This document shows positions 1-64,000 of a DNA stretch of 64,000 bases, piece by piece. Origin of the DNA: Candidatus Nomurabacteria bacterium (GTDB lineage Bacteria > Patescibacteriota > Minisyncoccia > Phycocordibacterales > SBAW01). A program made the translations under genes and the position numbers. The notes beneath the pieces were generated by a model. The model did no database searches. It was given only the letters and a program-made list of their open reading frames with translations, and had not been told where the DNA came from. Each line of letters opens with the position of its first letter. Positions within the stretch are counted from its first letter, which is position 1. Location: NCBI GenBank assembly GCA_943349945.1, contig CALQZS010000001.1, positions 213,739-277,738 of the forward strand, written 5' to 3'.

Positions 1-1175
1 ATAACCGGCGTATCTGCCTCCATAGCACTTAGGCGCTTGTTGACCTCCTTTACCGTCGAGGCTACCACCCCTTTGCGTTCGTCGTTTATCGCATTGAGCA
101 CGCGCGCATGCTCTTTTGCCTCCTCTGTTGTTTGACTGCGCAGCAGCATGGCGGCAGTTTCGGGCGAGCCCATGCGCGACGCAGCGTTGATGCGCGGCGC
201 TATCATAAACCCAATATCATCTTCGGTCAGTGTGTGCGGCTTGATGCGCAACAACGCCAAGAGCGCGGCCAAGCCGGGGCGACGGTTGCGGCGCATCACA
301 AGTAGCCCATAGCGAGCGAGCATCCTATTTTCCCCCACCAAGGGAACCATGTCGGACATGGTGCCAAGCCCCACCAAGTCGAGCAGCCATTTTTCCTTGC
401 CTACAATGTATGTACCTGCCGTGCCTGTGGCGCGCATCTTTTGCAGCACCCCTTGGACCAACTTCCACGCCACCCCTGCCCCACAGAGCCCGTCGAAGGG
501 GTATGCGCTGTCGGGGCGTTTGGGATTTATTACTGCAAAAGCAGGCGGAAGATCTGGTACAAGTTGAAGATCTGGCGTAGGCGGAAGGTTATGAGTAATA
601 TCCTCCGCAACAACTTCCCCCACAAAAGTCCTCGGGTCTCCCTCGACCGTCTTCGGACGGTCTTCGGGCCAGACTGTTTGCGTTGGAAGTTGTTGCTTCG
701 TACCGACCAAGTGGTGATCGGTCACGATGACATCTATCCCCTGCTCGTTTGCAAACGCAATAGAGTCGTACTCGGTGGTGCCCAAGTCGACCGTCATCAC
801 CAAAGTGACCCCTTCTTCTTTAAGCTCGGCGAGGCCGCCCACATTGAGCCCGTACCCTTCTTTGTGGCGGTGCGGTATGTAGTGCCGGACAGAGAGCCCC
901 ACGTCGCGCAAAAATTCTGTAAGCAACACACCACCGGGGATACCGTCGCAGTCGTAGTCGCTCCACACCGCCACCTTTTCGCCCTGTGCTTTGGCATGCA
1001 AAATACGGTCGACCGCCTTTTCCATATCAGGCAACAAAAATGGGTCGTGACTGTCGCGGTCGAAGTCGGGCTCCAAAAAACGAGCAATGGCCTCGTCGTC
1101 GGTAATACCGCGAGCGTGGAGCAGGTCGGGAATTAAGTCTTCGTGCGCTCGCTCCCGTACGCGGTATTTTTTCAT
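1..1175 (-). CDS. recJ: Single-stranded-DNA-specific exonuclease RecJ (N-terminal part; gene continues past window start)
   Basis: Own translation of minus strand from ATG (complement of 1173-1175): MKKYRVRERAHEDL...; DHH-family motifs SDYDCDGI and VIVTDHH. Not in the ORF track because it is truncated at the window edge. Confidence 0.7.
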   Translation of the reverse strand, partial: MKKYRVRERAHEDLIPDLLHARGITDDEAIARFLEPDFDRDSHDPFLLPDMEKAVDRILHAKAQGEKVAVWSDYDCDGIPGGVLLTEFLRDVGLSVRHYIPHRHKEGYGLNVGGLAELKEEGVTLVMTVDLGTTEYDSIAFANEQGIDVIVTDHHLVGTKQQLPTQTVWPEDRPKTVEGDPRTFVGEVVAEDITHNLPPTPDLQLVPDLPPAFAVINPKRPDSAYPFDGLCGAGVAWKLVQGVLQKMRATGTAGTYIVGKEKWLLDLVGLGTMSDMVPLVGENRMLARYGLLVMRRNRRPGLAALLALLRIKPHTLTEDDIGFMIAPRINAASRMGSPETAAMLLRSQTTEEAKEHARVLNAINDERKGVVASTVKEVNKRLSAMEADTPV

Positions 1176-1217
1176 CAAATTTAGTATACTAAAGGCTAGC
1201 GACATATGTAAAAAAAA

Positions 1218-1550
1218 ATGGAAAGCTGTATTTTTTGTAAAATAGCGGCTGGAGAAATACCCGCCGACAAAGTATACGAAGACGACATGGTCGTCGCCTT
1301 TTTGGACATCAACCCCAAAGCGCCTGGCCACACCCTGCTTATACCAAAAGCCCACCATCAATGGTTCCAAGATTTGCCCGACGATATATACACCGACCTC
1401 TTTCGTACTGCCAAAAAAATAGCGCAGGATATAAAAATTAAAAACGACGCCGACTATGTACGGCTTGGTATTGTGGGCACCGACGTACCACACACGCACA
1501 TACACCTTGTGCCACAAAAGTTGAGCGACAAAAAAGTCCAAGGACTTTAG
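1218..1550 (+). CDS. HIT-family (histidine triad) nucleotide hydrolase
   Basis: 110 aa; histidine triad HTHIHLV near C-terminus; N-terminal CxxC (CIFCKI) typical of HINT proteins. Confidence 0.85.
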   Translation: MESCIFCKIAAGEIPADKVYEDDMVVAFLDINPKAPGHTLLIPKAHHQWFQDLPDDIYTDLFRTAKKIAQDIKIKNDADYVRLGIVGTDVPHTHIHLVPQKLSDKKVQGL

Positions 1551-2629
1551 TTTTTGAGCACCTCAAGCGCAGGCAAGGTACCGTCGGCCAAAAACTGGAG
1601 CATCGCTCCGCCGCCGGTCGAGACAAACACACGCTCTGCATCAAACTGCATACCCGAAAGTGCAGCGGCAGTATCTCCCCCGCCCACCACCGCTTTGGCC
1701 GTACCGTCGACAAGCGCCTGCGCAAGCAAGCGGGTACCGTCGACAAACCCCTCTTCATAAATCCCTAGAGGACCATTCCACAATACAAATGGTGCTTCTT
1801 TTGTTTTTTGCGCCCACGCAAGTGCTGTGGTTGGGCCTACATCCACCGCGCGCTCGTTGATGCGTATATCGTTGACCAAGGTACTGCGCTCGGCCTTGTG
1901 TGCCACATCGCTCACAATTAAATCAGTAGGCAGTGTGATGCGCTGGTCTGCCGCCAACTCTGTGGGCACCGCATTGTCCGAGACAAAGGACCCGCCCACA
2001 GGGAAGCCGCGAGCCTTGAGCATGTCGTTGGCCAAAGCGCCACCCAGCAACAATTCTCCGTACACAGCCATCAATTTAGTAAACAAGGGTATTTTTGTTT
2101 CAAATTTTGCACCCCCAACCACCGCAATAGCGCCCTGCGGCGGCGTGAGCGCCTGGGTTAGGTGAGCCACTTCGTCGAGCAGTCGCAAGCCAGCGGCGCT
2201 GGGCAAAAGTGTAGGCAACAACACCATAGACGCATGTGCGCGGTGCGAGTTGGCGAAGGCGTCGTTTATATATACGTCGCCCTGTGCAGCAAGCTCTTGT
2301 GCAAAGGCTAGGTCGTTTGCCTCTTCGCGCGGGTCAAAACGCAAGTTCTCGAGCATCTCTATGTTGGGAGACGATACTAGCTCGCGCAAACGCGCCAACA
2401 CCGGCGCCACACGCAAAGAGTCGTCTGCGCCGCTTGGCCTACCCACGTGGGTAAGCACGATAATTTTTGCAGCACCGCGCTCTAGCAAAAGTTGCACCGT
2501 GGGCACCACGGCCTTGATGCGCGCATCGTCTACCACTTTGCCTCCAGCTAGCGGCACATTGCAGTCGGCACGAAGCAGCACCCGCTTACCCGAAACGTCC
2601 ACATCAACAACACTTTTTATTTCTTGCAT
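1547..2629 (-). CDS. pgk: Phosphoglycerate kinase
   Basis: 360 aa; N-term MQEIKSVVDVDVSGKRVLLRADCNVPL matches the PGK signature; overlaps tpiA stop by 13 nt (operon). Confidence 0.9.
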   Translation of the reverse strand: MQEIKSVVDVDVSGKRVLLRADCNVPLAGGKVVDDARIKAVVPTVQLLLERGAAKIIVLTHVGRPSGADDSLRVAPVLARLRELVSSPNIEMLENLRFDPREEANDLAFAQELAAQGDVYINDAFANSHRAHASMVLLPTLLPSAAGLRLLDEVAHLTQALTPPQGAIAVVGGAKFETKIPLFTKLMAVYGELLLGGALANDMLKARGFPVGGSFVSDNAVPTELAADQRITLPTDLIVSDVAHKAERSTLVNDIRINERAVDVGPTTALAWAQKTKEAPFVLWNGPLGIYEEGFVDGTRLLAQALVDGTAKAVVGGGDTAAALSGMQFDAERVFVSTGGGAMLQFLADGTLPALEVLKN

Positions 2630-3372
2630 ATACGCATCAATTCTATGAATGAAGTAACTTCTGTACTCGCCCGCCCCACCAAAAATCCGGAAATATCTCC
2701 CTCGGCAAGCAGCCCCGGCGCATTATGCGCATCCACCGAGCCGCCATAGAGTATCGGTATTTTGATGCCCACCGCACGCCCCAAGAGGTCTGCAAGAGTT
2801 TTGCGTATAAAAATTACCATTTCGCGCAACTCGGCAGGAGGCAATGCTTCGGACGCATCTTTGCCAATAGCCCATACGGGTTCGTAAGCCACCACAACCT
2901 TGGCTGCAGCGGGTTTGCCATTTGCGCCCATAAGCGCCTGCGCAAGTTGCCCCGCCACCACAGAAAAATGGGCACCCGACGGGTCGCGCTCTGTTTCGCC
3001 CACACACAAGACCACCATAAGCCCAGCATTGTGTGCTGCGGCAACCTGCGCCGGCACTAGCGCACCTTCGGTAGCGCGGCGCTCTGAGTGGCCCACAATA
3101 ACCCAAGCAGCCCCTGCAGCCTTGAGCATCACCGCGGAAACCTCGCCGGTATGTTGTGCATCATCAAAAGGCGACACGGTTTGCCCGGCAATTTTTATGC
3201 GGCTCCCCGCAGCGGCTGCAAGCGTCGGCAGGAGCGTAAACGACGGCGCAAGCACTACATCAACGCCAGAGATATTTTGCGCCTTGCGTTTACATGCCGC
3301 TATAAAACGCTTCGCTTCCTCTGGCTTCTCGATATACATCTTCCAGTTACCCACGAGCAACTTCTTTTTCAT
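2617..3372 (-). CDS. tpiA: Triosephosphate isomerase
   Basis: 251 aa; GNWKM N-terminal motif, VAYEPVWAIG active-site region. Confidence 0.9.
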   Translation of the reverse strand: MKKKLLVGNWKMYIEKPEEAKRFIAACKRKAQNISGVDVVLAPSFTLLPTLAAAAGSRIKIAGQTVSPFDDAQHTGEVSAVMLKAAGAAWVIVGHSERRATEGALVPAQVAAAHNAGLMVVLCVGETERDPSGAHFSVVAGQLAQALMGANGKPAAAKVVVAYEPVWAIGKDASEALPPAELREMVIFIRKTLADLLGRAVGIKIPILYGGSVDAHNAPGLLAEGDISGFLVGRASTEVTSFIELMRICKK

Positions 3373-3390
3373 GTAGCAACTATACCGTCT

Positions 3391-5136
3391 CTAGTCCTGT
3401 CCTGCCACTTTGAGCACCTCGTCTATACTGGTTAAGCCTTGCGCAGCCTTGACCACCCCATCCCCCACCAGCGAAAATAGCCCGGACTCTTTTGCTGCCT
3501 CTTGGAAAAGCGCTGCATCAGCTTCGCGCAAGATAAGCTCCTTGAGCACAGCGGAAGTTGGCCACACTTCTTGTAGCCCCAGCGCGCCGCTGTAGCCGCC
3601 TTTGCACTGACCACATGATTTTGCAGTAAAAAACGCGACATCCTTCCATAGTGCTTGGCTGTCGATTTTGTTTTCTGATTTTAAAATAGCGAGCACCTGG
3701 CCCAAGTCGGCATGCGTACTTATTGCATCCATTTGTGCGCGGCCCAGCCTGTGTTGTTCGTTGTTTGGGCAAAGTTTGGGCACCACCGCGGTACCCACAA
3801 CGCAGCGTAGCGCAGAGGCAAGCAACAGCGGCGGCACACCAAGCGTCAACAAACGCTCCAAACCTGCAGCAGCAGACGACGCCTCTATTGCCGCCAACAC
3901 CAGCACACCACGATTTGCCGCCTCGGCGGCAAGCAGCGCCGTGTCGGCATCGTGCAAGTTGGAAACCATCACCACGTCCGGGTCTTGGCGCAGCGCCGCG
4001 CGCAACGCCACCCCAAATGTAAGCCCCATCTCAGGCGCAACAGCTGTTTGTGTTACAAAGGGAAGATACATCTCTATAGGGTCTTCCACTGAGGCAATAC
4101 TTGCCCCGCGGCCGCCAAGCATGTCGAGCAGCGTGTACAACAAGGTGGTTTTGCCCGACTGCCGCTGGCCCGCCACCAACACCAACCCAGACTTAAGCGA
4201 CAGCGCTTGGTGCAACTCGTCGCGTGCTTGCGTGTGGAGCCCTAGCGACTCCAACGTAAAGCCCCGACGACCTCCCTGCTCGGACACCAGCTGCAACACC
4301 ACCTTTTCCCCCGAGGCACCGCCGACCACAACAGGCACCGTGGAGACACGTACCGAAACCTCTGCATCGCCCACCGCTACGCGGAACCTCCCCTCTTGAG
4401 GCAGTGTTGTGCTGAGCGACAACTGGGCCAGCTGTTTGAGCCGCGCCGCAATGCCCGCAAATGCGGCCTTGGGTAATTGCATAGCATCATAGAGCGTCGT
4501 CCCTATCCGGTAACGAAGTAGGAGCCCTTGTTCGCGCGGCTCTAGGTGGACGGCGCTCGCGCCTTGGTATAGCGCGTGGCCAATAAGCGCATCCACCGCG
4601 GAGCGAGTATGCAGACGCTCGGCAAGCACGCCAGGCGTCGCTGCGTCAGCCGCCACAGCGGCTGCATCACGGGCAATATGTGCGCCAAACTGTTCTTTGA
4701 GGTGCCGCTGGTAGTGCAAAAGCGCGCGGGTCATAGACTCGCGGTCGGTCAGGCGAGGCGCGATTTTGTATTTTGTATGTAAATGCAGCTGTTCGAGCGC
4801 AGACAAGTCGGCAATATCAAGCAGCGCCACCTCAAGCACCTCGCCGCGAAGCGCCAAGGCAACCAAACTGTGCCTCCGGGCAAGTGGCTCGGGCACCATA
4901 GCCAGGGCATCGTGCGCAATTTCGTTTGGAGTAAAGCGCACAAAGGGTAGTCCGAGACCACGCGCCATCGCGCGCCGCACCTCATCCTCGCCCAGCGCAC
5001 CCGTCTCGACCAGCACCCGCGAGAGCGGTGTGCCCGACGTCTCTGCTAGCCGCAGTGCAGCATCCAACTGCGAGCGAGACAGCAGCCCCGCGTCGAGTAA
5101 AAAATCTCGCAACCGCTCTTCTTCTGCGTACATCAC
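3391..5136 (-). CDS. GspE/PilB-family type II/IV secretion ATPase homologue with degenerate catalytic motifs
   Basis: 581 aa; GspII_E N-domain; Walker A GQRQSGKTT; Asp box VEDPIE; Walker B region LRQDPDVVMVSNLHD (canonical DPDVIMVGEIRD; catalytic Glu replaced by Asn); His box replaced (LVLAAIEAS instead of LVLSTLHTN); only partial tetracysteine (CGQC retained). Confidence 0.75.
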   Translation of the reverse strand: MMYAEEERLRDFLLDAGLLSRSQLDAALRLAETSGTPLSRVLVETGALGEDEVRRAMARGLGLPFVRFTPNEIAHDALAMVPEPLARRHSLVALALRGEVLEVALLDIADLSALEQLHLHTKYKIAPRLTDRESMTRALLHYQRHLKEQFGAHIARDAAAVAADAATPGVLAERLHTRSAVDALIGHALYQGASAVHLEPREQGLLLRYRIGTTLYDAMQLPKAAFAGIAARLKQLAQLSLSTTLPQEGRFRVAVGDAEVSVRVSTVPVVVGGASGEKVVLQLVSEQGGRRGFTLESLGLHTQARDELHQALSLKSGLVLVAGQRQSGKTTLLYTLLDMLGGRGASIASVEDPIEMYLPFVTQTAVAPEMGLTFGVALRAALRQDPDVVMVSNLHDADTALLAAEAANRGVLVLAAIEASSAAAGLERLLTLGVPPLLLASALRCVVGTAVVPKLCPNNEQHRLGRAQMDAISTHADLGQVLAILKSENKIDSQALWKDVAFFTAKSCGQCKGGYSGALGLQEVWPTSAVLKELILREADAALFQEAAKESGLFSLVGDGVVKAAQGLTSIDEVLKVAGQD

Positions 5137-5180
5137 TCATTAGTATACCGCCTTGGCGGCACACCTTGCACGGGATAAAA

Positions 5181-7649
5181 CTACTGTTCGATATAACTTG
5201 GAAGCAAGTTCACCACTGCGCTTGCAGAGTTAGACCCGTAGGCATTGGTACAGGTGAGGGTGAAGGTAGTCTGCGCATCCAGGGGACCAGAGTCTACATC
5301 AGCGCCAGAGAGTGCCGTACTAGAGAATCCGTTTTGTCCGGTTACGGAACATGAGATTGCGTCGGTAGTAGACCAGTCGAGTTTGGTGGACGTATCTTTA
5401 CGCACACGCGTTGGGTCGGCACTAAGAGAAATAGTTGGCAAACATTGCGTGTCTGATGGTGCTGCGACACTACAGGAGCCGTTGCACATCACCGTACCAG
5501 AACTTGTTTGGCCACAGACGTTTGCGCCGGAAGTGCATGAGTTGCCGTAGGTGGCAGGCACAGGTGGCACCGTTGCCGAGCAATTGCAGCCCGAGTCGTA
5601 AGTACCAGTGGCATAGTTGCAGGCATTTGAAACACTACAAGCAGCTCCAACGGTGCAGGCTGCCGTCACATTCACATCGGTCCATCCACCACAGTTGTTT
5701 GCTTCGTTTGACTCGGCAATGACACCTACGGTGTCGCCGCTATAGGATTTGTCGGCACAGACGCGGATGCCGTAGGTGCCAGCTGCAGGGAAGGTGTAGG
5801 ACTGGGTAGCTATGCCACTACCCCACGCAGTCAAGGCAGACATGTTGGAAGCAGCTAGGTCGGTGATGACCTCTGCAGCGTGGGCGATGTTAAAGAGTTT
5901 GGTAAAGATGTTATGTGGAGCAGTGGCTGTGGTGTTGCTGCGTACTTGGTAGAAGTTTTGGAAGCCAATGTTGGTAGAGCCACCTCCTGTGTTGGTGACT
6001 GTGGCAGAGAAGGTGGTGGGGGTGCCTGCAACTGCACTAGTAGGGGTGATGCCCGAGACCGTGAGGTCTGGGGTACCTCCACAAGAAAAAACAGGTGTAT
6101 TACCAGAAACATTCCAGTTTACAGGGTCCCCGGGGTGCACCCACGCGCTATACAAAGCGTTTGGGGTGGTGGGTACAGTTATGGATGTGCCAGAGTAGTT
6201 GTCTATATAGCAAACACGGGGATCCGCACTCCATGACGTCCATCCGCTTGCGCAGCTCTCTGTAGTTGGTCTGTAGTAGCGTGGATAGAATTTGGTAGCA
6301 CCAGCTGGCGTTGACCATGAAAGGACTGCGGATGTTCCTCCAGCGTTACAAGAGGCGGTCATTGTAGGGGCTGTGAGTGCCGTACAAGAAAACGATGACA
6401 TGTTTGCTGTCCAATTTACTGTACCGCCTACATTAGTGTGCACCCAAGTAGAATAGGTAACACCAGGAGTGATGCCCGAAAGGTAAGCGTAGGTTTCTGC
6501 AATATTATCTTTGTAACAACCGTATTCCCAATGTGTCCACCCAGCAGGACACGAAGAAAGGTTAGCGCTTACTCGCGGATAATAGGTAGCGCCAGAGACA
6601 GGGCTCCATGAGAGCGTAACGCCAGTACCACTTCCATCACACGCCGCATACACTGATGGATTACCAGCTGCTGGCGGCGCACATGCGCCATCCCCTGCGC
6701 GCAAGTACTGGTACTGTACTGGGCTGGTGTTGCTGTACTGCCACCATTGCCAGTTGTTGCCGTTGGGGTCGCTGCCGCCAGTACAGTAAGGGGTCCAGGT
6801 TATTGCAACCGGAGCTGGTACAACGTAGTACGTACGCTGACTCAATGGTGTACCCCAACTTGCACCATCATATCCAGATACAGAGAATATATATTCTCCT
6901 ATTGGCAAGTTGTACACTAAATTACCATTAGAATCTGCGACAGGGCCGTGGATATTTGCCCCTCCTTGCCACCAAGAGGTACCCGCCGCTTGCACAACTG
7001 AATATTGGGCATTTTGTGTACTCCAGCTTACCGTCGCTTGGCAAGTAGTTGCACCCGGAGCAGCGACACAAGGGCTGCTTGGATAGACAGAGAGGTTCCC
7101 GCTTACTTGAGCGGCTGGTTGGTTTGCCGGCGGCGCACAACTGACCGCAGTAAAGGAGTATCGTTCGTATGTATAGCCAGAGTTATTGCCCAATACCCAA
7201 ATCTGGTACCCAGCACCTCCGGTGAGAAGGCTTGAAAAAGACGACGACCCCGAACAAGGTACGCTGGAACCGAGAGATTGTACGAAGTTGCCCCCACCGT
7301 CGTGCAAGTTTATCCGAAGGCTACTGTCGCCGTTACTTTCACAACTAGGTGAATGACCAGATGCCGCTGTTTCGTTCCAAGAAAAAGATAGGTTGTTGCG
7401 CCCAGACCCATCACAACTAGGCCCTAAACTACCAAAACATGCAGCAACCCCCTGCCCTAGGCCAATTTGCTCAGGAGCCAAACTCACCACAGAAGCACGT
7501 TCTGATACAAACGCACCTGCAAAAACTAAACAAAAGGCAACAGTAGCCCCCGCCGCCATAAACTGTGGCTTTTTTATCAAAACAGAGGGGCGTACTATTT
7601 GCAGGAAAACTTTTTTACTGCGCTGCAAATATGTATTAAATTTTGTCAT
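5181..7649 (-). CDS. Large secreted cell-surface protein with FN3-like and CARDB-like Ig-fold repeats; Cys/Trp/Gly/Ser/Thr-rich
   Basis: 822 aa; hydrophobic signal-like segment MAAGATVAFCLVFAGAFV (alternative start at 7559); motifs GVTLSWSPVSGATYYPR (FN3-like), DLTVSGITPTSAVAGTPTTFSATVTNTGGGST (CARDB-like); two tandem ~75-aa internal repeats (YYPRVSANLSSCPAGWTHWEYGCY... / KFYPRYYRPTTESCASGWTSWSADPRVCY...). Ends 4 nt from the upstream TPR gene. Confidence 0.6.
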   Translation of the reverse strand: MTKFNTYLQRSKKVFLQIVRPSVLIKKPQFMAAGATVAFCLVFAGAFVSERASVVSLAPEQIGLGQGVAACFGSLGPSCDGSGRNNLSFSWNETAASGHSPSCESNGDSSLRINLHDGGGNFVQSLGSSVPCSGSSSFSSLLTGGAGYQIWVLGNNSGYTYERYSFTAVSCAPPANQPAAQVSGNLSVYPSSPCVAAPGATTCQATVSWSTQNAQYSVVQAAGTSWWQGGANIHGPVADSNGNLVYNLPIGEYIFSVSGYDGASWGTPLSQRTYYVVPAPVAITWTPYCTGGSDPNGNNWQWWQYSNTSPVQYQYLRAGDGACAPPAAGNPSVYAACDGSGTGVTLSWSPVSGATYYPRVSANLSSCPAGWTHWEYGCYKDNIAETYAYLSGITPGVTYSTWVHTNVGGTVNWTANMSSFSCTALTAPTMTASCNAGGTSAVLSWSTPAGATKFYPRYYRPTTESCASGWTSWSADPRVCYIDNYSGTSITVPTTPNALYSAWVHPGDPVNWNVSGNTPVFSCGGTPDLTVSGITPTSAVAGTPTTFSATVTNTGGGSTNIGFQNFYQVRSNTTATAPHNIFTKLFNIAHAAEVITDLAASNMSALTAWGSGIATQSYTFPAAGTYGIRVCADKSYSGDTVGVIAESNEANNCGGWTDVNVTAACTVGAACSVSNACNYATGTYDSGCNCSATVPPVPATYGNSCTSGANVCGQTSSGTVMCNGSCSVAAPSDTQCLPTISLSADPTRVRKDTSTKLDWSTTDAISCSVTGQNGFSSTALSGADVDSGPLDAQTTFTLTCTNAYGSNSASAVVNLLPSYIEQ

Positions 7650-7652
7650 ATA

Positions 7653-8453
7653 CTACTTCTTTGCTTGAGCTAGAGATAAATTTGCCTCTATTGCAGCTTG
7701 GAAAGCTTTGATGCTTGCCTCTATCGAGGCTGGGTCGTTGCCCGAATATGCTCGGTGCCATTGTTTTGGGGTCACCTCGCGAGCCAACGCAAGAGCTTGT
7801 GTAAAAGAAGCTTCCGCGTCTACATAGTGTAACCTGTTTAATTGCGCCAACCCCAAAGAATTCCACAACCAGGGGATATCTTTTGCCTCCGGTACTTTTA
7901 TAAAAGCATCTTGGATAACAGCTTCTGATTCTGTGTACTTGCCCTCTTTGGCTAATACGAATGCCAAATCGTTGTATCCACCCCACTCTGCAGGCGCCCA
8001 AGCAACAAAATTTCTAAAATCCTCCTCCGCTGCAGACAGGTTGTTTAGACTTATATACGTAAGCCCGCGCACATATAGGGAGCGTGGGTTGTAGGGGAAC
8101 AAAATTAATTCTGCATTGATATGTGCGAGCGCTCTATCAAGCTGGCCGTCCACAAAATAGATACGCGCCAGCTGGTAGCGCACCAATTGCGTCGCCGGGT
8201 CCAGCTGCAGCGCCAGTTCATATGACGCGGCAGCTTTGCGCAAGTTGTATTCCCCACCGCCAAAGTAGTAGTTGCCTAGTTGCGCCGCCAACGCGGCATC
8301 TGAGTGATTGAGGTAGTACGCAGCCGTTGGTGAGTGAGTATATACAAAACTGGCCACAAACTTTTGAAACGAAGGCGGCGCAACCCACCAAACTACCACC
8401 AAAAGACATAGGGCAAACAAAAATAAGAAAGCGTATGTGCGGCGGCGCATCAC
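7653..8453 (-). CDS. Membrane-anchored TPR-repeat protein
   Basis: 266 aa; N-terminal TM (AFLFLFALCLLVVVWWVA); TPR-like repeats (YELALQLDP..., ARIYFVDGQLDRALAHINAEL...). The annotated start is GTG; an ATG follows 3 nt later. Confidence 0.65.
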   Translation of the reverse strand: MMRRRTYAFLFLFALCLLVVVWWVAPPSFQKFVASFVYTHSPTAAYYLNHSDAALAAQLGNYYFGGGEYNLRKAAASYELALQLDPATQLVRYQLARIYFVDGQLDRALAHINAELILFPYNPRSLYVRGLTYISLNNLSAAEEDFRNFVAWAPAEWGGYNDLAFVLAKEGKYTESEAVIQDAFIKVPEAKDIPWLWNSLGLAQLNRLHYVDAEASFTQALALAREVTPKQWHRAYSGNDPASIEASIKAFQAAIEANLSLAQAKK

Positions 8454-8550
8454 ACTACCTAGTGTACGCTATATATCAGCAACAAAAAGTGGAAAACTAC
8501 AAATGAGAAGACCCAACGCCGCGAGTGCAACGTTGGGTCTTGTGCCGGAA

Positions 8551-8841
8551 TCATCCGGACTTCGAGGACAGGCTCTGCGTAAGGACCTGCGCCAGGCCCT
8601 TGGCATAGTCTGCGGCGTTCGCCGCGTCGAGCCCCATGTTCTGGTCGGTGTACGACCCGACACGGAGCCCGTCGATGCGCGCCTGCTTCAGCGTGACTTC
8701 CGCCACCTTGGCGCGGTTGAGCGCCGCGTCGCAGACGAGGTCCTTCTGGCAGGCCGCCCGCTCGTCGAAGCTCAGCTCCTGGCCGAGTGCGGGGCCGGCA
8801 AGCGCGATCATGATTACAAAGAAACGTCCGATATTACGCAT
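8551..8841 (-). CDS. Small secreted protein (signal peptide) in a high-GC patch
   Basis: Start MRNIGRFFVIMIALAGPALG-QELS...; GGAGG RBS 5 nt upstream; high GC; a 174-aa ORF on the opposite strand (8437..8961) is judged a GC artefact. Confidence 0.5.
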   Translation of the reverse strand: MRNIGRFFVIMIALAGPALGQELSFDERAACQKDLVCDAALNRAKVAEVTLKQARIDGLRVGSYTDQNMGLDAANAADYAKGLAQVLTQSLSSKSG

Positions 8842-8896
8842 AACAACCTCCATTGGATGTTTCGGTGCGTCCCACCTTGGGCCACCAATACATACT

Positions 8897-8925
8897 ATCT
8901 TAGCATGTTAAGCAAATTTTGTCAA
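8897..8925 (-). promoter_or_regulatory. Sigma70-like promoter (TTGACA-17-TAAGAT) for the 8551..8841 gene
   Basis: Read on minus strand: ttgaca + 17 nt + taagat, ~50 nt upstream of the start codon. Confidence 0.4.
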
Positions 8926-9055
8926 GTATTTTGTAGCGACCCAACATCCAAGAGGTATTGACTTTTATATAATAAAAGTGTCAAGTAACCTTTAGTTGCA
9001 ACCCGTTCCTTCCCGCCTTGGGCGGCATAGGACCACATACCAGTCGAGGTATCCA

Positions 9056-9475
9056 ATGATTAAAGTGTTCTTGTTGGCGGCTCTCACTGCGCTATCCCCT
9101 TCCACACTTGTAGCGCAGTCAAAGGAAGTGCCGAAACAGTGTCGGGCGGCCTGGACAATCACAGACGACCCAAGCAAGCGGCACGAGCGCAACACTGGAG
9201 CAGGTCTTGTTGATCTGCTCCAGAAGCGATACTACTCCAAGCCAGGCATAGAGGCATTCCATAGCCCACCAGAAAGCGGCTCTGGGTACGTATACTCAGT
9301 CCCAATTGTCGTGGAAGATTTACCGAATGGAGGTAAGCAATTTACCTTCAATCGAAAGAACGACAATGCGTTTGTAATCGGCACCCTGCATCAAATTCCG
9401 GACGGCCGATGGGAAATGGCACTTTCAGTACAATTGCTAGGATACGTAACGGCAACTGGCCTTTGTATCGAGTAG
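9056..9475 (+). CDS. Small secreted protein (signal peptide)
   Basis: Start MIKVFLLAALTALSPSTLVAQ (ATG at 9056 within the longer 8996 ORF); no recognisable domain. Confidence 0.5.
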   Translation: MIKVFLLAALTALSPSTLVAQSKEVPKQCRAAWTITDDPSKRHERNTGAGLVDLLQKRYYSKPGIEAFHSPPESGSGYVYSVPIVVEDLPNGGKQFTFNRKNDNAFVIGTLHQIPDGRWEMALSVQLLGYVTATGLCIE

Positions 9476-9494
9476 CTCGCCCATGCGCACAAAA

Positions 9495-9521
9495 GCCCTG
9501 CAAATATGTTATTTGCAGGGC
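9495..9521 (+). terminator. Perfect 12-bp stem hairpin (gccctgcaaata-tgt-tatttgcagggc) after the 9056..9475 gene
   Basis: Inverted repeat read directly; the U-tract is weak. Confidence 0.4.
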
Positions 9522-9580
9522 TTCCACTATAAAAACTGTATAAATGCTTACACAAGTATATAGTTAATACAGTGAGGGGG

Positions 9581-9609
9581 TTGACTTTTACACAATAAAG
9601 GTATATAAT
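9581..9609 (+). promoter_or_regulatory. Consensus sigma70 promoter TTGACT-17-TATAAT
   Basis: ttgact (9581-9586), 17-nt spacer, tataat (9604-9609); AAGGAG RBS at 9666 precedes ATG 9679. Confidence 0.5.
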
Positions 9610-9678
9610 AAAGCCAGTTGTAACACGGCACATTTTCCCATTTGGGAAGGCGTGAGTAACATAGCAAGGAGAAAGTAC

Positions 9679-10152
9679 ATGCGTATTTTGTTCGCACTTA
9701 GCATGCTGTTGCTCCCGAGCCTCTCTTGGGCGCAGCAGTACACACCGATCCCCAAGGGGAAGCAGTGCTTTGCACTGCTCGGAGAAGAGCGCGCCCCGCC
9801 CGGAGTGGCGACAATGAGCCCATCCACCGTTCCTGGTCGAGGTTCCGTCTTGATGTCGTTTGAAGAAAACGGCACCGTTCGGCTCTACTTCAAGCGCTCG
9901 ATCGACCCGTACAATGCGGCATTAAGCGGAAAACCTTTCAATGAAGTCGCCCGGTCAATGATAGACCGGGGAAACCGTCCCATCACTCAGATGGACCGCT
10001 GGCTTTCATTCGACCACGGCACAGCGGATCCGAGCAACGAACAAACGTACCAGGTTACCATAGGGCCAGATGGTGGCCCTCTCGGGCGAGCGATTTCTCG
10101 CAACGGGCAATTCTCGGTAACCAAACCACTATGTCAGTCCAAGATCGGCTGA
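9679..10152 (+). CDS. Small secreted protein (signal peptide MRILFALSMLLLPSLSWAQ)
   Basis: ATG at 9679 with AAGGAGAAAG Shine-Dalgarno; consensus promoter upstream; no recognisable domain. Confidence 0.55.
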   Translation: MRILFALSMLLLPSLSWAQQYTPIPKGKQCFALLGEERAPPGVATMSPSTVPGRGSVLMSFEENGTVRLYFKRSIDPYNAALSGKPFNEVARSMIDRGNRPITQMDRWLSFDHGTADPSNEQTYQVTIGPDGGPLGRAISRNGQFSVTKPLCQSKIG

Positions 10153-10162
10153 ACATGGCACG

Positions 10163-10197
10163 AAATCGCCGGCGCACCCATGTGCGACCGGCGATTT
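10163..10197. terminator. Bidirectional hairpin terminator between convergent genes
   Basis: aaatcgccgg...ccggcgattt 10-bp stem followed by ttttttctt. Confidence 0.5.
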
Positions 10198-11476
10198 AAC
10201 TTTTTCTTACAAATAAATTTCTCCAGTTTTGTTTTTTATTTTCACCTAAACTTTCGTTTGGATACAGTATGTTTTTTAACACAGCCACCAACCTATCAAC
10301 ATCAGATCTTTCGTTATACACATAAAAACTAGCCCGACACACACCAGCAGTATCTATTGTTTTGACCAATGGCATAGCGCAATGATACCCTCCTCTACTG
10401 GAAATGTGCTGCTTGCCCAAGGCTTGAGTTACTTGCATCGACGTAACGTCCCTCACAACAAAAGACACTATACCGATATTTTTTTGCTCATTCTTTTCAG
10501 AAACAATTGTAATTTCTGGTATACGACTCAGAGACTCTGTGCAATATTGCACTAAATCTTGCACATGAGACGAAATAGACTCAATCCCTAAAGACTCTAT
10601 GTATTCTACGGCTGCGGCCAAGCCGATCGCCCCCGCAATATTTGGTGTACCCGCCTCAAAACACATAGGAGAATCTCGATATATCGTTTCTTCTGGCGAA
10701 ACACTCTTGATAGCTCCGCCACCACTAAAAATTGGCTGCAATTTAGCAAATATGTCTTTTTTGCCGTACAAACCTCCTATGCCTGTAGGACCGAGCATTT
10801 TGTGACCTGAAAAAAATAAAAAATCGCAGCCTAGTGTTTGTACATTCACGTCCACATGCCCTATCGCAGTAGTTGCATCAACTATAGTTACTGCACCACA
10901 CTCTTTTGCTTGTCGTATAATCCTCTGGACATCATATATTGTGCCCAAAACATTACTTGCCAAAGGTATGGCTACAATTTTGGTTTTTGAACTTATTAGA
11001 TTTTGTGCAACATCATAATCTAACTCTGTACCCTTCAGAGGAATGAGTTGCATCTTTGCTTTTGTCCGCTTAGCTAACTCTTGGAATGGAATAAAGTTTG
11101 AATGGTGTTCTGAAACACTAACAACAATGCCGTCGTGCGGTGTAAGATTTAAAAACTTTTCAAGCATCAGCACGAGCATGTTTAACCCCAAAGTAGCACC
11201 GGGAGTAAACACCATCTCCTTTGTCTCTGCATGAATAAACTTAGCCACCGTAGCACGTGCCTGTTCATAGGCATGTGTTGCCTCCACGCTGAGCGCATGC
11301 GGCCCACGGTGAACATTTGCTCGGTAGTTAAAGTAATAATCATTCATAGCCTCCACCACTTGCTGTGGGGTTTGCGACGATGCCGCAGAGTCCAAATACA
11401 CAAGACTTTGTCCATGTGTATCTTTATAGTTTTTAAAGATAGGGAAATCTTTTTTAATTGTTCCGACGTTTATCAT
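10196..11476 (-). CDS. Cysteine desulfurase, class V aminotransferase (SufS/NifS family)
   Basis: PLP-lysine motif SGHKMLGPTGIG; N-term MINVGTIKKDFPIF...LVYLDSAASSQTP aligns with SufS starts; the track ORF extends 12 codons further to a GTG at 11512. Confidence 0.8.
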   Translation of the reverse strand: MINVGTIKKDFPIFKNYKDTHGQSLVYLDSAASSQTPQQVVEAMNDYYFNYRANVHRGPHALSVEATHAYEQARATVAKFIHAETKEMVFTPGATLGLNMLVLMLEKFLNLTPHDGIVVSVSEHHSNFIPFQELAKRTKAKMQLIPLKGTELDYDVAQNLISSKTKIVAIPLASNVLGTIYDVQRIIRQAKECGAVTIVDATTAIGHVDVNVQTLGCDFLFFSGHKMLGPTGIGGLYGKKDIFAKLQPIFSGGGAIKSVSPEETIYRDSPMCFEAGTPNIAGAIGLAAAVEYIESLGIESISSHVQDLVQYCTESLSRIPEITIVSEKNEQKNIGIVSFVVRDVTSMQVTQALGKQHISSRGGYHCAMPLVKTIDTAGVCRASFYVYNERSDVDRLVAVLKNILYPNESLGENKKQNWRNLFVRKS

Positions 11477-11589
11477 AAAATGCCTGCAATGGTCACAGTG
11501 TACACTAGCCATTTCTTAATCACACAGGGCACGGACCGTGATATGTTTTAGATTTGTAGAACTGCTTTATATATCCTAAACTTATCTCT

Positions 11590-13023
11590 ATGGGCCGTGT
11601 TTTTGAATATCTTCAAGTGGTATTGTTCAAAAAAACTCTTTCACGGTACGCAAAACTACTTCCAAAAGATTTTTTCACAACTACCACTACTAAAAAAACT
11701 GAATTATATAAAAATTTACTACGTGCAGAAATAGAAACAATTAAACAACTCCAAAAAGAAGAGTTTGAATTTGTCAAAAAAATACAACTTCTTCGCTTAA
11801 GAGAAGTGCTTGTGTTAGCCGCACAGACAAGGTGGTGGAACAATTACTTTCTGCAAAAGAAAGTTGCTTGGAAACGTATTGCTACTTTTGATGACTTACA
11901 AACTATCCCACCTATCACCCGCAACAATATTGTGGATGTAGAAAAAAAGGACCTTCTACTACTAGAGGCTAACGACCCCTCATTACTGTGGCGCAGCTCC
12001 AGCGGCAGTACGACAGGCACCCCTGTCGTGTGGGGTTTAAATAAAACAATTCTAATCTTAAACGTATTAGCAAGTTTATTAATACAACTCGAAAAAAGAG
12101 GTTTTTTACTTAGCGCAAATCTGAATCATAAATTTTGCCTCCACTACAATATGTTTATGACAGCCGACAAGCATGCTTTTAAATGGTTTGCTCAACCGGA
12201 CTTCCATATCCCCAACCACAGCAGTGACCGTCGTAAAAAAACTATAGAGCTAAGTTTAATTATTGCTCAAACGCAAAATCTAGTCCTTTTTACCAGTCCT
12301 AACGAATTAATTTCCCTGGTAGACTCTTTTAGAGATATTGGCGATCGACCCCATATACCTTTTATTATTACAGTTGGCTCTCCGCTACCTCCACACGTTC
12401 GTGACACCACAACGCAGTACTTCCACTCTCAAATATTTTCTTTCTACGGCGCACAAGAAACAGGACCCTGTGCAATAGAGTGCGTAAACGTTAAGGACGC
12501 CTATCATGCATTATCAGACCGAATAATTTTAGAGCTCCTTGATGAACACAATCGGCCCGTAAAAGAAGGCGAAGCGGGATTAATTACCGTAACCTGTCTG
12601 GACAACACCGTTATGCCACTTATCCGATACCAACCAGGTGACTGGGGAGTGTTCGTTTCTAACTCTCTGTGCACATGCGGCAATCACTTTCCTTTATTTA
12701 AAGTACTGGAGCGCACCACCGACGTGGTTACTTTTAGCACCGGAGAGCGTCTGTCTATAGTCCCAATTTTAAGATTTTTTAACAGACCTCCTTATATTTC
12801 TTTTGTGAGGCGCTTTCAGATCGAACAAGATCGACACGATCACATCATTGTGAGACTTGAAGTTAAAAAACTATTATCTGAAACCGCCATAACTAGACTT
12901 CACGAAAGAGTTGGGCGTATTTTTAAAGGCAAACTTCAGGCAGATGTTGTGCAAACCACAAACCTTACGCAAGAAAACCCAAAATTTAGAGTATTTATAC
13001 CCTTAAAAACACCGCGACCTTAA
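11590..13023 (+). CDS. PaaK/CapK-like adenylate-forming enzyme (phenylacetate-CoA ligase superfamily)
   Basis: 477 aa; AMP-binding P-loop-like SSGSTTGTPV; strongly AT-rich compared with flanks. Confidence 0.5.
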   Translation: MGRVFEYLQVVLFKKTLSRYAKLLPKDFFTTTTTKKTELYKNLLRAEIETIKQLQKEEFEFVKKIQLLRLREVLVLAAQTRWWNNYFLQKKVAWKRIATFDDLQTIPPITRNNIVDVEKKDLLLLEANDPSLLWRSSSGSTTGTPVVWGLNKTILILNVLASLLIQLEKRGFLLSANLNHKFCLHYNMFMTADKHAFKWFAQPDFHIPNHSSDRRKKTIELSLIIAQTQNLVLFTSPNELISLVDSFRDIGDRPHIPFIITVGSPLPPHVRDTTTQYFHSQIFSFYGAQETGPCAIECVNVKDAYHALSDRIILELLDEHNRPVKEGEAGLITVTCLDNTVMPLIRYQPGDWGVFVSNSLCTCGNHFPLFKVLERTTDVVTFSTGERLSIVPILRFFNRPPYISFVRRFQIEQDRHDHIIVRLEVKKLLSETAITRLHERVGRIFKGKLQADVVQTTNLTQENPKFRVFIPLKTPRP

Positions 13024-14090
13024 TTTACGACTATCCCAAGTTTATCTAAAAAAACTCTAAACTCTGGGGAAATTTTAGCCAGCTTGATTGCTACCATTTT
13101 ATTGAAATTAGTATCAGGAACGTTCTTTAGGTTTGCAAAAAAACGCAACTCCTCTGACAAAGGATCAGCATCTGCAAAAGGCTGGAGAATAGCACGTATA
13201 TCCTCTTCTCTATTCAATTGAGATGAAACAAGATTTGCATTATAAAAACGAGCGCGCCAAATAATTATAGATGGGTTTTTATCTTGTCCTGTCGCTTTAG
13301 CAGTATCAAAAACCAGAGCATAGGCATCTTCTGCCTCTTTTACTGATTCTGCGGGTGATCCGAGCAAGAAAGAAATACGACCCAACGATACAGCTCTGTG
13401 GTAATATCCATGGACAAGAATTGATGGTGAATAAATCGACTCATCGTGGCGAGAATCCCCATCTTTCACATATTTCATCATCATCTCTGCGGTTTCTTTC
13501 GGATCCGCAGCAGTGGGATTACTTACACTTAAAGATGCGTACTGATGCGCAATTGAATATTCTGCCCACGACGTTGGGTATGTATCGTCTGAGTATTTAA
13601 GCAACGCAAGGTATGCAGCGCTGACTTTTTGCGCCTCGGTACCTTCTGCTGGCACAAAGGCATTATATGGAGCTTCGCTAAAGTGAATTTGGTAGAAGGA
13701 TAGACTCGAGTCGTTTACAAAACGGGCAATACTGTTGAGCGCCTGGGCGCGCCACGCAGCAGGTATTGAGTAGTCGTTCACTACTTCTTTTAAGGTTTTG
13801 ATTGCTTGGGTGCGGTCACCGCTTTGGTTTCTAAACCAATAACTCACCCCAAGTAGGATTTTGAGCCGTCCAAATTCTGATTTATTTGGCGCCTGAGCAA
13901 TAAGGGTCGGCAGGTTATTAATGGAAGCCGCATAGTCTCCCGACACAAACGTATCGTACGCAGCCCTAGCATCAGCTTGATATGTGTTGCTTTGTTGAGG
14001 CATGTAAAATCGCATGTAGTATATATACCCGAAAACAACAGCCCCTGAAAGTATTAAGGCGAGCAGTAGTAGAGTGTAACGTTTTCCCAT
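13020..14090 (-). CDS. Membrane-anchored hypothetical protein (AT-rich gene)
   Basis: Start MGKRYTLLLLALILSGAVVFGYIYYM (ATG at 14090 inside the longer track ORF); a single N-terminal TM followed by a large soluble domain. Confidence 0.5.
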   Translation of the reverse strand: MGKRYTLLLLALILSGAVVFGYIYYMRFYMPQQSNTYQADARAAYDTFVSGDYAASINNLPTLIAQAPNKSEFGRLKILLGVSYWFRNQSGDRTQAIKTLKEVVNDYSIPAAWRAQALNSIARFVNDSSLSFYQIHFSEAPYNAFVPAEGTEAQKVSAAYLALLKYSDDTYPTSWAEYSIAHQYASLSVSNPTAADPKETAEMMMKYVKDGDSRHDESIYSPSILVHGYYHRAVSLGRISFLLGSPAESVKEAEDAYALVFDTAKATGQDKNPSIIIWRARFYNANLVSSQLNREEDIRAILQPFADADPLSEELRFFANLKNVPDTNFNKMVAIKLAKISPEFRVFLDKLGIVVN

Positions 14091-14103
14091 AAATATTATC
14101 AGG

Positions 14104-14373
14104 TTAACAAGGACTTTCGCTATCACCAGCACCTTCTGGAGAATCTGATTCACACGCATCACCTTCACCCCCGCCAGCACCAACACCTTCAGCTGATGTG
14201 TTTGTACTGGGGAAGTCTGCATGAGCTGTATTGAGCCCAAAATCTTTTGCCAGTTTTTCCTGTTCTTGTGGGTCAGACTGTGTAAACCTCGCAACCAATC
14301 CACCAAAAAAGACAAGTGCTGTAAGCGCACTGAGTGAAACAAATCGGAGTGATAGTTGTAGTAGGCTTCTCAT
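14104..14373 (-). CDS. Small secreted acidic protein (hypothetical)
   Basis: 89 aa; N-terminal hydrophobic segment, acidic Gly/Glu/Asp-rich C-terminus; 13 nt upstream of the next gene. Confidence 0.35.
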   Translation of the reverse strand: MRSLLQLSLRFVSLSALTALVFFGGLVARFTQSDPQEQEKLAKDFGLNTAHADFPSTNTSAEGVGAGGGEGDACESDSPEGAGDSESPC

Positions 14374-14426
14374 ATATTGTTTAGTGTAGCAGGCTGGCTA
14401 CTATTGAACACCCAACTATCCCCACC

Positions 14427-14912
14427 TTAGTCTTGTGCCGGAATGCGCTCTGTATCCCCCACCACTGGAAGCCCCGCATCTGCCCAGTGGTTTAGCCCAC
14501 CCTCGATACGCAGCAGGTTTTGGAATCCTTCTCGCTCTAAGTAGCCGTAGGCAACCCCGGCCAGGCGCCCCGTCGAGCAAATAAGTACTATTTTTTTGCC
14601 CTTTTTAGGCAATACGGTACGGTCGTCAAATAAGTTTGCTATAGGTTCGCTTATAGAGCCCTGCGCATGGGCAATATCATACTCTCTTTTGCTCCGCACA
14701 TCCAACAGCAAGTATGCATCAGGGTTTTTTTGATAGTCCTCCCAAAAAGCAACAGGGTCGACATCGTGCATTGTTGGCTCAACAAAGTTCATCCACTTAA
14801 GTGGGGTTAGGTAAATAACCGACGCCGCCCCCACCCCGCCCACCAATAGTCCAATAATTAGAAAAAGTGCTGCAGACCAGGTAAAAAGTGTTCGACGTAT
14901 CCACGTAAGCAT
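14427..14912 (-). CDS. Membrane-anchored rhodanese-domain sulfurtransferase
   Basis: 161 aa; N-terminal TM; catalytic loop CSTGRLAG (Cys-x2-Gly-x-Arg); lies 28 nt downstream of ycaO. Confidence 0.75.
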   Translation of the reverse strand: MLTWIRRTLFTWSAALFLIIGLLVGGVGAASVIYLTPLKWMNFVEPTMHDVDPVAFWEDYQKNPDAYLLLDVRSKREYDIAHAQGSISEPIANLFDDRTVLPKKGKKIVLICSTGRLAGVAYGYLEREGFQNLLRIEGGLNHWADAGLPVVGDTERIPAQD

Positions 14913-14940
14913 ACGAAAATTGTATCACGGACAAAAACTT

Positions 14941-16323
14941 TTATGGGAAAGGGTGCGGGTACGTGTTTGTTGGTTCCACCCCACCAAGCACCGGGGTCGA
15001 GAAGCGTTCGTGGAGTGCGAGTTTGTACAACCCTGGTGCAAGTAAGCGCACAGAGTGGAAGCCTACCTCGTCTAGGTACGGCTGCTTTGCTTGCACCACG
15101 CACAGCTGCCCCTTTGCCAAAACCTTAAGCACATCCACTGGATGGTTTGCCTTCTTTTTTAGCAAATCATCAAACAACACTTCCCTGCCTGCCAAAAAGA
15201 GCTCGCCATTTTTTGCTATATGCGCTTGAGACCATGCGTGTATACGCTTAACGTCTGTGATAGAGCGATCACAAAAACCAGCGGTGAGTGTTGTTTCACT
15301 CAATACAGGTGCTTGTGTGTTGTTAGCACCATCCATCGCCCAGGTATATACAGACAAGGCTTCGCACACTGCACGCTCCACAGCCCCGCAGTAGTCCACT
15401 TTTGTGGCCATACCCACAAACCAGCCCAACCCCGGCTTGGTAAGCACTGCAGCAACCGACGGCGTACCGTCTACTAATGTACAGTCCAGCAAGTGAGCAG
15501 TGAAGTCGTATGCAGACACTGCGCGCAATAGTGTTTTTGTGCCCTGCTGTGCCAGCGGGCTTTGCAACACGCTATGCAATGCAATTTTTGGTGGAGCTTT
15601 TTTTGCATACCAATGGGTAAAAAAGCTGTGTCGCTGCAACAGCTCTGACGCACCGCTGAGTACAGCCTCGCCGTATGTATATCCAGCACCAAGGCCATTG
15701 GTATTCATCTCGCCTAGCAATGGCTCGCCCTTTTGTCGCTTGTACCCCCAGTGCAAAAGTTGTGCTGGCACCCACGTAGGCGCCTGTGTAAAAATGTTTG
15801 TTGCTTGCACCCATCCAAAAACAGAGTCCTCGTCCCACACCAAATCAGTAAAGGTCTCTTTCTGCTTCTTGGTTGTTTGTGCCAGCTCAAAGATAGGAAA
15901 CACAGACTCTTTTTGCTCCTGTAATTTTTTGTAGCTTGCATGCACCACCTGTTGCCCAACAGGCACAAACCGCATAGACACGCGTTCGTACAGCTCGCCA
16001 AATGCCCTGGCAACTGCCTCGTCTAAAGACAAGGCTGTCCCTCGTGCAAACACTCGCCCATCTATTGCCCGCAAACCCACATCATAAAAATGCACATTCG
16101 GGGCCAGCTGGAGCGCCCGCGAATAGCCAACTGTTTGGTGTAGAATATTCTGCCTCTGTGCTTGTGCTATCAATTTTTTGTGCGTGTCGGTTGTAGCTAT
16201 GTTCCCCTGTGCCGTAACGCCCGAGAATAGGTGTGTGTCCCGCACCGCGGATACATACTGCGCAAATAACCCACCGGGGGTTTTAAAACGTGTATGAAAT
16301 TCGAGCAACTCGCGGATGTTCAT
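14941..16323 (-). CDS. YcaO-domain protein (ATP-dependent peptide backbone-modifying enzyme family)
   Basis: YcaO ATP-binding motifs ALSLDEAVARAFGELYERVS and NTNGLGAGYTYGEAVLSGASELLQRH; C-terminal PxPxP (PHPFP). The ATG at 16323 overlaps the upstream gene's TGA stop as ATGA (translational coupling); the track start at 16356 is GTG. Confidence 0.8.
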   Translation of the reverse strand: MNIRELLEFHTRFKTPGGLFAQYVSAVRDTHLFSGVTAQGNIATTDTHKKLIAQAQRQNILHQTVGYSRALQLAPNVHFYDVGLRAIDGRVFARGTALSLDEAVARAFGELYERVSMRFVPVGQQVVHASYKKLQEQKESVFPIFELAQTTKKQKETFTDLVWDEDSVFGWVQATNIFTQAPTWVPAQLLHWGYKRQKGEPLLGEMNTNGLGAGYTYGEAVLSGASELLQRHSFFTHWYAKKAPPKIALHSVLQSPLAQQGTKTLLRAVSAYDFTAHLLDCTLVDGTPSVAAVLTKPGLGWFVGMATKVDYCGAVERAVCEALSVYTWAMDGANNTQAPVLSETTLTAGFCDRSITDVKRIHAWSQAHIAKNGELFLAGREVLFDDLLKKKANHPVDVLKVLAKGQLCVVQAKQPYLDEVGFHSVRLLAPGLYKLALHERFSTPVLGGVEPTNTYPHPFP

Positions 16324-17195
16324 ACGTTTTTTTGTTTGTCGGCCAATAAGTAGCACAGCCCCACCAGCACATGCATATGCACGTCGTCTATATATAGTGT
16401 GTTTGGTTGCGAAAGAATGTGCTCGTGGTACTTCCCCAGCGTCTGTTTTGCGTAGTGGCTTGTGGCCCGCTCGTGCAACAGCCGTGTGTAAAGCCGCTCG
16501 ACCAACGCAGCATCGGCCGCATAGTAGGCCAGCACTTCAAACACCTTGCCCACAGGAGACGACCACGCACGAACCCCCGTGTGTAGGTCTTTAAACCAGC
16601 CGTCGGCAGTGTAGCAACTTTCTAAATATTGATACTCCTGTTGAGCCAGCTCTGGTGCCGCACTTTTTGCCCAGACCAGAGTGTCTGCATAATCAAAAAA
16701 ACGACCCTGCCTTGGCGCCAAGCAAAGATTGTACCGCAGCACCTCTTGTAAGTATGTAGTGTGCGGCAGAGGTTTGGGCAGCAGCCCCGAAAGTCGCAAA
16801 TACAAACCCACGGCAATGGGATGCGACAACATATCGGGCACAAGAGCTTGGTGCACTAGTGCAATAGACACCTCTTTTTTTGCATATGCCTCTGCGAGCG
16901 CCGTATACAGCATGATGTAGAGTTTTTGAATGGGAGTTTGCGACTCAAGATTGTCTTGCACATACCGCTCTGACAAGTTTATCTGCTTTTGTATATCCAG
17001 CGTTGGGACAAGTTGTTGCGCAAACATGAGCGCCATGTTTGCCATAGACTGTCGCACAATATCTTTCTTTCTGTCTATAGAATCGGAGACTGTTATGTAG
17101 GAAGGGATCATCCCTTCTGCGTCTTGGGTTAGGAGAATTTTTTCGACATGCCACGCAATACGTGCCTCCAGAGAGTCTCCCGTAACATCTTCCAT
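16320..17195 (-). CDS. Hypothetical protein translationally coupled to ycaO (candidate YcaO partner)
   Basis: 291 aa, largely helical-looking; no recognisable motifs; its stop overlaps the ycaO start. Confidence 0.55.
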   Translation of the reverse strand: MEDVTGDSLEARIAWHVEKILLTQDAEGMIPSYITVSDSIDRKKDIVRQSMANMALMFAQQLVPTLDIQKQINLSERYVQDNLESQTPIQKLYIMLYTALAEAYAKKEVSIALVHQALVPDMLSHPIAVGLYLRLSGLLPKPLPHTTYLQEVLRYNLCLAPRQGRFFDYADTLVWAKSAAPELAQQEYQYLESCYTADGWFKDLHTGVRAWSSPVGKVFEVLAYYAADAALVERLYTRLLHERATSHYAKQTLGKYHEHILSQPNTLYIDDVHMHVLVGLCYLLADKQKNV

Positions 17196-17220
17196 GGCCT
17201 GATTATACTCAATGGTGCAG

Positions 17221-17249
17221 ATTGACTTATGTATATATAGGTGGTATAA
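17221..17249 (+). promoter_or_regulatory. Consensus sigma70 promoter TTGACT-17-TATAAT
   Basis: ttgact (17221-26), 17-nt spacer, tataat (17244-49); AGGAGG RBS precedes ATG 17281. Confidence 0.55.
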
Positions 17250-17280
17250 TTAAAAAAGAGTACAACAGGAGGACTTTTCC

Positions 17281-17706
17281 ATGAACGTTCTGCAAATTGC
17301 CGCCCTGGCACTGCTTGCTTTGGCAGGATGTGCCACAGACAAGCCAACAAGCGCCGTCGCCGACCCCACCAAACTGGTCGCGGGGAAGCGGTTCACCGGC
17401 AACACCACCCCCGACGTGCGCTGCGTGGGCACCGGATGTTATGGGGGCATCGAATTCAACTTCGACGCCACGGATGTCTCCATACGATTTTTGGGAGACA
17501 AAACCATCGAGCCGGGCAGCCTACTGCTGGCGCGCGGAGCCGTCCATCGAGGAGTCTCCAGCTTTGCCATCGAGGGCGGCGAGATCGAATTCTCGGATGC
17601 ATCGAACCGCAAGTACAAGCTGTGGCACGACGGCACCTGTCTAACCGGCAGTGCACACACGATCACGAACCTACACTCAAGCGTCCGGGCATGCCCGGTG
17701 CGTTAA
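17281..17706 (+). CDS. Lipoprotein (lipobox LALAGC) in a high-GC cassette
   Basis: 141 aa; signal peptide plus LAGC lipobox; the gene is bracketed by a consensus promoter and a strong terminator; overlapping ORFs on both strands indicate high GC. Confidence 0.6.
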   Translation: MNVLQIAALALLALAGCATDKPTSAVADPTKLVAGKRFTGNTTPDVRCVGTGCYGGIEFNFDATDVSIRFLGDKTIEPGSLLLARGAVHRGVSSFAIEGGEIEFSDASNRKYKLWHDGTCLTGSAHTITNLHSSVRACPVR

Positions 17707-17722
17707 GTCCACCCCAAACACC

Positions 17723-17770
17723 AAGGCGATGCTGGAAATCTTCCACCAGCATCGCCTTTCTATTTTTCTA
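17723..17770 (+). terminator. Rho-independent terminator (13-bp stem aaggcgatgctgg/ccagcatcgcctt + T-run)
   Basis: Read directly; followed by tctatttttct. Confidence 0.55.
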
Positions 17771-17950
17771 TATACAGAGAGAATGGTTGTTTTATGCATC
17801 CATTGACTTCTGCCCACAAAAGGGATATTCTGTGCACATCTGGTAACTGCCCCGAGTGGGTGGTTTTTTTCGTTCTAGAGATATACAGAACGCCAGTGAC
17901 TATATATCTCAGACCCTGTTAAATCCCACTACTCATTAAGAATTTATATT

Positions 17951-27409: not shown

Positions 27410-28513
27410 ATGTCGTCTCGCGTATTATTGGGCACCTACATAGCCGCAGCAGTTATAGCCGCAGGGACACTGCTTGCCGCGCCAGCCACCACCTTGCCGC
27501 CTGCCACCGTGGCCACTAAAGAACCTCTGTCCGCCATACCCGCCACGACAGGAGGCGTCTTCCCTGTAGCCGACGATAGGCCAACCCTCGCAACCAGCAC
27601 ACCAACGGACGCACCCACACAAGTAGCCGCAGTTGCTGCAACGCCTACATCTACAGAAGCCACGCCCGCACCCGAAACAAGTGTGGATGTAAATGCCAAA
27701 ACCCGCGCAGCGCTGGTTAATATTTTTTGCTCATCCAAAAACGGCGGGCCCATTAGCGGCAGCGGCATCGTGGTCGACAGTCGCGGCGTCATTTTGACCA
27801 ACGCGCACGTCGGGCAGTTTTTACTTTTGCAAAACGCACTCCCCGACCAAGTGCAGTGCACGGTGCGCACCGGCAGCCCCGCCAAGCCCGCATACCATGC
27901 CAAGCTTTTGTACCTCTCGACCGCATGGATGGCAGAGAACGCCGACAAAATAAGCGAGAAGCACGCAACCGGCAGCGGCGAAAACGATTACGCGTTTTTG
28001 TATATCACCGGCCCGGTCGAATCTGCCACCATGGGCGAGCTTTCCGCTGTAAAGATGACTACCAACCGACCATCCCGCGGCGCCCCTGTGTTGTTGGCAG
28101 GCTACCCAGCCGGCTTTTTGGACAGCGCCACCATAGAGAAAGACCTCTATATCACTTCATCGTTTACCACGGTCGAAAATTTGTTTACCTTTAACGACAA
28201 CGACCAACAAGTGGACTTGGTGTCTGTGGGTGGCACGGTTGTCTCACAGTCAGGCGCATCGGGCGGCAGCGTAGTGCGCCAACAAGACGGCACCTTGCTT
28301 GCGGTGATAGCCACCGCGACAAACGCAAGCAACACTGCTGCCCGCGACTTACGCGCCATCACCGTGGCCCACATAGACCGCAGCCTCGCTGCCGAGGGTA
28401 AGGGCGGCATCATCGCACTCTTGACCGGAGACTTGCCCCAAAAGGTGGCGGACTTTCATACACAACTCGCCCCCGAGCTTACGCAAAAATTGTTGGACGG
28501 CTTAAAAAAATAA
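27410..28513 (+). CDS. Secreted trypsin-like serine protease (S1 family, no PDZ domain)
   Basis: Catalytic triad context TNAHV (His), NDYAFL (Asp), SGASGGSV (Ser); signal/TM at the N-terminus; the track ORF begins at a TTG at 27353. Confidence 0.7.
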   Translation: MSSRVLLGTYIAAAVIAAGTLLAAPATTLPPATVATKEPLSAIPATTGGVFPVADDRPTLATSTPTDAPTQVAAVAATPTSTEATPAPETSVDVNAKTRAALVNIFCSSKNGGPISGSGIVVDSRGVILTNAHVGQFLLLQNALPDQVQCTVRTGSPAKPAYHAKLLYLSTAWMAENADKISEKHATGSGENDYAFLYITGPVESATMGELSAVKMTTNRPSRGAPVLLAGYPAGFLDSATIEKDLYITSSFTTVENLFTFNDNDQQVDLVSVGGTVVSQSGASGGSVVRQQDGTLLAVIATATNASNTAARDLRAITVAHIDRSLAAEGKGGIIALLTGDLPQKVADFHTQLAPELTQKLLDGLKK

Positions 28514-28550
28514 AGTCCCGCGACCACAAAAGTGGGGCAGGACTTGGACT

Positions 28551-28739
28551 CTATTGAGCAGTTGTGCGTTTGGTGTGCACAGGTTCGACGTTGTGTATGC
28601 CGGTAATAGTGTGTATTGCCGGGCAACCACTACAATCCCCCACCGAGCAATTTCTGCAGTTTTCTCCACGCGTCATTTGTATTGCAAGCAATGGATCATC
28701 TGGATCGCCCCGAAGGACGCCTGGAGCAGATTTGCTCAT
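28551..28739 (-). CDS. Possible small Cys-motif protein (CRNC...CSGC)
   Basis: 62 aa; GGGAGA-like RBS upstream; no homology recognisable; low confidence. Confidence 0.2.
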   Translation of the reverse strand: MSKSAPGVLRGDPDDPLLAIQMTRGENCRNCSVGDCSGCPAIHTITGIHNVEPVHTKRTTAQ

Positions 28740-28887
28740 ATTATTTTCTCCCTACAAGGTACGAGTCATCCGGAGAACTGTATAAAAAAGCCTTTTGCTT
28801 GTCAAACGCAGAAAATAAAAAAGGACGAGCTGTGGAAATTCACAGACCCGCCCAAAATTGACCTTGCCCAAATTAATTATCGGACTT

Positions 28888-29076
28888 TTATTGCGGTAAG
28901 TCCTCTTCTTCCTGCATCCGATCAGAGCCACGTGCCACAAACCCCCGCGGCAAAGGTTCGTTTGCCCGCTTTACAAATCCCACACCATCAGGTGCTTTTA
29001 GCGGCACACTCGGCGCTGCCACCTGCCCAGTACAGCCCGCAAACCATCCGGTTTGGGTTGGCTTTTTCTTGTCGGC
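28888..29076 (-). CDS. Possible small protein (MADKKKPTQTGWFAGCTGQ...)
   Basis: Own translation; AAGGAG RBS 8 nt upstream of the ATG; start lies 6 nt after the stop of the preceding small ORF. Confidence 0.25.
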   Translation of the reverse strand, partial: ADKKKPTQTGWFAGCTGQVAAPSVPLKAPDGVGFVKRANEPLPRGFVARGSDRMQEEEDLPQ

Positions 29077-29082
29077 CATTTC

Positions 29083-29226
29083 CCTACTCCTTGTCTTGCT
29101 TCGACGTTTCTTCAGCGCCGGTCTTTTTGTCCCCACCCGCTTGTTGGGCTTGCTCGTAACTGAGCTTCACGTCCTCTCGAGTCGGCACTCGTATACCATT
29201 GTACGTAATTTGGGTATGCGCAGGCA
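29083..29226 (-). CDS. Possible 47-aa small protein (MPAHTQITYNGIRVPTREDVKL...)
   Basis: Own translation; GAGGAG RBS 8 nt upstream; not in the track (<60 aa). Confidence 0.25.
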
Positions 29227-29585
29227 TGTAACACTCCTCACTGTTTCAAGAACTCCCACCGTCATCCTAGTACCGGCACACCATGCGCCTGCTTTAGGGG
29301 TGGGTGTAAAGTTTCTTTATCTAAAAAATCCTTACATCAACCTCCAAAACGAAACAGAGCCCCCTAAGGGGCTCTTGCGTGTGTTTTATGTAAAAAACTA
29401 ACTTATATCGCAAGACCCCTTCTGGTAAAGGTAAAAAATGCCCAGAAGAAATAATTGCGCGACTGCTGCATGTCTCTACCCTACTGCAGCAACACACAGG
29501 CGTCAAGAAACCTCTGTGTAGAAGTAAAAAAATAAAGTGCGTACCCACCAGCGCTTTACAGCACCAGCAGATACGCACTAAAAAT

Positions 29586-30101
29586 CTAGCAAGAACCCAT
29601 CAAGACTGTGCGAGAGCCCGCCCGCCGAAGCCGCCAGTCAAACCGGCACATAGGGTTGCGGATTGTTTGCACTGGTTGCCCCCACGGCAGCCGGTCTGGC
29701 TTCCTTGCGTTCACCGCCGCACCTTGGGTAAAGGTGTGCAGTAGGAAGTGCGCCCGATTCTGCACCACTTCGTCGCCCACAGCCGCCTCACCCACCGCAA
29801 CAGCGTACGGCAAGCCTTGCACCCACTGTGGCCACCCTTGGGACAAAAGTATCTCTTCCCCCAAACGGTCTTTCAGTAGTCGTGGCGCATACATCCCCAA
29901 GTGCCTGGCGCTCGGGCGTGCTTGAGACAAACTAAGTGAGTGGTCAAACAAGCCAACGCCAGTGCCAGGCACTGTTGGCGCAGAGGTAGAACACACAACC
30001 TCAAACCCAGGCGCACAACCTTGCATCCTGAGCGTGGAAATAATCTCCAACATTTGCACAGAGCGCGGATTGCCGGGCAACGTAAAGAACACTACGGACA
30101 T
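29586..30101 (-). CDS. Hypothetical protein (171 aa) with a strong Shine-Dalgarno
   Basis: AAGGAG 7 nt upstream of the ATG; no recognisable domain. Confidence 0.3.
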   Translation of the reverse strand: MSVVFFTLPGNPRSVQMLEIISTLRMQGCAPGFEVVCSTSAPTVPGTGVGLFDHSLSLSQARPSARHLGMYAPRLLKDRLGEEILLSQGWPQWVQGLPYAVAVGEAAVGDEVVQNRAHFLLHTFTQGAAVNARKPDRLPWGQPVQTIRNPMCRFDWRLRRAGSRTVLMGSC

Positions 30102-30143
30102 TGTTTACTCCTTTTGCGTACAGAACGACTCATCCAAAAACAA

Positions 30144-30180
30144 ACAAGGCCCCCATTCGGAGGCCTTGTGATTTGTTTTG
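30144..30180 (+). terminator. Rho-independent terminator on the plus strand (acaaggcc..ggccttgt + gatttgttttgg)
   Basis: 10-bp stem plus U-tract; no confident plus-strand CDS upstream, which suggests an unannotated transcript. Confidence 0.4.
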
Positions 30181-30319
30181 GTTAGTTTAGGAACTTAGCA
30201 ACCATCAAGGCCTCCGCATATGTGCAGTGTAATGACGCGGCGGACCATGTGGAAAGCTTGTTCCATATTCAAAATGTACTTAATTCCCCCTAGGGCGTCA
30301 AGCGACGTTGTGAATATCG

Positions 30320-31300
30320 CTAGTTAGCTTTCCAACGCGCAAAGATGCCGCACGGCAAAACCCTGTCCCCTGCTTCTTGCGCAATAGCCAGGTCGCCATA
30401 CTCAATTTTTCCGCCAAATTTTGCTTGAAATTGCTCTAGGTTGTATGCAAAGGCCAAAGGCGAATACCCTGCTGCATAACCGTTTATCAAAAAGAAAAGC
30501 GGCTTGTCGCTCAAGAGTTGGCCGCACAGGCCTATAAGCTCTATCAAATCTTCTTCTATCTTCCACAATTCATCTTTTGGGCCATGACCGAACGCTGGTG
30601 GGTCCATGATGATGCCGTCGTAGCGATTCCCCCGTTTTATCTCGCGCTTTACAAATACCAACACATCTTCAATAAGCCAACGAATTGGCTTATCTGTCAA
30701 GTTTGACGCCTCTGCATTTTCGCGCGCCCATGCAACCGCTGTTTTAGACGCGTCTACATGTGTTACCACCGCCCCCGCTTGTGCAGCAGCGAGCGTCGCC
30801 CCACCCGTATACCCAAAGAGGTTGAGTACTTTTGGCTGCGATAGAGGCACATTATCGAGAGACGAAGCAGAAGAAGGTTGAGGGAGAGTCTGAGGCGCGA
30901 CGGCGCCGAGGCGAGGGAATTTATCAGCAGGAAATTCCCGCTCTCCTGAAGCCTTGCTTCTGCGCAGGACCTCCCCTACCCACTCCCAGTTAGATAACTG
31001 CTCGGGGAATAGTCCTGTATGTTTAAAACTCGTTGGCCGGATTAAAAATTGTAGACCTCCAAATGTAATTTGCCATTGCTTAGGCAAATTATCTGCGACC
31101 CACACCCCATCCTTACCTTGTCGCTCAAACCGCCCTTGCGCCTTTGCCCACTCCCCCACCCCAAGTGTTTTTTGCCACAAAGCTTGAGGGTCTGGGCGCG
31201 CAAGCACTACGTCGCCATACCGCTCGAGCTTTTGTTGGTCGCCAGAATCCAGCAGCGCATATTCGCTGCTGGGGCTTGTTACTAAAGTTAGACGTTCCAC
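30320..31300 (-). CDS. SAM-dependent rRNA (cytosine-C5) methyltransferase, RlmI/YccW-like
   Basis: SAM motif LNLFGYTGGATLAAA; motif IV IIMDPPAFG; starts at a GTG. Confidence 0.65.
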   Translation of the reverse strand: MERLTLVTSPSSEYALLDSGDQQKLERYGDVVLARPDPQALWQKTLGVGEWAKAQGRFERQGKDGVWVADNLPKQWQITFGGLQFLIRPTSFKHTGLFPEQLSNWEWVGEVLRRSKASGEREFPADKFPRLGAVAPQTLPQPSSASSLDNVPLSQPKVLNLFGYTGGATLAAAQAGAVVTHVDASKTAVAWARENAEASNLTDKPIRWLIEDVLVFVKREIKRGNRYDGIIMDPPAFGHGPKDELWKIEEDLIELIGLCGQLLSDKPLFFLINGYAAGYSPLAFAYNLEQFQAKFGGKIEYGDLAIAQEAGDRVLPCGIFARWKAN

Positions 31301-31327
31301 GTGAAATGTATATTGCGAACTATTTTG

Positions 31328-31398
31328 TCGGGGCGCCGAGAATCGGACTCGGTCTACCTGCTCCCAAAGCAGGTGTACTACCGGTATACTACGCCCCG
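31328..31398 (-). tRNA. tRNA-Pro (anticodon UGG), no encoded CCA; missed by and overlapped by spurious ORFs in the track
   Basis: Manual fold: acceptor CGGGGCG/CGCCCCG with the C1:G72 pair typical of bacterial tRNA-Pro; anticodon stem CCTGC/GCAGG with loop TTTGGGA (G37); T-arm CCGAG-TCCGATT-CTCGG. Confidence 0.7.
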
Positions 31399-31442
31399 GG
31401 TCAAAATCACTCTACCACAACTCTGCAAAATCTGCCTGTCCT

Positions 31443-31835
31443 TTAAAGGACAATATTCTCGAACAGCTCTACCCTACCCTTTTTAGCCTGCATGTCGATA
31501 TATACACAAGCCAAGTCTATCTGCCACACAGCACTATCTGGCACTTTTTTACCCAGCAAGTACGTTTGTATTGCCCGATGGAGCCTCTGTACCTTTTTGG
31601 GGTGCATATTCTCCTCTGGGCGCAGTGTTTCGCGTGAAAACCACCTGGACGATTCACGTGAAACGGATTTTACCTCCACAAAGCGGAAGGTATCCCCTTT
31701 TTGAGCCACAATGTCGATTTCTCCCCAAGGCTTCCAATAGTTACGCTCCAACACCACAAAACCTTTCTTTTGCAGATACCTGCAGGCAATCCCCTCGCCA
31801 ATATCCCCTATTTCGCGCTTTTTTGTCTTTGCCAT
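31443..31835 (-). CDS. YraN-family (UPF0102) endonuclease
   Basis: 130 aa; GEIDIVA...FVEVK core. Confidence 0.8.
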   Translation of the reverse strand: MAKTKKREIGDIGEGIACRYLQKKGFVVLERNYWKPWGEIDIVAQKGDTFRFVEVKSVSRESSRWFSRETLRPEENMHPKKVQRLHRAIQTYLLGKKVPDSAVWQIDLACVYIDMQAKKGRVELFENIVL

Positions 31836-32014
31836 GATTCACATGAAACAACTGACAATATGTCACCTTAGAAACAATTTGGCCTATATAATGGCTTAAA
31901 GACTCACTATCGATCATCTCAAGGATATGTCCTTAATACACATTTCCCCAGAGTTATCCACAGAAATAGGGGATTAGTGCCATTTATCAACATTTCTATT
32001 GCCCGCCTTTGAGA

Positions 32015-32220
32015 CTGTCCTTTTGGGCGGGTAGGGAGGGGAATCGGTCACAGACAGGGGGGTCTCTAGTTCTGTCCTTACTTTGTGCGGATTAGGGAGG
32101 GAATCGGTCACAAGTTCCCTTCGGGACTCGCGACCCCGCCTCATAGCCGCTAAAGCGGCATATTCCGGCTTTCGATTCTCCACGCAGGCAAAGCAGTTTG
32201 CCTGCTCTGTCCTTACTTTG
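32015..32220. repeat. Tandem degenerate pseudo-copies of the tRNA-Gly 3' end + 3' flank (three units), the last carrying the ~95-nt conserved structured insert
   Basis: Units ctgtcctt(actt)tgtgcgg-NNN-gggag(g)gaatcggtcac at ~32015, ~32071, ~32207; the same gaatcggtcacaag junction motif also appears at 27098 and 32355. Confidence 0.5.
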
Positions 32221-32291
32221 TGCGGCCAGGGAGAATCGAACTCCCGTCTGCTCCTTGGCAAGGAGCCGTCATACCATTAAACTATGGCCGC
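32221..32291 (-). tRNA. tRNA-Gly (anticodon GCC), no encoded CCA
   Basis: Manual fold: acceptor GCGGCCA/TGGCCGC, anticodon stem GCTCC/GGAGC with loop TTGCCAA, T-arm GGGAG-TTCGATT-CTCCC. Confidence 0.8.
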
Positions 32292-32525
32292 TTTCTTCTT
32301 ACGTTCGATACTATAGCACAAAAAATTAAATTCGGTCAGGATTCTGCCAGGATTCGGTCACAAGCAACTTTTCGTTCATTTTGCTTTTTTGTGGTCACGA
32401 ATAATTCTTCGCCGTCGCTCAGAATTTTCTCGACCCCGGCTCGCGGTCCTGCTTGCTAGCAGGACATCGCTCCGCCCAGCACAGAAGCACAAAATTCCGC
32501 GCAGGCGGAATGTTTGTACCTTCTG

Positions 32526-32597
32526 TGCTCCCGCCAGGATTCGAACCTGGAACAACTGCTTCGAAGGCAGGCATGATATCCATTTCACTACGGGAGC
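32526..32597 (-). tRNA. tRNA-Arg (anticodon UCG), no encoded CCA
   Basis: Manual fold: acceptor GCTCCCG/CGGGAGC, anticodon loop CTTCGAA (one mismatch at the base of the anticodon stem), T-arm CCAGG-TTCGAAT-CCTGG. Confidence 0.6.
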
Positions 32598-32638
32598 GCT
32601 TGAAAGCGCGATAGGGCATCGCGTGATAGGATTGTGCC

Positions 32639-34111
32639 ATGCAACTGTCCCCAAGCCAAATACCTCCAGAGGTTTCACGAATAACCAAAACCTTCGAAAA
32701 CGCGGGTTTTGAAGCCTGGATAGTGGGTGGATGTGTGCGTGATTTGCTGCTTGGTCGCAAGCCAAAAGACTGGGACGTAGCCACCAACGCCACACCCGAA
32801 CAGATCCAAGGATTGTTCGAAAACACCTTTTATACCAACGAATTTGGCACGGTCGGCATAGTTAACGAAGACGTGGAAGACGAGAGTCTCAAAGTGGTCG
32901 AGGCAACTCCATACCGCGTAGAAGGGAAGTATAGCGACGCGCGCCGCCCAGACAGCGTTATTTTTAGCCAAAAAATAGAGGACGACCTTAAGCGCCGCGA
33001 CTTTACCATCAATGCTCTTGCCTACAACACCGCAGGGGAGCTTATAGACCTTTATGGCGGCATACAAGACATTGATGCAGGGCTTATACGTGCCGTAGGG
33101 GACCCGATTGACCGCTTCGAGGAAGATGCGCTGCGTATTTTGCGGGCAGTACGCATTTCGGCAGAGCTTAATTTCGCCATAGAAGCCTCTACAAAGACTG
33201 CGATGCAGCAGTGTGCTACCCAGCTCGGAAAGATATCAAAAGAACGCGTACGCGATGAATTTGTGCGAATCATAGGCTCTACACAACCCATGGCAGCCTT
33301 AGTACTTGCCCGAGAGTTGGGTATTTTGCAATATATGGCGCCCGACATAGAGCAGGGGATTGGTGTTGAACAAAATCAGGCACACAGCTTTGACGTATTC
33401 GAGCATAACCTGCGCTCGCTCCAGCATGCTGCCGACAAAGGTTGGGACTTTGATATACGGCTTGCAGCCCTGTTTCACGACGTAGGCAAGCCTGCCAGCC
33501 GTCGCTGGTCAGACGAAAAACGCGACTGGACGTTCCACGGCCACGACGTTATTGGGGCCCGGATGGCCAAAAAAGCCTTAGGAGACCTTAAATTTTCACG
33601 TGAAACAGTAGAAAAGGCCACAAAAATGGTGCGCTGGCACATGTTTTTCTCCGACCCAGACAAAGTCACTCTTTCTGCGGTGCGGCGCATTATAGCCAAC
33701 GTAGGACGCGAAAATATAGAGGATTTGGTGAAACTGCGTATTTGTGACCGCATAGGCACCGGCCGCCCCAAAGAGCAGCCATTCCGCCTGCGCAAATACC
33801 AAGCGATGATAGACCAGGCACTGCGCGACCCAATTTCTGTAGCTATGCTCAAAATAGACGGCAAGCGTTTGATGGAAGTAACAGGCGAGAAACCAGGCCC
33901 ACGCTTGGGCTGGTTGTTGCACGCACTTTTGGAAGAAGTATTGGACGATCCAGCACGCAACACAGAAGAATATTTAGATACAAAAGCAAAAGAGCTTGCA
34001 GCGCTCTCGGATGCCGACCTGCAATCTAAAGGACAAGAGGCGAAAGAGAAGAAAGAGCAAGCAGAGCAAGCTGATTTGGACGAAATCAACAAAAAGTATT
34101 TCGTAAATTAA
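32639..34111 (+). CDS. cca: CCA-adding tRNA nucleotidyltransferase with C-terminal HD domain
   Basis: 490 aa; Pol-beta NTase head GGCVRDLLLG...DWD; HD motif LFHDVGKP; sits directly beside the CCA-less tRNA cluster. Confidence 0.85.
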   Translation: MQLSPSQIPPEVSRITKTFENAGFEAWIVGGCVRDLLLGRKPKDWDVATNATPEQIQGLFENTFYTNEFGTVGIVNEDVEDESLKVVEATPYRVEGKYSDARRPDSVIFSQKIEDDLKRRDFTINALAYNTAGELIDLYGGIQDIDAGLIRAVGDPIDRFEEDALRILRAVRISAELNFAIEASTKTAMQQCATQLGKISKERVRDEFVRIIGSTQPMAALVLARELGILQYMAPDIEQGIGVEQNQAHSFDVFEHNLRSLQHAADKGWDFDIRLAALFHDVGKPASRRWSDEKRDWTFHGHDVIGARMAKKALGDLKFSRETVEKATKMVRWHMFFSDPDKVTLSAVRRIIANVGRENIEDLVKLRICDRIGTGRPKEQPFRLRKYQAMIDQALRDPISVAMLKIDGKRLMEVTGEKPGPRLGWLLHALLEEVLDDPARNTEEYLDTKAKELAALSDADLQSKGQEAKEKKEQAEQADLDEINKKYFVN

Positions 34112-34488
34112 GTGGCCAACGGAAAGGCTTTGTCCTTTATCTTTTATGTTATCCACACATATGTCCTTTACACTGTCCTTGATAGAGCGCATAGTTACTT
34201 CAGACATAAACGCCGACCTAACAGTTTTGCCCTGGACTGATTAGCGGCACCAGTACATTCGTGCGAAATAGCGCGCGCACATTAGTATGTTATCTTGCAG
34301 CTCAATATTACATTTGAGCGAGTACGAAAAACGATCACACATAGTCATAAAATTTTGACCAAAAACGTATTTTCGTTTAGTTCTTAAAAAAGAGCTACAA
34401 GATTCCAACATACACACCCCCGACCAATCTCCGTTGTCGGGGGTTATTTGTACCCAAATTTCCAACACATAGGCCGGGCCTATGTGTT

Positions 34489-35253
34489 TTACTTACTAGA
34501 CAAGCCCCACAACACTTCAAAAAAGCAGCGGTACCCATTTGCGATCTCCTTATTTTTGAACGCAAAAGAGACAACAGGGTCGCCAAATAGATGAAAAACT
34601 ATTTTGTCGCTCAAAATATCTGTATCCACCCCAGGCGCAGGCGAGGGGAGTACGCGATAGTCGAAAAAACGCCTAGTTTGAGCCATAACTTTAAGATATA
34701 GGGGCGAGCCACCAGTGCTTATGTAGCGAATTTGGACCCCTTTAGCGACTCGTTTTCGCTCGTATTCGTCTATATGGTCTGCCATAAGCGCCATATATTT
34801 GTCGCCCCCACTGCCTAGTACGTACATAACCGCCTCGTCGGGCAACTGGTCCAGCAATGCAAATTGCTGAGCCACAAACGCCGACGCCCCCTGGTAGACC
34901 TCAAAATCTTGCCCCTCTTTGCCTACAAAGCGCTTGCTCAGCTCTTGGGCGACCACTTGGGCGGCCAAACGCTTTTCTTCCACCAAGGCCACCAACCGGG
35001 CAGGAGGGTTGGCGCTAAATTTCTTGCGACCATTATGGACCGCGTGTTTTGCCAGCCCCAACTCCTCTAGTCGCTCTAGCGCCGCATAGACAAACTGCCC
35101 ATGCAGGGCAGTTGCCCGGATGAGTACCGAGCTCCCCACTTGCTCCTGCCCTAAGAGAGCTAGGTACACTTTCGACTCTTTAGCAGAAAGTCCTAGTTCT
35201 TCGAGCTTTTGAAGCAGCTCTTTTTCTTGTTTTTCATCAAAATTTCCTGACAC
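34489..35253 (-). CDS. TrmB-family wHTH transcriptional regulator
   Basis: 254 aa; N-terminal wHTH LGLSAKESKVYLALLGQEQVGSSVL; GTG start; two hairpins immediately after the stop. Confidence 0.6.
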   Translation of the reverse strand: MSGNFDEKQEKELLQKLEELGLSAKESKVYLALLGQEQVGSSVLIRATALHGQFVYAALERLEELGLAKHAVHNGRKKFSANPPARLVALVEEKRLAAQVVAQELSKRFVGKEGQDFEVYQGASAFVAQQFALLDQLPDEAVMYVLGSGGDKYMALMADHIDEYERKRVAKGVQIRYISTGGSPLYLKVMAQTRRFFDYRVLPSPAPGVDTDILSDKIVFHLFGDPVVSFAFKNKEIANGYRCFFEVLWGLSSK

Positions 35254-35345
35254 ACTTTTACTATATCATTAATTTAAAATGGTTTATATATTAAAATTTC
35301 ATCATCAATTTTTATTGATAAAATAACCCCTGCACACCACTCTTC

Positions 35346-35430
35346 CAAAAGTTATCCCCAGTTTTCCGTACGAAGGTCAGTCCTTCGTCGAAGGACTGAC
35401 CTTCGTAAATTTTTCTGTGGATAACTTTGG
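35346..35430. promoter_or_regulatory. 85-bp composite inverted repeat with a 39-bp perfect palindromic core; candidate operator/terminator
   Basis: Perfect palindrome tacgaaggtcagtccttcg-t-cgaaggactgaccttcgta (35369-35407) flanked by aagttatcc/ggataactt; ~95 bp upstream of the trmB-like gene and 60 bp after the xth stop. Confidence 0.4.
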
Positions 35431-35491
35431 GCTGGGATAGGGGACTGATACAAAAGAAAAACCTGATGGCAATCTGGAAGAAAGCGCCTGT

Positions 35492-36292
35492 CTACTTAAG
35501 CTCCAAGAGGACAGGGCAGTGGTCGGAGCCCAGGACGTCGGGGAGAATTTTGGCAGCTTTGATGCGGGAAGTGAGGCCGCGGGAGGCAAAGAAGTAGTCG
35601 ATGCGCCAGCCAACGTTGCGCTCGCGCGAGCGGGCAAAGTGGCTCCACCATGTGTAGTGCCCGTTTCCCTTCGTAAAAAGCCGAAACGTGTCGATAAAAC
35701 CTGCTTTAATAATGGCGTCGATACCCTCACGCTCTTCTGCTGTATAGCCATGTTCGCCTTCGTTGGCTTTTGGGTTGGCTAGGTCGTCGGGACCATGGGC
35801 TACGTTTAAATCACCGCAGAAAATAACGGGTTTTTCCTCTTCGAGTCGTTTCATGTATGCCAAAAAGACTGGGTCCCACTGTTTGTGGCGTAGTTTGAGC
35901 CTACTTAGGTCTGGTTTTGCGTTGGGAGTATAGGAGGTGATGACGTAAAAATCATCTAATTCGACCGCAATAACGCGACCTTCTTCGTTTGGATCGCCAT
36001 ATCCATCGTCACTCAAGCCAAACTCCTCGCATAAGTCTTGCGGGAGCCCCAGCTCGACCGAATGCACTACTATATCTTTTTTAACAAAGATGGCCGTGCC
36101 GCTATAGCCTTTGCGCTTGGCCGAGTGCCAATATTCTTCATACTCGGGCAGATCGAGCGCAGCCTGCCCGCGCTCGGCCTTTGTTTCTTGCAAACACAGC
36201 ACGTCGGGCTTGTACTCTGCAACAAACGGCGCAAACAGACCTTTGTTGTGCACTGCGCGTATACCGTTTACGTTCCAGGAGATGAGTTTCAC
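35492..36292 (-). CDS. xth: Exodeoxyribonuclease III / AP endonuclease
   Basis: VKLISWNVNGIRA N-terminal signature; probable GTG start at 36292 (the track ORF extends to 36472). Confidence 0.85.
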   Translation of the reverse strand: MKLISWNVNGIRAVHNKGLFAPFVAEYKPDVLCLQETKAERGQAALDLPEYEEYWHSAKRKGYSGTAIFVKKDIVVHSVELGLPQDLCEEFGLSDDGYGDPNEEGRVIAVELDDFYVITSYTPNAKPDLSRLKLRHKQWDPVFLAYMKRLEEEKPVIFCGDLNVAHGPDDLANPKANEGEHGYTAEEREGIDAIIKAGFIDTFRLFTKGNGHYTWWSHFARSRERNVGWRIDYFFASRGLTSRIKAAKILPDVLGSDHCPVLLELK

Positions 36293-36317
36293 ACCCACAT
36301 CATAGCAAATTCGCTGG

Positions 36318-36734
36318 TCATATACCGCGCTCGTCCTCGCGCATCCGCACCTCGTGCTCGTCCATGCCAAAATGGTGCGCAAATTCGTGCCACACGGTGT
36401 CTGCCACCATTTTGCGTACACATTCCTTATATATATCCTCGGATGCACCTGGTGCGTCTTCTGCTGCGGCATCTAGAATAGGGTTTTGAAAGATGGTTAT
36501 GGTGTCGGGTAAGACTGCGCCACCCACGCCATACACGTCCCCGCGCTCGGAGAGGGGGACACCGTGGTAGTAACCAAGCAATGTTTCATGCGGCCCCAAG
36601 CCCTCGCGTGCCCGCACCTCTGCCGATGGTTCGTCTTCCACCAACACCGCCACATTTTTAATCTTTTTCTTTACCCATTCGGGCAGTAAATCGTATCCTT
36701 CTGCTACTAACTGTTCAAATTCCTCGCGCTGCAT
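36318..36734 (-). CDS. Minimal zincin-like metallopeptidase (HExxH; COG3824-like)
   Basis: 138 aa; HEFAHHFG motif near the C-terminus. Confidence 0.6.
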   Translation of the reverse strand: MQREEFEQLVAEGYDLLPEWVKKKIKNVAVLVEDEPSAEVRAREGLGPHETLLGYYHGVPLSERGDVYGVGGAVLPDTITIFQNPILDAAAEDAPGASEDIYKECVRKMVADTVWHEFAHHFGMDEHEVRMREDERGI

Positions 36735-36736
36735 AG

Positions 36737-37657
36737 TTATTTTCGGCGTTTACCATGAAAGGCTTTGTGGACTTCGTGCAAATGCTTGTCGGTGATGTGG
36801 GTGTACACCTGGGTAGTCGCGATGTTGGAGTGGCCAAGGAGTGCCTGCACCGAGCGCAGATCGGCACCGTTTTCCAAAAGGTCAGTTGCAAAGGAGTGGC
36901 GGATGACGTGCGGCGTGACTTTGCGGGTAATGCCCGCCTTGGTGGCATATTTTTTAACCAAACGCTCGACTGAACGGGGAGTGAGCCGCCCGCCTGAGGG
37001 GGATTTTTCTTTGCTTCCTAAATTGCGGCTCATCTGCACAAACAGCGCGTCATCTATGTCGCCTCGTTTGTCTAAGTACTCTTTTATACAGCGCTTGGCA
37101 GCAGGGGAGAGAAAGACCACACGTACTTTTTCGCCCTTTCCGCGCACCGAAAATTCGTCACGAGAGAGATCTAAGTCGCGGTTGAGGCCGCACAGTTCCG
37201 AGACACGCAGACCCGTAGAAAAAAACAGCTCCAGTATCGCCCTGTCGCGCAAGTCGCTGAGCGACGAACCTTTTGGCCCTTCCATCAAACGCTCCAGCTC
37301 GCCCGCGGTAATAAGGTCGAGGTCGCGTGCGCCAACCTTTGCCAATTCGATACGCTCGGGGTTAAGCGACTCGATACCGCGCTTGCGCAAAAACTTCAAA
37401 AACGCGCGCAGCGAGATCATGTAGTAGTTTTGGGTCTTGTGCTTCATTGTGCCACTCGTGCCTGGCTGGCGGTTGAGGTGCAAACGGAATTCGCGCACCG
37501 TGCGCTCATCGAGCTTGGCAGGGGAGGTGAGTTTAGTGTGGGCCAAAAAACGCGAAAGGTAGCGGTCGTAATTTTCGACTGTTTTAATACTGCGACCTTT
37601 CTCTATCTCTAAGTATTCGAGAAATTCGGTTTTGAGGCTTTTAAGGTCCTGTGCCAT
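36737..37657 (-). CDS. Tyrosine site-specific recombinase XerC/XerD
   Basis: Start MAQDLKSLKTEFLEYLE (ATG at 37657); catalytic region HVIRHSFAT...LLGHSNIATTQVYTH. Confidence 0.85.
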   Translation of the reverse strand: MAQDLKSLKTEFLEYLEIEKGRSIKTVENYDRYLSRFLAHTKLTSPAKLDERTVREFRLHLNRQPGTSGTMKHKTQNYYMISLRAFLKFLRKRGIESLNPERIELAKVGARDLDLITAGELERLMEGPKGSSLSDLRDRAILELFFSTGLRVSELCGLNRDLDLSRDEFSVRGKGEKVRVVFLSPAAKRCIKEYLDKRGDIDDALFVQMSRNLGSKEKSPSGGRLTPRSVERLVKKYATKAGITRKVTPHVIRHSFATDLLENGADLRSVQALLGHSNIATTQVYTHITDKHLHEVHKAFHGKRRK

Positions 37658-37752
37658 GTGTCGCACAATTTTACCATGCACTAGCCACAAATCATGATTG
37701 CTGCTATTTTGGTCCCAGACGAAATACCTCGTCTTGTAGAAGGGAGGGTAAC

Positions 37753-38337
37753 ATGGCCGAGATTGGTCGAGTCCTATGGGTCTGGTTCTGGTACAACCAG
37801 AGACCCATTCCAAGAACGACAACGAGATGGCTGGCCACAAAACTCCTGCTCTGTATCGCAGGGGTGCTGCTGCAAGTTATGACAGTGACCCTGCCAGACA
37901 CAGCAGCATTGGCTATTTTGGTCGGCACCACAGGGATAGTGACCATCTTGTGGGTAACCAAATGTCTCGATGTAGGTTTCCTCACGTGGACAGTGTTTGC
38001 GCTCTCTGCTGCCGGAATTCTGTGGGTGCGTGCGGACGGTTTCGCGCCCATATTTTCATTGATGCTACTCATGTTTGGCGTCATGATCTTCGACATCACC
38101 GGAGGAAAGGCACACAATGAAGCCGTAGAGCGCCTACCAAAACTCACGTTCAGCAGCAATATCAAAACCCTTGTGCCAGGGCCGGCGCTAACCTGCGTCT
38201 GGCTTTGGTTTGGGGGAAACCTGGACTGGTGGCTTGTAGCCCCGGTAGCAGGGTTTTGGTTCTCGGTGGTCCACATCGCACTGCAAAAATTCTTTGATAC
38301 GCAGGACGCACAAGCTGACCCGCACAGACGCATCTGA
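37753..38337 (+). CDS. Polytopic membrane protein (hypothetical)
   Basis: ATG at 37753 (MAEIGRVLWVWFW...); several TM segments; hairpin terminator at ~38360-38390. Confidence 0.45.
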   Translation: MAEIGRVLWVWFWYNQRPIPRTTTRWLATKLLLCIAGVLLQVMTVTLPDTAALAILVGTTGIVTILWVTKCLDVGFLTWTVFALSAAGILWVRADGFAPIFSLMLLMFGVMIFDITGGKAHNEAVERLPKLTFSSNIKTLVPGPALTCVWLWFGGNLDWWLVAPVAGFWFSVVHIALQKFFDTQDAQADPHRRI

Positions 38338-38407
38338 CTGACCAACACAGACTACCAACCGCCTCCTTAATGGGGCGGTCTTTTTATGCCGCAAGGCGTC
38401 CAAGTGC

Positions 38408-38436
38408 AAAGGGCTTGCAAAATCCAGCAGCCTGTG
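38408..38436 (+). promoter_or_regulatory. Possible promoter TTGCAA-17-TACGAT for rpsO
   Basis: cttgcaa aatccagcagcctgtgc tacgat, 9 nt before the ATG (leaderless-like spacing). Confidence 0.3.
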
Positions 38437-38449
38437 CTACGATATCTTC

Positions 38450-38716
38450 ATGCTCACTGCAAAGAAAAAAGGCAAAGTTATCAAAGAAGCAGCAATTCAT
38501 GACAAGGACACCGGCTCACCGGAGGTCCAGATTGCCGTGCTCAGCAAGCGCATCGACGAGCTTACGAGCCATTTGAAGAAAAATCTCAAAGACAAGCACT
38601 CGCGCCGCGGACTTTTGCAAATGGTTGCAGACCGCCGCACCCATCTGAAGTACCTAGAGACCCACAACAAAAAGCGCCACAGCGCTATTGTGAAGAAACT
38701 CGGCCTTAAGAAATAA
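38450..38716 (+). CDS. rpsO: 30S ribosomal protein S15
   Basis: 88 aa; characteristic GSPEVQIA...HLKKNLKDKHSRRGL sequence. Confidence 0.9.
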   Translation: MLTAKKKGKVIKEAAIHDKDTGSPEVQIAVLSKRIDELTSHLKKNLKDKHSRRGLLQMVADRRTHLKYLETHNKKRHSAIVKKLGLKK

Positions 38717-38848
38717 TTTACTCTTGTAGGGTAGGAGTAGGGCATATTTTTTTTGTTGTATACTTTGTAGTAGGGGCTGTTTTATTTTAATTAATTTTAG
38801 TATGTGCTTTAGACTTACTCTCTAAAGAGTAGGTTGGGCATCAATTTC

Positions 38849-39463
38849 ATGGCAATCATTAAACACAAAAGCCAGCGTGTTGGCATTTTTATAGACACGC
38901 AAAACCTCTATCACAGCGCAAAAAATCTCTATCGTTCGAAAGTAAATTTCGCCAACGTGGTTAAAGAAGCCCTTGCAGGCCGCACTTTGGTGCGCGCCGT
39001 TGCATACGTTATTCGCACCGAGTCAGAAGAAGAGAAGAGTTTCTTTGAGGCGCTCAATAAAAGTGGCATCGAAACCAAGGTAAAAGACATCCGTATTTTT
39101 GCAGGCGGCGCCAAAAAGGCCGACTGGGACATTGGTATGGCAATAGACGCACTGAGTATGGCCGAAAAGCTCGACACTGTTGTGTTGGCTACCGGCGACG
39201 GCGACTTTGTACCACTGGTTGAATATTTAAAGAGCAAAGGCTGCCAGGTGGAGGTTATTGCCTTTGGTAAGTCTGCCGCAGGCGTGTTGCGCGAAGCAAC
39301 AGACGACTTTATAGACATGTGCGACGACCCACGTAACTACTTGATAGGCTACCGTGGCTCTGGCTCGGGGGTGCGTGGCTTTATACCGGGCTTTGCCGCA
39401 TCCAAATCCGACGAGGGGGTGGACGTAGGCCAAGAGGTGTACGAGGACGAGGACGAGAAATAA
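38849..39463 (+). CDS. NYN/LabA-like (PIN-fold) domain protein with acidic C-terminal tail
   Basis: VGIFIDTQNLY, DWDIGMAIDA, LATGDGDFVPLV motifs; ATG at 38849. Confidence 0.7.
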   Translation: MAIIKHKSQRVGIFIDTQNLYHSAKNLYRSKVNFANVVKEALAGRTLVRAVAYVIRTESEEEKSFFEALNKSGIETKVKDIRIFAGGAKKADWDIGMAIDALSMAEKLDTVVLATGDGDFVPLVEYLKSKGCQVEVIAFGKSAAGVLREATDDFIDMCDDPRNYLIGYRGSGSGVRGFIPGFAASKSDEGVDVGQEVYEDEDEK

Positions 39464-39485
39464 ACTTGAGAAAATATAGATAAAA

Positions 39486-39518
39486 AAATCCGCCGGATCC
39501 CATGTGGGTCCGGCGGAT
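39486..39518. terminator. Bidirectional hairpin terminator (aatccgccggatccca/tgggtccggcggatt)
   Basis: ~15-bp stem between convergent genes. Confidence 0.5.
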
Positions 39519-39520
39519 TG

Positions 39521-40504
39521 TTAGGCGAAGGCGCGTCGCACTCGTCGTGCAACATACCAACCTAACAAAAAAATCACGAAAAGGGCGAGAGAATACGCTA
39601 CGAAGGGCGGGATGCCCGCGGCATGCAGCACCGTGTTTGCAGCGCTCGCCACCATTTGCGGCTGTGTCACCAAAAGGTACACACCGCCAACAAATAGGCC
39701 GAACTTTACCACAGGTGCGATAACATGCGGTGCAACAAGCGCCGCAAAACTACCCACGCCGTGCGCCGCTGTGGCGACCTTAGCAGACAACCCCACCTTG
39801 GCCACCGTTGCTGTCTTAGCTGCCAAGGCAGCCTTGCCTGCAAGCCCGAGCGTGCCTATGGCGATGACATCAAGCGTCGCCATGCCTGCTTCGCGAAGTG
39901 TTGGTTTTTCTCCGCGCACCAGACGCGATTCGACCACCTGGAGCCCGCTAGTCAGCATCCGTTTGGCGAATGCAGCCACCGAGCTACCAGGGAGCCTGCG
40001 AGCCACACCTGCTTCGTCGATGTCGTACTGTCCAAAGAAGTCATTCTTGGCCAGCAACATCAACTCAATGGCATATGACCCACACTCAAACGGGGTCAGC
40101 GCCTCAGGCTTGGCTGGCATTTCTGCCCGAACGAGCGTTTTCGCTGCCAACGAAAACGCATAACTCGCGTCAAGGTAGCCGTCGCCCTCCGTCAGACACT
40201 TCCAGATGATTGGTACCATCTGGTTGTGCCCAAACTGCCGCAGTGCACGCTGGAACCTTTCGTTGGTCCCATACGCAGCAAAAACAGCAGGCGACATGCT
40301 TGGGTATTGCTCCAGCGCAGCCTCAGCTTGAGTGCCCAGGCCAACATGGCGCATCTCTGCACGTACGACCGCCTCTTCGTAGGAGGTTCGGTCACCGAGC
40401 AGCGCCAACGCAGCACCCAGCAGTACGGCAAGTACTGCTAAAGTGACGAACGGGAAACGCCACCGCTTCTGCTTCGCCAAGGTGAAATTGATTTCCCTTG
40501 CCAT
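39521..40504 (-). CDS. Hypothetical membrane protein (high-GC gene)
   Basis: 327 aa; N-terminal and C-terminal TM segments; many overlapping ORFs on both strands indicate high GC. Confidence 0.45.
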   Translation of the reverse strand: MAREINFTLAKQKRWRFPFVTLAVLAVLLGAALALLGDRTSYEEAVVRAEMRHVGLGTQAEAALEQYPSMSPAVFAAYGTNERFQRALRQFGHNQMVPIIWKCLTEGDGYLDASYAFSLAAKTLVRAEMPAKPEALTPFECGSYAIELMLLAKNDFFGQYDIDEAGVARRLPGSSVAAFAKRMLTSGLQVVESRLVRGEKPTLREAGMATLDVIAIGTLGLAGKAALAAKTATVAKVGLSAKVATAAHGVGSFAALVAPHVIAPVVKFGLFVGGVYLLVTQPQMVASAANTVLHAAGIPPFVAYSLALFVIFLLGWYVARRVRRAFA

Positions 40505-40630
40505 TTCAAAGTCCTTTTTCAGTCCTATTTTAATTATACTATATTATAATATATACGTCAAGTAGTGCTCAGCGGGCTAAAGTGCCTTACAGTTACAGGG
40601 TTATTTATCTACTTATTTGGAAGCTAGGCT

Positions 40631-42865
40631 ATGCAATCAAAAACATTTGAAACAGAGGTAGGAGGCAAGAAAATGGTCGCGGAGTTTACCGACTTGGCCG
40701 AGCAGGCAAGCGGGTCGGTCATATTGCGTTACGGCAACACAGCGGTGTTGGCAACGGCAGTGATGGGCGACAAGAGCCGCGACGACATCGACTACTTTCC
40801 ACTTACCGTTGACTACGAAGAGCGTTTTTATGCCGCAGGGCAAATTTTAGGCAGCCGCTTTGTGCGCCGCGAAGGCCGCCCCAGCGAAGACGCGATATTG
40901 GCCGGCCGCGTTGTTGACCGCACCATACGCCCACTATTTCCCCAACATTTGCGCAATGAGGTGCAGGTGGTTATTACAATTTTGGCACTCGATGAAGAAG
41001 ACCCTGCAGTTGTGGCCGTTAATGCCGCATCACTTGCACTAGCGGTGTCGAACATCCCATGGAACGGGCCCGTTGCCGCAGTGCGGATTGGGAAGTTTGG
41101 TACCTCCGCAGAAAAATCACTTTCTCCAGCTGCGGACACATTCGTCATAAACCCTACCTACGTACAACGCGCATCACTAGAATTTGACCTTTTGGCGTGC
41201 GGCAAAGACGAGACCATTAACATGATAGAGGTTGGCGCAAAAGAAACATCTGAAGCAGTAGTGGCTGCCGGGTTTGCTCGCGCCGCAGAAGAACACACAA
41301 AGTTGATTGCCTGGCAGCAGGAAATTGTGCAGCAAGTGGGTGTTGCAAAACTGTCAGCAGCAGCACCAGAGATCCCACCAGCTTTGACCACGCTGTACGA
41401 AAGTGAGTTTGCACCAAAAATGACCGCCGCAGTGTTTTGTGGGCTCCCTAGCAAAAAAAGTACCTACGTACTCAAGAAAGAATTTTTAAACAGGGTGGGG
41501 GAGAGCGAGGAACTCAGCGCCTACAAAAAACTCGCCGACCAGTTTTTTGAAGAAAAAGTAGACCAAGAGATACATCGCGGTGCTATAGAAGACAATAAAC
41601 GTGCCGACGGACGCGCATTTGACGAAGTGCGGCCGCTCTTTGCTAAAGCCGGGGGAGTGTCGCCCATATTACACGGCTCGGGCATTTTTTATCGTGGTGG
41701 CACACACGTCTTTACAGCACTGACCTTGGGCGGCCCCGGGGACTCGCAGGTAATAGATTCGATGGAAGAGCGCGACGCAGAAAAACGCTTTATGCACCAT
41801 TACAACTTCCCCCCATACTCTTCGGGCGAAACAGGCCGTATGGGCGGGGTCAACCGCCGCGCAGTCGGACATGGCGCACTGGCAGAAAAGGCGCTCGAAG
41901 CGGTTATCCCAAGCAAAGAGATATTCCCGTACACTGTGCGACTAGTGTCTGAATGTTTTGCCAGCAACGGCTCAACCTCTATGGGGTCGGTGTGTGCATC
42001 TACTTTGGCACTTATGGACGGCGGCGTGCCCATTACCGCACCCGTTGCCGGCATCGCTATGGGGCTTATGCTGTCGCCCACCTACACACAAGACAAAAAG
42101 TATAAAGTACTGACTGACATTCAAGGACCAGAGGATAGCCACGGCGACATGGACTTTAAAGTGGCCGGTACAAAAAACGGCATTACCGCTATACAGATGG
42201 ATATCAAACTCGATGGCGTGCCGGTGGATATTTTGACTGAGGCGCTTGAAGGCGCCCGGCTTGCACGACTTCATATTTTGGAGACTCTGCAGCAAGCATT
42301 GGCCGCACCGCGCGCAACCATTAGCCCACGTGCACCAGAAATTGTGACTTTGAAGGTACGTCCCGACCAAATCGGCTTGGTTATTGGCGGCGGCGGCAAA
42401 ACAATCAATGGTGTTAAGGAGGCAAGTGGGGTGAGCGACATCACCATAGATGACGACGGCTCTATCTTTATCACCGGCAAAGGCGGCACCGCAGGGAAAG
42501 CCCGCGAGATGATAGAAGCATTGGTGAAAGAATACAAAGCAGGCGAGCTATATGACGGGGAAGTCACCCGCTTGATGGATTTTGGGGCTTTTGTGCGCAT
42601 TGGCCCAAGCAAGGATGCCGAAGGGTTGGTGCACGTATCAGAAATCGCACCCTTCCGTATTGACTCTATTGCACAAGCGGTCTCGGTCGGAGACAAAGTG
42701 CGGGTTATGATAAAGGAGATAGACGAGAAAGGCCGCATCAACCTCTCGATAAAAGCGGCTGACCCAGAGTTTGCCACGCGCAAAGGTTTGAAACCGTCTA
42801 CCAAAGAAATCAATGGACAAAGAGATAGAAACACCAACAACTCCGGCTACTCCCGCCCCCACTAG
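40631..42865 (+). CDS. pnp: Polynucleotide phosphorylase
   Basis: 744 aa; two RNase PH domains, KH and S1 (GLVHVSEIAPFRI) domains. Confidence 0.9.
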   Translation: MQSKTFETEVGGKKMVAEFTDLAEQASGSVILRYGNTAVLATAVMGDKSRDDIDYFPLTVDYEERFYAAGQILGSRFVRREGRPSEDAILAGRVVDRTIRPLFPQHLRNEVQVVITILALDEEDPAVVAVNAASLALAVSNIPWNGPVAAVRIGKFGTSAEKSLSPAADTFVINPTYVQRASLEFDLLACGKDETINMIEVGAKETSEAVVAAGFARAAEEHTKLIAWQQEIVQQVGVAKLSAAAPEIPPALTTLYESEFAPKMTAAVFCGLPSKKSTYVLKKEFLNRVGESEELSAYKKLADQFFEEKVDQEIHRGAIEDNKRADGRAFDEVRPLFAKAGGVSPILHGSGIFYRGGTHVFTALTLGGPGDSQVIDSMEERDAEKRFMHHYNFPPYSSGETGRMGGVNRRAVGHGALAEKALEAVIPSKEIFPYTVRLVSECFASNGSTSMGSVCASTLALMDGGVPITAPVAGIAMGLMLSPTYTQDKKYKVLTDIQGPEDSHGDMDFKVAGTKNGITAIQMDIKLDGVPVDILTEALEGARLARLHILETLQQALAAPRATISPRAPEIVTLKVRPDQIGLVIGGGGKTINGVKEASGVSDITIDDDGSIFITGKGGTAGKAREMIEALVKEYKAGELYDGEVTRLMDFGAFVRIGPSKDAEGLVHVSEIAPFRIDSIAQAVSVGDKVRVMIKEIDEKGRINLSIKAADPEFATRKGLKPSTKEINGQRDRNTNNSGYSRPH

Positions 42866-44027
42866 CCCACAAACTCCCCCTCAAAAAAAAGAAGTGGATT
42901 TGGGCGCAATCCTCCTACCTAAAAAAGAAGTACACGACCCCTTAAACGCACCTCGCGCCGAGGCTGGGGTCTTGCTCAAGCAAGAACAAACTGCAGAGCT
43001 CCCTAAAACAGCAGCACCAAAAGCGCCACTGCCACCGCGCAACGACTCTATTGTGCAGCCGCTCGTCACGTATCAGAGCGACATGCAGAAATATATTCAG
43101 CAAAACAACGTCTCCAACGTCACCATAGCTGCCGCCGAAGCAGAGCGCCGTGGCAAAAACCCAGACACGAGGGAAACCCCTGGCCAAACGGGGTCGTTTT
43201 GGTTTCGATTGGGGATGATTTTTTTAGGATCGCTATTGTTGGGCGGCGCTGTGGGACTTGTGGGCTACGTAGTGTACCGCTCGCAAGCGTTGCCTGCCGC
43301 CGTAAATCCACAAGCCCCGGTTATTGCTATAGATGAAGTGCGCATGGTGCCTATTGCCACAACAGACTCCCGCACCACAGCGCTCGACAAGCTTACCCAG
43401 GCCAAAGACGCCGTAGCTCTTTCTCTTGGGCTGGTTGCACAGTTGCAGCCCGTGTCGGCAACCAGCACGCCGCAAACACCCATGAGCGCCCGCACCCTGT
43501 TGCCGATACTTACCCCAGCTATGCCCCAGGAATTGTCGCGTACACTGCTGCCTACGTTTTTGCTTGGCGTGCACGCATTCGACAGAAACCAGCCGTTTTT
43601 GATACTTAAAACTGACTCGTATGAGCAGGCATTCTCTGGCATGCTCGCGTGGGAAAACACCATGCACGATGACTTACTGCCGCTTTTTGCCTACACACCA
43701 AGCGAGCCTATACAGATGGCGCCTGTAGTTACTGCAACCACAACAAACACTGCCACTACCACCGCAGCCACATCAACCTCGGTCTCGACCCACTCGACCA
43801 CTACGCAAATACTCCAACCTGTACAAGCGGTGCTGCCGGGGGCATTTTTGGACAAAATACTCGAAAATCACGACACCCGTGTCCTACAAAACAGCAATGG
43901 CGACATATACTTTTTGTGGACATTTATAGACCGGGGAACCATCCTTATTACCACCAACCCCCACACGCTTAAAGAGGTTATTGTACGCACACACGAGGCG
44001 CCTATAGTGCCCATACCGGGGCAGTAG
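42813..44027 (+). CDS. Membrane-anchored Pro/Thr-rich hypothetical protein
   Basis: 404 aa; TM FWFRLGMIFLGSLLLGGAVGLVGYVVY; overlaps the pnp 3' end by 53 nt. Confidence 0.45.
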   Translation: MDKEIETPTTPATPAPTSPQTPPQKKEVDLGAILLPKKEVHDPLNAPRAEAGVLLKQEQTAELPKTAAPKAPLPPRNDSIVQPLVTYQSDMQKYIQQNNVSNVTIAAAEAERRGKNPDTRETPGQTGSFWFRLGMIFLGSLLLGGAVGLVGYVVYRSQALPAAVNPQAPVIAIDEVRMVPIATTDSRTTALDKLTQAKDAVALSLGLVAQLQPVSATSTPQTPMSARTLLPILTPAMPQELSRTLLPTFLLGVHAFDRNQPFLILKTDSYEQAFSGMLAWENTMHDDLLPLFAYTPSEPIQMAPVVTATTTNTATTTAATSTSVSTHSTTTQILQPVQAVLPGAFLDKILENHDTRVLQNSNGDIYFLWTFIDRGTILITTNPHTLKEVIVRTHEAPIVPIPGQ

Positions 44028-44062
44028 GCCAGGCAAAGGAAAAGCGCTATACTCCTTAGTAT

Positions 44063-44443
44063 ATGCATAACGACAAGACAGGTCATTTTAAAAAGCGTTT
44101 GGCAGAAGAATTACAAAAGCTAGAGAATGAGCTACAAACGCTCGGGTGGCAGAACCCTACAACAGGGGACTGGGAAGCAGCTGCCGGAGATATTGACTCG
44201 AGTGCAACTGAGAGTGATGAACTTGCAGACCGTCAAGAGGAATATGGCGAGAATCGTGCAGAAATTGAAGAAATTGAAATCCACTGGCGCAATGTTAAAC
44301 GCGCACTACAAAAAATAGACGAGGGCACGTTTGGTGTATGCGAAATTTCTGGAGATGAAATTGAGGAAGACCGTTTGGAGGTAAACCCATCGGCTCGCAC
44401 CTGCAAAGCGCACATGGAAGAAGAGGGGGAACTCGGGGCGTAA
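44063..44443 (+). CDS. DksA/TraR-family protein with degenerate zinc finger (C-x2-S...C-x2-H)
   Basis: 126 aa; coiled-coil N-terminus; C-terminal GVCEISGDEIEEDRLEVNPSARTCKAH. Confidence 0.55.
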   Translation: MHNDKTGHFKKRLAEELQKLENELQTLGWQNPTTGDWEAAAGDIDSSATESDELADRQEEYGENRAEIEEIEIHWRNVKRALQKIDEGTFGVCEISGDEIEEDRLEVNPSARTCKAHMEEEGELGA

Positions 44444-44516
44444 CTACACATTCATATAAAAACTATCCCCGCCATTTGTGGTGGCGAGGATAAGAAGAAT
44501 TTAACGGTAGATATTT

Positions 44517-45260
44517 TTACTGTAGGGACTTAAACCTGCTGGCCTCGTCGTTACTTGTCCAATACGTTGCCCCTGCGGCCAGCGGCATCGATCGCGCCTT
44601 GGCAACTTCGGCAGCATAGAGTCCGTTCGCTGCGGCGCGGCTCTTGCACGTATACACTTGCCGACCCGAAAGGACGAGGACTGGTGGCGCCAGGTCTTCA
44701 GGCCCGCTTCGCTCGACTCTGACACCTCGCCGGTCGTAGTATGTGCCAACAAGTATATTCCAGCTTCCTTGAGCATCCACGCTAGCTAGCCAAGGGCCGC
44801 CTCGAGCGACAACGCCTACCTGCACACGATGACCTTCGGAGAAGGGGTGCGGATGGTCCTTCACCGTCGCGGTTAGTACCGGGTCGAGACGACACGAAGC
44901 GACCATGACTTTGATGCGAGGAGTCGCAGCCGGGCGCGGCGCTGTGACAGCATGGAGCTTCAGCCAATCTTCGGCAGCGGCAAGGCTGTCACACCTCACG
45001 CCGTCGCCTTGCAGATTGATAGCTGTACCTTCGGCTGGGATAGAGTTGCCGAAAGCAATTACCCAGTAGGTGGGGCCTTGATATATGACGGCCGATCTGG
45101 GTTGACTGTCAACCTTGGCCAGATATATCCGACCCTGGGGAACTTCCCCCTGCACCTTGATGATATCGGTCGAGGCAACGCAGGTATCCGCCGCCATCGC
45201 CGGGGCGACGAAAGCAGTCAGCAACACGGCCAAACAGATGGCCATAAACCTTCGGCACAT
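44517..45260 (-). CDS. Secreted hypothetical protein (high-GC gene)
   Basis: Signal peptide MCRRFMAICLAVLLTAFVAPAMA; high-GC patch with overlapping ORFs on both strands. Confidence 0.45.
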   Translation of the reverse strand: MCRRFMAICLAVLLTAFVAPAMAADTCVASTDIIKVQGEVPQGRIYLAKVDSQPRSAVIYQGPTYWVIAFGNSIPAEGTAINLQGDGVRCDSLAAAEDWLKLHAVTAPRPAATPRIKVMVASCRLDPVLTATVKDHPHPFSEGHRVQVGVVARGGPWLASVDAQGSWNILVGTYYDRRGVRVERSGPEDLAPPVLVLSGRQVYTCKSRAAANGLYAAEVAKARSMPLAAGATYWTSNDEASRFKSLQ

Positions 45261-45318
45261 GAGTCTTTCCTCCAAGCACGGGAACGTGCTAATTGTTATT
45301 AAACATTAAATACAAAGG

Positions 45319-46971
45319 ATGTCAATCATCCCTAGGGTGGGGACTATTTTAATAGCAGAACAAATATCGTATACAATAATTGATATGCAGTACGCTCGCA
45401 CTTGGGGTGCGCAGACGTCGATGCTAGCGCCGCATTTAGTCTCTGTGGAGACAGACCTCTCGCGCGGCCTCCACTCATTTACACTTGTTGGACTCCCCGA
45501 CAAAGCAGTTGAAGAATCGCGCGACAGAGTTGCCGCGGCAATAAAGCACTCTGGGTTTGAGTCGCCAAAATCGCGCAACCAAAAAATTGTCATATCGCTT
45601 GCACCGGCCGATCTTAAAAAAGAAGGGCCGCTTTTTGATTTACCAATCGCTCTTTCGTACTTACTTGCAGCAGATGACATACGCTTCGACCCCGAACCTT
45701 TTTTATTTATCGGTGAGCTTGCGCTCGACGGCACACTGCGCGCAGTGCGTGGCGTGTTACCACTTGTAGCCGAAGCAAAGCGGGTGGGGAAGCGTGCCGT
45801 GTTCGTCCCAGAAGCTAACGCCCGCGAAGCGGCACTTGTGGGCGGCATCGATATTTTTGGTGCAAAAAACTTAGGAGCAGTGATTGAACATCTTAATCAA
45901 AAACGTGTTGCCAAAAATGCAGCGGACAAAAAAGTAGCGAAAGAAAAACAGACACTCACACCAACACCACAGACCATGCTCGAGCCGAGCGTCATGCACA
46001 CGCAGTTTGCGTTTGAGGATATTCGAGGACAAGAGAGCGCAAAGCGCGCGGCAATTATTGCCGCAGCGGGCGGACACAACTTGGGACTCTCGGGCCCGCC
46101 GGGTACCGGCAAGACGATGCTCGCGCGAGCACTTGCGTCCATACTCCCACCACTCTCCTTTGACGAGATGCTTGAGGTCAACAGCATCCATTCCGTTGCT
46201 GGCGCACTCCATACCGACCTCTTAACCACGCGCCCATTTCGCTCGCCGCACCACACATCTTCGTACGTATCTATTGTCGGTGGCGGCGCAACACCCAGAC
46301 CAGGCGAGGCCACACTCGCACACCGCGGTGTTTTATTTTTAGACGAGTTCCCCGAGTTTGAGCGGCGTGTCATCGAGGCTCTGCGACAACCTCTTGAAGA
46401 CAGAGTCATCGCAGTGGCACGTGCAAAAGGGACTGCATATTTTCCTGCGCGCTTTACGTTGGTCGCCGCAATGAATCCGTGTCCATGCGGCAACTGGGGG
46501 CATCCAAACATTGAATGCATCTGCACCCCTATGAACCTCGAGAGGTACAGAAGAAAAATCTCTGGCCCCATCGCCGACCGCATCGACCTGTGGACAGGCA
46601 TGGGACCAGTCGACTTGACCGAGCTTGGCAAAAAAATAATCCGCGGCAGCGAGACAGACGCTGCGCGCAAAATAGTTTTGGCGGCGCGTGCGCGACAACA
46701 GGAGCGGTTTGCAAATACAGAACAAAAAAATACAAACACATCTGCAAAAACAAATAGCGACCTTTCGCCCAGAGAACTCGAAGAGCTAGTACCACTCACC
46801 ACAAGTGCACGTACCACACTAGAGCGGGCGGGCATGAGACTCAACCTGTCGCCCCGAGCATTCCATCGCGTGATTAAAGTTGCACGCACTATTGCAGACC
46901 TAGACGACTCACCCGACGTGAATGATTCTCACATTTTGGAAGCGTTGCAATATAGAGAGCGCAAGGGTTAG
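45319..46971 (+). CDS. YifB/ComM-family Mg-chelatase-like AAA+ ATPase
   Basis: 550 aa; Lon-like N-domain, Walker A GPPGTGKT, zinc-ribbon CPCG. Confidence 0.85.
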   Translation: MSIIPRVGTILIAEQISYTIIDMQYARTWGAQTSMLAPHLVSVETDLSRGLHSFTLVGLPDKAVEESRDRVAAAIKHSGFESPKSRNQKIVISLAPADLKKEGPLFDLPIALSYLLAADDIRFDPEPFLFIGELALDGTLRAVRGVLPLVAEAKRVGKRAVFVPEANAREAALVGGIDIFGAKNLGAVIEHLNQKRVAKNAADKKVAKEKQTLTPTPQTMLEPSVMHTQFAFEDIRGQESAKRAAIIAAAGGHNLGLSGPPGTGKTMLARALASILPPLSFDEMLEVNSIHSVAGALHTDLLTTRPFRSPHHTSSYVSIVGGGATPRPGEATLAHRGVLFLDEFPEFERRVIEALRQPLEDRVIAVARAKGTAYFPARFTLVAAMNPCPCGNWGHPNIECICTPMNLERYRRKISGPIADRIDLWTGMGPVDLTELGKKIIRGSETDAARKIVLAARARQQERFANTEQKNTNTSAKTNSDLSPRELEELVPLTTSARTTLERAGMRLNLSPRAFHRVIKVARTIADLDDSPDVNDSHILEALQYRERKG

Positions 46972-47001
46972 CGGCGTTTCACAAGCATATACAAGTGCAT
47001 T

Positions 47002-47412
47002 TTGTTGTACACCGTAGCACATCTCTGCTATGGTGTGACTAGAGCAGGTGAGGAAACACTTCCTATGGACAGCTCACAAATGCTGCAATATGCATGCCGC
47101 ACACACGACGTAGACTATTATCGTGAACGACCAGAGGATAAAGACAAACCACCCACAGAGCGCAGGTGGGAAATGTTGATCAACCCACACATAGTAGTCG
47201 ACATCATTGAGAAGCTGATCCTTTTTGTTGGCACAGAAGAAGAAGCACTCGCAAAGTTGGACTGGTGCCAACAAGCCTCTCCACCTCTAATGGAGAGGCT
47301 GCGCACACAAGCACGCAAACGCTTAGCCGAAATAGGCCCCATAAAAGACACATGCACAGAGTGCCCGGTGGGTAGCATTGCAGGTAGATGGAGCAGCTTT
47401 CGCCAAAAGTGA
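47002..47412 (+). CDS. Hypothetical protein
   Basis: 136-aa ORF; no motif recognised. Confidence 0.3.
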   Translation: MLYTVAHLCYGVTRAGEETLPMDSSQMLQYACRTHDVDYYRERPEDKDKPPTERRWEMLINPHIVVDIIEKLILFVGTEEEALAKLDWCQQASPPLMERLRTQARKRLAEIGPIKDTCTECPVGSIAGRWSSFRQK

Positions 47413-47489
47413 CTATTACACCGCCGCGACCCACACAAGGTCGCGGCGGAATTTTTATACAAACTAGGGCAAGGTATACTGTATTCCGT

Positions 47490-48863
47490 ATGAAGAAAAA
47501 CAATTCGCCCTGGCTGCACCAACTTGACCCAAACCGCGAGCACACAAAACTTACACAAGACCTAACTACCGATGTGGTAGTGGTGGGTGCAGGCATTGCC
47601 GGCATTGCGACTACTTTTTTTATTTTAAAAAACACTGACAAAAAAGTAGTGCTCCTGGAAAAATATAAATTGGGACACGGCGCAACCGGCCACAACGCCG
47701 GACAAGTGGTGAGTTACTTTGAACGCGGGTTTGCAAGTTTAGCAAAAGAGTTTGGTATCACACTTGCCGGACAGGGCCAACATGCAGTTGAGCAGGCGTG
47801 GGAGCTGCTCGACGAGATGTACACTGACGCACATCTCGACATTCCATTTTCGCGTTTTGTAGGACACGCCGGACTCACAAGCTATGAGCAAGTCTTGTGG
47901 CACCTAGAAGACAGTTTGATGCGCAAGCAAGCAGGGCTCCAAACGGAACCTATGCGCGTGTGCGCCGAGGAAGATTTTATAGAAACTATTCCGGAGAAAT
48001 ATCAGGGACTCTACATAGTTGCCCCAGCCAAAGAAGTACTCGCTACACTCGAGACAAAACAGCAGCGATTTGTCGCTGTGATGTCGTCTCAAAAAGGATG
48101 CGTCAACAGTGCGCTCCTTTGCCAAGAAGTACTCGCGTATTTGCTTGCTACTTACCCAGAGCGATTTGCATTATACGAACACACGCCGGTACACAAAATT
48201 ATTTTGCACGAACATGACGCGCTGCTCGACGCCGACACACACACCCTGCAGGCCGCGCGCGTAGTGTTGTGTACCAACGGATTTGCAGACCTGCACATCA
48301 TCAACGAAAACGGTCTTGAAGTTGATGCAAAATATCATCACTTACTTAGCGGCAAAATTGGATACATGTCCGGATACTTAGAGCAGCTCAACAAAACACC
48401 GACCGCTATAAGTTATTACACTGACCCGAAACCCAGTGTCGACAATTCGTACTACTATCTGACACGTCGCTCGTGGGAGTACGAAAAAAATACCGAGCAC
48501 AACCTGATCTCTATTGGCGGGCCCGACATGGATATAGAGGAGAGTCACACATACTCGCACGAAGACGAGTATCCTGAAATACACGAGCAAAAAATAGATG
48601 CGTTTGTACGCAGCGTATACGACACCGAACCGAATAAAAAAATCGACTACCTGTTTACCTGGCACGGACTCATGGGCTATACAAAAAACAAAGTGCGCCT
48701 CATCGGCGCCGAACCACAAAATCCTATATTGCTCTACAACTTGGGATGCAACGGTGTAGGCATCTTACCGTCGCTCTATGGGGGAAGACGTATCGCCCGA
48801 ATTATCGCAGGGGAGTCGTTAGAGAAAACTATCTTCGACGTTCCGCAAAAAAGTTCTGAGTAA
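47490..48863 (+). CDS. FAD-dependent oxidoreductase (DAO family)
   Basis: Rossmann dinucleotide motif VVVVGAGIAGIATT; ATG at 47490 (MKKNNSPW). Confidence 0.7.
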   Translation: MKKNNSPWLHQLDPNREHTKLTQDLTTDVVVVGAGIAGIATTFFILKNTDKKVVLLEKYKLGHGATGHNAGQVVSYFERGFASLAKEFGITLAGQGQHAVEQAWELLDEMYTDAHLDIPFSRFVGHAGLTSYEQVLWHLEDSLMRKQAGLQTEPMRVCAEEDFIETIPEKYQGLYIVAPAKEVLATLETKQQRFVAVMSSQKGCVNSALLCQEVLAYLLATYPERFALYEHTPVHKIILHEHDALLDADTHTLQAARVVLCTNGFADLHIINENGLEVDAKYHHLLSGKIGYMSGYLEQLNKTPTAISYYTDPKPSVDNSYYYLTRRSWEYEKNTEHNLISIGGPDMDIEESHTYSHEDEYPEIHEQKIDAFVRSVYDTEPNKKIDYLFTWHGLMGYTKNKVRLIGAEPQNPILLYNLGCNGVGILPSLYGGRRIARIIAGESLEKTIFDVPQKSSE

Positions 48864-48867
48864 AAAA

Positions 48868-49887
48868 TTAGCGCGCTCCGACGCGTAGTGCGCCGAATGG
48901 GTTTTTGCTGCCGCGTACCTCAAAGTGGAGGTGCATACCGGTGGCTTTTCCTGTTTGCCCTACACCTGCGATTACTTGACCCTTCACCACGCTGCTACCC
49001 ACCGCAACTTGTACTGAGCCAGTCTTGGCATGTGCATAGAGTGTTTGCGTGCCGTTTGCGTGTTTTATAACGATGTAGTTTCCGTATCCGCCGTTCCATC
49101 CACCGTTGTCTCGTGCAACTACCACTACACCACTTGCCGCTGCAAGTATTGCAGTGCCTTCTTTAACACCGCCGATGTCGACGCCGTTAAACCCGTGGGA
49201 ACCTTGGGTTATGCGCCCACCGCTCACCGGCCAGCCATAGTAAGTTCCTGATGGGGCTGCTGTTGCGCCAGGGGTAGCAACCTTGGCCGGCGCCGCGGCT
49301 ATTACTCCATCTGGAATGATGATGGTGTCTCCAATGGCTAGTGAAGTATTTTCTGGAACGTTATTATACCTGGCAATATCGGCCACCGATGAGCTGTACT
49401 TTTTAGCCAAACTTGCCAGAGTGTCTCCTGAACCAACCTTATGCTGCACCCCTGTAATAGGCAGTATCACCAGCTCTTGCCCTGGATGCACCACACCACC
49501 CTTAATGTCGTTTGCCCACAAAATAGTATTTACCGAAACGCCAAACATCTCGGCAATGACCGAGAGCATGTCTCCCTCTTGCACCACATACACACTAATC
49601 TGCGACGCAGCGGGGCTCTCTATGTCGGACAAAGTGCCCGAAGGGCCATCTTGCGCCAACAGGGCAACCCCACCCACAAAAGAAATGTCGCCGCCACCCA
49701 CAGCAGGCCGCGGGTCTATATTGGTTGCTGGAGCAAGGGCCGGCAGTGTTTGAGAATTAAAGAGAGCACCCGACGCGTTGCTTGGAGAGGCTGTTTTGTG
49801 CAAAAACGCAGAAAAAAGGCTTGCATCAGCAAGCAGGGGGTATAAAAATACAAAAAAGCCGCCGCCAAGCATGACGCCTACAAACAA
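48868..49887 (-). CDS. LysM-domain M23-family peptidoglycan metallopeptidase
   Basis: Two LysM repeats (GDTLASLAKKYSSSVADIARYN); M23 motifs HxxxD and HLHFEV. Confidence 0.8.
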   Translation of the reverse strand: MFVGVMLGGGFFVFLYPLLADASLFSAFLHKTASPSNASGALFNSQTLPALAPATNIDPRPAVGGGDISFVGGVALLAQDGPSGTLSDIESPAASQISVYVVQEGDMLSVIAEMFGVSVNTILWANDIKGGVVHPGQELVILPITGVQHKVGSGDTLASLAKKYSSSVADIARYNNVPENTSLAIGDTIIIPDGVIAAAPAKVATPGATAAPSGTYYGWPVSGGRITQGSHGFNGVDIGGVKEGTAILAAASGVVVVARDNGGWNGGYGNYIVIKHANGTQTLYAHAKTGSVQVAVGSSVVKGQVIAGVGQTGKATGMHLHFEVRGSKNPFGALRVGAR

Positions 49888-50167
49888 GGTTTTTTTAGCT
49901 TTTTCTGAGAATCTACCCGAAAGTGGGCCCTCTGTAGTCAGAAAAGCGTCTGGATTGTCTTTTTTTATAGGTTTGTGTGCCTGGAATATCCGCTCACTCG
50001 AGCAAAGACTAAAGTTCTTTGCTTCTTGTTTTGCTTAAACCCAAGCCTCAAGGGGCACTCGCCCAGCTGTTTTTTGTACAAAATGGCTTAACAAGGCCGT
50101 TTCATACTATCCTCATGCAGTACAATACAACTATACTGCCGCACAAACCCTCGTCAATTGGGGTCAT

Positions 50168-52129
50168 ATGCCCGTGTGGATAGCTTTTGCACGCTCCAAA
50201 TTTAGCCTTGTCTGGTATAGTGTTTTAGTGACCGACTCTGCAAACCATCTTGCCCATCTAAATACTGCACAACAAAAAGCTGTTCGCGCAATAGATGGAC
50301 CGCTTCTTGTTCTTGCCGGAGCAGGGGCGGGGAAGACCAGGGTTATTGCCCACAGGATTTTGGAAATTGTGCGTCAGGGCACGGCGCCCGAGCGGATTTT
50401 GGCTATCACCTTTACCAATAAAGCAGCCGCCGAGATGCGCGAGCGAGTGTTGGGGCTTTTGCCAGCTGCCGGCAGGCCGCCATTTGTCTCGACATTCCAC
50501 TCGCTTGGACTCTCTATTATTAAAGAGAACGCGGCACTGTTGGGTTTTGCCAGGACACCAGCCATATATGACCGAAACGACTCTCTTCGCGAGATGAAGG
50601 CTGCGCTCAAACAACTTGGTGTCGAGGATACTGAACCCCGAGCAGCACTCAACACCATGTCCAAGCAAAAAGGACAGGGGGTGAGTGTGCACGATTTTGC
50701 TGCACAGGCGCATAGCTTCCATGACCGCACCACCGCATCCGCGTGGAGCCTGTACGAGCAAGCACTCCGTAAAGACGGCGCGGTGGACTTTGATGACCTT
50801 TTAGTGCGCGCGATGCAGCTGCTACGCGATAACGCGGCAGTGCGCACGCATTATCGAGAAAAGTGGTCGCATATACACATAGACGAATATCAAGACACCA
50901 ACCAGGTGCAGGCGCAGTTGGCAGGACTTTTGGTAGGGGACAAGCAAAATATTTGTGCCGTAGGGGACATTGATCAAACTATTTACGGCTGGCGAGGCGC
51001 CCTGATAGAAAACATGATCCATTTTGAACGCACGTTCCCTGGTGCGCAAACTGTTATTTTGGAAGAGAACTATCGATCGACGCAAAATATCTTGGCCGCC
51101 GCAAATGAGGTGATAGTAAAAAACCCAAACCGACCAGAGAAAAATCTCTTTACTAAAAACAAGGAGGGCGAGGCGCTTGGTCTGTATCAAGCATTCGACG
51201 AACTCGACGAGGCTGCGTTTGTGGCGCGCAAAATACAAGAGCTTCGTAAAGAGGGTGTCGCACCAAAAGATTTTTGTGTGTTGTACCGAGCAAACTTTCA
51301 ATCCCGCGCGCTAGAGGAAGCACTGCTCGCAAACAACATCCCGTACCAGGTTTTGGGTACGCGCTTTTTTGAACGCAAAGAAGTGAAGGATGCACTGTCC
51401 TTTATCCGCGCTGCCTTGTTTAGCACCCCCGCAGATATCGAGCGTATTACAAAAGCAGTACCATCGGGCATTGGGAAAGTAACCCTTACTAAAGTGCTTG
51501 AAGGCAAGGAAAACGAGCTTACCGGCGCGGTCAGAGAGAAGGTGGCAAAACTGCGCAATTTACTTGCGCGCATCCGCGAAAAAGCAGAGCAACTGAGCCC
51601 AGGAGAGTTGGTGCAGTTTGTTATCACCGAGTCGGGCATGGAGCGCTTGTGTAAGGAGGACAAAGCCGAAGGAGTAGAGCGGCTTGAGAACTTGCGCGAG
51701 CTGGGTAACCTTGCCGCCCGCTACAACACCCTGCCACAAGCAGAGGCGCTTGAAGCATTTTTGGAATCCACCTCGCTCCAAAGCGACCAAGACGAACTTA
51801 AAGAGGACGCAAACGCAGTGCGCATGATGACCGTGCATGCGTCCAAAGGACTTGAGTTCCCTTATGTATTTATAGTGGGACTTGAAGAAGGACTCTTTCC
51901 ATATTCCAGAGAGGGGGACAGCGCCAAAGAAGCACAGGAGGAGAGGCGACTGATGTACGTAGCTATTACCCGCGCAGAGAAAAAAGTATTTTTAACCTAT
52001 GCGTCCTATCGGACGGTGTTTGGCTCAAAAAACGCAACCTTTCCGTCGCAGTTTATATCCGACATACCGGACTACCTGCTTGAAGTAGAAAACCCCGAAA
52101 GACTGGGTCGCACTATTTACCTTGACTGA
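50168..52129 (+). CDS. UvrD/PcrA-family ATP-dependent DNA helicase
   Basis: Walker A LAGAGAGKTRV; helicase motifs throughout; ends overlapping the ksgA start. Confidence 0.85.
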   Translation: MPVWIAFARSKFSLVWYSVLVTDSANHLAHLNTAQQKAVRAIDGPLLVLAGAGAGKTRVIAHRILEIVRQGTAPERILAITFTNKAAAEMRERVLGLLPAAGRPPFVSTFHSLGLSIIKENAALLGFARTPAIYDRNDSLREMKAALKQLGVEDTEPRAALNTMSKQKGQGVSVHDFAAQAHSFHDRTTASAWSLYEQALRKDGAVDFDDLLVRAMQLLRDNAAVRTHYREKWSHIHIDEYQDTNQVQAQLAGLLVGDKQNICAVGDIDQTIYGWRGALIENMIHFERTFPGAQTVILEENYRSTQNILAAANEVIVKNPNRPEKNLFTKNKEGEALGLYQAFDELDEAAFVARKIQELRKEGVAPKDFCVLYRANFQSRALEEALLANNIPYQVLGTRFFERKEVKDALSFIRAALFSTPADIERITKAVPSGIGKVTLTKVLEGKENELTGAVREKVAKLRNLLARIREKAEQLSPGELVQFVITESGMERLCKEDKAEGVERLENLRELGNLAARYNTLPQAEALEAFLESTSLQSDQDELKEDANAVRMMTVHASKGLEFPYVFIVGLEEGLFPYSREGDSAKEAQEERRLMYVAITRAEKKVFLTYASYRTVFGSKNATFPSQFISDIPDYLLEVENPERLGRTIYLD

Positions 52130-52928
52130 TATGTATAAAAAGAAATCTCTCGGTCAACATTTTTTGCACAACCCGCACTATCTCGGGATGCTAGCTGACG
52201 CCGCAGATATACAAAAAAGAGACGCGGTAGTGGAAATTGGCCCCGGCGAAGGAGCGCTCACAAAAGTGCTGCTTGAGCGGGGAGCGCATGTTGTGGCGGT
52301 AGAAAAAGATACGCGACTTATCCCACTACTCTCTGAAAAATTTGCACAAGAAATAAAAAACGAGCAGCTAGAGGTTATTGAGGAAGATGCCTTGCGACTT
52401 AATACAGCAAGTCATTTGAAAAAACACGCAGGAAAATCGTCAAAAAAAGATACCTACAAAGTGGTAGGCAACATACCGTACTACATCACCGGTGCTTTGT
52501 TGCGCAAATATCTAACTGACACCAAGCAACCAGCAACGCTCGTTTTCTTAATACAAAAAGAAGTGGCAGAACGCATTGCGCGTAGCACAAAGGAAAGTCT
52601 TTTATCTCTCTCTATTAAGGCGTACGGTACGCCCACCTATATTAAAACCGTACCGCGCGGAGCATTTAACCCACCACCCGCAGTAGACTCTGCCATTTTG
52701 CTTGTCTCGAACATATCGCGCAAAAACTTTAAAAACAAAAAACACGAAGAGCGGTTTTTTACACTCCTACACGCTGGCTTTGCGCAAAAAAGAAAGCTCC
52801 TTAAAAGAAATATTGAAAAAGTGCTTGGGAGCGACACGGAAAAGGTTCTGCAAGACGCTGGTATCCCACTTAATGCCCGCGCAGAAGACGTGTCTTTGGC
52901 ACAGTGGCTCGCACTTACACTGAACTAA
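52122..52928 (+). CDS. rsmA: 16S rRNA (adenine1518/1519-N6) dimethyltransferase
   Basis: LGQHFL, VVEIGPGEGALT and VGNIPYYIT motifs. Confidence 0.9.
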   Translation: MTDMYKKKSLGQHFLHNPHYLGMLADAADIQKRDAVVEIGPGEGALTKVLLERGAHVVAVEKDTRLIPLLSEKFAQEIKNEQLEVIEEDALRLNTASHLKKHAGKSSKKDTYKVVGNIPYYITGALLRKYLTDTKQPATLVFLIQKEVAERIARSTKESLLSLSIKAYGTPTYIKTVPRGAFNPPPAVDSAILLVSNISRKNFKNKKHEERFFTLLHAGFAQKRKLLKRNIEKVLGSDTEKVLQDAGIPLNARAEDVSLAQWLALTLN

Positions 52929-54418
52929 ATAGGGGATGGTGCTGTTCCAAATCCGGGGATAGGAAGTATGGGCAGCCCTGCACCAACAAACAGCGGCCCT
53001 ACAAAACAAGGCACGGGCACGGGCGCTGCTTTACCCAAAATTTGGAAGCCAACCGGAGGAGGCATGCCCATGGTTACTAAGTTTGGCTTTGAGCCAGGCA
53101 TCCACATAATAGGGCCCGAGTAGGGAAGGCCACTTTTTGAAATCACCCAAAAAAGCACACCCGTGTTGCAGGGAATGTACGGCGGCGACACAATACCGCC
53201 AAAAGAAATACCCGTAAGCGGGCTCGAGGCCACACTACCTGCTGCTGCAGTAGTGCCGCTTGTTAAGAAACTAAGGCCCACTATCGCCGCAATACCAAGC
53301 ACGCCAACAGCTAAAATGCCTCCAATACCGCCACCTTCGCTGGAATTCTCGCTCGACGCATCTGAGTCAGAACCCGCACTAGCCCAAGTGTCATAGTCTC
53401 TTGCTGCTTGGTCTGCAAAAGGCACCACCACCTCAGCGCCGGGCACCCCAACTGTCTGGTAGATACCCTCGAACAAACCCTTGCGTATAGGGCCCCCGAC
53501 AAAAAAGAGGTTGTATTGGTCGGCACTGTCTATATTTGTAACCACTTCGACGTTGGGCGCTGCCACCAAAGAGCTGGACGCTGCTTGTATAGCCAAGCTA
53601 TTTCCACCCGAGGCTGCCCAAAGCAGCCCATCATCACTGACGTAACGCTCTATGGTTGTGAAGTTTTTGTTTAAAAATAGTACATATTTGCCCAAATCCC
53701 GCGATACGTGCACGTCGACATTAAACCCTTCGAGCGTTTTTTGGCCTTGAATATCGACCACATAGAGCCTGTCGGTACCCAAAATAGCCCCATTATGCGT
53801 CAACCGCGTCCGATAGACGTGTATTTTGCCCGGATAGTTGGTGCTGTAATAGAGCCATATCTCGCTACCCACCACCAACGCACTAGGCGCCCAGCCCCCG
53901 CGAGTATCGAGCCCGTTGTCTTGGTCTATAACTATGCCGCCGTCTACCCAGTCGACGCCGTCGGTACTGTACGCTTGCCCTATGCGATTATTGGTCTTAG
54001 CCAGGGTACTCGAAGCCGCATCGGTATTGGAAATAATACTGTAATACATGAGCAATCGGTTGGCGCTTGGGTCTGGCAACACCTCCGGGTCGGCAAGCTG
54101 GTGCCCTGCAACGCCAAAAACCGGCCGCGATTCTAGCCATCCGCCGGATTGATCATAAAAACTGACGTGGATTAGGCCAGAAGAGGCGTTTTTTGTAGGT
54201 TTGCCGCTGAACCACATCTTCCGTTGTCCAAAATCAGAGGACACAGTGGGCGACATGACGCTGTAGAACCCGCCCACAACCGGCACGGACACTTCTTGCG
54301 ACCAACTACCCACGGCGGCGAGTTGCTGCTGTGGCATAGTGAGCGCCGTAAGGGGAGCGGTCATCACCGTAAACACCGCAAGCACAAATGCGACGGCTTG
54401 ATTTAAAAATTCGGACAT
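52925..54418 (-). CDS. Secreted beta-propeller-like protein (possible GH43/GH130-like glycosidase fold) with TM and Pro/Gly-rich C-terminal tail
   Basis: Signal peptide; repeated blade-like W..G/YYS motifs; then TM GGIGGILAVGVLGIAAIVGL and a ~120-aa P/G-rich tail. Family call is tentative. Confidence 0.4.
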   Translation of the reverse strand: MSEFLNQAVAFVLAVFTVMTAPLTALTMPQQQLAAVGSWSQEVSVPVVGGFYSVMSPTVSSDFGQRKMWFSGKPTKNASSGLIHVSFYDQSGGWLESRPVFGVAGHQLADPEVLPDPSANRLLMYYSIISNTDAASSTLAKTNNRIGQAYSTDGVDWVDGGIVIDQDNGLDTRGGWAPSALVVGSEIWLYYSTNYPGKIHVYRTRLTHNGAILGTDRLYVVDIQGQKTLEGFNVDVHVSRDLGKYVLFLNKNFTTIERYVSDDGLLWAASGGNSLAIQAASSSLVAAPNVEVVTNIDSADQYNLFFVGGPIRKGLFEGIYQTVGVPGAEVVVPFADQAARDYDTWASAGSDSDASSENSSEGGGIGGILAVGVLGIAAIVGLSFLTSGTTAAAGSVASSPLTGISFGGIVSPPYIPCNTGVLFWVISKSGLPYSGPIMWMPGSKPNLVTMGMPPPVGFQILGKAAPVPVPCFVGPLFVGAGLPILPIPGFGTAPSPI

Positions 54419-54461
54419 TACCCCAAGTATAGCGTCAAAATAATCTTGTATACTAGAGGTA

Positions 54462-55346
54462 ATGAGTGCGAGATATTTACCCAGTGCACAATTTAGCCTA
54501 TTTGTAGTGTCGTTGGCTATTGCTGGCGGGTTAGTGGTGGCCGCAAACTACTCGACCAAACCAAACACAGCCAACCTGGCAAGCATTACGCCGAGCCAAA
54601 ATCCTACGTATGACTGGCGCGCTGCACTTGGCGCCGTACAAACAGAAAGCGGTATAGAGGCACCCGGCCCCATAGATGCTGCAACCATAGACTCTTTGCG
54701 CGATGCAGCAAAAAACACATCGAGCCTCACCGACGCCGTGTCTCGTACACTGCTTATAAACCTAAGCAACGCCAAAGCACAAGGTCTGGGGAGCGATATA
54801 CCTACACAAAACCAACTAGTCGCAAGCGCAGTGGGGCAAATAGACGCTACGCAACAGGCGCGACTATACACCCGAGCCGACTTGACTGTGGTTGCCGACA
54901 CTTCTGATGCTCAAAAAGCATATGGCAACGCACTCGCAATCGTAATGAGCAAAAGTGGCGGACTTGGGTACGCAGAAACATTGATCGCTATAGATATGGC
55001 CACTGCAAAGAATAGCCAAGCAGAGCTCGAGCAGCTTCCATCTATTGCAACCGAGTATAGCGAGTTATCTAAAGCGCTACTTCGCATACCAGTACCACAA
55101 ACACTTTCACCTTTTCATCTTCAACTTGTAAACAACTTCCAAAAAATTGCCGGGGCATATACACCCATGGCGACAATACTCACGGACCCACTACGCGGAC
55201 TCTCGGCAGTTAAAGACTACCAAGCACTTACCCAAGAAACACTACTTGTGTTTATAAACATCGGACAAACATTACATAAAAACGGTATACTTTTTACTAA
55301 GGACGAGCCAGGGAGCGCTTGGGATGTTCTGGTGTCTGCACAATAA
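54462..55346 (+). CDS. Membrane-anchored hypothetical protein (first gene of the T4SS-like operon)
   Basis: 294 aa; N-terminal TM FSLFVVSLAIAGGLVVAA. Confidence 0.4.
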   Translation: MSARYLPSAQFSLFVVSLAIAGGLVVAANYSTKPNTANLASITPSQNPTYDWRAALGAVQTESGIEAPGPIDAATIDSLRDAAKNTSSLTDAVSRTLLINLSNAKAQGLGSDIPTQNQLVASAVGQIDATQQARLYTRADLTVVADTSDAQKAYGNALAIVMSKSGGLGYAETLIAIDMATAKNSQAELEQLPSIATEYSELSKALLRIPVPQTLSPFHLQLVNNFQKIAGAYTPMATILTDPLRGLSAVKDYQALTQETLLVFINIGQTLHKNGILFTKDEPGSAWDVLVSAQ

Positions 55347-55351
55347 ACCAC

Positions 55352-57652
55352 ATGGTAAAGAAGATATTTTATGTCGTACTCATTACTGCAGCGGTAGTGG
55401 GGATTGTCGCCCTTATTTGGTGGTTTTTTAATCGCGACACCACTCCAGCTCAGACAGGAAGCGGCACTTTTGGTTCTGGCCAAGACGCACCACAAAGTGG
55501 TAATGCTGTCGGCGGCACCCCTACAAACGTGGCGTTGCCTATAGAAGGACAAAATGTAGGACAAGGAGGATTAGGAAGCAGCCAGAGCATACCTGCAGGC
55601 ACCTACACTGTACGTACAGGAACCCTAGCGCGAGGAAGTTATACCCTTGCACCAGCAGAAAGCTTTGGCACGTATACGGTAACTTCTGTAAACGGGGGGC
55701 GGCTGGAAGCTGGCCAATACACCTTTGCCGCACCAAACCTAACCACCACATACGGAGTTATGTTGTCTCCAATGGGCACTTCGTCGAATGTATATACCAT
55801 TACACCTGGGCAGATACGGAGCAACATTGTAGACGGTATAGTGGGCACCTCGACCAATACAGGGAACATCGGTGTACCGGGTGTTACCTGGCTCTCGGGT
55901 ACTACCACAAACAACGGTACCACCGGTAACAATGCAGGCACAGTATTTAATCCCACAGGCATAAATCAGCTAAATAATGACACCCCAAGTGGCGGCGTAT
56001 TGCCAAATATAAGCGGCGGAGGGGGAGGCACCGGCTCACAAGGCGGACTGGGGCTAGGAGGAGCTTTGGTTGGCGCCGCAGTTGCGGGCGGTCTTAGTTG
56101 TGGAGCAGCAGAGGCACTTGCGTGGGCTGGTAAGGCTCTGGGAATTACTGAGAGCACTACACTGGGAGCTCCTGGAGTAGCACTTACAGTAGGAGGGGAG
56201 GGAATAGAACTTGGACTCACTCCAATATCGGTTTCGACCGTAAACAACGGACAAACAACGGTTCTTACGGGCACAAATGCTTTGCTGGGAGCAATTCTTA
56301 TTAAACTTGGTGGCGCTCATGGGGAACAAAAGGTGGACGATTCGATTAATACTTTTTGGAGTTGCCTCGCCCGAACCGTGGCGCGCATAGCACTCAACCA
56401 AATCACCAACAGCGTGGTCAACTGGATAAACTCGGGCTTTGGCGCAGACGGCGGCCCTGGGTCGGGCGGACCATCGTTTGTAACCAACCCTGAACGCTTT
56501 TTTACTAACCTGGCAGACAAAACGGCAGGGGAGTTTATCAAAGGCAGCTCGCTCTCGTTCCTATGTAGCCCATTCCAACTACAGATACGCATCGCCATAG
56601 CCAAAAGCTACGCCCAACGCAACGCGTACTCGTGCACGCTCACAGGAGTTACCAACAACATACGCAACTTTATGAACGGCAGCTTCAGCGCCGGAGGGTG
56701 GCCAGCCATGTTGTCGTACACGACCATGCCCACCAACAACCCGTACGGTGCATTTATGTATGCCGAAGCAGGCTTAAGCTACAGCGTACAAACAGCGCAA
56801 GGTGAGCAGCGCCGACAACTGTCGTTAGGTAACGGCTTCCTCGACTTTAAGCAAAAGAAAAACTGTCGCAACTCGTTTGTGCGTCCGGACGCATCAAGCG
56901 GCCAGTCGGTGAGCGAGGTGGACACAGGAAACGGCACCATGTACGAAAGTTGCGACATAGTGACCACCACCCCGGGCAATGTTATCGCCCAAGCAATAGG
57001 TGCAACCGAGAGCAGCACACTCGACCAGCTGAGTCTGGCAAAAAGCTTTGACGAGATAATCAGCGCACTTATCACCCAACTGATGACCCGCACACTCCAA
57101 GGCGGCCTCTTGAACCTGAGCGGGCAAGACGGGTATGCAAGCAACTTCTACTCTGCCGAAGAACTTGCTGCACAGCGCCAAGCGCAAGACTTCTTAGAGG
57201 AGCTACAAACAGACTCCAGTGTGGCACAAAATCTTGGGACAATTAAACAGGGGAGTATCCAAGACATCCAGAGCGCACAGCGCCGGTTGAGCGAGTTGCG
57301 CAACTGTTGGCTTGGTACAAGCGCGGCCGGAGCTGCAGAAAATGCTGCCGCAGCATCCAGCACCGTCGCCATGCTCGAGACACGGGTCGCATTCTATAAT
57401 GACCAAATACTCCGCATAAACGAAACCATTACCACATTGGTGGAATTCCAAAGCCGCACACTGTCGGCCGGCTCGCTAAGCGACCTAGAGGCGGTGCGAC
57501 GCGACCACAGCGCAGCCGCTGCACAAGGTAGACTCGTGTCATCGGTAGACATCACCACTGCGCAACAAGACCGCGCAACACTGCAAAGCCAGATGGCAAC
57601 CATAAACCAACAAACAACAGCAGGACTCACACAATGCAATGCATTTAGGTAA
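55352..57652 (+). CDS. Large membrane-anchored Gly/Thr/Asn-rich surface protein with C-terminal coiled coil (T4SS-operon member)
   Basis: N-terminal TM MVKKIFYVVLITAAVVGIVALIWWFF; low-complexity G/T region; coiled-coil C-terminus. Confidence 0.45.
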   Translation: MVKKIFYVVLITAAVVGIVALIWWFFNRDTTPAQTGSGTFGSGQDAPQSGNAVGGTPTNVALPIEGQNVGQGGLGSSQSIPAGTYTVRTGTLARGSYTLAPAESFGTYTVTSVNGGRLEAGQYTFAAPNLTTTYGVMLSPMGTSSNVYTITPGQIRSNIVDGIVGTSTNTGNIGVPGVTWLSGTTTNNGTTGNNAGTVFNPTGINQLNNDTPSGGVLPNISGGGGGTGSQGGLGLGGALVGAAVAGGLSCGAAEALAWAGKALGITESTTLGAPGVALTVGGEGIELGLTPISVSTVNNGQTTVLTGTNALLGAILIKLGGAHGEQKVDDSINTFWSCLARTVARIALNQITNSVVNWINSGFGADGGPGSGGPSFVTNPERFFTNLADKTAGEFIKGSSLSFLCSPFQLQIRIAIAKSYAQRNAYSCTLTGVTNNIRNFMNGSFSAGGWPAMLSYTTMPTNNPYGAFMYAEAGLSYSVQTAQGEQRRQLSLGNGFLDFKQKKNCRNSFVRPDASSGQSVSEVDTGNGTMYESCDIVTTTPGNVIAQAIGATESSTLDQLSLAKSFDEIISALITQLMTRTLQGGLLNLSGQDGYASNFYSAEELAAQRQAQDFLEELQTDSSVAQNLGTIKQGSIQDIQSAQRRLSELRNCWLGTSAAGAAENAAAASSTVAMLETRVAFYNDQILRINETITTLVEFQSRTLSAGSLSDLEAVRRDHSAAAAQGRLVSSVDITTAQQDRATLQSQMATINQQTTAGLTQCNAFR

Positions 57653-60455
57653 TTACATAGCCGCACAAAAACAGTTTCTTATAGTTGCTGCTTTTGTGCT
57701 GCTTTTTGGTGCAATCTCCTTTTTACCAACGCAAAATTGGACACCGAAAGTACAGGCGCAATTTACCGCTTACGAATCAGGAGAAGCTCAGCGCACTGGC
57801 CAAACACCCGGCGATGTGGCTGTTCAAAATCAGACAAAAAAAGAGGATCCTTTAAACAAAATAAGGAAAGAGGACAAGTGGTGCACCGAGGCAAGCACTT
57901 GTGTGTCTGGAATTATATATGTTTTCTCTGTTGGTTTGGGGAGCATGCTTGCCTATATGGGTAGCTCCGTACTCAATCTAGGTATCCAATTGTCGCTCCA
58001 AAGCGAGGCGTACTCACAATTGTTCCTTACCACGGGGTGGGCTGCGGCGCGAGACATCGCCAACATGCTCTTCATCTTTATCCTCATTTATATAGCCTTT
58101 ACCATCATATACAGCGCCGAGACAGCCAACACTATGAAGACGCTCGCTGCGGTTGTGGTAATGGCACTGCTTATTAACTTTAGTTTTTTTATTACGCGTG
58201 TCGTGGTCGACGCGGGCAATATCCTTGCGGTACAGTTTTATAATGCTATTGAAACTCCACAATTATCACAAACAGCTGCCAATAGTACACTTGCAGATGC
58301 AACAAATCGACTCGGTTTTTCTCCCGGGGACAAAAAAGACCTTACGTTTTATCTAATGGAGACAGTAAAGGTCCAAAATATTTTAAATGAAACTTCCTTT
58401 AAAAAGTTTACCGACCAAAACGGTTTCCTCACCAACCTTATAGTGCAAAGCACTGTCTATATTGTTCTTGGATGGGCATTCGCCATTATTGCGCTGACTT
58501 TTTTTGCAGTTGGGTTTAAATTTGTCCTACGCATTATTGTGCTGTGGTTTGTAATTATCGCCGCGCCATTGGCCTTTGCTATGCGCGCATTCGCCAGCAA
58601 TGACACCGCGCGCAAGTTCTACAACGAATGGCAGAGTGCGCTGCTTAAATTTTCGTTCTACCCAGCAGTCTTCCTCTTCATGTTCTTAATAATGAACTTT
58701 ATTATGCGCGAGATGGGTGGAGGGGGAGGTCTTATACCGGGTTTGTTTGAAGATTTGTCAAAAATCAGTGTCACGAACAACGACACTCTTGGTTTAGCTG
58801 CGCTCGGCGCCGCAATGGCACAGGTTATTATCCGCCTGGGCTTTGTGGTGGTGATGCTGTTGTTTGGACTCAAGTTAGCAGACCAAATTATGCTAAGCGG
58901 TAGCACCTTTGCCGAAAATTTTACCAAAAAAGCGAGCGAGAAGATGAAGGGGTTTGCATACCGAAACACTGCCGGCCGCGCTTTATATGGCACCAACAAA
59001 GCACTTGAGCGAAGCAAGTGGGCAAACAAACCCGGCGCCGTAGGATGGATTGGCACCAAATTGCGCAAACAGTCGTTTGCATTTGCAGACAAAAGTTACG
59101 GAGGCATGCGTTCGCGCGTAGGGGTGCTTAAAGATAAAAGTTCTGCTTTGGAAGAACGCAAGGGTTTGCTAGCAAAAATAACGAACAAAGAACGTGATGA
59201 TGCAAGGAAGGCGCGCATAAAAACAACGGTAGACAAATTAGCTCCAGAAACTCATGCATCGCTAACCATAGAAGATATTCGTCTTATAGAAAGTCTTACT
59301 AAGAAAGATTACGAGGCGTTAGGTGAAACAAATACCGCAAAAATAGCTAGTTATTCAACACCTAACACTCCTTATGAAAAATTCTGGAGCGATGGGAAAA
59401 CCCGCATGATAGGTGAGATTGACGCTTTTACGGATAATGGGAAGACCCAAATTCATGCATCTCGCGAATCGGCACTACAAGATGGCGAGGAAGAGGAATT
59501 TATTAGAAAAAAACGCGCTGAAAAAGAGGCGACTGAAAAGAAAGAGGCGGAAGATGCAAAAGCAGCGGAAAACAAAAAGCGCGCCATTAGGATGGCTTTA
59601 AACCGACCAGACTTTCTACCACCAGACAATACACCCCCATTCATTCCCCCGGGCACGAAAGAACCTAGACAACAAAACAGAGGCGGAAATTCTCAACCTC
59701 GACAGCGCATCTCTCGCCTCGCACGCCCAGATATTGCCGACAGGCTCTTGGAGAAGATTGATGCTGGTTGGGCAAATGTAAAACCACGAGAGTCTCGTGC
59801 AGCAGAGTTCACGAACCTCGACAAAGCGCTTGCGGGAGTCGCAGAAGTGGCCACACGTGCTCAGGCTCGGGCCGCAACACAACCCCCTGCAGCCCGCAGC
59901 CTATATATAAACCAGCCCGCCGACGCTACAACACAGACAAAAAATATCCCAATAGACACCACTCACAGCATGCCGTCGCGCGTGTCTCGTCTAGATCCTG
60001 CACACACAGAGCAACCAACAAATACAACACCAACTCCGCAAACTACTCCTATATCAACTCCCACCACCCCTAAAACGCCCGCACCTCAAACCAGTCTTGC
60101 TTCTTGGTGGAATGTTCCTAAAGACCCTGCAGCAGAGCAACTAAAAGCATTGCACGGTATCAAAAAAGAGCTTGAGGAGATGCGCGAGCATGCCGCAGAA
60201 ACAGTGCCACATAATAAAACAACTGAAGCGCCCGTAACCATAAATCAAACAGTGGTACAAGTTGGGAGCACACCACCCAAGACAATAACTCCAGAGGCAA
60301 AGGAGTTACTTGCGTCTATAGATAAAGGCGGCGTACCAGCATTTATGACCCAAAATCTGCGTCGCGTGCTGCAACAAAATGGCATCAAAAATAGTGACAT
60401 CTCGCAAAGACCTCTAAACGAGTTGCTTGAGCAGCTGCGCAAGTTGCAAGCATAA
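57639..60455 (+). CDS. VirB6/TrbL-like polytopic T4SS channel protein with ~480-aa hydrophilic C-terminal extension
   Basis: Multiple TM helices over ~450 aa in a TrbL-like arrangement; C-terminal K/E-rich then P/T-rich tail. Confidence 0.5.
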   Translation: MHLGNYIAAQKQFLIVAAFVLLFGAISFLPTQNWTPKVQAQFTAYESGEAQRTGQTPGDVAVQNQTKKEDPLNKIRKEDKWCTEASTCVSGIIYVFSVGLGSMLAYMGSSVLNLGIQLSLQSEAYSQLFLTTGWAAARDIANMLFIFILIYIAFTIIYSAETANTMKTLAAVVVMALLINFSFFITRVVVDAGNILAVQFYNAIETPQLSQTAANSTLADATNRLGFSPGDKKDLTFYLMETVKVQNILNETSFKKFTDQNGFLTNLIVQSTVYIVLGWAFAIIALTFFAVGFKFVLRIIVLWFVIIAAPLAFAMRAFASNDTARKFYNEWQSALLKFSFYPAVFLFMFLIMNFIMREMGGGGGLIPGLFEDLSKISVTNNDTLGLAALGAAMAQVIIRLGFVVVMLLFGLKLADQIMLSGSTFAENFTKKASEKMKGFAYRNTAGRALYGTNKALERSKWANKPGAVGWIGTKLRKQSFAFADKSYGGMRSRVGVLKDKSSALEERKGLLAKITNKERDDARKARIKTTVDKLAPETHASLTIEDIRLIESLTKKDYEALGETNTAKIASYSTPNTPYEKFWSDGKTRMIGEIDAFTDNGKTQIHASRESALQDGEEEEFIRKKRAEKEATEKKEAEDAKAAENKKRAIRMALNRPDFLPPDNTPPFIPPGTKEPRQQNRGGNSQPRQRISRLARPDIADRLLEKIDAGWANVKPRESRAAEFTNLDKALAGVAEVATRAQARAATQPPAARSLYINQPADATTQTKNIPIDTTHSMPSRVSRLDPAHTEQPTNTTPTPQTTPISTPTTPKTPAPQTSLASWWNVPKDPAAEQLKALHGIKKELEEMREHAAETVPHNKTTEAPVTINQTVVQVGSTPPKTITPEAKELLASIDKGGVPAFMTQNLRRVLQQNGIKNSDISQRPLNELLEQLRKLQA

Positions 60456-60492
60456 TCTGCTGCTATGGTAGAATATGCGTATATAACGCTGT

Positions 60493-60996
60493 ATGGAAGA
60501 AGCATTGGACGACAAAATTACAAAACGCCTTGCTGAGTTGCCCGCAGACGTGCGCCAAGCGGTCGAGTCGGTAGACATGGGGGAGAAAATACGCGCCATT
60601 GGCACACGCCACGGGCTCCACGTCGACCAGTTGGGCGCCCTAGAAGACGAGATAATGCTTGTTATGTTGGGATTTGCCGACCCAGGCGCCTTTACCGAGC
60701 GCCTTGAAGCAGGGCTGCACCTGTCTGCCGAGCAGGCCGCGCAAGTTACAGAAGAGGCGGTTGAGCAGTTTTTCCTCCCCATCCGCGAGTCTATGAAGCA
60801 TTTTATGGCTGCCCAGGCAGCGAGCCATACTTTGGAAGCACCGCACACAACAGAACCTGTTGCTGCGCCAAAGATGCCCGCAGCCGAGCAGATGCTCGCA
60901 GAAAAAACAGTGGTGGTACCACCCAAACCAGAAACGCCAAACACCGCACAAGTGCGCACCTACACAAAAGACCCGTACCGCGAGCCGATAGAGTAG
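60493..60996 (+). CDS. Hypothetical protein (T4SS-operon member)
   Basis: 167-aa ORF in operon; no motif recognised. Confidence 0.35.
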   Translation: MEEALDDKITKRLAELPADVRQAVESVDMGEKIRAIGTRHGLHVDQLGALEDEIMLVMLGFADPGAFTERLEAGLHLSAEQAAQVTEEAVEQFFLPIRESMKHFMAAQAASHTLEAPHTTEPVAAPKMPAAEQMLAEKTVVVPPKPETPNTAQVRTYTKDPYREPIE

Positions 60997-61048
60997 GGGT
61001 ACAACTTATCTTGGTCGCACCCCCATACCCCAGGTATACTAAGATACG

Positions 61049-61483
61049 ATGCAGTACCAAGTGCCTCAGTTTATTGAGTTGGAGGATAAAATATTTGGGC
61101 CACTTACGCTCAAGCAGTTTATCTATCTCGCTGGAGCTGGCGGTGTGTGCCTTATATTTTTCACGCTTCTACCTATATACCTCACCATCGTTCTGAGCGC
61201 ACCAGTTGTAGTATTTGCGCTTGCGCTTGCGTTTTACCAAATAAACGGCCGGCCATTTATTGTGGCGCTTGAGCACGGCATGTCCTACTTTTTTGGATCA
61301 AAGCTCTATTTGTGGAAGCAACGCGACCAAAGCCCGCAAAAAGCAGCTGCAAAACCAGCCAATACCCCTGTAGCGCTTGTACCAAAACTCTCTGAAAGCA
61401 AGCTCAAAGACTTGTCGTGGTCGCTCAACATCAAAGACCGCGCACAGGCGGGCATATCCAGCAATGACGACTTGGCGATATAA
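61049..61483 (+). CDS. VirB3/PrgI-like small two-TM protein
   Basis: 144 aa; two adjacent TM helices; position just upstream of virB4, as in Gram-positive conjugation loci. Confidence 0.45.
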   Translation: MQYQVPQFIELEDKIFGPLTLKQFIYLAGAGGVCLIFFTLLPIYLTIVLSAPVVVFALALAFYQINGRPFIVALEHGMSYFFGSKLYLWKQRDQSPQKAAAKPANTPVALVPKLSESKLKDLSWSLNIKDRAQAGISSNDDLAI

Positions 61484-61486
61484 CCT

Positions 61487-62155
61487 ATGGCAGACGAAAA
61501 AGTAAAAGCACAAGCAACACAAGACTTCGTACCTATTAAAGAAGTGCGGGACGGGGTTATTGTCCTCAAGAATGGCAGTTTGCGCATGTTGCTTATGGCG
61601 TCTTCCATCAACCTGGCGCTCAAGTCGCAAAACGAACAAGAGGCCATTATTGGGCAGTTTCAAAACTTTTTAAATTCCCTGGAATTTACGGTGCAGTTTT
61701 TTGTCGAGTCGCGCGACCTAGATATACGGCCGTATATAGCCCTTTTAGAAGACCGCTATGTTGCCGAGTTGGACGATTTGATGAAGATACAGATACGCGA
61801 ATACATTACGTTTATCAAAGACTTTACTGAGCGGTCAAACATTATGTCTAAAAACTTTTTTATCGTCGTACCCTACGACCCGGCAATAGTTGCGCCAGGC
61901 AGCGGGGTAGGGGGGATGTTGAGCGCACTACTACCATCCAAAGACGGGTCAAACGCGAACATAACCTCAGACACACAGTTCGAAGAGTACCGCACCCAGC
62001 TTGAGCAGCGTGTGGCAGTTATCGAGCAGGGCCTGGTGCGCACCGGGGTGCGCATTGCGCCGCTTGGCACCGAGGAGGTGATTGAGCTCTTTTATAAACT
62101 CTTTAACCCTGGCGAACTTGAGAAACCGCTCCAAGTAACCCAGGTTGTACAATAA
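61487..62155 (+). CDS. Hypothetical protein immediately upstream of virB4
   Basis: 222 aa; ends 5 nt before the virB4 ATG. Confidence 0.4.
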   Translation: MADEKVKAQATQDFVPIKEVRDGVIVLKNGSLRMLLMASSINLALKSQNEQEAIIGQFQNFLNSLEFTVQFFVESRDLDIRPYIALLEDRYVAELDDLMKIQIREYITFIKDFTERSNIMSKNFFIVVPYDPAIVAPGSGVGGMLSALLPSKDGSNANITSDTQFEEYRTQLEQRVAVIEQGLVRTGVRIAPLGTEEVIELFYKLFNPGELEKPLQVTQVVQ

Positions 62156-62160
62156 ACACT

Positions 62161-64000
62161 ATGTCTTTTCTTGATTTTTTAAAGGAAAAAAAGCCAGAGC
62201 TAAGTACAGCGCCCGCGGCATCCATCATGCCCGAACAAATATACAAGCAGGGCGTGCTTGAGCTCCAAGATGTTATCGCACCCTCTGCGCTCAAAATCAC
62301 TCCACGCGAGATAAACTTGGGCGACAAAATAGCTCGTACTTTTTTTGTGATGTCATATCCGCGCGTGCTGACCGATTCGTGGTTTGCGCCCATCATCAAC
62401 CTCGACCGCGTGCTCGACATATCTATCTTTGTGCACCCAATAGACTCGGCTGATATTCTTAAAAAATTCCAAAAAAAGGTGGCCGAGGTGCAGTCGCAGA
62501 TAGCCGCACGGGAAGAGAAGGGTTTGGTGCGCGACCCAATATTGGATACCGCATACAACGACTTGGAAGATCTGCGTGACCAACTACAACAAGCACAGGA
62601 GCGCATCTTTGACGTGGGTGTCTACATCACCGTGTATGGAGCATCCACCGAAGAGCTCGACAAAGCCGAGAGTGAGATAAAGTCTATGTTGGAGTCGCGA
62701 CTTATATACGTCAAACCAGCCCTATTCCAACAGAGCCAAGGGTTTAAAACGGCACTGCCGCTCGGGCAAGACGAATTGGCGGTCAATTCAAAGCTAAATT
62801 CGTCCCCACTATCGTCTATATTTCCCTTTGTTTCGTTTGACCTAACCTCCGACAAAGGAATTTTGTACGGCATCAACCGCCACAACGCGAGTTTGGTGTT
62901 GTTTGACCGCTTTAGCCTAGAAAACTACAACTCCGTTATCTTTGCTAAGTCGGGTTCGGGTAAGTCGTATGCAACCAAGCTCGAGATTTTGCGAACACTG
63001 ATGTTTGATACCGAGGTTATTGTTATCGACCCAGAACGCGAGTATGAGTTTTTGGCTCAAACAGTGGGTGGGCGGTACTTCAACATATCACTCAACTCCG
63101 AGCACCACATCAACCCGTTTGACTTGGCGGTGCCACGCGAAGACGAGAGTCCTGCGGACATCTTGCGCTCCAATATTGTGGCTTTGGTGGGGCTTTTTCG
63201 CATTATGCTTGGTGGCCTTACCCCCGAGGAGGACGCGATTATAGACAAAGCCATAACTGAAACGTACGCACTTAAAGACATCACTGTCGACAGCAACTTT
63301 GCCGAAATAGAACCGCCACTTTTGTCTGACTTCGAGATGGTGCTCTCGGGCATGGAGGGGAGTGAGTCGCTGACGCAACGCTTGTCGAAGTACACCAAGG
63401 GCACCTGGTCTGGGTTTATAAACCAAGCAACCAATGTCGACATAAACAAAAAGTTTGTCGTCTTTTCTGTCCGCGATATGGAAGACGATTTGAAGCCTGT
63501 CGCCATGTACCTTATTACCCATTATATATGGAATGCGGTACGCAAAAACCTTAAAAAACGCTTGCTTGTTATCGACGAGGCTTGGTGGATGATGAAGTCG
63601 GAAGACACTGCATCCTTCCTCTACAGCATGGCGAAGCGCGGCCGCAAGTACTACCTGGGGCTTGCGACTATCACCCAAGACGTTGACGACTTTTTGAAGT
63701 CGCCCTACGGCCTACCCATGATCACCAACTCGTCTATACAGATATTGCTTAAGCAGTCGCCTACAACCATAGACAACCTACAAAAAACATTTAACCTCTC
63801 GGACGAAGAAAAGTATTTGCTTTTGGAGTCTGATGTGGGGGAGGGGATCTTTTTTGCAGGCTTAAAACACGTCGCTATTAAGGTTATAGCCTCCTACACG
63901 GAAGATCAGATAATCACCTCTGACCCGTCGCAAGTGCTTGCACTGCGCAAACAGCGTGCGGATATTGCAAACGCACCCACACCACCCACACCTGCGGTAC
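62161..64000 (+). CDS. Type IV secretion ATPase VirB4/TrbE/PrgJ family (5' part; continues past window end)
   Basis: Own translation from ATG 62161: Walker A FAKSGSGKS, Walker B LLVIDEAWW, plus ...RGRKYYLGLATITQD. Absent from the track because it is truncated by the window edge. Confidence 0.85.
   Translation, partial: MSFLDFLKEKKPELSTAPAASIMPEQIYKQGVLELQDVIAPSALKITPREINLGDKIARTFFVMSYPRVLTDSWFAPIINLDRVLDISIFVHPIDSADILKKFQKKVAEVQSQIAAREEKGLVRDPILDTAYNDLEDLRDQLQQAQERIFDVGVYITVYGASTEELDKAESEIKSMLESRLIYVKPALFQQSQGFKTALPLGQDELAVNSKLNSSPLSSIFPFVSFDLTSDKGILYGINRHNASLVLFDRFSLENYNSVIFAKSGSGKSYATKLEILRTLMFDTEVIVIDPEREYEFLAQTVGGRYFNISLNSEHHINPFDLAVPREDESPADILRSNIVALVGLFRIMLGGLTPEEDAIIDKAITETYALKDITVDSNFAEIEPPLLSDFEMVLSGMEGSESLTQRLSKYTKGTWSGFINQATNVDINKKFVVFSVRDMEDDLKPVAMYLITHYIWNAVRKNLKKRLLVIDEAWWMMKSEDTASFLYSMAKRGRKYYLGLATITQDVDDFLKSPYGLPMITNSSIQILLKQSPTTIDNLQKTFNLSDEEKYLLLESDVGEGIFFAGLKHVAIKVIASYTEDQIITSDPSQVLALRKQRADIANAPTPPTPAV

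Follow-up and report, generated by a model that had tools for sequence, protein, structure and literature searches.

Background

YcaO enzymes are sorted by the partner protein with which they act (E1-like/RRE, TfuA or none), and it is the partner that largely sets substrate recognition and chemistry. In the TOMM/LAP cyclodehydratases (McbB/McbD, SagC/SagD, BalhC/BalhD), the YcaO "D protein" ends in PxPxP and its partner, the product of an adjacent coupled gene, is an E1-like protein with an RRE; a small Cys-containing, Gly/Ser-rich precursor is encoded nearby. Thioamide-forming YcaOs associated with TfuA include the archaeal enzyme that acts on McrA (McrA-Gly) and those of the thioviridamide type. 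Azoline formation by YcaOs is associated with a C-terminal PxPxP motif, which inserts into the active site (PMC12338566; PMC6395948). Modification of the C-terminal residue by a YcaO was not known until the daptides were described (PMC12338566). The E. coli-type YcaO, formerly the 'RimO accessory factor', is now reported to thioamidate uL16 at Met82 (PMC13063428), which renders outdated the RimO/S12 framing that had been applied to the locus described here. Outside the YcaO family, bufferins and oxazolins depend on an MNIO enzyme with a DUF2063 partner; bufferin precursors contain Cys, carry Sec signal peptides and rely on a special type of partner protein (PMC12452194).

Here we report the analysis of a YcaO locus in a 64,000-nt stretch of a Candidatus Nomurabacteria genome (GCA_943349945.1 CALQZS010000001.1:213739-277738), hereafter the window, in which all ORFs of note were confirmed as present. 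A preliminary description had proposed a triad operon of an unrecognisable 291-aa protein, a YcaO and a rhodanese, with a nearby SufS cysteine desulfurase as the start of a persulfide relay. Comparison with related loci retains the first two members of this scheme, points to a small neighbouring gene as the source of a candidate substrate, and argues against the relay.

Results and discussion

The conserved unit is a coupled pair of genes

The gene for the 291-aa cytoplasmic protein (16320..17195, minus strand) immediately precedes that of the YcaO (14941..16323, minus strand; 460 aa from its ATG). The ATGA overlap noted previously is present (...AACGTATGAACATC), with the YcaO ATG lying over the upstream TGA, and the 4-nt overlap recurs in 10 of 12 loci, very distant relatives included; it is kept even in P0034, which matches the family profile at just E = 1e-13. 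Every occurrence of the 291-aa protein is accompanied by a YcaO, of which it appears to be the obligate partner, and the two families are of matching rarity (12 and 14 clusters). That the two genes are neighbours by chance and their products unrelated is, although a complex of the two is itself an inference, effectively refuted by overlap down to such remote members, matching rarity and strict co-occurrence; we regard it as extremely improbable. Conservation of the proposed triad across relatives therefore holds in part: the conserved unit is the 291-aa protein and the YcaO only, and neither rhodanese nor SufS belongs to it. The pair is found in just a few Parcubacteria, one strain of which (L031) has it in truncated form.

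The YcaO partner is an (alpha/alpha)6 barrel

The 291-aa protein matched no Pfam or NCBIfam family, as its earlier designation as unrecognisable had anticipated. A confident structure model shows an (alpha/alpha)6 barrel, and structure comparison recognised its twelve-helix toroid of six helical hairpins. The suggestion that it represents a new partner class is supported by this fold, which is unrelated to TfuA, E1-like proteins and RREs. The protein itself belongs to none of these three groups. Its family and that of the YcaO are both tiny, the 291-aa protein having 7 matches in 1.84 billion representatives.

Could the barrel itself be the catalyst? A pocket formed by D-x-H-x-H, K/E and D/R/Q residues might support a YcaO chemistry not yet described, for instance non-canonical nucleophile delivery or a follow-up reaction on an azoline, acting on a secreted substrate with a Cys tail. 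The nearest structural neighbours are all enzymes, and the polar residues D44, R47, Q48, K216, E219, D270, H272 and H274 are kept family-wide, distant members included, at helix starts and in loops, where the active sites of alpha/alpha-barrel enzymes are located. The altered metal/ATP motif of the YcaO (see below) points the same way. However, identity to these neighbours is 6-13%, the protein shows no recognised catalytic signature specific to an alpha/alpha-barrel family, and the conservation is equally explicable as a peptide- or YcaO-binding surface; we consider a catalytic barrel rather unlikely.

A SagD-like YcaO with a variant ATP/Mg motif

The 460-aa protein has the YcaO fold and matches Pfam PF02624 at 150.6 bits (cut-off 25.7) over residues 95-432, covering positions 2-324 of the 325 in the profile. 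Of the YcaO motifs listed in the preliminary description, SLDEAVARAFGELYER, NGLGAG and the C-terminal end ...NTYPHPFP are present, whereas the second nucleotide/Mg motif reads ELLQRH rather than ExxERD. PHPFP, a PxPxP motif with a terminal Pro, is invariant across the subfamily, and the ATP/Mg2+ site is conserved at GELYER, E227, R231, E321 and R360. The second Glu of ExxERD is replaced by Gln in all 15 subfamily members, at a position where TruD, LynD, MusD, Mk-YcaO and MJ1094 have Glu; the ExxQRH signature is confined to barrel-linked YcaOs, whereas solved YcaOs have ExxERD. This replacement could signal altered or reduced ATP chemistry. Residues 1-45 are conserved in sequence, yet unstructured in the model (pLDDT <50), a pattern that fits a segment which may fold upon partner binding.

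The best family match was TIGR03604 SagD, which is full-length and reaches 142.6 bits but stays below the trusted cut-off of 219.25. The McrA-thioamidation family methan_mark_1 (TIGR03266) scored 49.7 bits against a cut-off of 365. The E. coli-type model NF040716 gave 13.9 bits, and the combination of score and C-terminal dimerisation domain that marks this type was not found; what the two have in common is their YcaO fold and the first of the ATP-binding motifs. The earlier statement that no TfuA, E1-like or RimO partner is visible withstood profile searches and tblastn, which found no TfuA, E1/ThiF, RimO or nitroreductase among the approximately 46 window ORFs scanned. TfuA (PF07812) matched no neighbour of the YcaO, ThiS was absent from its vicinity, and the scanned window ORFs gave no ThiF/E1 match.

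The locus thus resembles the TOMM/LAP systems in its PxPxP-bearing D-type protein with SagD as best profile, in the second protein from an adjacent coupled gene, and in the small Cys-containing, Gly/Ser-rich candidate precursor nearby. It differs from them in its barrel partner, its ExxQRH motif, a SagD score below cut-off, a TM- or signal-like leader on the candidate precursor, and the lack of a dehydrogenase in the window, where tblastn with the L013 nitroreductase found no SagB-like azoline dehydrogenase, an FMN-dependent enzyme that is optional in such clusters and marks the azole formers. A further link to the TOMM/LAP type is that three related loci (L008, L013 and L024) carry a second, paralogous YcaO with a SagB-like nitroreductase, in divergent orientation beside a small-protein/anchor gene pair of their own. 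From the TfuA-associated enzymes the window locus differs in having neither TfuA nor a ThiS-like carrier, in its methan_mark_1 score far below cut-off, in the presence of PxPxP, and in its neighbouring sulfur enzymes, of which SufS lacks conservation and the rhodanese is predicted to be extracytoplasmic.

A small protein with a conserved leader and a hypervariable Cys tail

The interval between SufS and rhodanese had been taken for an AT-rich islet; it holds three genes, all conserved in relatives, for an 89-aa protein (14104..14373, minus strand), a TPR-like helical, membrane-anchored protein of about 356 aa (13020..14090, minus strand) and a PaaK-like adenylate-forming enzyme. The 89-aa protein, encoded 0.6 kb downstream of the YcaO, matched no known family; its architecture recurs in 16 instances. 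Its N-terminal segment is hydrophobic; the protein also has a conserved AHAD motif and a Gly/Ser/acidic tail that contains two Cys and ends in ...DACESDSPEGAGDSESPC. A comparison with L011 over the first 54 codons shows 28 nucleotide differences, of which 23 fall at third positions; the codon changes that result are 19 synonymous and 5 non-synonymous. The gene is coding and under purifying selection. Identity to the L011 protein is 91% in the leader and 40% in the tail; precursors of modified peptides usually show such a contrast between a leader that is conserved and a tail that is hypervariable. The leader has a TM-like segment, with the AxAD motif 19-25 residues beyond it, and this arrangement is typical neither of RiPP leaders nor of signal-peptidase sites.

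The number of tail Cys goes with the presence of the YcaO. In each of the 11 YcaO-linked small proteins the tail has two or more Cys, the last at most 5 residues from the C-terminus (in the window protein it is the C-terminal residue). The five from loci without YcaO (L021, L027) or of unknown context have one Cys or none, and never closer than 11 residues to the end; the comparison covers few, phylogenetically related loci, and three of the contigs counted as lacking a YcaO are short. The 89-aa protein is therefore a candidate YcaO substrate.

The gene just after the small protein always encodes the anchor of about 360 aa; every related locus has a homologue of it, as have 8 metagenome loci. 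The window copy has an N-terminal TM segment and weak TPR matches; its ORF, longer as listed, was taken from the ATG at 14090, which matches the N-termini of the homologues. In every locus with sufficient flank except L015, no more than 5 kb separates this gene pair from the barrel-YcaO pair, and the two adjoin each other in eight of nine informative loci despite rearrangements.

These data bear on whether the enzyme pair acts on another protein, such as the anchor, a CARDB protein or a distant housekeeping protein (in the manner of the E. coli YcaO and uL16, or of the archaeal YcaO and McrA), with the small protein a mere neighbour in an envelope locus. There are precedents for YcaOs whose target is a full-length protein and which have no precursor gene close by (PMC13063428). 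L021 and L027 carry the small-protein/anchor pair without any YcaO within 10 kb, and the primary function of that pair therefore does not require a YcaO; conversely, L015 has the YcaO pair and no small protein within 5 kb downstream. Against a different target stand the adjacency maintained through rearrangements and the Cys content that tracks the YcaO, and an essential housekeeping target is unlikely because the enzyme pair is confined to few Parcubacteria and truncated in L031. Overall, we judge another target improbable, and take the 89-aa protein as the candidate substrate in what follows.

No support for a relay from SufS and the rhodanese to the YcaO

The rhodanese (14427..14912, minus strand; 161 aa) matches PF00581 at 47.3 bits (cut-off 22.2; 3.1e-12), and its ATG does lie 28 nt past the YcaO TAA, as described before. 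Its catalytic-Cys loop, previously read as CxxGxR, has the sequence CSTGRLA and thereby the CxxGR form seen in PspE. The N-terminal 19-mer has a mean KD of 2.48, and its N-flank is more positively charged than its C-flank. By this N-in/C-out charge bias of a signal anchor, which is a heuristic only, the catalytic domain would be outside the cell, and it is therefore predicted to lie away from the cytoplasmic SufS and YcaO.

Gene order does not bear out a triad operon, for only four of nine loci have the rhodanese directly after the YcaO; in the others it comes after a DsbA-like protein. Its gene lies after that of a membrane-anchored DsbA-like protein in L005, L008, L013, L024, L025 and L030; in seven loci it is linked to the DsbA and anchor genes, not to the YcaO; and it also occurs in loci without the barrel-YcaO pair (L022, L024, L025). 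What constantly accompanies it is the small protein and the anchor rather than the YcaO, and together with those two it travels with DsbA, TPR and CARDB proteins. A multi-TM CxxC protein is also found near it in some loci. With periplasmic PspE/DsbA systems the rhodanese shares a single domain, a CxxGR(Q/L) loop, a predicted extracytoplasmic location and, in relatives, a DsbA-like oxidoreductase beside it, although PspE is soluble and the window protein is membrane-anchored. In E. coli, PspE has a functional link to thiol oxidation, and such a link may hold here.

The class V cysteine desulfurase (10196..11512, minus strand; 426 aa from 11476, the start in relatives) is SufS-type, with 464.2 bits to TIGR01979, below the cut-off of 475.1, and 420 bits (1e-125) to Aminotran_5. 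Of the possible SUF partners (SufE/SufU/SufBCD), no scaffold genes were found among the window ORFs scanned. SufS is found in two of nine loci, namely the window and L029, the allele nearest to it; in L009 and L011 an FAD-linked oxidase (FAD_binding_4) occupies its place, and L005, L008, L013 and L030 lack it. SufS is thus strain-specific island cargo and not a conserved part of the system.

According to the original proposal, SufS persulfide would pass through the rhodanese to a YcaO with a TfuA-like 291-aa partner, giving backbone thioamides on an unspecified peptide or protein. Such a relay finds no support in the absence of SufS from seven of nine loci, with an FAD-linked oxidase instead in two of them, or in a rhodanese whose anchor predicts an extracytoplasmic domain, which follows a membrane-anchored DsbA-like protein in six loci and persists in three without the enzyme pair. 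Nor do the YcaO features favour thioamidation: methan_mark_1 reaches 49.7 of the required 365 bits, neither TfuA nor ThiS is nearby, and PxPxP is associated with azoline formers (PMC12338566). We therefore hold the thioamide relay to be decidedly unlikely.

A proposed envelope island

The PaaK-like enzyme (11590..13023, plus strand; 477 aa), convergent with the anchor gene, gave partial NCBIfam matches to DVU_1553-family, FlxY and PaaK ligases (1e-26 to 1e-10); a gene in the equivalent position occurs in L009, L011 and L029, and identity to the L011 copy is just 33%. A TPR protein (7653-8453, minus strand) and an 822-aa CARDB/fn3 surface protein (5181-7649, minus strand), both identified by Pfam matches, form the distal, recurrent portion (5181..8453) of an envelope module; such genes adjoin the anchor, DsbA and rhodanese genes in L005, L008, L011, L013, L021, L024, L025 and L027. 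The locus belongs to an island that is hypervariable between strains, and we read the whole of it as an envelope or secretome island of Parcubacteria.

A proposed mechanism

We consider it plausible, if still tentative, that the barrel and the YcaO cyclodehydrate Cys in the tail of the secreted 89-aa protein, within an envelope island in which rhodanese and SufS form no relay. The divergent SagD-like YcaO and the barrel from its translationally coupled upstream gene would constitute a two-protein cytoplasmic enzyme, the barrel replacing the E1-like/RRE "C protein" of thiazole/oxazole synthetases. The barrel may hold the substrate, possibly via its hydrophobic, signal-peptide-like leader, and perhaps completes the unusual ExxQRH active site. 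Using ATP, the YcaO would activate backbone amides beside the tail Cys, giving one or more thiazolines. The modified protein would then be exported or anchored through its hydrophobic N-terminal segment and, outside the cell, might meet the TPR-like anchor, the rhodanese and, in relatives, the DsbA-like oxidoreductase.

The proposed system shares with bufferins and oxazolins a signal-like hydrophobic N-terminal segment and conserved Cys in the candidate substrates, a partner type that correlates with the signal peptide, an extracytoplasmic final location, and acidic Cys-bearing tails that would suit metal binding; the enzyme here, however, is a YcaO and not an MNIO. A bolder extension, which we put forward as doubtful, is that the barrel represents a new class of YcaO co-enzyme for Sec-targeted substrates, which may mask the leader and may catalyse via D-x-H-x-H. 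The product would be an acidic, Cys-derived C-terminal tail, heterocycle- or otherwise backbone-modified, on a secreted or anchored protein of these ultra-small CPR bacteria, and could bind metal or serve as a strain-specific surface or competition determinant.

Conclusion

A strictly coupled barrel partner whose fold is unrelated to the others, combined with a metal/ATP motif that is altered throughout the subfamily, would be a fourth arrangement beside those described for YcaO enzymes, and the barrel, the YcaO and the 89-aa protein offer a concrete three-gene set for tests in E. coli. The locus also cautions that proximity of a rhodanese and a desulfurase is in itself insufficient to infer a sulfur relay. 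If the substrate assignment is true, the 89-aa protein would combine modification by a YcaO with a signal-like leader, a leader type to our knowledge documented so far mainly in MNIO-modified bufferins, and the system would be among the few for post-translational modification described in CPR bacteria. Its placement in a strain-hypervariable envelope island suggests a role at the cell surface or in interactions between strains.

Gene content of the YcaO locus

Five closely packed genes occupy the minus strand of the window: a 291-aa ORF (16320-17195), a 460-aa YcaO (14941-16323; Pfam YcaO, 150.6 bits), a 161-aa rhodanese (14427-14912; Pfam Rhodanese, 47.3 bits) with the active-site loop CSTGRLA, an 89-aa ORF (14104-14373) and a gene of ~356 aa for a membrane-anchored, TPR-like protein (13020-14090), referred to as the ~360-aa anchor. 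As first described from the sequence, the ATG of the YcaO gene overlaps the stop codon of the 291-aa ORF as ATGA, and the rhodanese gene starts 28 nt past the YcaO stop; the 89-aa ORF starts 53 nt past the rhodanese, and the anchor gene 13 nt past the 89-aa ORF. Convergent with this array, a plus-strand gene encodes a 477-aa PaaK-like adenylate-forming enzyme (11590-13023; partial matches at 1e-26), followed on the minus strand by a SufS-type desulfurase (10196-11512; Aminotran_5, 420 bits; TIGR01979, 464 bits, just below the cut-off of 475). The stretch of GC 0.40-0.43 that had been taken for an AT-rich islet is in fact coding and contains three conserved genes, those of the 477-aa, ~356-aa and 89-aa proteins. 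Scanning the window for promoter and terminator consensus sequences gave background level only; co-transcription is a possibility. A small lipoprotein encoded upstream (17281-17706) was dropped as a member of the system because, among the related loci, only L009 has a homologue of it.

The window further encodes PGK, TIM, a PilB-type ATPase, NusA, pyrophosphatase, trigger factor, ClpP, RNase Y, PNPase, a CCA-adding enzyme and many orphan ORFs, among them four consecutive large ORFs (497, 294, 777 and 938 aa; 52925-60455) that lack a Pfam match.

A rare gene pair conserved in order

Among 5.8 billion proteins the 291-aa family forms 12 clusters, and an exhaustive search of 1.84 billion representatives with its profile returned seven real matches. 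The YcaO subfamily forms 14 clusters at at least 50% identity, the next match lying already down at 25%. Relatives of the 291-aa protein come from metagenome-assembled genomes labelled Candidatus Parcubacteria, Adlerbacteria and Kaiserbacteria, and the window's organism is likewise a CPR bacterium. The source samples are glacier-fed stream and lake metagenomes. The two genes are neighbours, in unchanged order, at all the loci recovered. Of 12 loci, 10 show the 4-nt overlap (the window, L005, L009, L011, L013, L019, L020, L029, L030 and L031), the remaining two, L008 and L015, having a spacer of 5-7 nt, and the arrangement extends to the distant family member P0034, whose match to the family profile reaches only E 1e-13. 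Given this record, we regard a chance adjacency of the 291-aa gene and the YcaO gene as extremely improbable.

The preliminary description had grouped both genes with the rhodanese as an operon, next to SufS. The pair is kept; rhodanese and SufS are not part of the conserved unit. SufS is confined to the window and to L029, the closest allele; it is absent from L005, L008, L013 and L030, and in L009 and L011 a FAD_binding_4 oxidase sits at its position. In only four loci (the window, L029, L011 and L009) does the rhodanese come directly after YcaO; in six others (L005, L008, L013, L024, L025 and L030) it comes several kb away, behind a membrane-anchored DsbA-like protein (Thioredoxin_4, CPYC).

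The 291-aa protein is a predicted (alpha/alpha)6 barrel

Neither the 291-aa protein, already noted as unrecognisable, nor the small proteins (89 aa in the window) belong to any Pfam or NCBIfam family, the sole matches being low-complexity ones to Ser/Asp-repeat adhesins, and the profile of the 291-aa family had no match among PDB sequences. With a 12-sequence alignment as input, AlphaFold2 gave a confident (alpha/alpha)6-barrel model (pLDDT 89.8, pTM 0.91). The protein is none of the usual YcaO partners, that is, neither TfuA nor E1/ThiF-like nor an RRE. No TM-like segment was found in it, and it should therefore be cytoplasmic. Several polar residues are conserved throughout the family, distant members P0031, P0033 and P0034 included (D44/R47/Q48, K216/E219 and a D-x-H-x-H motif at 270-274), and in the model they map to helix starts and loops, the region of the pockets in barrels of this fold. 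A catalytic barrel with a new chemistry, for which such conserved residues might be cited, is a reading that we consider unlikely. In the literature searched on YcaO proteins in CPR/Patescibacteria and on non-canonical YcaO partners, no account of a YcaO paired with an (alpha/alpha)6 barrel turned up, and the suggestion that the 291-aa protein represents a new partner class is backed by comparative and structural evidence.

A SagD-like YcaO with an altered motif at the putative ATP site

The best family match of the 460-aa YcaO is the SagD-type cyclodehydratase, a family of azoline formers (142.6 bits over the full length, below the trusted cut-off of 219), as against 49.7 bits for the McrA-thioamidation family and 13.9 bits for the E. 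coli type. Its C-terminus reads PHPFP, a PxPxP motif with terminal proline. Such a motif goes with azoline-forming YcaOs, where it inserts into the active site, and Ec-YcaO has a dimerisation domain in place of the PxPxP C-terminus (PMC12338566; PMC6395948).

Every barrel-linked YcaO, including the distant enzyme of L019, carries the sequence ELLQRH where the alignment shows ExxER(D/E) in TruD, LynD, MusD, Mk-YcaO, MJ1094 and the paralogous YcaOs of the same genomes. The Glu that is changed in the barrel-linked enzymes is a probable Mg2+ ligand, to judge from the alignment to five solved YcaOs and from the E202A variant, which serves as an ATP-site mutant of Ec-YcaO (PMC13063428). By our reading of the motif, the Glu replaced by Gln would be the same as that of E202A.

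Residues 1-45 of the YcaO are conserved in sequence (IRELLxFHTRFxTGxGFF), yet are modelled at pLDDT <50, which fits a segment that might fold on a partner. An RRE hidden in this N-terminus was considered and rejected: the segment models as disordered, which argues against a built-in domain of this type.

A candidate substrate with C-terminal cysteines

That the 89-aa ORF is a real gene is shown by a comparison with L011: the first 54 codons contain 28 nt differences, 23 of them at third positions, with 19 synonymous and 5 non-synonymous codon changes. Sixteen homologues share one architecture, composed of a hydrophobic N-terminus, a spacer of 19-25 residues, an A-x-A-D motif (AHADF, AHADA, AFADY, ANADT or ARADA) and a low-complexity tail rich in Gly, Ser, Pro and acidic residues. 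In the comparison of the window with L011, the leader shows 91% identity, as against 40% for the tail and 63-69% for the flanking proteins; precursors of modified peptides usually combine a conserved leader with a hypervariable tail in this way. Type IV pilin, sortase-type and C-terminal sorting signals were considered for the small protein and rejected, since it has neither a G-F-x-x-x-E motif nor a TM segment at the C-terminus.

At least two tail Cys are present in each of the 11 small proteins from YcaO loci; the first typically precedes E, Q or D, and the last is no more than five residues away from the C-terminus. The tail of the window's protein, DAC-ESD...SESPC, ends on Cys. Five further small proteins, two from loci that lack a YcaO gene (L021 and L027) and three whose context is not known (L022, L026 and L028), have 0-1 tail Cys, no nearer than 11 residues to the end. 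Tail Cys content tracks the presence of YcaO, which is suggestive, but the loci are few and related. That the pair acts on a different protein is doubtful in light of this co-variation, even with small-protein genes occurring in loci without YcaO.

Relatives also encode a second, paralogous YcaO of 482-510 aa with a normal ExxER motif, together with a SagB-like nitroreductase (L008:3139-6909, L013:2636-6479 and L024:7145-11005); in L024 this is the only YcaO. At all three loci these genes are divergent from their own copy of a small Cys-tailed protein and a ~370-aa anchor, no E1-like protein is visible beside them, and one of the small-protein tails ends in ...GGGSGCGCE, resembling microcin B17. 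The window has no counterpart of the paralogous YcaO. In L013 a phosphoribosyltransferase-like domain fused to a PQQ-type beta-propeller (982-2610) adjoins the pair of nitroreductase and 510-aa YcaO.

An envelope module around the pair

Comparison loci for the surrounding genes were fetched by means of the ~360-aa family (a metagenome scan with the type-B subset). A profile search for this family among 5.8 billion proteins gave at least five matches. A recurrent array was found, in the order small protein, ~360-aa anchor, DsbA-like protein, rhodanese, TPR protein and CARDB surface protein. In the window, the TPR (7653-8453) and CARDB (5181-7649) genes lie 6 kb away. The 822-aa CARDB/fn3 protein is directly adjoined by a PilB/T2SSE-type ATPase (3391-5136; whole region 3391-7649), which hints at an envelope module linked to a pilus or secretion system. 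L021 and L027 contain the small-protein, anchor, TPR and CARDB genes, and no YcaO, DsbA-like or rhodanese gene was present in 10 kb of flank on either side.

The rhodanese, DsbA-like, ~360-aa and small proteins all have an N-terminal hydrophobic 19-mer (mean KD 1.9-2.5) whose N-flank is more positive than its C-flank; by the positive-inside rule, a heuristic, an N-in/C-out topology is predicted. Taken together, these data place the rhodanese in a putative extracytoplasmic thiol-handling module and not in a cytoplasmic relay with SufS and YcaO. The preliminary description was largely correct in its observations, and its idea of a new partner class found support; its persulfide relay did not, SufS being mostly absent and the rhodanese linked to DsbA and predicted to lie outside. 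Thioamidation through such a relay now appears rather improbable.

Two further proteins were observed in type-B loci. A multi-TM protein of ~170-175 aa with a conserved GFGCA(S/A)CGT (CxxC) motif, without a Pfam family, is encoded convergent to YcaO (L005:13054-13566, L008:12286-12810, L030:2927-3454, L025:558-866) and may partner the DsbA-like protein in thiol redox chemistry at the membrane. Directly upstream of the barrel gene, a secreted protein of ~235 aa carries a YHS (metal-binding) domain just under the Pfam cut-off (L005:9197-9907, L008:9133-9831).

A tentative mechanism

Gene anatomy, folds, co-occurrence, the altered YcaO motif and the selection acting on the small gene are what the analysis shows; we infer a complex, a substrate, a chemistry and an order of events as follows. 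The barrel and YcaO would form a putative cytoplasmic two-component amide-activating enzyme, in which the barrel would take the role of the E1-like/RRE protein. The pair may convert the tail Cys of the small protein to thiazolines, and the modified protein would then be exported via its hydrophobic N-terminus. Thiazolination of the tail before export is a possibility that we put forward with some reserve. The nearest precedent is provided by the bufferins, Cys-containing precursors with a Sec-type leader and a dedicated type of partner, which has been suggested to keep the signal peptide masked until the modification has been completed (PMC12452194).

A hypervariable, dispensable island

Compared with L011, a near-identical strain, nucleotide identity is 98.0% in the flank that encodes trigger factor, pyrophosphatase and NusA (NusA protein, 100%). 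Leftward from ~17280 identity falls suddenly to 74.7%, a level that holds for the genes of the barrel, YcaO, the rhodanese and the small protein; the ~360-aa gene in its 3' part, the PaaK-like gene and SufS do not align, and TPR and CARDB are back at 84%. Compared with L029, the flank is 94% and the island 87.6% identical. The comparison covered 6846-21097; the hypervariable island has low GC (0.40-0.43) at 10-14 kb. The PaaK-like gene (11590-13023) has retained its length of 477 aa and its position relative to L011 (8198-9631) at 33% amino-acid identity, with NusA identical, which indicates either allele replacement or extreme divergence. Elsewhere in the window lie a tyrosine recombinase of the phage-integrase family (36737-37840) and four minus-strand tRNA genes (Gly-TCC, Pro-TGG, Gly-GCC and Arg-TCG; 27209-32597), no tRNA gene being placed at the island boundary.

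The system can decay, as exemplified by L031 (3370-6028), where the barrel is intact and only 128 aa of the YcaO N-terminus are left, joined to the gene of a large surface protein. The drop in identity to L011 and L029 and the truncated YcaO of L031 therefore indicate a dispensable, fast-evolving island, and a role at the surface of the cell or in inter-strain competition fits the locus better than a housekeeping modification.

Follow-up and report, generated by a model that had tools for sequence, protein, structure and literature searches.

A tRNA-gene repeat array in a Patescibacteria genome, probably built from gene-less mini-elements that carry a structured RNA

Integration at tRNA genes is textbook biology, and several described systems share features with the locus analyzed here. 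Tycheposons integrate at tRNA genes and, once inserted, lie between a full tRNA and a partial tRNA copy; each further integration at the regenerated site displaces older elements outward, so that degenerate remnants and partial tRNAs accumulate, and the elements themselves are kilobase-sized and mostly encode a tyrosine recombinase (Hackl et al., 10.1101/2020.12.28.424599). The family described below is similar to tycheposons in the tRNA target, the flanking tRNA with its partial copy, the outward accretion and the remnants, but its units are only 40-170 nt long and contain no gene, a large serine recombinase is the candidate enzyme, and every unit carries a conserved structured RNA together with a segment antisense to the target. 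Large serine recombinases of the CcrAB type insert SCCmec at the 3' end of a conserved gene (rlmH), with direct repeats of ~15 bp, and both SCCmec/psi-SCC and the CIMEs of streptococcal ICEs form tandem composite arrays in which the recombinase-less members are thought to be mobilised in trans; these cassettes are kilobases long, target rlmH or another protein gene and contain neither a structured RNA nor a target antisense. Large serine recombinases that act at gene 3' ends and tandem arrays mobilised in trans would be the common features, whereas the target (tRNAs), the size and the RNA module set the present family apart.

Among other small elements, MITEs are likewise short, structured elements that lack genes, occur in multiple copies and rely on an enzyme provided in trans; unlike MITEs, the present family lacks conserved terminal inverted repeats (the left ends vary), its inverted repeat, formed by the antisense and the tRNA end, changes with the target, and the flanking repeat comprises 18-23 nt from C56 rather than a fixed length. 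The bridge (seek) RNA of IS110/IS1111 is comparable in that a structured RNA encoded at the element end is complementary to the target and the recombinase has a catalytic serine; in contrast, the present elements include no DEDD-type recombinase, their antisense is one contiguous stretch of 11-20 nt in helix P1 instead of two bipartite loops, the flanking repeat is 18-23 nt instead of 2 nt, and guidance is hypothetical. Finally, theta and other HDV-like ribozymes are small structured RNAs located directly downstream of phage tRNAs (10.1101/2023.06.13.544163); they come without a flanking tRNA-end copy, whereas the module described here has one, folds into a three-way junction and scores under the Rfam thresholds. 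No description of the present elements was found in the literature covered by our search, which was incomplete.

The analyzed window, a 64-kb stretch of DNA, belongs to a genome of Patescibacteria (candidate phyla radiation) of the Adlerbacteria/Paceibacteria type, judging by the names of the homologues of its CCA-adding enzyme. All features of the repeat arrays are on the minus strand, which is the sense strand of the tRNAs:

27080..27100, minus strand: copy of the tRNA-Gly(UCC) 3' end, exact over 19 nt (CGATTCTCCCATCCCGCAC) and followed by CA; reads CGATTCTCCCATCCCGCACCA
27101..27209, minus strand: E1, a paralogue of E2; 64 bits with covariance model R1, right end CTTGTGAC
27210..27280, minus strand: intact tRNA-Gly(UCC) gene (ARAGORN and Rfam)
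31328-31398, minus strand: tRNA-Pro gene, the fourth tRNA gene of the window
32002..32025, minus strand: left-end remnant of a third element (CAAAAGGACAG at 32015-32025, its first 11 nt)
32026..32046, minus strand: X3, second degenerate copy of the tRNA-Gly 3' end (CGATTCCCCTCCCTACCCGCC, containing CTCCCTACCCGC)
32047..32084, minus strand: E2b, an older, internally deleted element copy of 38 nt, ending in CTGTGAC
32085..32106, minus strand: X2, degenerate copy of the tRNA-Gly 3' end, from C56 to the discriminator plus C (CGATTCCCTCCCTAATCCGCAC)
32107..32220, minus strand: E2, a complete mini-element of ~114 nt, starting with CAAAGTAAGGACAGA and ending with CTTGTGAC
32221..32291, minus strand: intact tRNA-Gly(GCC) gene without an encoded CCA (ARAGORN; Rfam, 67.6 bits)
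32346..32356, minus strand: partial 11-nt copy of tRNA-Arg, covering the T loop and the 3' strand of the T stem (CGAATCCTGGC)
32357..32525, minus strand: E3, a related element; 42 bits with model R1
32526..32597, minus strand: intact tRNA-Arg(UCG) gene (ARAGORN and Rfam)
32639-34111, plus strand: gene of the CCA-adding enzyme, with homologues named Adlerbacteria/Paceibacteria
36737-37657, 4.5 kb from the array: gene of a Xer-type tyrosine recombinase, syntenic in relatives

Read in the tRNA sense, the tRNA-Gly(GCC) gene, which forms the tRNA-proximal end of the array and would represent the regenerated target, is followed by E2, X2, E2b, X3 and the third left-end remnant, in agreement with the three tandem degenerate units recognized in the original prediction. 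E2 contains a hairpin with a CUGC loop (32184-32205), a segment antisense to the T loop and T stem of the tRNA (GGAGAATCGAA, 32171-32181) and a three-way-junction RNA module detected with the covariance model R1 (32094-32186; 71 bits, E 1e-19). E2b has the same 14-nt left end as E2 and differs in its short middle, and the third left-end remnant lies within the hairpin CCCGCC...GGCGGG (32002-32031). The copies of the tRNA end that separate these units comprise the last ~20 nt of the tRNA, from C56 in the T loop to the discriminator, in a state of decay.

Behind tRNA-Gly(UCC), E1 shows 87-89% identity to E2 (89% over 95 nt), with compensatory changes in the left hairpin, and the same succession of parts, namely, a hairpin (27173-27194), an antisense segment (27159-27169), the module and the right end. 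E1, E2 and E2b have the left end AAAGTAAGGAC in common. E3, behind tRNA-Arg, is probably a composite element: its module (32381-32493) ends at a first GTGACC (32393-32404), and a second right end, GCTTGTGAC, is located at 32357-32368. An orthologous copy of E3 is present at locus L009, and a remnant of E3 deleted at the 5' side at locus L006. E1, E2, E2b and E3 contain no ORF. On the far side of these elements, the intact tRNA-Gly and tRNA-Arg genes are each repeated in their 3' segment, exactly over 19 nt for E1 and in degenerate form for E2, E2b and E3; a recombinase gene inside the element is absent from all window copies. The junction CTTGTGACCGAWTC, which had been reported to recur next to tRNA-Gly(UCC) and tRNA-Arg, is exact at 27095-27108 and 32351-32364 as well as at 32101-32114, and is found with 2 mismatches at 32041-32054; altogether, there are 5 matches with at most 2 mismatches against 0.75 expected, and none of 100 shuffled sequences reached 5.

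The closest relative, L006, whose CCA-adding enzyme is 89% identical to that of the window, has an empty site at the orthologous tRNA-Gly(UCC): the tRNA is followed directly by the flank that in the window comes after the distal repeat. This site reads ...CCCGCACCTATCGAG, and therefore the sequence ccttactttg, initially taken for the native 3' flank of the tRNA, is instead the left end of the inserted element (CAAAGTAAGG in the tRNA sense). The CCA reported in the copy near 27082-27105 is indeed encoded there, the exact 19-nt tRNA end being followed by CA; this CC(A), which comes after the distal copy, is the ancestral flank of the tRNA. L006 also lacks E2 and E2b, and its tRNA-Gly(GCC) is inverted together with the promoter. 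A covariance-model search detected no module in L006 or in four other close relatives (L008, L012, L014 and L015). Thus, by parsimony, E1 and E2 appear to have been gained in the lineage of the window; precise deletion between direct repeats could likewise yield an 'empty' site, so that the direction of the change is inferred only.

Such repeats are not restricted to this genome. Among the 261 tRNAs (Gly, Arg and Pro) of 80 syntenic Paceibacteria loci, about two dozen are followed, at a distance of at most 600 nt, by a copy of their own 3' end, and these tRNA-end elements belong to several sequence classes, that of the window being denoted class A. A search of metagenome contigs with a pattern derived from the class A core yielded at least 120 stretches; in 83 of the 130 matches listed, a tRNA on the same strand ends at most 400 nt upstream, with at least 34 anticodons represented, and the remaining listed matches are mostly located at contig ends or are chance matches in GC-rich coding sequence. 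In most of the listed matches, the 18-23 nt after ..YGTGAC repeat the cognate tRNA exactly, beginning at C56 and extending 1-5 nt past the discriminator; across the family the right edge of the repeat lies at +0 to +5 nt, and CCA is part of the copy where the tRNA gene encodes it. The presence of the junction ..YGTGAC/CGAWTC behind at least 34 anticodons implies that the repeats are not due to local duplication: the motif, together with a cognate tRNA copy, recurs in related genomes rather than only here. The suggestion that a mobile family whose members have a CTTGTGAC-type end used these tRNAs repeatedly for attachment is accordingly supported, the recombination itself being inferred. The units had been viewed as bare footprints of integration and turn out to be whole non-autonomous elements of ~110 nt. 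The structured RNA module, its antisense to the tRNA end and the candidate role of large serine recombinases go beyond what had been noticed initially.

A typical family member is 100-170 nt long, lacks an ORF and consists of a variable left part with a hairpin, an antisense segment and a core of 65-100 nt that is conserved. Across the family, conservation extends to the right end ..GTGAC but not to the left ends, and the first hairpin is terminator-like in several members. Most members have an antisense segment of 11-12 nt, which covers the T loop and T stem; in others it extends to as many as 20 nt (T54 to N73). It is a true complement, forming Watson-Crick pairs with the 3' strand at positions where the tRNA has a G·U pair (A opposite U70 in tRNA-Ala); the possibility that it represents the 5' half, in sense orientation, of a second T arm was rejected on the same grounds and because it complements the T loop. 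Cores that are 90-96% identical occur behind different tRNAs in different contigs, each with the cognate antisense. The distal tRNA-end copy is often decayed or interrupted, and where the two copies of the tRNA end differ, the antisense agrees with the tRNA-proximal one. An apparent inverse relation between a long antisense and a decayed distal copy is at least partly an artefact, because the distal copy of several long-antisense members has an extra small hairpin after CGA and because the anchored measure of the antisense misses GAUGAGAA variants. Modules are always co-oriented with the tRNA and directly behind it; at locus L125, one follows each of four consecutive tRNAs, and the same cluster in L207/L208 has none. 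Copies of the module are also found at the 3' ends of protein genes (L191, L193 and positions 19708-19799 of the window).

The fold of the module was derived with RNAalifold from an unfitted MAFFT alignment of 22 members, which gave a three-way junction with compensatory changes in 18 of the 28 pairs. The helices are P1, formed by the antisense and the tRNA-end copy, P2-P3, and P4 (GGUCG.../...UGACC), the last helix, which ends in ..YGUGAC and whose last C is C56 of the tRNA. The covariance model R1, built from this alignment, detected 119 copies in 100 loci. In the alignment of the 118 distinct sequences, which was fitted to the model, so that the counts lean towards the structure, 92.8% of the cells form a standard pair and 27 of the 28 pairs show changes on both sides, values reached by none of 500 shuffles, and sliding the partners gives at most 45% pairing; the unfitted MAFFT result agrees. 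P4 contains a G·U pair in 108 of the 118 sequences, and this near-invariance places the structure on the tRNA-sense strand, as an RNA. The module is therefore a real structured RNA read in the direction of the tRNA. Conservation reaches 90% or more at about 25 of its positions, among them GAA, GGA/GA and GG in the junctions, and this implies a function beyond that of a simple scar. Our preferred guess is that the fold acts in cis, pairing the antisense with the duplicated tRNA end and thereby keeping the duplicate from competing with the genuine 3' end in pre-tRNA folding; the module may double as an arm site for the recombinase. It seems rather doubtful that it is an active partner in recombination, with an exchangeable antisense that specifies the tRNA gene for a generic serine recombinase or another host enzyme.

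Comparison with Rfam 15 at permissive thresholds gave no match over the module in the window or in six other module-carrying loci (E <= 1), and there was no hammerhead, twister, hatchet or pistol match. Introns were considered as well. A group I intron is known from a Patescibacteria tRNA gene, where it is inserted in the anticodon loop and interrupts the tRNA (PMC13011429). At the present locus, a group I tRNA intron is rejected: Rfam gave no group I match at E <= 10, the upstream tRNA is complete and the distal copy is often too decayed to be the required exon. An intron in the T loop fails in a similar manner, given that the upstream tRNA is complete and the distal copy often decayed or interrupted, that no reading register obeys the splice-site rules of group I or group II introns, and that the distal copy of the short tRNA-Pro class lacks 2-3 nt of the anticodon stem.

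As the original prediction stated for integrases nearby, the 64-kb window encodes no recombinase for these elements, and no serine recombinase. For the Xer-type tyrosine recombinase gene near the array, 67 of the 80 relatives have a syntenic counterpart with 62-98% identity, with or without elements, and it is therefore a housekeeping gene; as a gene of the elements it is ruled out. In related contigs, 12 of the 14 distinct large serine recombinases abut or overlap tRNA 3' ends, and those of L144 (4303-5832), L087 and L043 combine the domains PF00239, PF07508 and PF13408. The most informative unit, L144, is bracketed by an exact 21-nt repeat (347-367 and 5818-5838) spanning 5.47 kb. At its tRNA-Tyr end is a 509-aa protein of the Resolvase + Recombinase + Zn_ribbon_recom architecture, whose ORF extends 13 nt into the tRNA; at the far end are the hairpin, the antisense, a class A module and the copy of the tRNA-Tyr end. 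This is the only unit with a recombinase and a module inside one repeat pair, and it may be composite, because it contains internal inverted repeats of 150 nt and ~250 nt; the link between the family and serine recombinases is drawn from this one, possibly composite unit. A recombinase element of 8 kb, bounded by a 16-nt repeat, is located at tRNA-Ser in L087, with two older mini-elements of class A on its tRNA-distal side. In L144 and in the loci with a 42-nt overlap (L209-L211), the recombinase ORF ends inside the tRNA fragment, the recombinases of L144 (Tyr) and L217 (Val) are 88% identical at different tRNAs, and the left end AAAGTAAGGAC weakly resembles the left ends AACAAAGGAC and AAAATAGGAC of serine-recombinase elements. 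Large serine recombinases normally need only 2 bp of crossover identity, and repeats of 18-23 bp that start in the T loop are found more typically with tyrosine integrases; the repeats of 16-23 nt around the present elements are thus of atypical length for a large serine recombinase crossover. Because the tRNA repeats are identical, the crossover position is not readable from the sequence.

We favor the interpretation, with a probability of roughly 0.65, that positions 32015-32220 are the outer part of an accretion array of integrative mini-elements mobilised in trans. The elements are considered non-autonomous because the window copies lack a recombinase and the recombinases are found only in relatives (L144, L087). 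Under the proposed mechanism, conservative site-specific recombination would use the T loop of the tRNA gene as attB and the junction of the element as attP (..GTGAC/CGAWTC plus the tRNA 3' end). Because the element would bring a replacement 3' end, the left junction would restore an intact tRNA gene that can be targeted anew; later arrivals would then enter on the tRNA-proximal side and displace earlier copies outward to decay, E2 being followed by E2b and then by the remnant. The recombinase would act in trans, the best candidates being the large serine recombinases that abut tRNA 3' ends in Patescibacteria, and the excised circle would carry the junction ..CTTGTGAC/CGATTCTCCC...GCAC/AAAGTAAGG.. 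(slashes mark the joints). The agreement of the antisense with the tRNA-proximal copy fits a crossover in the T loop, with that copy carried by the element; the conserved right end ..GTGAC and the recombinase ORFs ending inside the tRNA fragment fit such a crossover, too.

Several observations are open to other explanations. Instead of belonging to a mobile element, the module might be a conserved trailer RNA, transcribed together with the tRNA, that serves the host in pre-tRNA processing, termination or folding; local duplication would then have produced the tRNA-end copy, and frequent precise loss would account for the patchiness. The RNA-type covariation with the invariant G·U pair, the constant co-orientation directly behind the tRNA, the terminator-like first hairpins and the fixation of E1 in the species agree with this possibility, and so does the antisense, whose match to the functional tRNA copy persists even as the distal one decays; empty sites would, moreover, be mimicked if elements were lost precisely between their direct repeats. 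This explanation nevertheless appears unlikely given the absence of the module from most orthologous tRNAs of close relatives, the decaying tandem arrays, the modules with 90-96% identity behind unrelated tRNAs in different contigs, the copies at the 3' ends of protein genes (L191, L193 and the window copy) and the copy that closes the recombinase-carrying 5.5-kb unit of L144. A slightly less probable scenario retains the integrative logic and assigns it to a tyrosine recombinase, either an integrase encoded elsewhere or the resident Xer-type enzyme, with the serine recombinases belonging to separate elements. The resident enzyme is, however, the housekeeping one, and in the called-gene tables covered for related loci no tyrosine recombinase abuts a tRNA, against 12 of 14 serine recombinases; the resemblance of AAAGTAAGGAC to the left ends of serine-recombinase elements, albeit weak, points in the same direction. 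What speaks for a tyrosine enzyme is the block of identity that extends from the T loop to the tRNA 3' end, reportedly described by Williams in 2002 (cited in 10.1101/2020.12.28.424599) as the classic signature of tyrosine integrases, along with the tyrosine recombinase gene 4.5 kb away in the window and the possibly composite nature of the L144 unit.

The complementarity between the module and its target brings up RNA-programmed insertion, in which the antisense would recognize the tRNA gene or the tRNA, and the tRNA-end copy would be a long target-site duplication or would be copied anew from the target at every insertion. Enzymes of the Resolvase family are not known to be guided by RNA, the elements encode neither a reverse transcriptase nor a nuclease, and the modal antisense of 11-12 nt mostly covers the near-universal T loop and T stem; furthermore, the pairing partner is present in cis, so that a purely structural helix accounts for the complementarity. 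These considerations make programmed insertion quite improbable, even if the antisense is a true Watson-Crick complement that has been swapped wholesale between 90-96% identical modules, 88% identical recombinases are found at different tRNAs and the repeat has a variable right end, at +0 to +5 nt. Finally, the tRNA trailer might contain a self-cleaving HDV-like or theta-type ribozyme that makes the tRNA 3' end, as could be imagined from the ribozymes behind phage tRNAs (10.1101/2023.06.13.544163), the ~25 near-invariant nucleotides and the conserved G·U pair. A weak full-length match to drz-agam-1, an HDV-like model, was detected at 32133-32206 (17.6 bits, E = 1), with a score far under the gathering threshold of 37; the E1 region has no ribozyme match, the other module loci have none in Rfam, the self-cleaving families named above are likewise unmatched, and the fold supported by covariation is a three-way junction rather than a nested double pseudoknot, which leaves a ribozyme as a very remote prospect.

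The present family departs from textbook tRNA integration in three respects: its carriers are ~100 nt long and lack genes, the enzyme proposed for it is a large serine recombinase instead of the usual tyrosine integrase, and every copy has a well-supported structured RNA, absent from Rfam 15, that contains the complement of the target. If this reading is correct, it accounts for many of the odd 'partial tRNA' repeats in the reduced genomes of Patescibacteria, provides a marker of recent genome flux in organisms thought to be poor in mobile elements, and offers a new RNA family for experiment. Should the RNA help to choose the target, this would be a new kind of programmable integrase system, in which gene-less carriers of ~110 nt have spread, with the assistance of RNA, to most tRNA genes of some Patescibacteria. 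A phage origin finds no support, given that scans of viral contigs yielded 0 matches to a core 22-mer and 0 to the L144 recombinase; the family pattern had 1 match in viral contigs, a chance match in GC-rich coding sequence.

Within the species, E1 is fixed: the 8 population contigs examined are all identical (8/8), with no polymorphism at the site, which counts against the favored interpretation.

E1 and E2 are paralogues at tRNAs with differing acceptor 3' strands, and retargeting would therefore need an extra step. The tRNA-end copies in the array resemble the tRNA-Gly acceptor alleles of other species (TATCCGC and TACCCGC) and not the host allele TGGCCGC; X2, in particular, is nearer to the TATCCGC allele of related species than to that of the host. 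X2 and X3 could be fossil alleles or imports.

The tRNA-Arg/tRNA-Gly cluster of the window, the genes of which lack an encoded CCA, is transcribed divergently from the gene for the CCA-adding enzyme, an arrangement that is syntenic across 80 related genomes:

Window 32639-34111, + strand: CCA-adding enzyme gene

In several of the comparison loci (related-genome loci and metagenome contigs, denoted by L-numbers), namely L006 (6106-6177), L011, L016 and L044, tRNA-Gly(GCC) and its promoter have the opposite orientation to that in the window and in most relatives, indicating that the element-adjacent region has been rearranged repeatedly.

The elements behind tRNAs in the relatives include two sequence classes beyond the class found in the window, as well as a distinct short class:

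L035, L067, L048 (Gly-UCC) and L041, L069 (Arg): two additional sequence classes
L009, L030, L031, L037, L043, L050, L062, behind tRNA-Pro UGG: short class, 45-70 nt

The two additional classes share the layout of the window's class, with a hairpin, a segment antisense to the T-arm, a structured core and a copy of the tRNA end, but their cores are unrelated; one class ends in ..GGAAAACCGnnGGTTTCCAAGRAGTGAGAYATC and the other in ..GGGGTACTGAWCCTGTAAGG. The short class is built of a single covarying hairpin and a 3-4-nt stem complementary to the GGG of the anticodon loop, followed by a tRNA copy that spans the anticodon loop through the 3' end and omits 2-3 nt of the anticodon stem. No short-class element is present behind the window's own tRNA-Pro.

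The module, that is, the conserved three-way-junction RNA of the window's elements, also occurs away from tRNAs, and the window itself contains a diverged copy:

L191 547-634: module at a non-tRNA site
L193, no more than ~55 nt from one contig end: module at a non-tRNA site
Window 19708-19799, + strand: diverged module copy (16 bits, E 0.012)

At one of the two non-tRNA loci, the module follows the terminator hairpin of an L7/L12 ribosomal protein gene; at the other, it is located where a protein-coding gene terminates (3' end), and the end of this gene is present as a direct repeat of at least 28 nt. The window copy, which has AGCACGACGGUGCGAGG and UUUUCUAGCAAGAAAA in common with members of the module family, is enclosed by a terminator-like hairpin (AAAAAATACGTCTC...GAGACGTATTTTTT), occupying its loop, and is directly preceded by an inorganic pyrophosphatase gene (19167-19697). 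Upstream of the module in L154, L167, L088, L188 and L203 are tRNA-like 3' ends that are not called by ARAGORN, some of them terminating in ..CTCCAC; these may belong to tRNAs with introns or to tmRNA genes that serve as targets.

In relatives, most large serine recombinases abut tRNA 3' ends, and serine-recombinase elements occur at tRNA-Tyr (a 5.47-kb unit, L144) and at tRNA-Val (L212):

L144 546-792 / 3825-4073: nested near-perfect inverted repeat, ~250 nt
L144 4068-4217 / 5674-5823: nested near-perfect inverted repeat, 150 nt
L212 95-3627: IS110-type transposase, second recombinase fragment and LAGLIDADG gene

The nested repeats flank the L144 cargo, which includes a Schlafen AlbA_2 + HATPase_c_4 protein, and the recombinase gene, and the 150-nt repeat duplicates the last 50 recombinase codons in inverted orientation upstream of the gene. 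The L212 genes adjoin the serine-recombinase element, so that mobile genes are clustered at this locus. In the window, tblastn matches to the serine recombinases are confined to the C-terminal ~30 residues, which align at 31316-31418 (+) to the strand antisense to tRNA-Pro; the C-terminal tails of these recombinases are encoded across a tRNA-Pro gene in other genomes.

Follow-up and report, generated by a model that had tools for sequence, protein, structure and literature searches.

The operon that begins at position 54462 of the 64,000-nucleotide stretch of DNA analysed here (the window) is, with a probability of about 0.85, a chromosomal, vertically inherited, non-mobile type IV secretion system (T4SS) typical of Patescibacteria, in the Parcubacteria/Paceibacteria arrangement, that mediates contact-dependent exchange of macromolecules with a host. 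A system of this kind is already known, having been described in 2023-2025, and the locus is an intact copy of the relaxase-free cluster from an Adlerbacteria-like freshwater Parcubacterium. Most ultra-small Patescibacteria carry such a chromosomal, relaxase-free T4SS cluster adjoining the replication origin. The preliminary description of this DNA had proposed a chromosomal T4SS used for something other than plasmid transfer, and the fixed genomic context and the lack of nearby mobility genes support that proposal.

As described previously, seven tightly spaced or overlapping plus-strand ORFs occupy positions 54462-64000, with intergenic gaps of 5, -14, 37, 52, 3 and 5 nt. Together with three genes just past the window, which encode p567, a 343-aa VirB2-like pilin and p412, they make up an operon of ten genes spanning ~13.5 kb. 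Scans for sigma-70 promoters and terminators yielded site numbers below or no higher than those in shuffled sequence. The operon and its left-hand neighbourhood in the window comprise the following features:

48868..49872, minus strand: LysM + M23 peptidase (Pfam annotation)
50168..52928, plus strand: uvrD-like helicase and ksgA (rRNA adenine dimethylase), the conserved housekeeping left border (Pfam)
52925..54418, minus strand: p497, inserted in opposite orientation after ksgA and before the operon, with TM segments and weak GH32/GH43 propeller matches below threshold
54462..55346, plus strand: p294, the first operon gene; 294-aa bitopic membrane protein with one N-terminal TM segment (6-32)
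55352..57652, plus strand: p766, Gly/Thr-rich, N-terminally anchored (ORF, TM prediction and AF2 model)
57639..60455, plus strand: extended VirB6/TrbL-like polytopic channel subunit, 938 aa, ~8 TM segments and a charged tail
60493..60996, plus strand: p167, an acidic soluble protein of 167 aa between VirB6 and PrgI, with no TM segment
61049..61483, plus strand: PrgI/VirB3-like small membrane protein, 144 aa (Pfam PF12666), with a hydrophobic hairpin at residues 23-66
61487..62155, plus strand: TrsD/TraD-like protein of 222 aa, a separately encoded VirB4 N-terminal domain (NCBIfam TrsD)
62161..64000 and beyond, plus strand: VirB4 ATPase, C-terminal 614-aa part (NCBIfam conju_CD1110, Pfam P-loop_TraG)

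The gene order in the second half of this array is not that of two hypothetical proteins followed by PrgI, as initially reported, but a hypothetical protein (167 aa), PrgI (144 aa), a 222-aa protein and VirB4. The window had also been said to end inside virB4; the stop codon indeed lies outside, at window-equivalent positions 64003-64005, but 613 of the 614 aa are present, and VirB4 is essentially complete because the window ends just one codon short of the stop.

The VirB4 ATPase matches NCBIfam conju_CD1110 (8e-117; 391 bits against a cutoff of 325) and Pfam P-loop_TraG (3e-27), and contains, in agreement with the preliminary description, intact Walker A (AKSGSGKS at residue 262) and Walker B (LLVIDEAW at 468) motifs, both of which are retained in 51/51 orthologues. 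The top NCBIfam models are those of CD1110 and Mycoplasma VirB4, and the nearest plasmid-encoded VirB4s all come from monoderms (Firmicutes and Actinobacteria; 28-36% identity). The second of the supposed hypothetical proteins, the 222-aa one, is a TrsD/TraD-like homologue of the VirB4 N-terminal domain (NCBIfam TrsD, 1.5e-9) that also carries a precomputed Pfam annotation as PF26593 TraC-like. Its sequence covers positions 2-116 of the CD1110 VirB4 profile whereas the ATPase ORF accounts for positions 179-733 and thus VirB4 is split between two ORFs. A frameshift artefact as the cause of the split was ruled out: in 52/52 related loci the TrsD-like ORF is separate from VirB4, and all three relative frames occur among them. 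Two genes upstream of virB4, the 144-aa protein matches Pfam PF12666 (2.2e-10; 41.3 bits against a cutoff of 27), which identifies it as the VirB3-like component of the T4SS.

The large polytopic protein consists of a TM domain (approximately residues 1-430) and a non-conserved tail of ~500 aa rich in A, T, K, E, P and R. Its earlier designation as TrbL/VirB6-like finds no direct Pfam counterpart, given that neither the whole protein nor its N-terminal 487 residues match TrbL (PF04610) at E<=1, but it is upheld by transitive homology and by a predicted polytopic helical bundle fold resembling that of TrwI, which together assign the protein to the VirB6/TrbL family. The sequence identity to TrwI is just 13%, and a search of PDB sequences with the family profile retrieved no VirB6, merely coiled-coil and low-complexity noise. 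The segment that follows the last TM helix contains 13 K+R versus 3 D+E and therefore, by the positive-inside rule, the tail would be cytoplasmic. Within the tail, one segment differs between strains; a compensated frameshift was ruled out as the source of this divergence inasmuch as the DNA itself shows no similarity there.

The remaining proteins of the operon are harder to classify: scans of p294, p766, VirB6, p167, p567 and p412 against Pfam and NCBIfam produced nothing above threshold, and PADLOC nothing at all. For p294, PDB profiles were negative as well, and the homologues, of ~295 aa, are all annotated as hypothetical proteins; p167 showed no family match in profile searches either. 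The p567 protein corresponds, in this lineage, to two fused genes that most relatives keep apart, and p412 is a TolB/PD40-like beta-propeller, with the TolB matches in the PDB profile search remaining sub-threshold. Searches with Pfam, NCBIfam and PDB profiles, including those of p294, p167, p567 and p412, did not recognise any protein of the operon as VirB8- or VirB1-like.

The p766 protein, which is 766 aa long from the ATG chosen by the gene callers and 777 aa from an upstream TTG, is rich in Gly (13%) and Thr (11%) and contains one N-terminal TM segment; its C-terminal half is conserved and contains Cys, and a long coiled coil lies at the C-terminus. In the AF2 model (mean pLDDT 61), a TM helix (2-27), a small beta-sandwich (83-157) and the coiled coil (600-765, pLDDT >90) are seen, with the conserved middle domain modelled poorly. 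No specific PDB fold or sequence match was detected, and Foldseek searches with the model returned generic coiled coils alone; as Foldseek found no VirB5/TrwJ match with this model of mean pLDDT 61, there is no support for p766 acting as a stalk or tip protein like VirB5. As judged by profile searches, p766 belongs to a large uncharacterised family of Parcubacteria, with 5028 representatives of 50% clusters at E<=1e-3 and no Pfam model, in which some members carry PG_binding_1, Big_2 or PKD domains in the variable N-terminal part; a homologue adjoins VirB6 in Kaiserbacteria, too. Of the two large surface proteins previously claimed for the operon, p766 is plausibly extracytoplasmic, but the other, the VirB6 tail, is probably located in the cytoplasm, judging from the charge of the segment that precedes it.

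The 343-aa pilin encoded downstream (L001 14237-15268) matches PF18895 T4SS_pilin (4.6e-9; 36.7 bits against a cutoff of 26.6) and, weakly, TrbC (0.014). With TM segments at 8-26, 198-235 and 243-269, it qualifies as a VirB2/TrbC pilin that is atypically long, with Cys-rich N- and C-terminal extensions.

For the analysis of gene order, 80 related loci from species-level genomes, with homologues named Adlerbacteria, Paceibacterota or Parcubacteria, were compared. The common order is uvrD-ksgA-p294-p766-VirB6-p167-PrgI-TrsD-VirB4-p567-pilin-p412-jag-yidC-dnaA, and Kaiserbacteria have the same one. At the same position, p294 is found in 71/80 loci (~43% identity), p766 in 77/80, p167 in 71/80 (~35%) and PrgI in 67/80 (~66%), whereas uvrD and ksgA are collinear in 64-65/80. 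Across species, VirB4 retains ~90% identity (~60 species) and TrsD ~77%, compared to 64% for UvrD, 61% for KsgA and 62% for YidC; the excess of VirB4, TrsD and PrgI over these housekeeping proteins points to strong purifying selection. With VirB4 shared at ~90% identity by ~60 Parcubacteria species, it is also very likely, at the sequence level, that the locus falls within the Patescibacteria T4SS clade. In the 80 genomes, p294, p766, p167, p567 and p412 are as collinear as the recognised T4SS components; because the housekeeping neighbours are syntenic too, synteny alone is weak evidence for these five unannotated proteins. They are tied to the T4SS only by position, orientation and membrane topology. 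The p497 gene, in contrast to this fixed array, is present in just 4/80 loci and is a variable insert outside the conserved system.

The locus shows no essential difference from the T4SS of the Patescibacteria clade, for which TrsD/PrgI/VirB6/VirB2 content, absence of a relaxase and a dnaA/ksgA context have been reported, with ksgA being a typical neighbour of virB4 (Quinonero-Coronel et al. 2025, Microb Genom, PMC12102498). Like the Paceibacteria arrangement of that clade, it combines TrsD, PrgI/VirB3, VirB4, VirB6 and a PF18895 VirB2-like pilin, is chromosomal, lies near dnaA, dnaN, rnpA and ksgA, lacks a relaxase and a type IV coupling protein (T4CP) nearby and has a monoderm MPF-FATA affinity; p294, p766, p167, p567 and p412 are noted here in addition. 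VirB1-like candidates with LysM/M23 domains have been noted in Patescibacteria T4SS (PMC12102498), and the LysM-M23 peptidase gene seen here upstream of uvrD occupies that place in 53/55 loci; speculatively, this candidate cell-wall hydrolase could stand in for VirB1.

Compared with T4SS loci of Saccharibacteria and Firmicutes, the core order is shared with Southlakia and the class traits with MPF-FATA. In Southlakia epibionticum ML1 (SEML1_0006-0019, that is, low locus tags), the order is likewise large VirB6-like protein(s), PrgI, a TrsD-like protein and VirB4 (612 aa), with PF18895 pilin genes and no recognisable relaxase or coupling protein. The Southlakia cluster differs, however, in that it encodes a pair of giant VirB6-like proteins, six pilins in an array and a protein of the NTF2 (VirB8-like) type. 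Here, there is only one VirB6, one pilin gene, with long extensions, takes the place of the array, and no NTF2 protein was recognised. The Firmicutes MPF-FATA systems (pGO1/pSK41 Trs, pIP501 Tra, pCF10 Prg and the CTn2 CD1110 family) resemble it in the VirB4 score above the CD1110 cutoff, the TrsD/TraD-like protein directly upstream of VirB4 (as in pGO1 and pIP501), the PrgI-type VirB3, the polytopic VirB6 and the absence of outer-membrane core proteins. The VirB4 affinities, the TrsD and PrgI partners and the lack of an outer-membrane core place the locus, by sequence criteria, in the MPF-FATA (monoderm) class, and the Gram-positive-style T4SS of the preliminary description is borne out. Unlike the Firmicutes systems, which are borne on plasmids or integrative conjugative elements (ICEs) with a relaxase, T4CP, VirB1-type hydrolase, VirB8-like proteins and surface adhesins and do without VirB2 pilins, the locus is chromosomal and immobile, with a VirB2-like pilin and no DNA-processing genes nearby. 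The locus also differs from the Gram-negative MPF-T systems (R388 Trw and Agrobacterium VirB): VirB7, VirB9 and VirB10 (no match in Pfam and NCBIfam scans) and VirB11 are missing, no VirB5 was detected, and VirB6 carries the ~500-aa tail of an 'extended VirB6' (PMC12857230).

Beyond the operon, the contig continues with jag, yidC, (rnpA), dnaA and dnaN, and the remaining genes of the window are housekeeping ones; around dnaA, the GC skew is so weak that it reveals neither the site of oriC nor whether the operon runs head-on to replication. Genes for a classical route to competence also lie on this contig: ComEC (L091 13991-15463), a PilB-type ATPase (window 3391-5136) and ComM. This bears on the possibility that the T4SS is a dedicated DNA-uptake machine, similar to Helicobacter ComB or archaeal Ced, that exploits host or environmental DNA as a nucleotide source. 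Such a function would fit the absence of relaxase and T4CP genes from the locus, as in ComB, as well as the weak NCBIfam matches of VirB4 to CedB and CedD and the discussion in PMC12102498, where import of DNA or other macromolecules is favoured as a hypothesis. Nevertheless, it appears quite improbable: besides the separate competence genes, the CedB and CedD scores reach just 38 and 19 bits, where the cutoffs are 700 and 600, and in Southlakia the T4SS is essential but comEC, on which transformation depends, is not.

We consider it very unlikely that the locus is a conjugative system that relies on a coupling protein of the VirD4 type and on an unrecognised relaxase, both encoded at other sites in the genome, and moves chromosomal or plasmid DNA among Patescibacteria or to the host. 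The conjugative ancestry of the CD1110-type VirB4, TrsD and PrgI is compatible with this scenario, 2,918 Patescibacteria genomes are reported to encode VirD4 homologues, mostly at a distance from virB4, and 103 genomes to encode 109 relaxases (PMC12102498), and the inspected part of the present genome is ~80 kb. However, in agreement with the preliminary description of the window, neither a relaxase or VirD4 gene (Pfam, every called gene) nor oriT-like features were found there or in the contig at 7.9-88.5 kb, and there is no relaxase, T4CP or oriT-like repeat from ~46 kb upstream to 8.5 kb downstream of the first operon gene. Furthermore, the position among housekeeping genes is fixed in 80 species, the Southlakia t4cp homologue, unlike the T4SS genes, is non-essential, and VirB4 trees reveal almost no exchange between classes (PMC12102498). 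The preliminary description had named an ordinary ICE as one outcome that would overturn its reading; an ICE or conjugative plasmid was rejected on the strength of context and synteny, with no flanking relaxase, VirD4/TcpA, mobile-element integrase (contig 7.9-88.5 kb; Pfam, every called gene) or att repeats. The sole tyrosine recombinase (window ~36737-37657), with the N- and C-terminal domain pair, reads as a XerC/D type enzyme and is located ~17 kb from the operon, with S15, PNPase, ComM and other genes in between; repeat and tandem-repeat searches identified no flanking direct, att-like or oriT-like repeats.

A decaying remnant of an integrated conjugative element, as the absence of relaxase, T4CP and any recognised VirB1 or VirB8 from the locus and the two-ORF VirB4 might suggest, has a negligible probability, considering that every ORF is intact, the Walker motifs are kept in all 51 orthologues, the TrsD/VirB4 split is ancestral, VirB4 is better conserved than the adjacent housekeeping genes, gene order is maintained in 80 species and Kaiserbacteria, and the borders show no integrase, att-like repeat or compositional break.

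Returning to the chromosomal, host-directed T4SS, a mechanism can be proposed from T4SS families, with gene content, homologies, the VirB6 fold, synteny, conservation and the lack of nearby mobility genes being what is seen here. The system would derive from monoderm conjugation machinery (MPF-FATA) since detached from any mobile element. The VirB4 ATPase and the separate TrsD-like N-domain are predicted to dock on PrgI/VirB3 and the extended VirB6 channel at the cytoplasmic membrane, and VirB4 would power extraction and polymerisation of the 343-aa VirB2-like pilin. The five further conserved proteins (p294, p766, p167, the p567 fusion and p412) are probably part of the machine, with the membrane-anchored p294, p766, p567 fusion and p412 likely forming a wall-spanning or host-contacting part, and p167 being soluble. 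Instead of conjugating plasmids, the resulting pilus or channel may let the cell exchange macromolecules with the host bacterium on contact; for assembly, pilus and host interaction alike, we infer these roles by analogy. Southlakia (class Saccharimonadia) cannot grow as an epibiont without its T4SS genes (Wang et al. 2023, Cell, PMC10633639), and tubular structures, possibly T4SS pili, have been observed at a parasite-host interface (2026 preprint).

Patescibacteria, which represent a large fraction of bacterial diversity, have a minimal metabolism and spend their lives attached to other microbes. Few of their machines have been shown to be essential for the attached lifestyle; the T4SS is among these, in one Saccharibacterium only. 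The locus is no new kind of system but a clean, complete Parcubacteria example; the comparison defines a fixed block of 10-11 genes, with an ATPase core that evolves more slowly than the neighbouring housekeeping genes, and singles out five uncharacterised, mostly membrane-anchored proteins as candidate missing structural parts of the T4SS. More tentatively, and with the odds somewhat against it, p294, the p766 family (>5000 clusters), p167, the p567 pair and p412 might be lineage-specific structural parts that replace VirB8, VirB1, VirB5 and adhesins in a structurally new T4SS subtype. In that case, the Parcubacteria T4SS would possess its own wall-spanning scaffold and host-contact module, and the strain-variable cassettes in p766 and the VirB6 tail would mirror host specificity. 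The five proteins are concrete targets for complex prediction, and for cryo-ET and genetics when a Parcubacterium comes into culture.

ORF calling in the window detects seven plus-strand genes from position 54462 to its end, separated in operon order by 5, -14 (an overlap), 37, 52, 3 and 5 nt, in agreement, minor corrections aside, with the preliminary description of a run of tightly spaced or overlapping genes. That description had the window end inside virB4; the stop is indeed outside the window, but only by a single codon, and three additional plus-strand operon genes follow 3' of VirB4 (567, 343 and 412 aa, window-equivalent ~64023-68002) in the 151-kb public metagenome contig that contains the window and from which we read the extension. 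Proteins identical to those of the window are also present in two NCBI MAGs.

[quoted passage not shown]
First ORF, from 54462, plus strand: p294, 294 aa, one N-terminal TM segment
Second ORF, plus strand: p766, 766 aa (777 aa from an upstream TTG), Gly 13%, Thr 11%, one N-terminal TM segment
Third ORF, plus strand: VirB6, 938 aa, polytopic
Fourth ORF, plus strand: p167, 167 aa, acidic, soluble
Fifth ORF, plus strand: PrgI, 144 aa, hydrophobic hairpin
Sixth ORF, plus strand: TrsD-like protein, 222 aa, soluble
Seventh ORF, 62161 to window end, plus strand: VirB4 ATPase, 614 aa on the extended contig
L001 12537-14240 (window-equivalent 64023-65726), plus strand: p567, 567 aa, directly after VirB4
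L001 14237-15268 (window-equivalent 65723-66754), plus strand: VirB2-like pilin, PF18895 domain at residues ~198-269

Downstream of p412, the last gene of the operon, lie jag and yidC, followed by dnaA and dnaN; in one near-identical contig, rnpA is encoded on the minus strand between yidC and dnaA. The operon is transcribed towards dnaA (window-equivalent ~69462), and jag, yidC and rnpA are oriented in the direction leading away from dnaA. Should oriC be located next to dnaA, replication would meet the operon head-on, an arrangement that accords poorly with the simple idea of high expression close to the origin; the GC skew is negative across the window and, around dnaA, too weak to settle the direction of the operon relative to replication.

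With 391 bits, the ATPase clears the 325-bit cutoff of the NCBIfam model 'VirB4-like conjugal transfer ATPase, CD1110 family'; it also matches Pfam P-loop_TraG. As initially proposed, both of its Walker motifs are intact (A, AKSGSGKS at residue 262; B, LLVIDEAW at residue 468), and the same holds for 51 of the 51 full-length orthologues. Its ORF covers only positions 179-733 of the 752-position CD1110 profile, and the 222-aa ORF, which also matches the TrsD/TraD family (1.5e-9), covers positions 2-116; because the two align to complementary parts of the profile, together they represent a split VirB4. The split is found in all 52 related loci (52/52), with the ORF pair occurring in all three relative frames, indicating that it is ancestral and ruling out a sequencing frameshift. 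The 144-aa protein, previously described as PrgI/VirB3-like, matches Pfam PrgI above threshold (2e-10).

The 938-aa polytopic protein, initially considered TrbL/VirB6-like, does not itself match any Pfam model, even with the TM domain alone at E<=1, and no VirB6 was found among PDB sequences with the profile of its family. The connection comes from its homologues: 8 of 42 (35-67% identity over the TM domain) reach Pfam TrbL/VirB6 (best 5e-11), and 3 of 42 reach the NCBIfam Mycoplasma conjugal-transfer family (4e-7). From these matches, we accept the protein as a predicted VirB6 of the 'extended' kind (PMC12857230). The sequence of its ~500-aa tail is not conserved, ~44% of the protein being alignable across species. 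The preliminary description spoke of two large surface proteins; the 60 residues past the last TM segment of VirB6 include 13 K+R against 3 D+E so that, under the positive-inside rule, the tail is more likely to be cytoplasmic than a surface domain. A closely related strain (L003) shares ~94% DNA identity with the window, and its TrsD and VirB4 proteins are 100% identical to those encoded here; even so, short segments at 59195-59739 (VirB6 tail) and 56115-56348 (p766) show no detectable DNA similarity, with an amino-acid identity of 12-54% per 50-residue bin. These differences are cassette-like replacements, not frameshifts; ksgA and p294 contain smaller replaced segments.

The 343-aa protein is the product of the sole pilin gene in the window and extension; Pfam T4SS_pilin (PF18895, 4.6e-9) and, weakly, TrbC/VirB2 match its C-terminal domain, which has two TM segments. 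It is unusually long for a VirB2-like pilin: a signal peptide and a ~170-aa Cys-rich plus Gly/Thr-rich region precede this domain, and a ~75-aa Cys-containing tail follows it; the orthologues range from 169 to 794 aa.

This gene complement is a textbook instance of an already known system. In an analysis of 3,035 Patescibacteria genomes (Quinonero-Coronel et al. 2025; PMC12102498), VirB4 was identified in 2,417, nearly all in one clade nested in MPF-FATA, with TrsD, PrgI/VirB3, VirB6 and VirB2-like pilins including PF18895 encoded nearby; relaxases were present in only 103 genomes, VirD4 homologues were common, yet far from virB4, and the Paceibacteria locus adjoined dnaA, dnaN, rnpA, ksgA and rpmH. 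In the Saccharibacterium Southlakia epibionticum, Tn-seq showed that T4SS genes, including those for PrgI, TrsD-like, VirB4, VirB6-like and pilin proteins, are essential for epibiotic growth; neither a coupling protein nor a relaxase is recognisable in that cluster (Wang et al. 2023; PMC10633639). A 2025 review considers these systems a distinct newcomer in the T4SS superfamily (PMC12857230), and a 2026 preprint describes tubular structures at the parasite-host interface that may be T4SS pili.

All remaining genes of the window and of 8.5 kb on either side are housekeeping genes, such as those for PGK, TIM, PilB, NusA, trigger factor, ClpP, RNase Y, PNPase, S15, ComM, UvrD and KsgA, with RecJ, ComEC, S12, S7 and EF-G upstream of the window.

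Neighbouring genes discussed in the text (L091 is the upstream extension of the contig)
3391-5136, minus strand: PilB-type T2SSE ATPase, adjoining an 822-aa CARDB-like protein
45319-46971: ComM
48868-49872, minus strand: LysM and peptidase M23 protein, divergent, upstream of uvrD
52925-54418, minus strand: 497-aa protein, between ksgA and the T4SS operon
L091 13991-15463: ComEC-type competence channel

A role of the T4SS in DNA uptake is possible; however, the PilB-type ATPase, ComM and ComEC encoded on the same contig already point to a route for DNA uptake and type IV pili that is distinct from the T4SS, and in Southlakia comEC is dispensable whereas the T4SS is not. Conjugation with distantly encoded partners appears very improbable. 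The absence of relaxase and VirD4 reported for the window extends, for relaxase, VirD4/TcpA and mobile-element integrases, over contig positions 7.9-88.5 kb. The single tyrosine recombinase, separated from the operon by ~17 kb that include S15 and PNPase, is read from its pair of N- and C-terminal domains as a probable XerC/D-type enzyme. Neither flanking direct repeats nor large inverted repeats were found at the operon, and the GC content is unchanged across its borders; an integrase flanking the locus, as in an ordinary integrative conjugative element, was sought and is absent. Unrelated to the T4SS, a minus-strand stretch at 14427-17195 of this otherwise minimal genome groups a 471-aa YcaO-domain protein with two others, one of them unannotated (291 aa) and the other carrying a rhodanese domain.

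When GTDB species were scanned, each represented by a single genome, 252 loci encoding VirB6 relatives were found, and the best 80 were compared by tblastn with the sixteen proteins encoded in this region. Among these 80, order and orientation are constant on every contig of sufficient length: uvrD, ksgA, p294, p766, VirB6, p167, PrgI, TrsD, VirB4, p567, pilin, p412, jag and yidC reversed, dnaA. Homologues of the locus proteins are named Candidatus Adlerbacteria, Paceibacterota, Parcubacteria or generically Patescibacteria/Minisyncoccia, names that correspond to the Parcubacteria group within Patescibacteria.

Median identity to the window proteins across related loci (best 80 of 252; VirB4 from ~60 species-level genomes)
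VirB4: 90%
TrsD: 77%
PrgI: 66%
UvrD: 64%
YidC: 62%
KsgA: 61%
Jag: 58%
Envelope proteins and p167: 35-47%

Across ~60 species-level genomes (from L010-L089, the compared loci), VirB4 thus shows ~90% identity compared to 61-64% for the adjacent UvrD, KsgA and YidC, indicating that the ATPase core is more constrained and evolves more slowly than its housekeeping neighbours, a pattern consistent with an indispensable function and incompatible with a decaying element. Among VirB4s encoded on plasmids, the closest are 28-36% identical and all come from Firmicutes and Actinobacteria, in line with a putative monoderm (MPF-FATA) ancestry.

A Kaiserbacteria contig (L090) contains the same block along with the wider neighbourhood (PNPase, DksA-like, ComM, LysM-M23). 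Between its PrgI and TrsD genes lies a bAvd/23S-rRNA-IVP-like four-helix-bundle gene (14917-15315); bAvd is an accessory protein type of diversity-generating retroelements, and no reverse transcriptase was seen within 10 kb. Intergenic regions of this contig (1797-2329, 14349-14473, 14879-16094, 20717-20759) carry CGAA(G/T)TA heptamer arrays followed by the reverse complement, i.e. hairpin-forming repeats. The 497-aa gene, which overlaps the convergent ksgA by 4 nt and lies 43 nt from the divergent p294, is present in just 4 of the best 80 loci and looks like a lineage-specific insertion in an otherwise fixed block; its product combines an N-terminal TM segment, GH32/GH43 propeller matches that stay below threshold, a linker that is acidic and Ser-rich, another TM segment and a Pro/Gly/Cys-rich tail. 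The LysM-M23 gene is retained upstream of uvrD in 53 of 55 related loci; the peptidase could possibly stand in for the missing VirB1-type wall hydrolase or merely belong to a conserved neighbourhood.

Co-orientation, tight spacing or overlap with T4SS genes, envelope topology (p167 excepted) and conserved position suggest that p294, p766, p167, p567 and p412 are members of the T4SS machine; position alone is weak evidence because the whole neighbourhood, LysM-M23 included, is syntenic. Relatives of p294 were detected only within its own family of ~295-aa hypothetical proteins, and no family match was obtained for p167. The p766 family, for which there is no Pfam model, is very large: clustered at 50% identity, it counts 5028 representatives at E<=1e-3 and 2089 at E<=1e-30. 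A common shorter form spans ~500-550 aa, and in some members the variable N-terminal part also carries PG_binding_1, Big_2 or PKD domains. In the AF2 model of p766, only the TM helix, a small beta-sandwich, a beta-sheet and the long coiled coil at the C-terminus are predicted with confidence; the model has no specific structural match, including none to VirB5. The p567 protein joins two parts that most relatives encode as separate genes: an N-terminal, Gly-rich and polytopic portion (~220 aa) and a C-terminal portion (~345 aa) that appears rich in beta structure. This fusion is found in the lineage of the window and a few others (L010, L037, L053, L063, L071, L075). PD40 repeats in 6 of 35 members of the p412 family, together with consistent, sub-threshold TolB matches, suggest that p412 is probably a membrane-anchored TolB-like beta-propeller.

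The original proposal of a chromosomal T4SS used for a purpose other than plasmid transfer is supported by the relaxase-free housekeeping context, the synteny, the constraint on the ATPase and the literature. The best-supported reading of the observed homologies, fold, context and selection is that a monoderm-type T4SS has been domesticated as a core cellular machine. With regard to its assembly, pilus and substrate, we infer that VirB4 and its detached N-domain would act on PrgI/VirB3 and VirB6 at the membrane, energising the assembly of a VirB2-type pilus or channel, with accessory proteins that may span the wall or contact the host, and that the apparatus would serve contact-dependent exchange with a host bacterium rather than conjugation.
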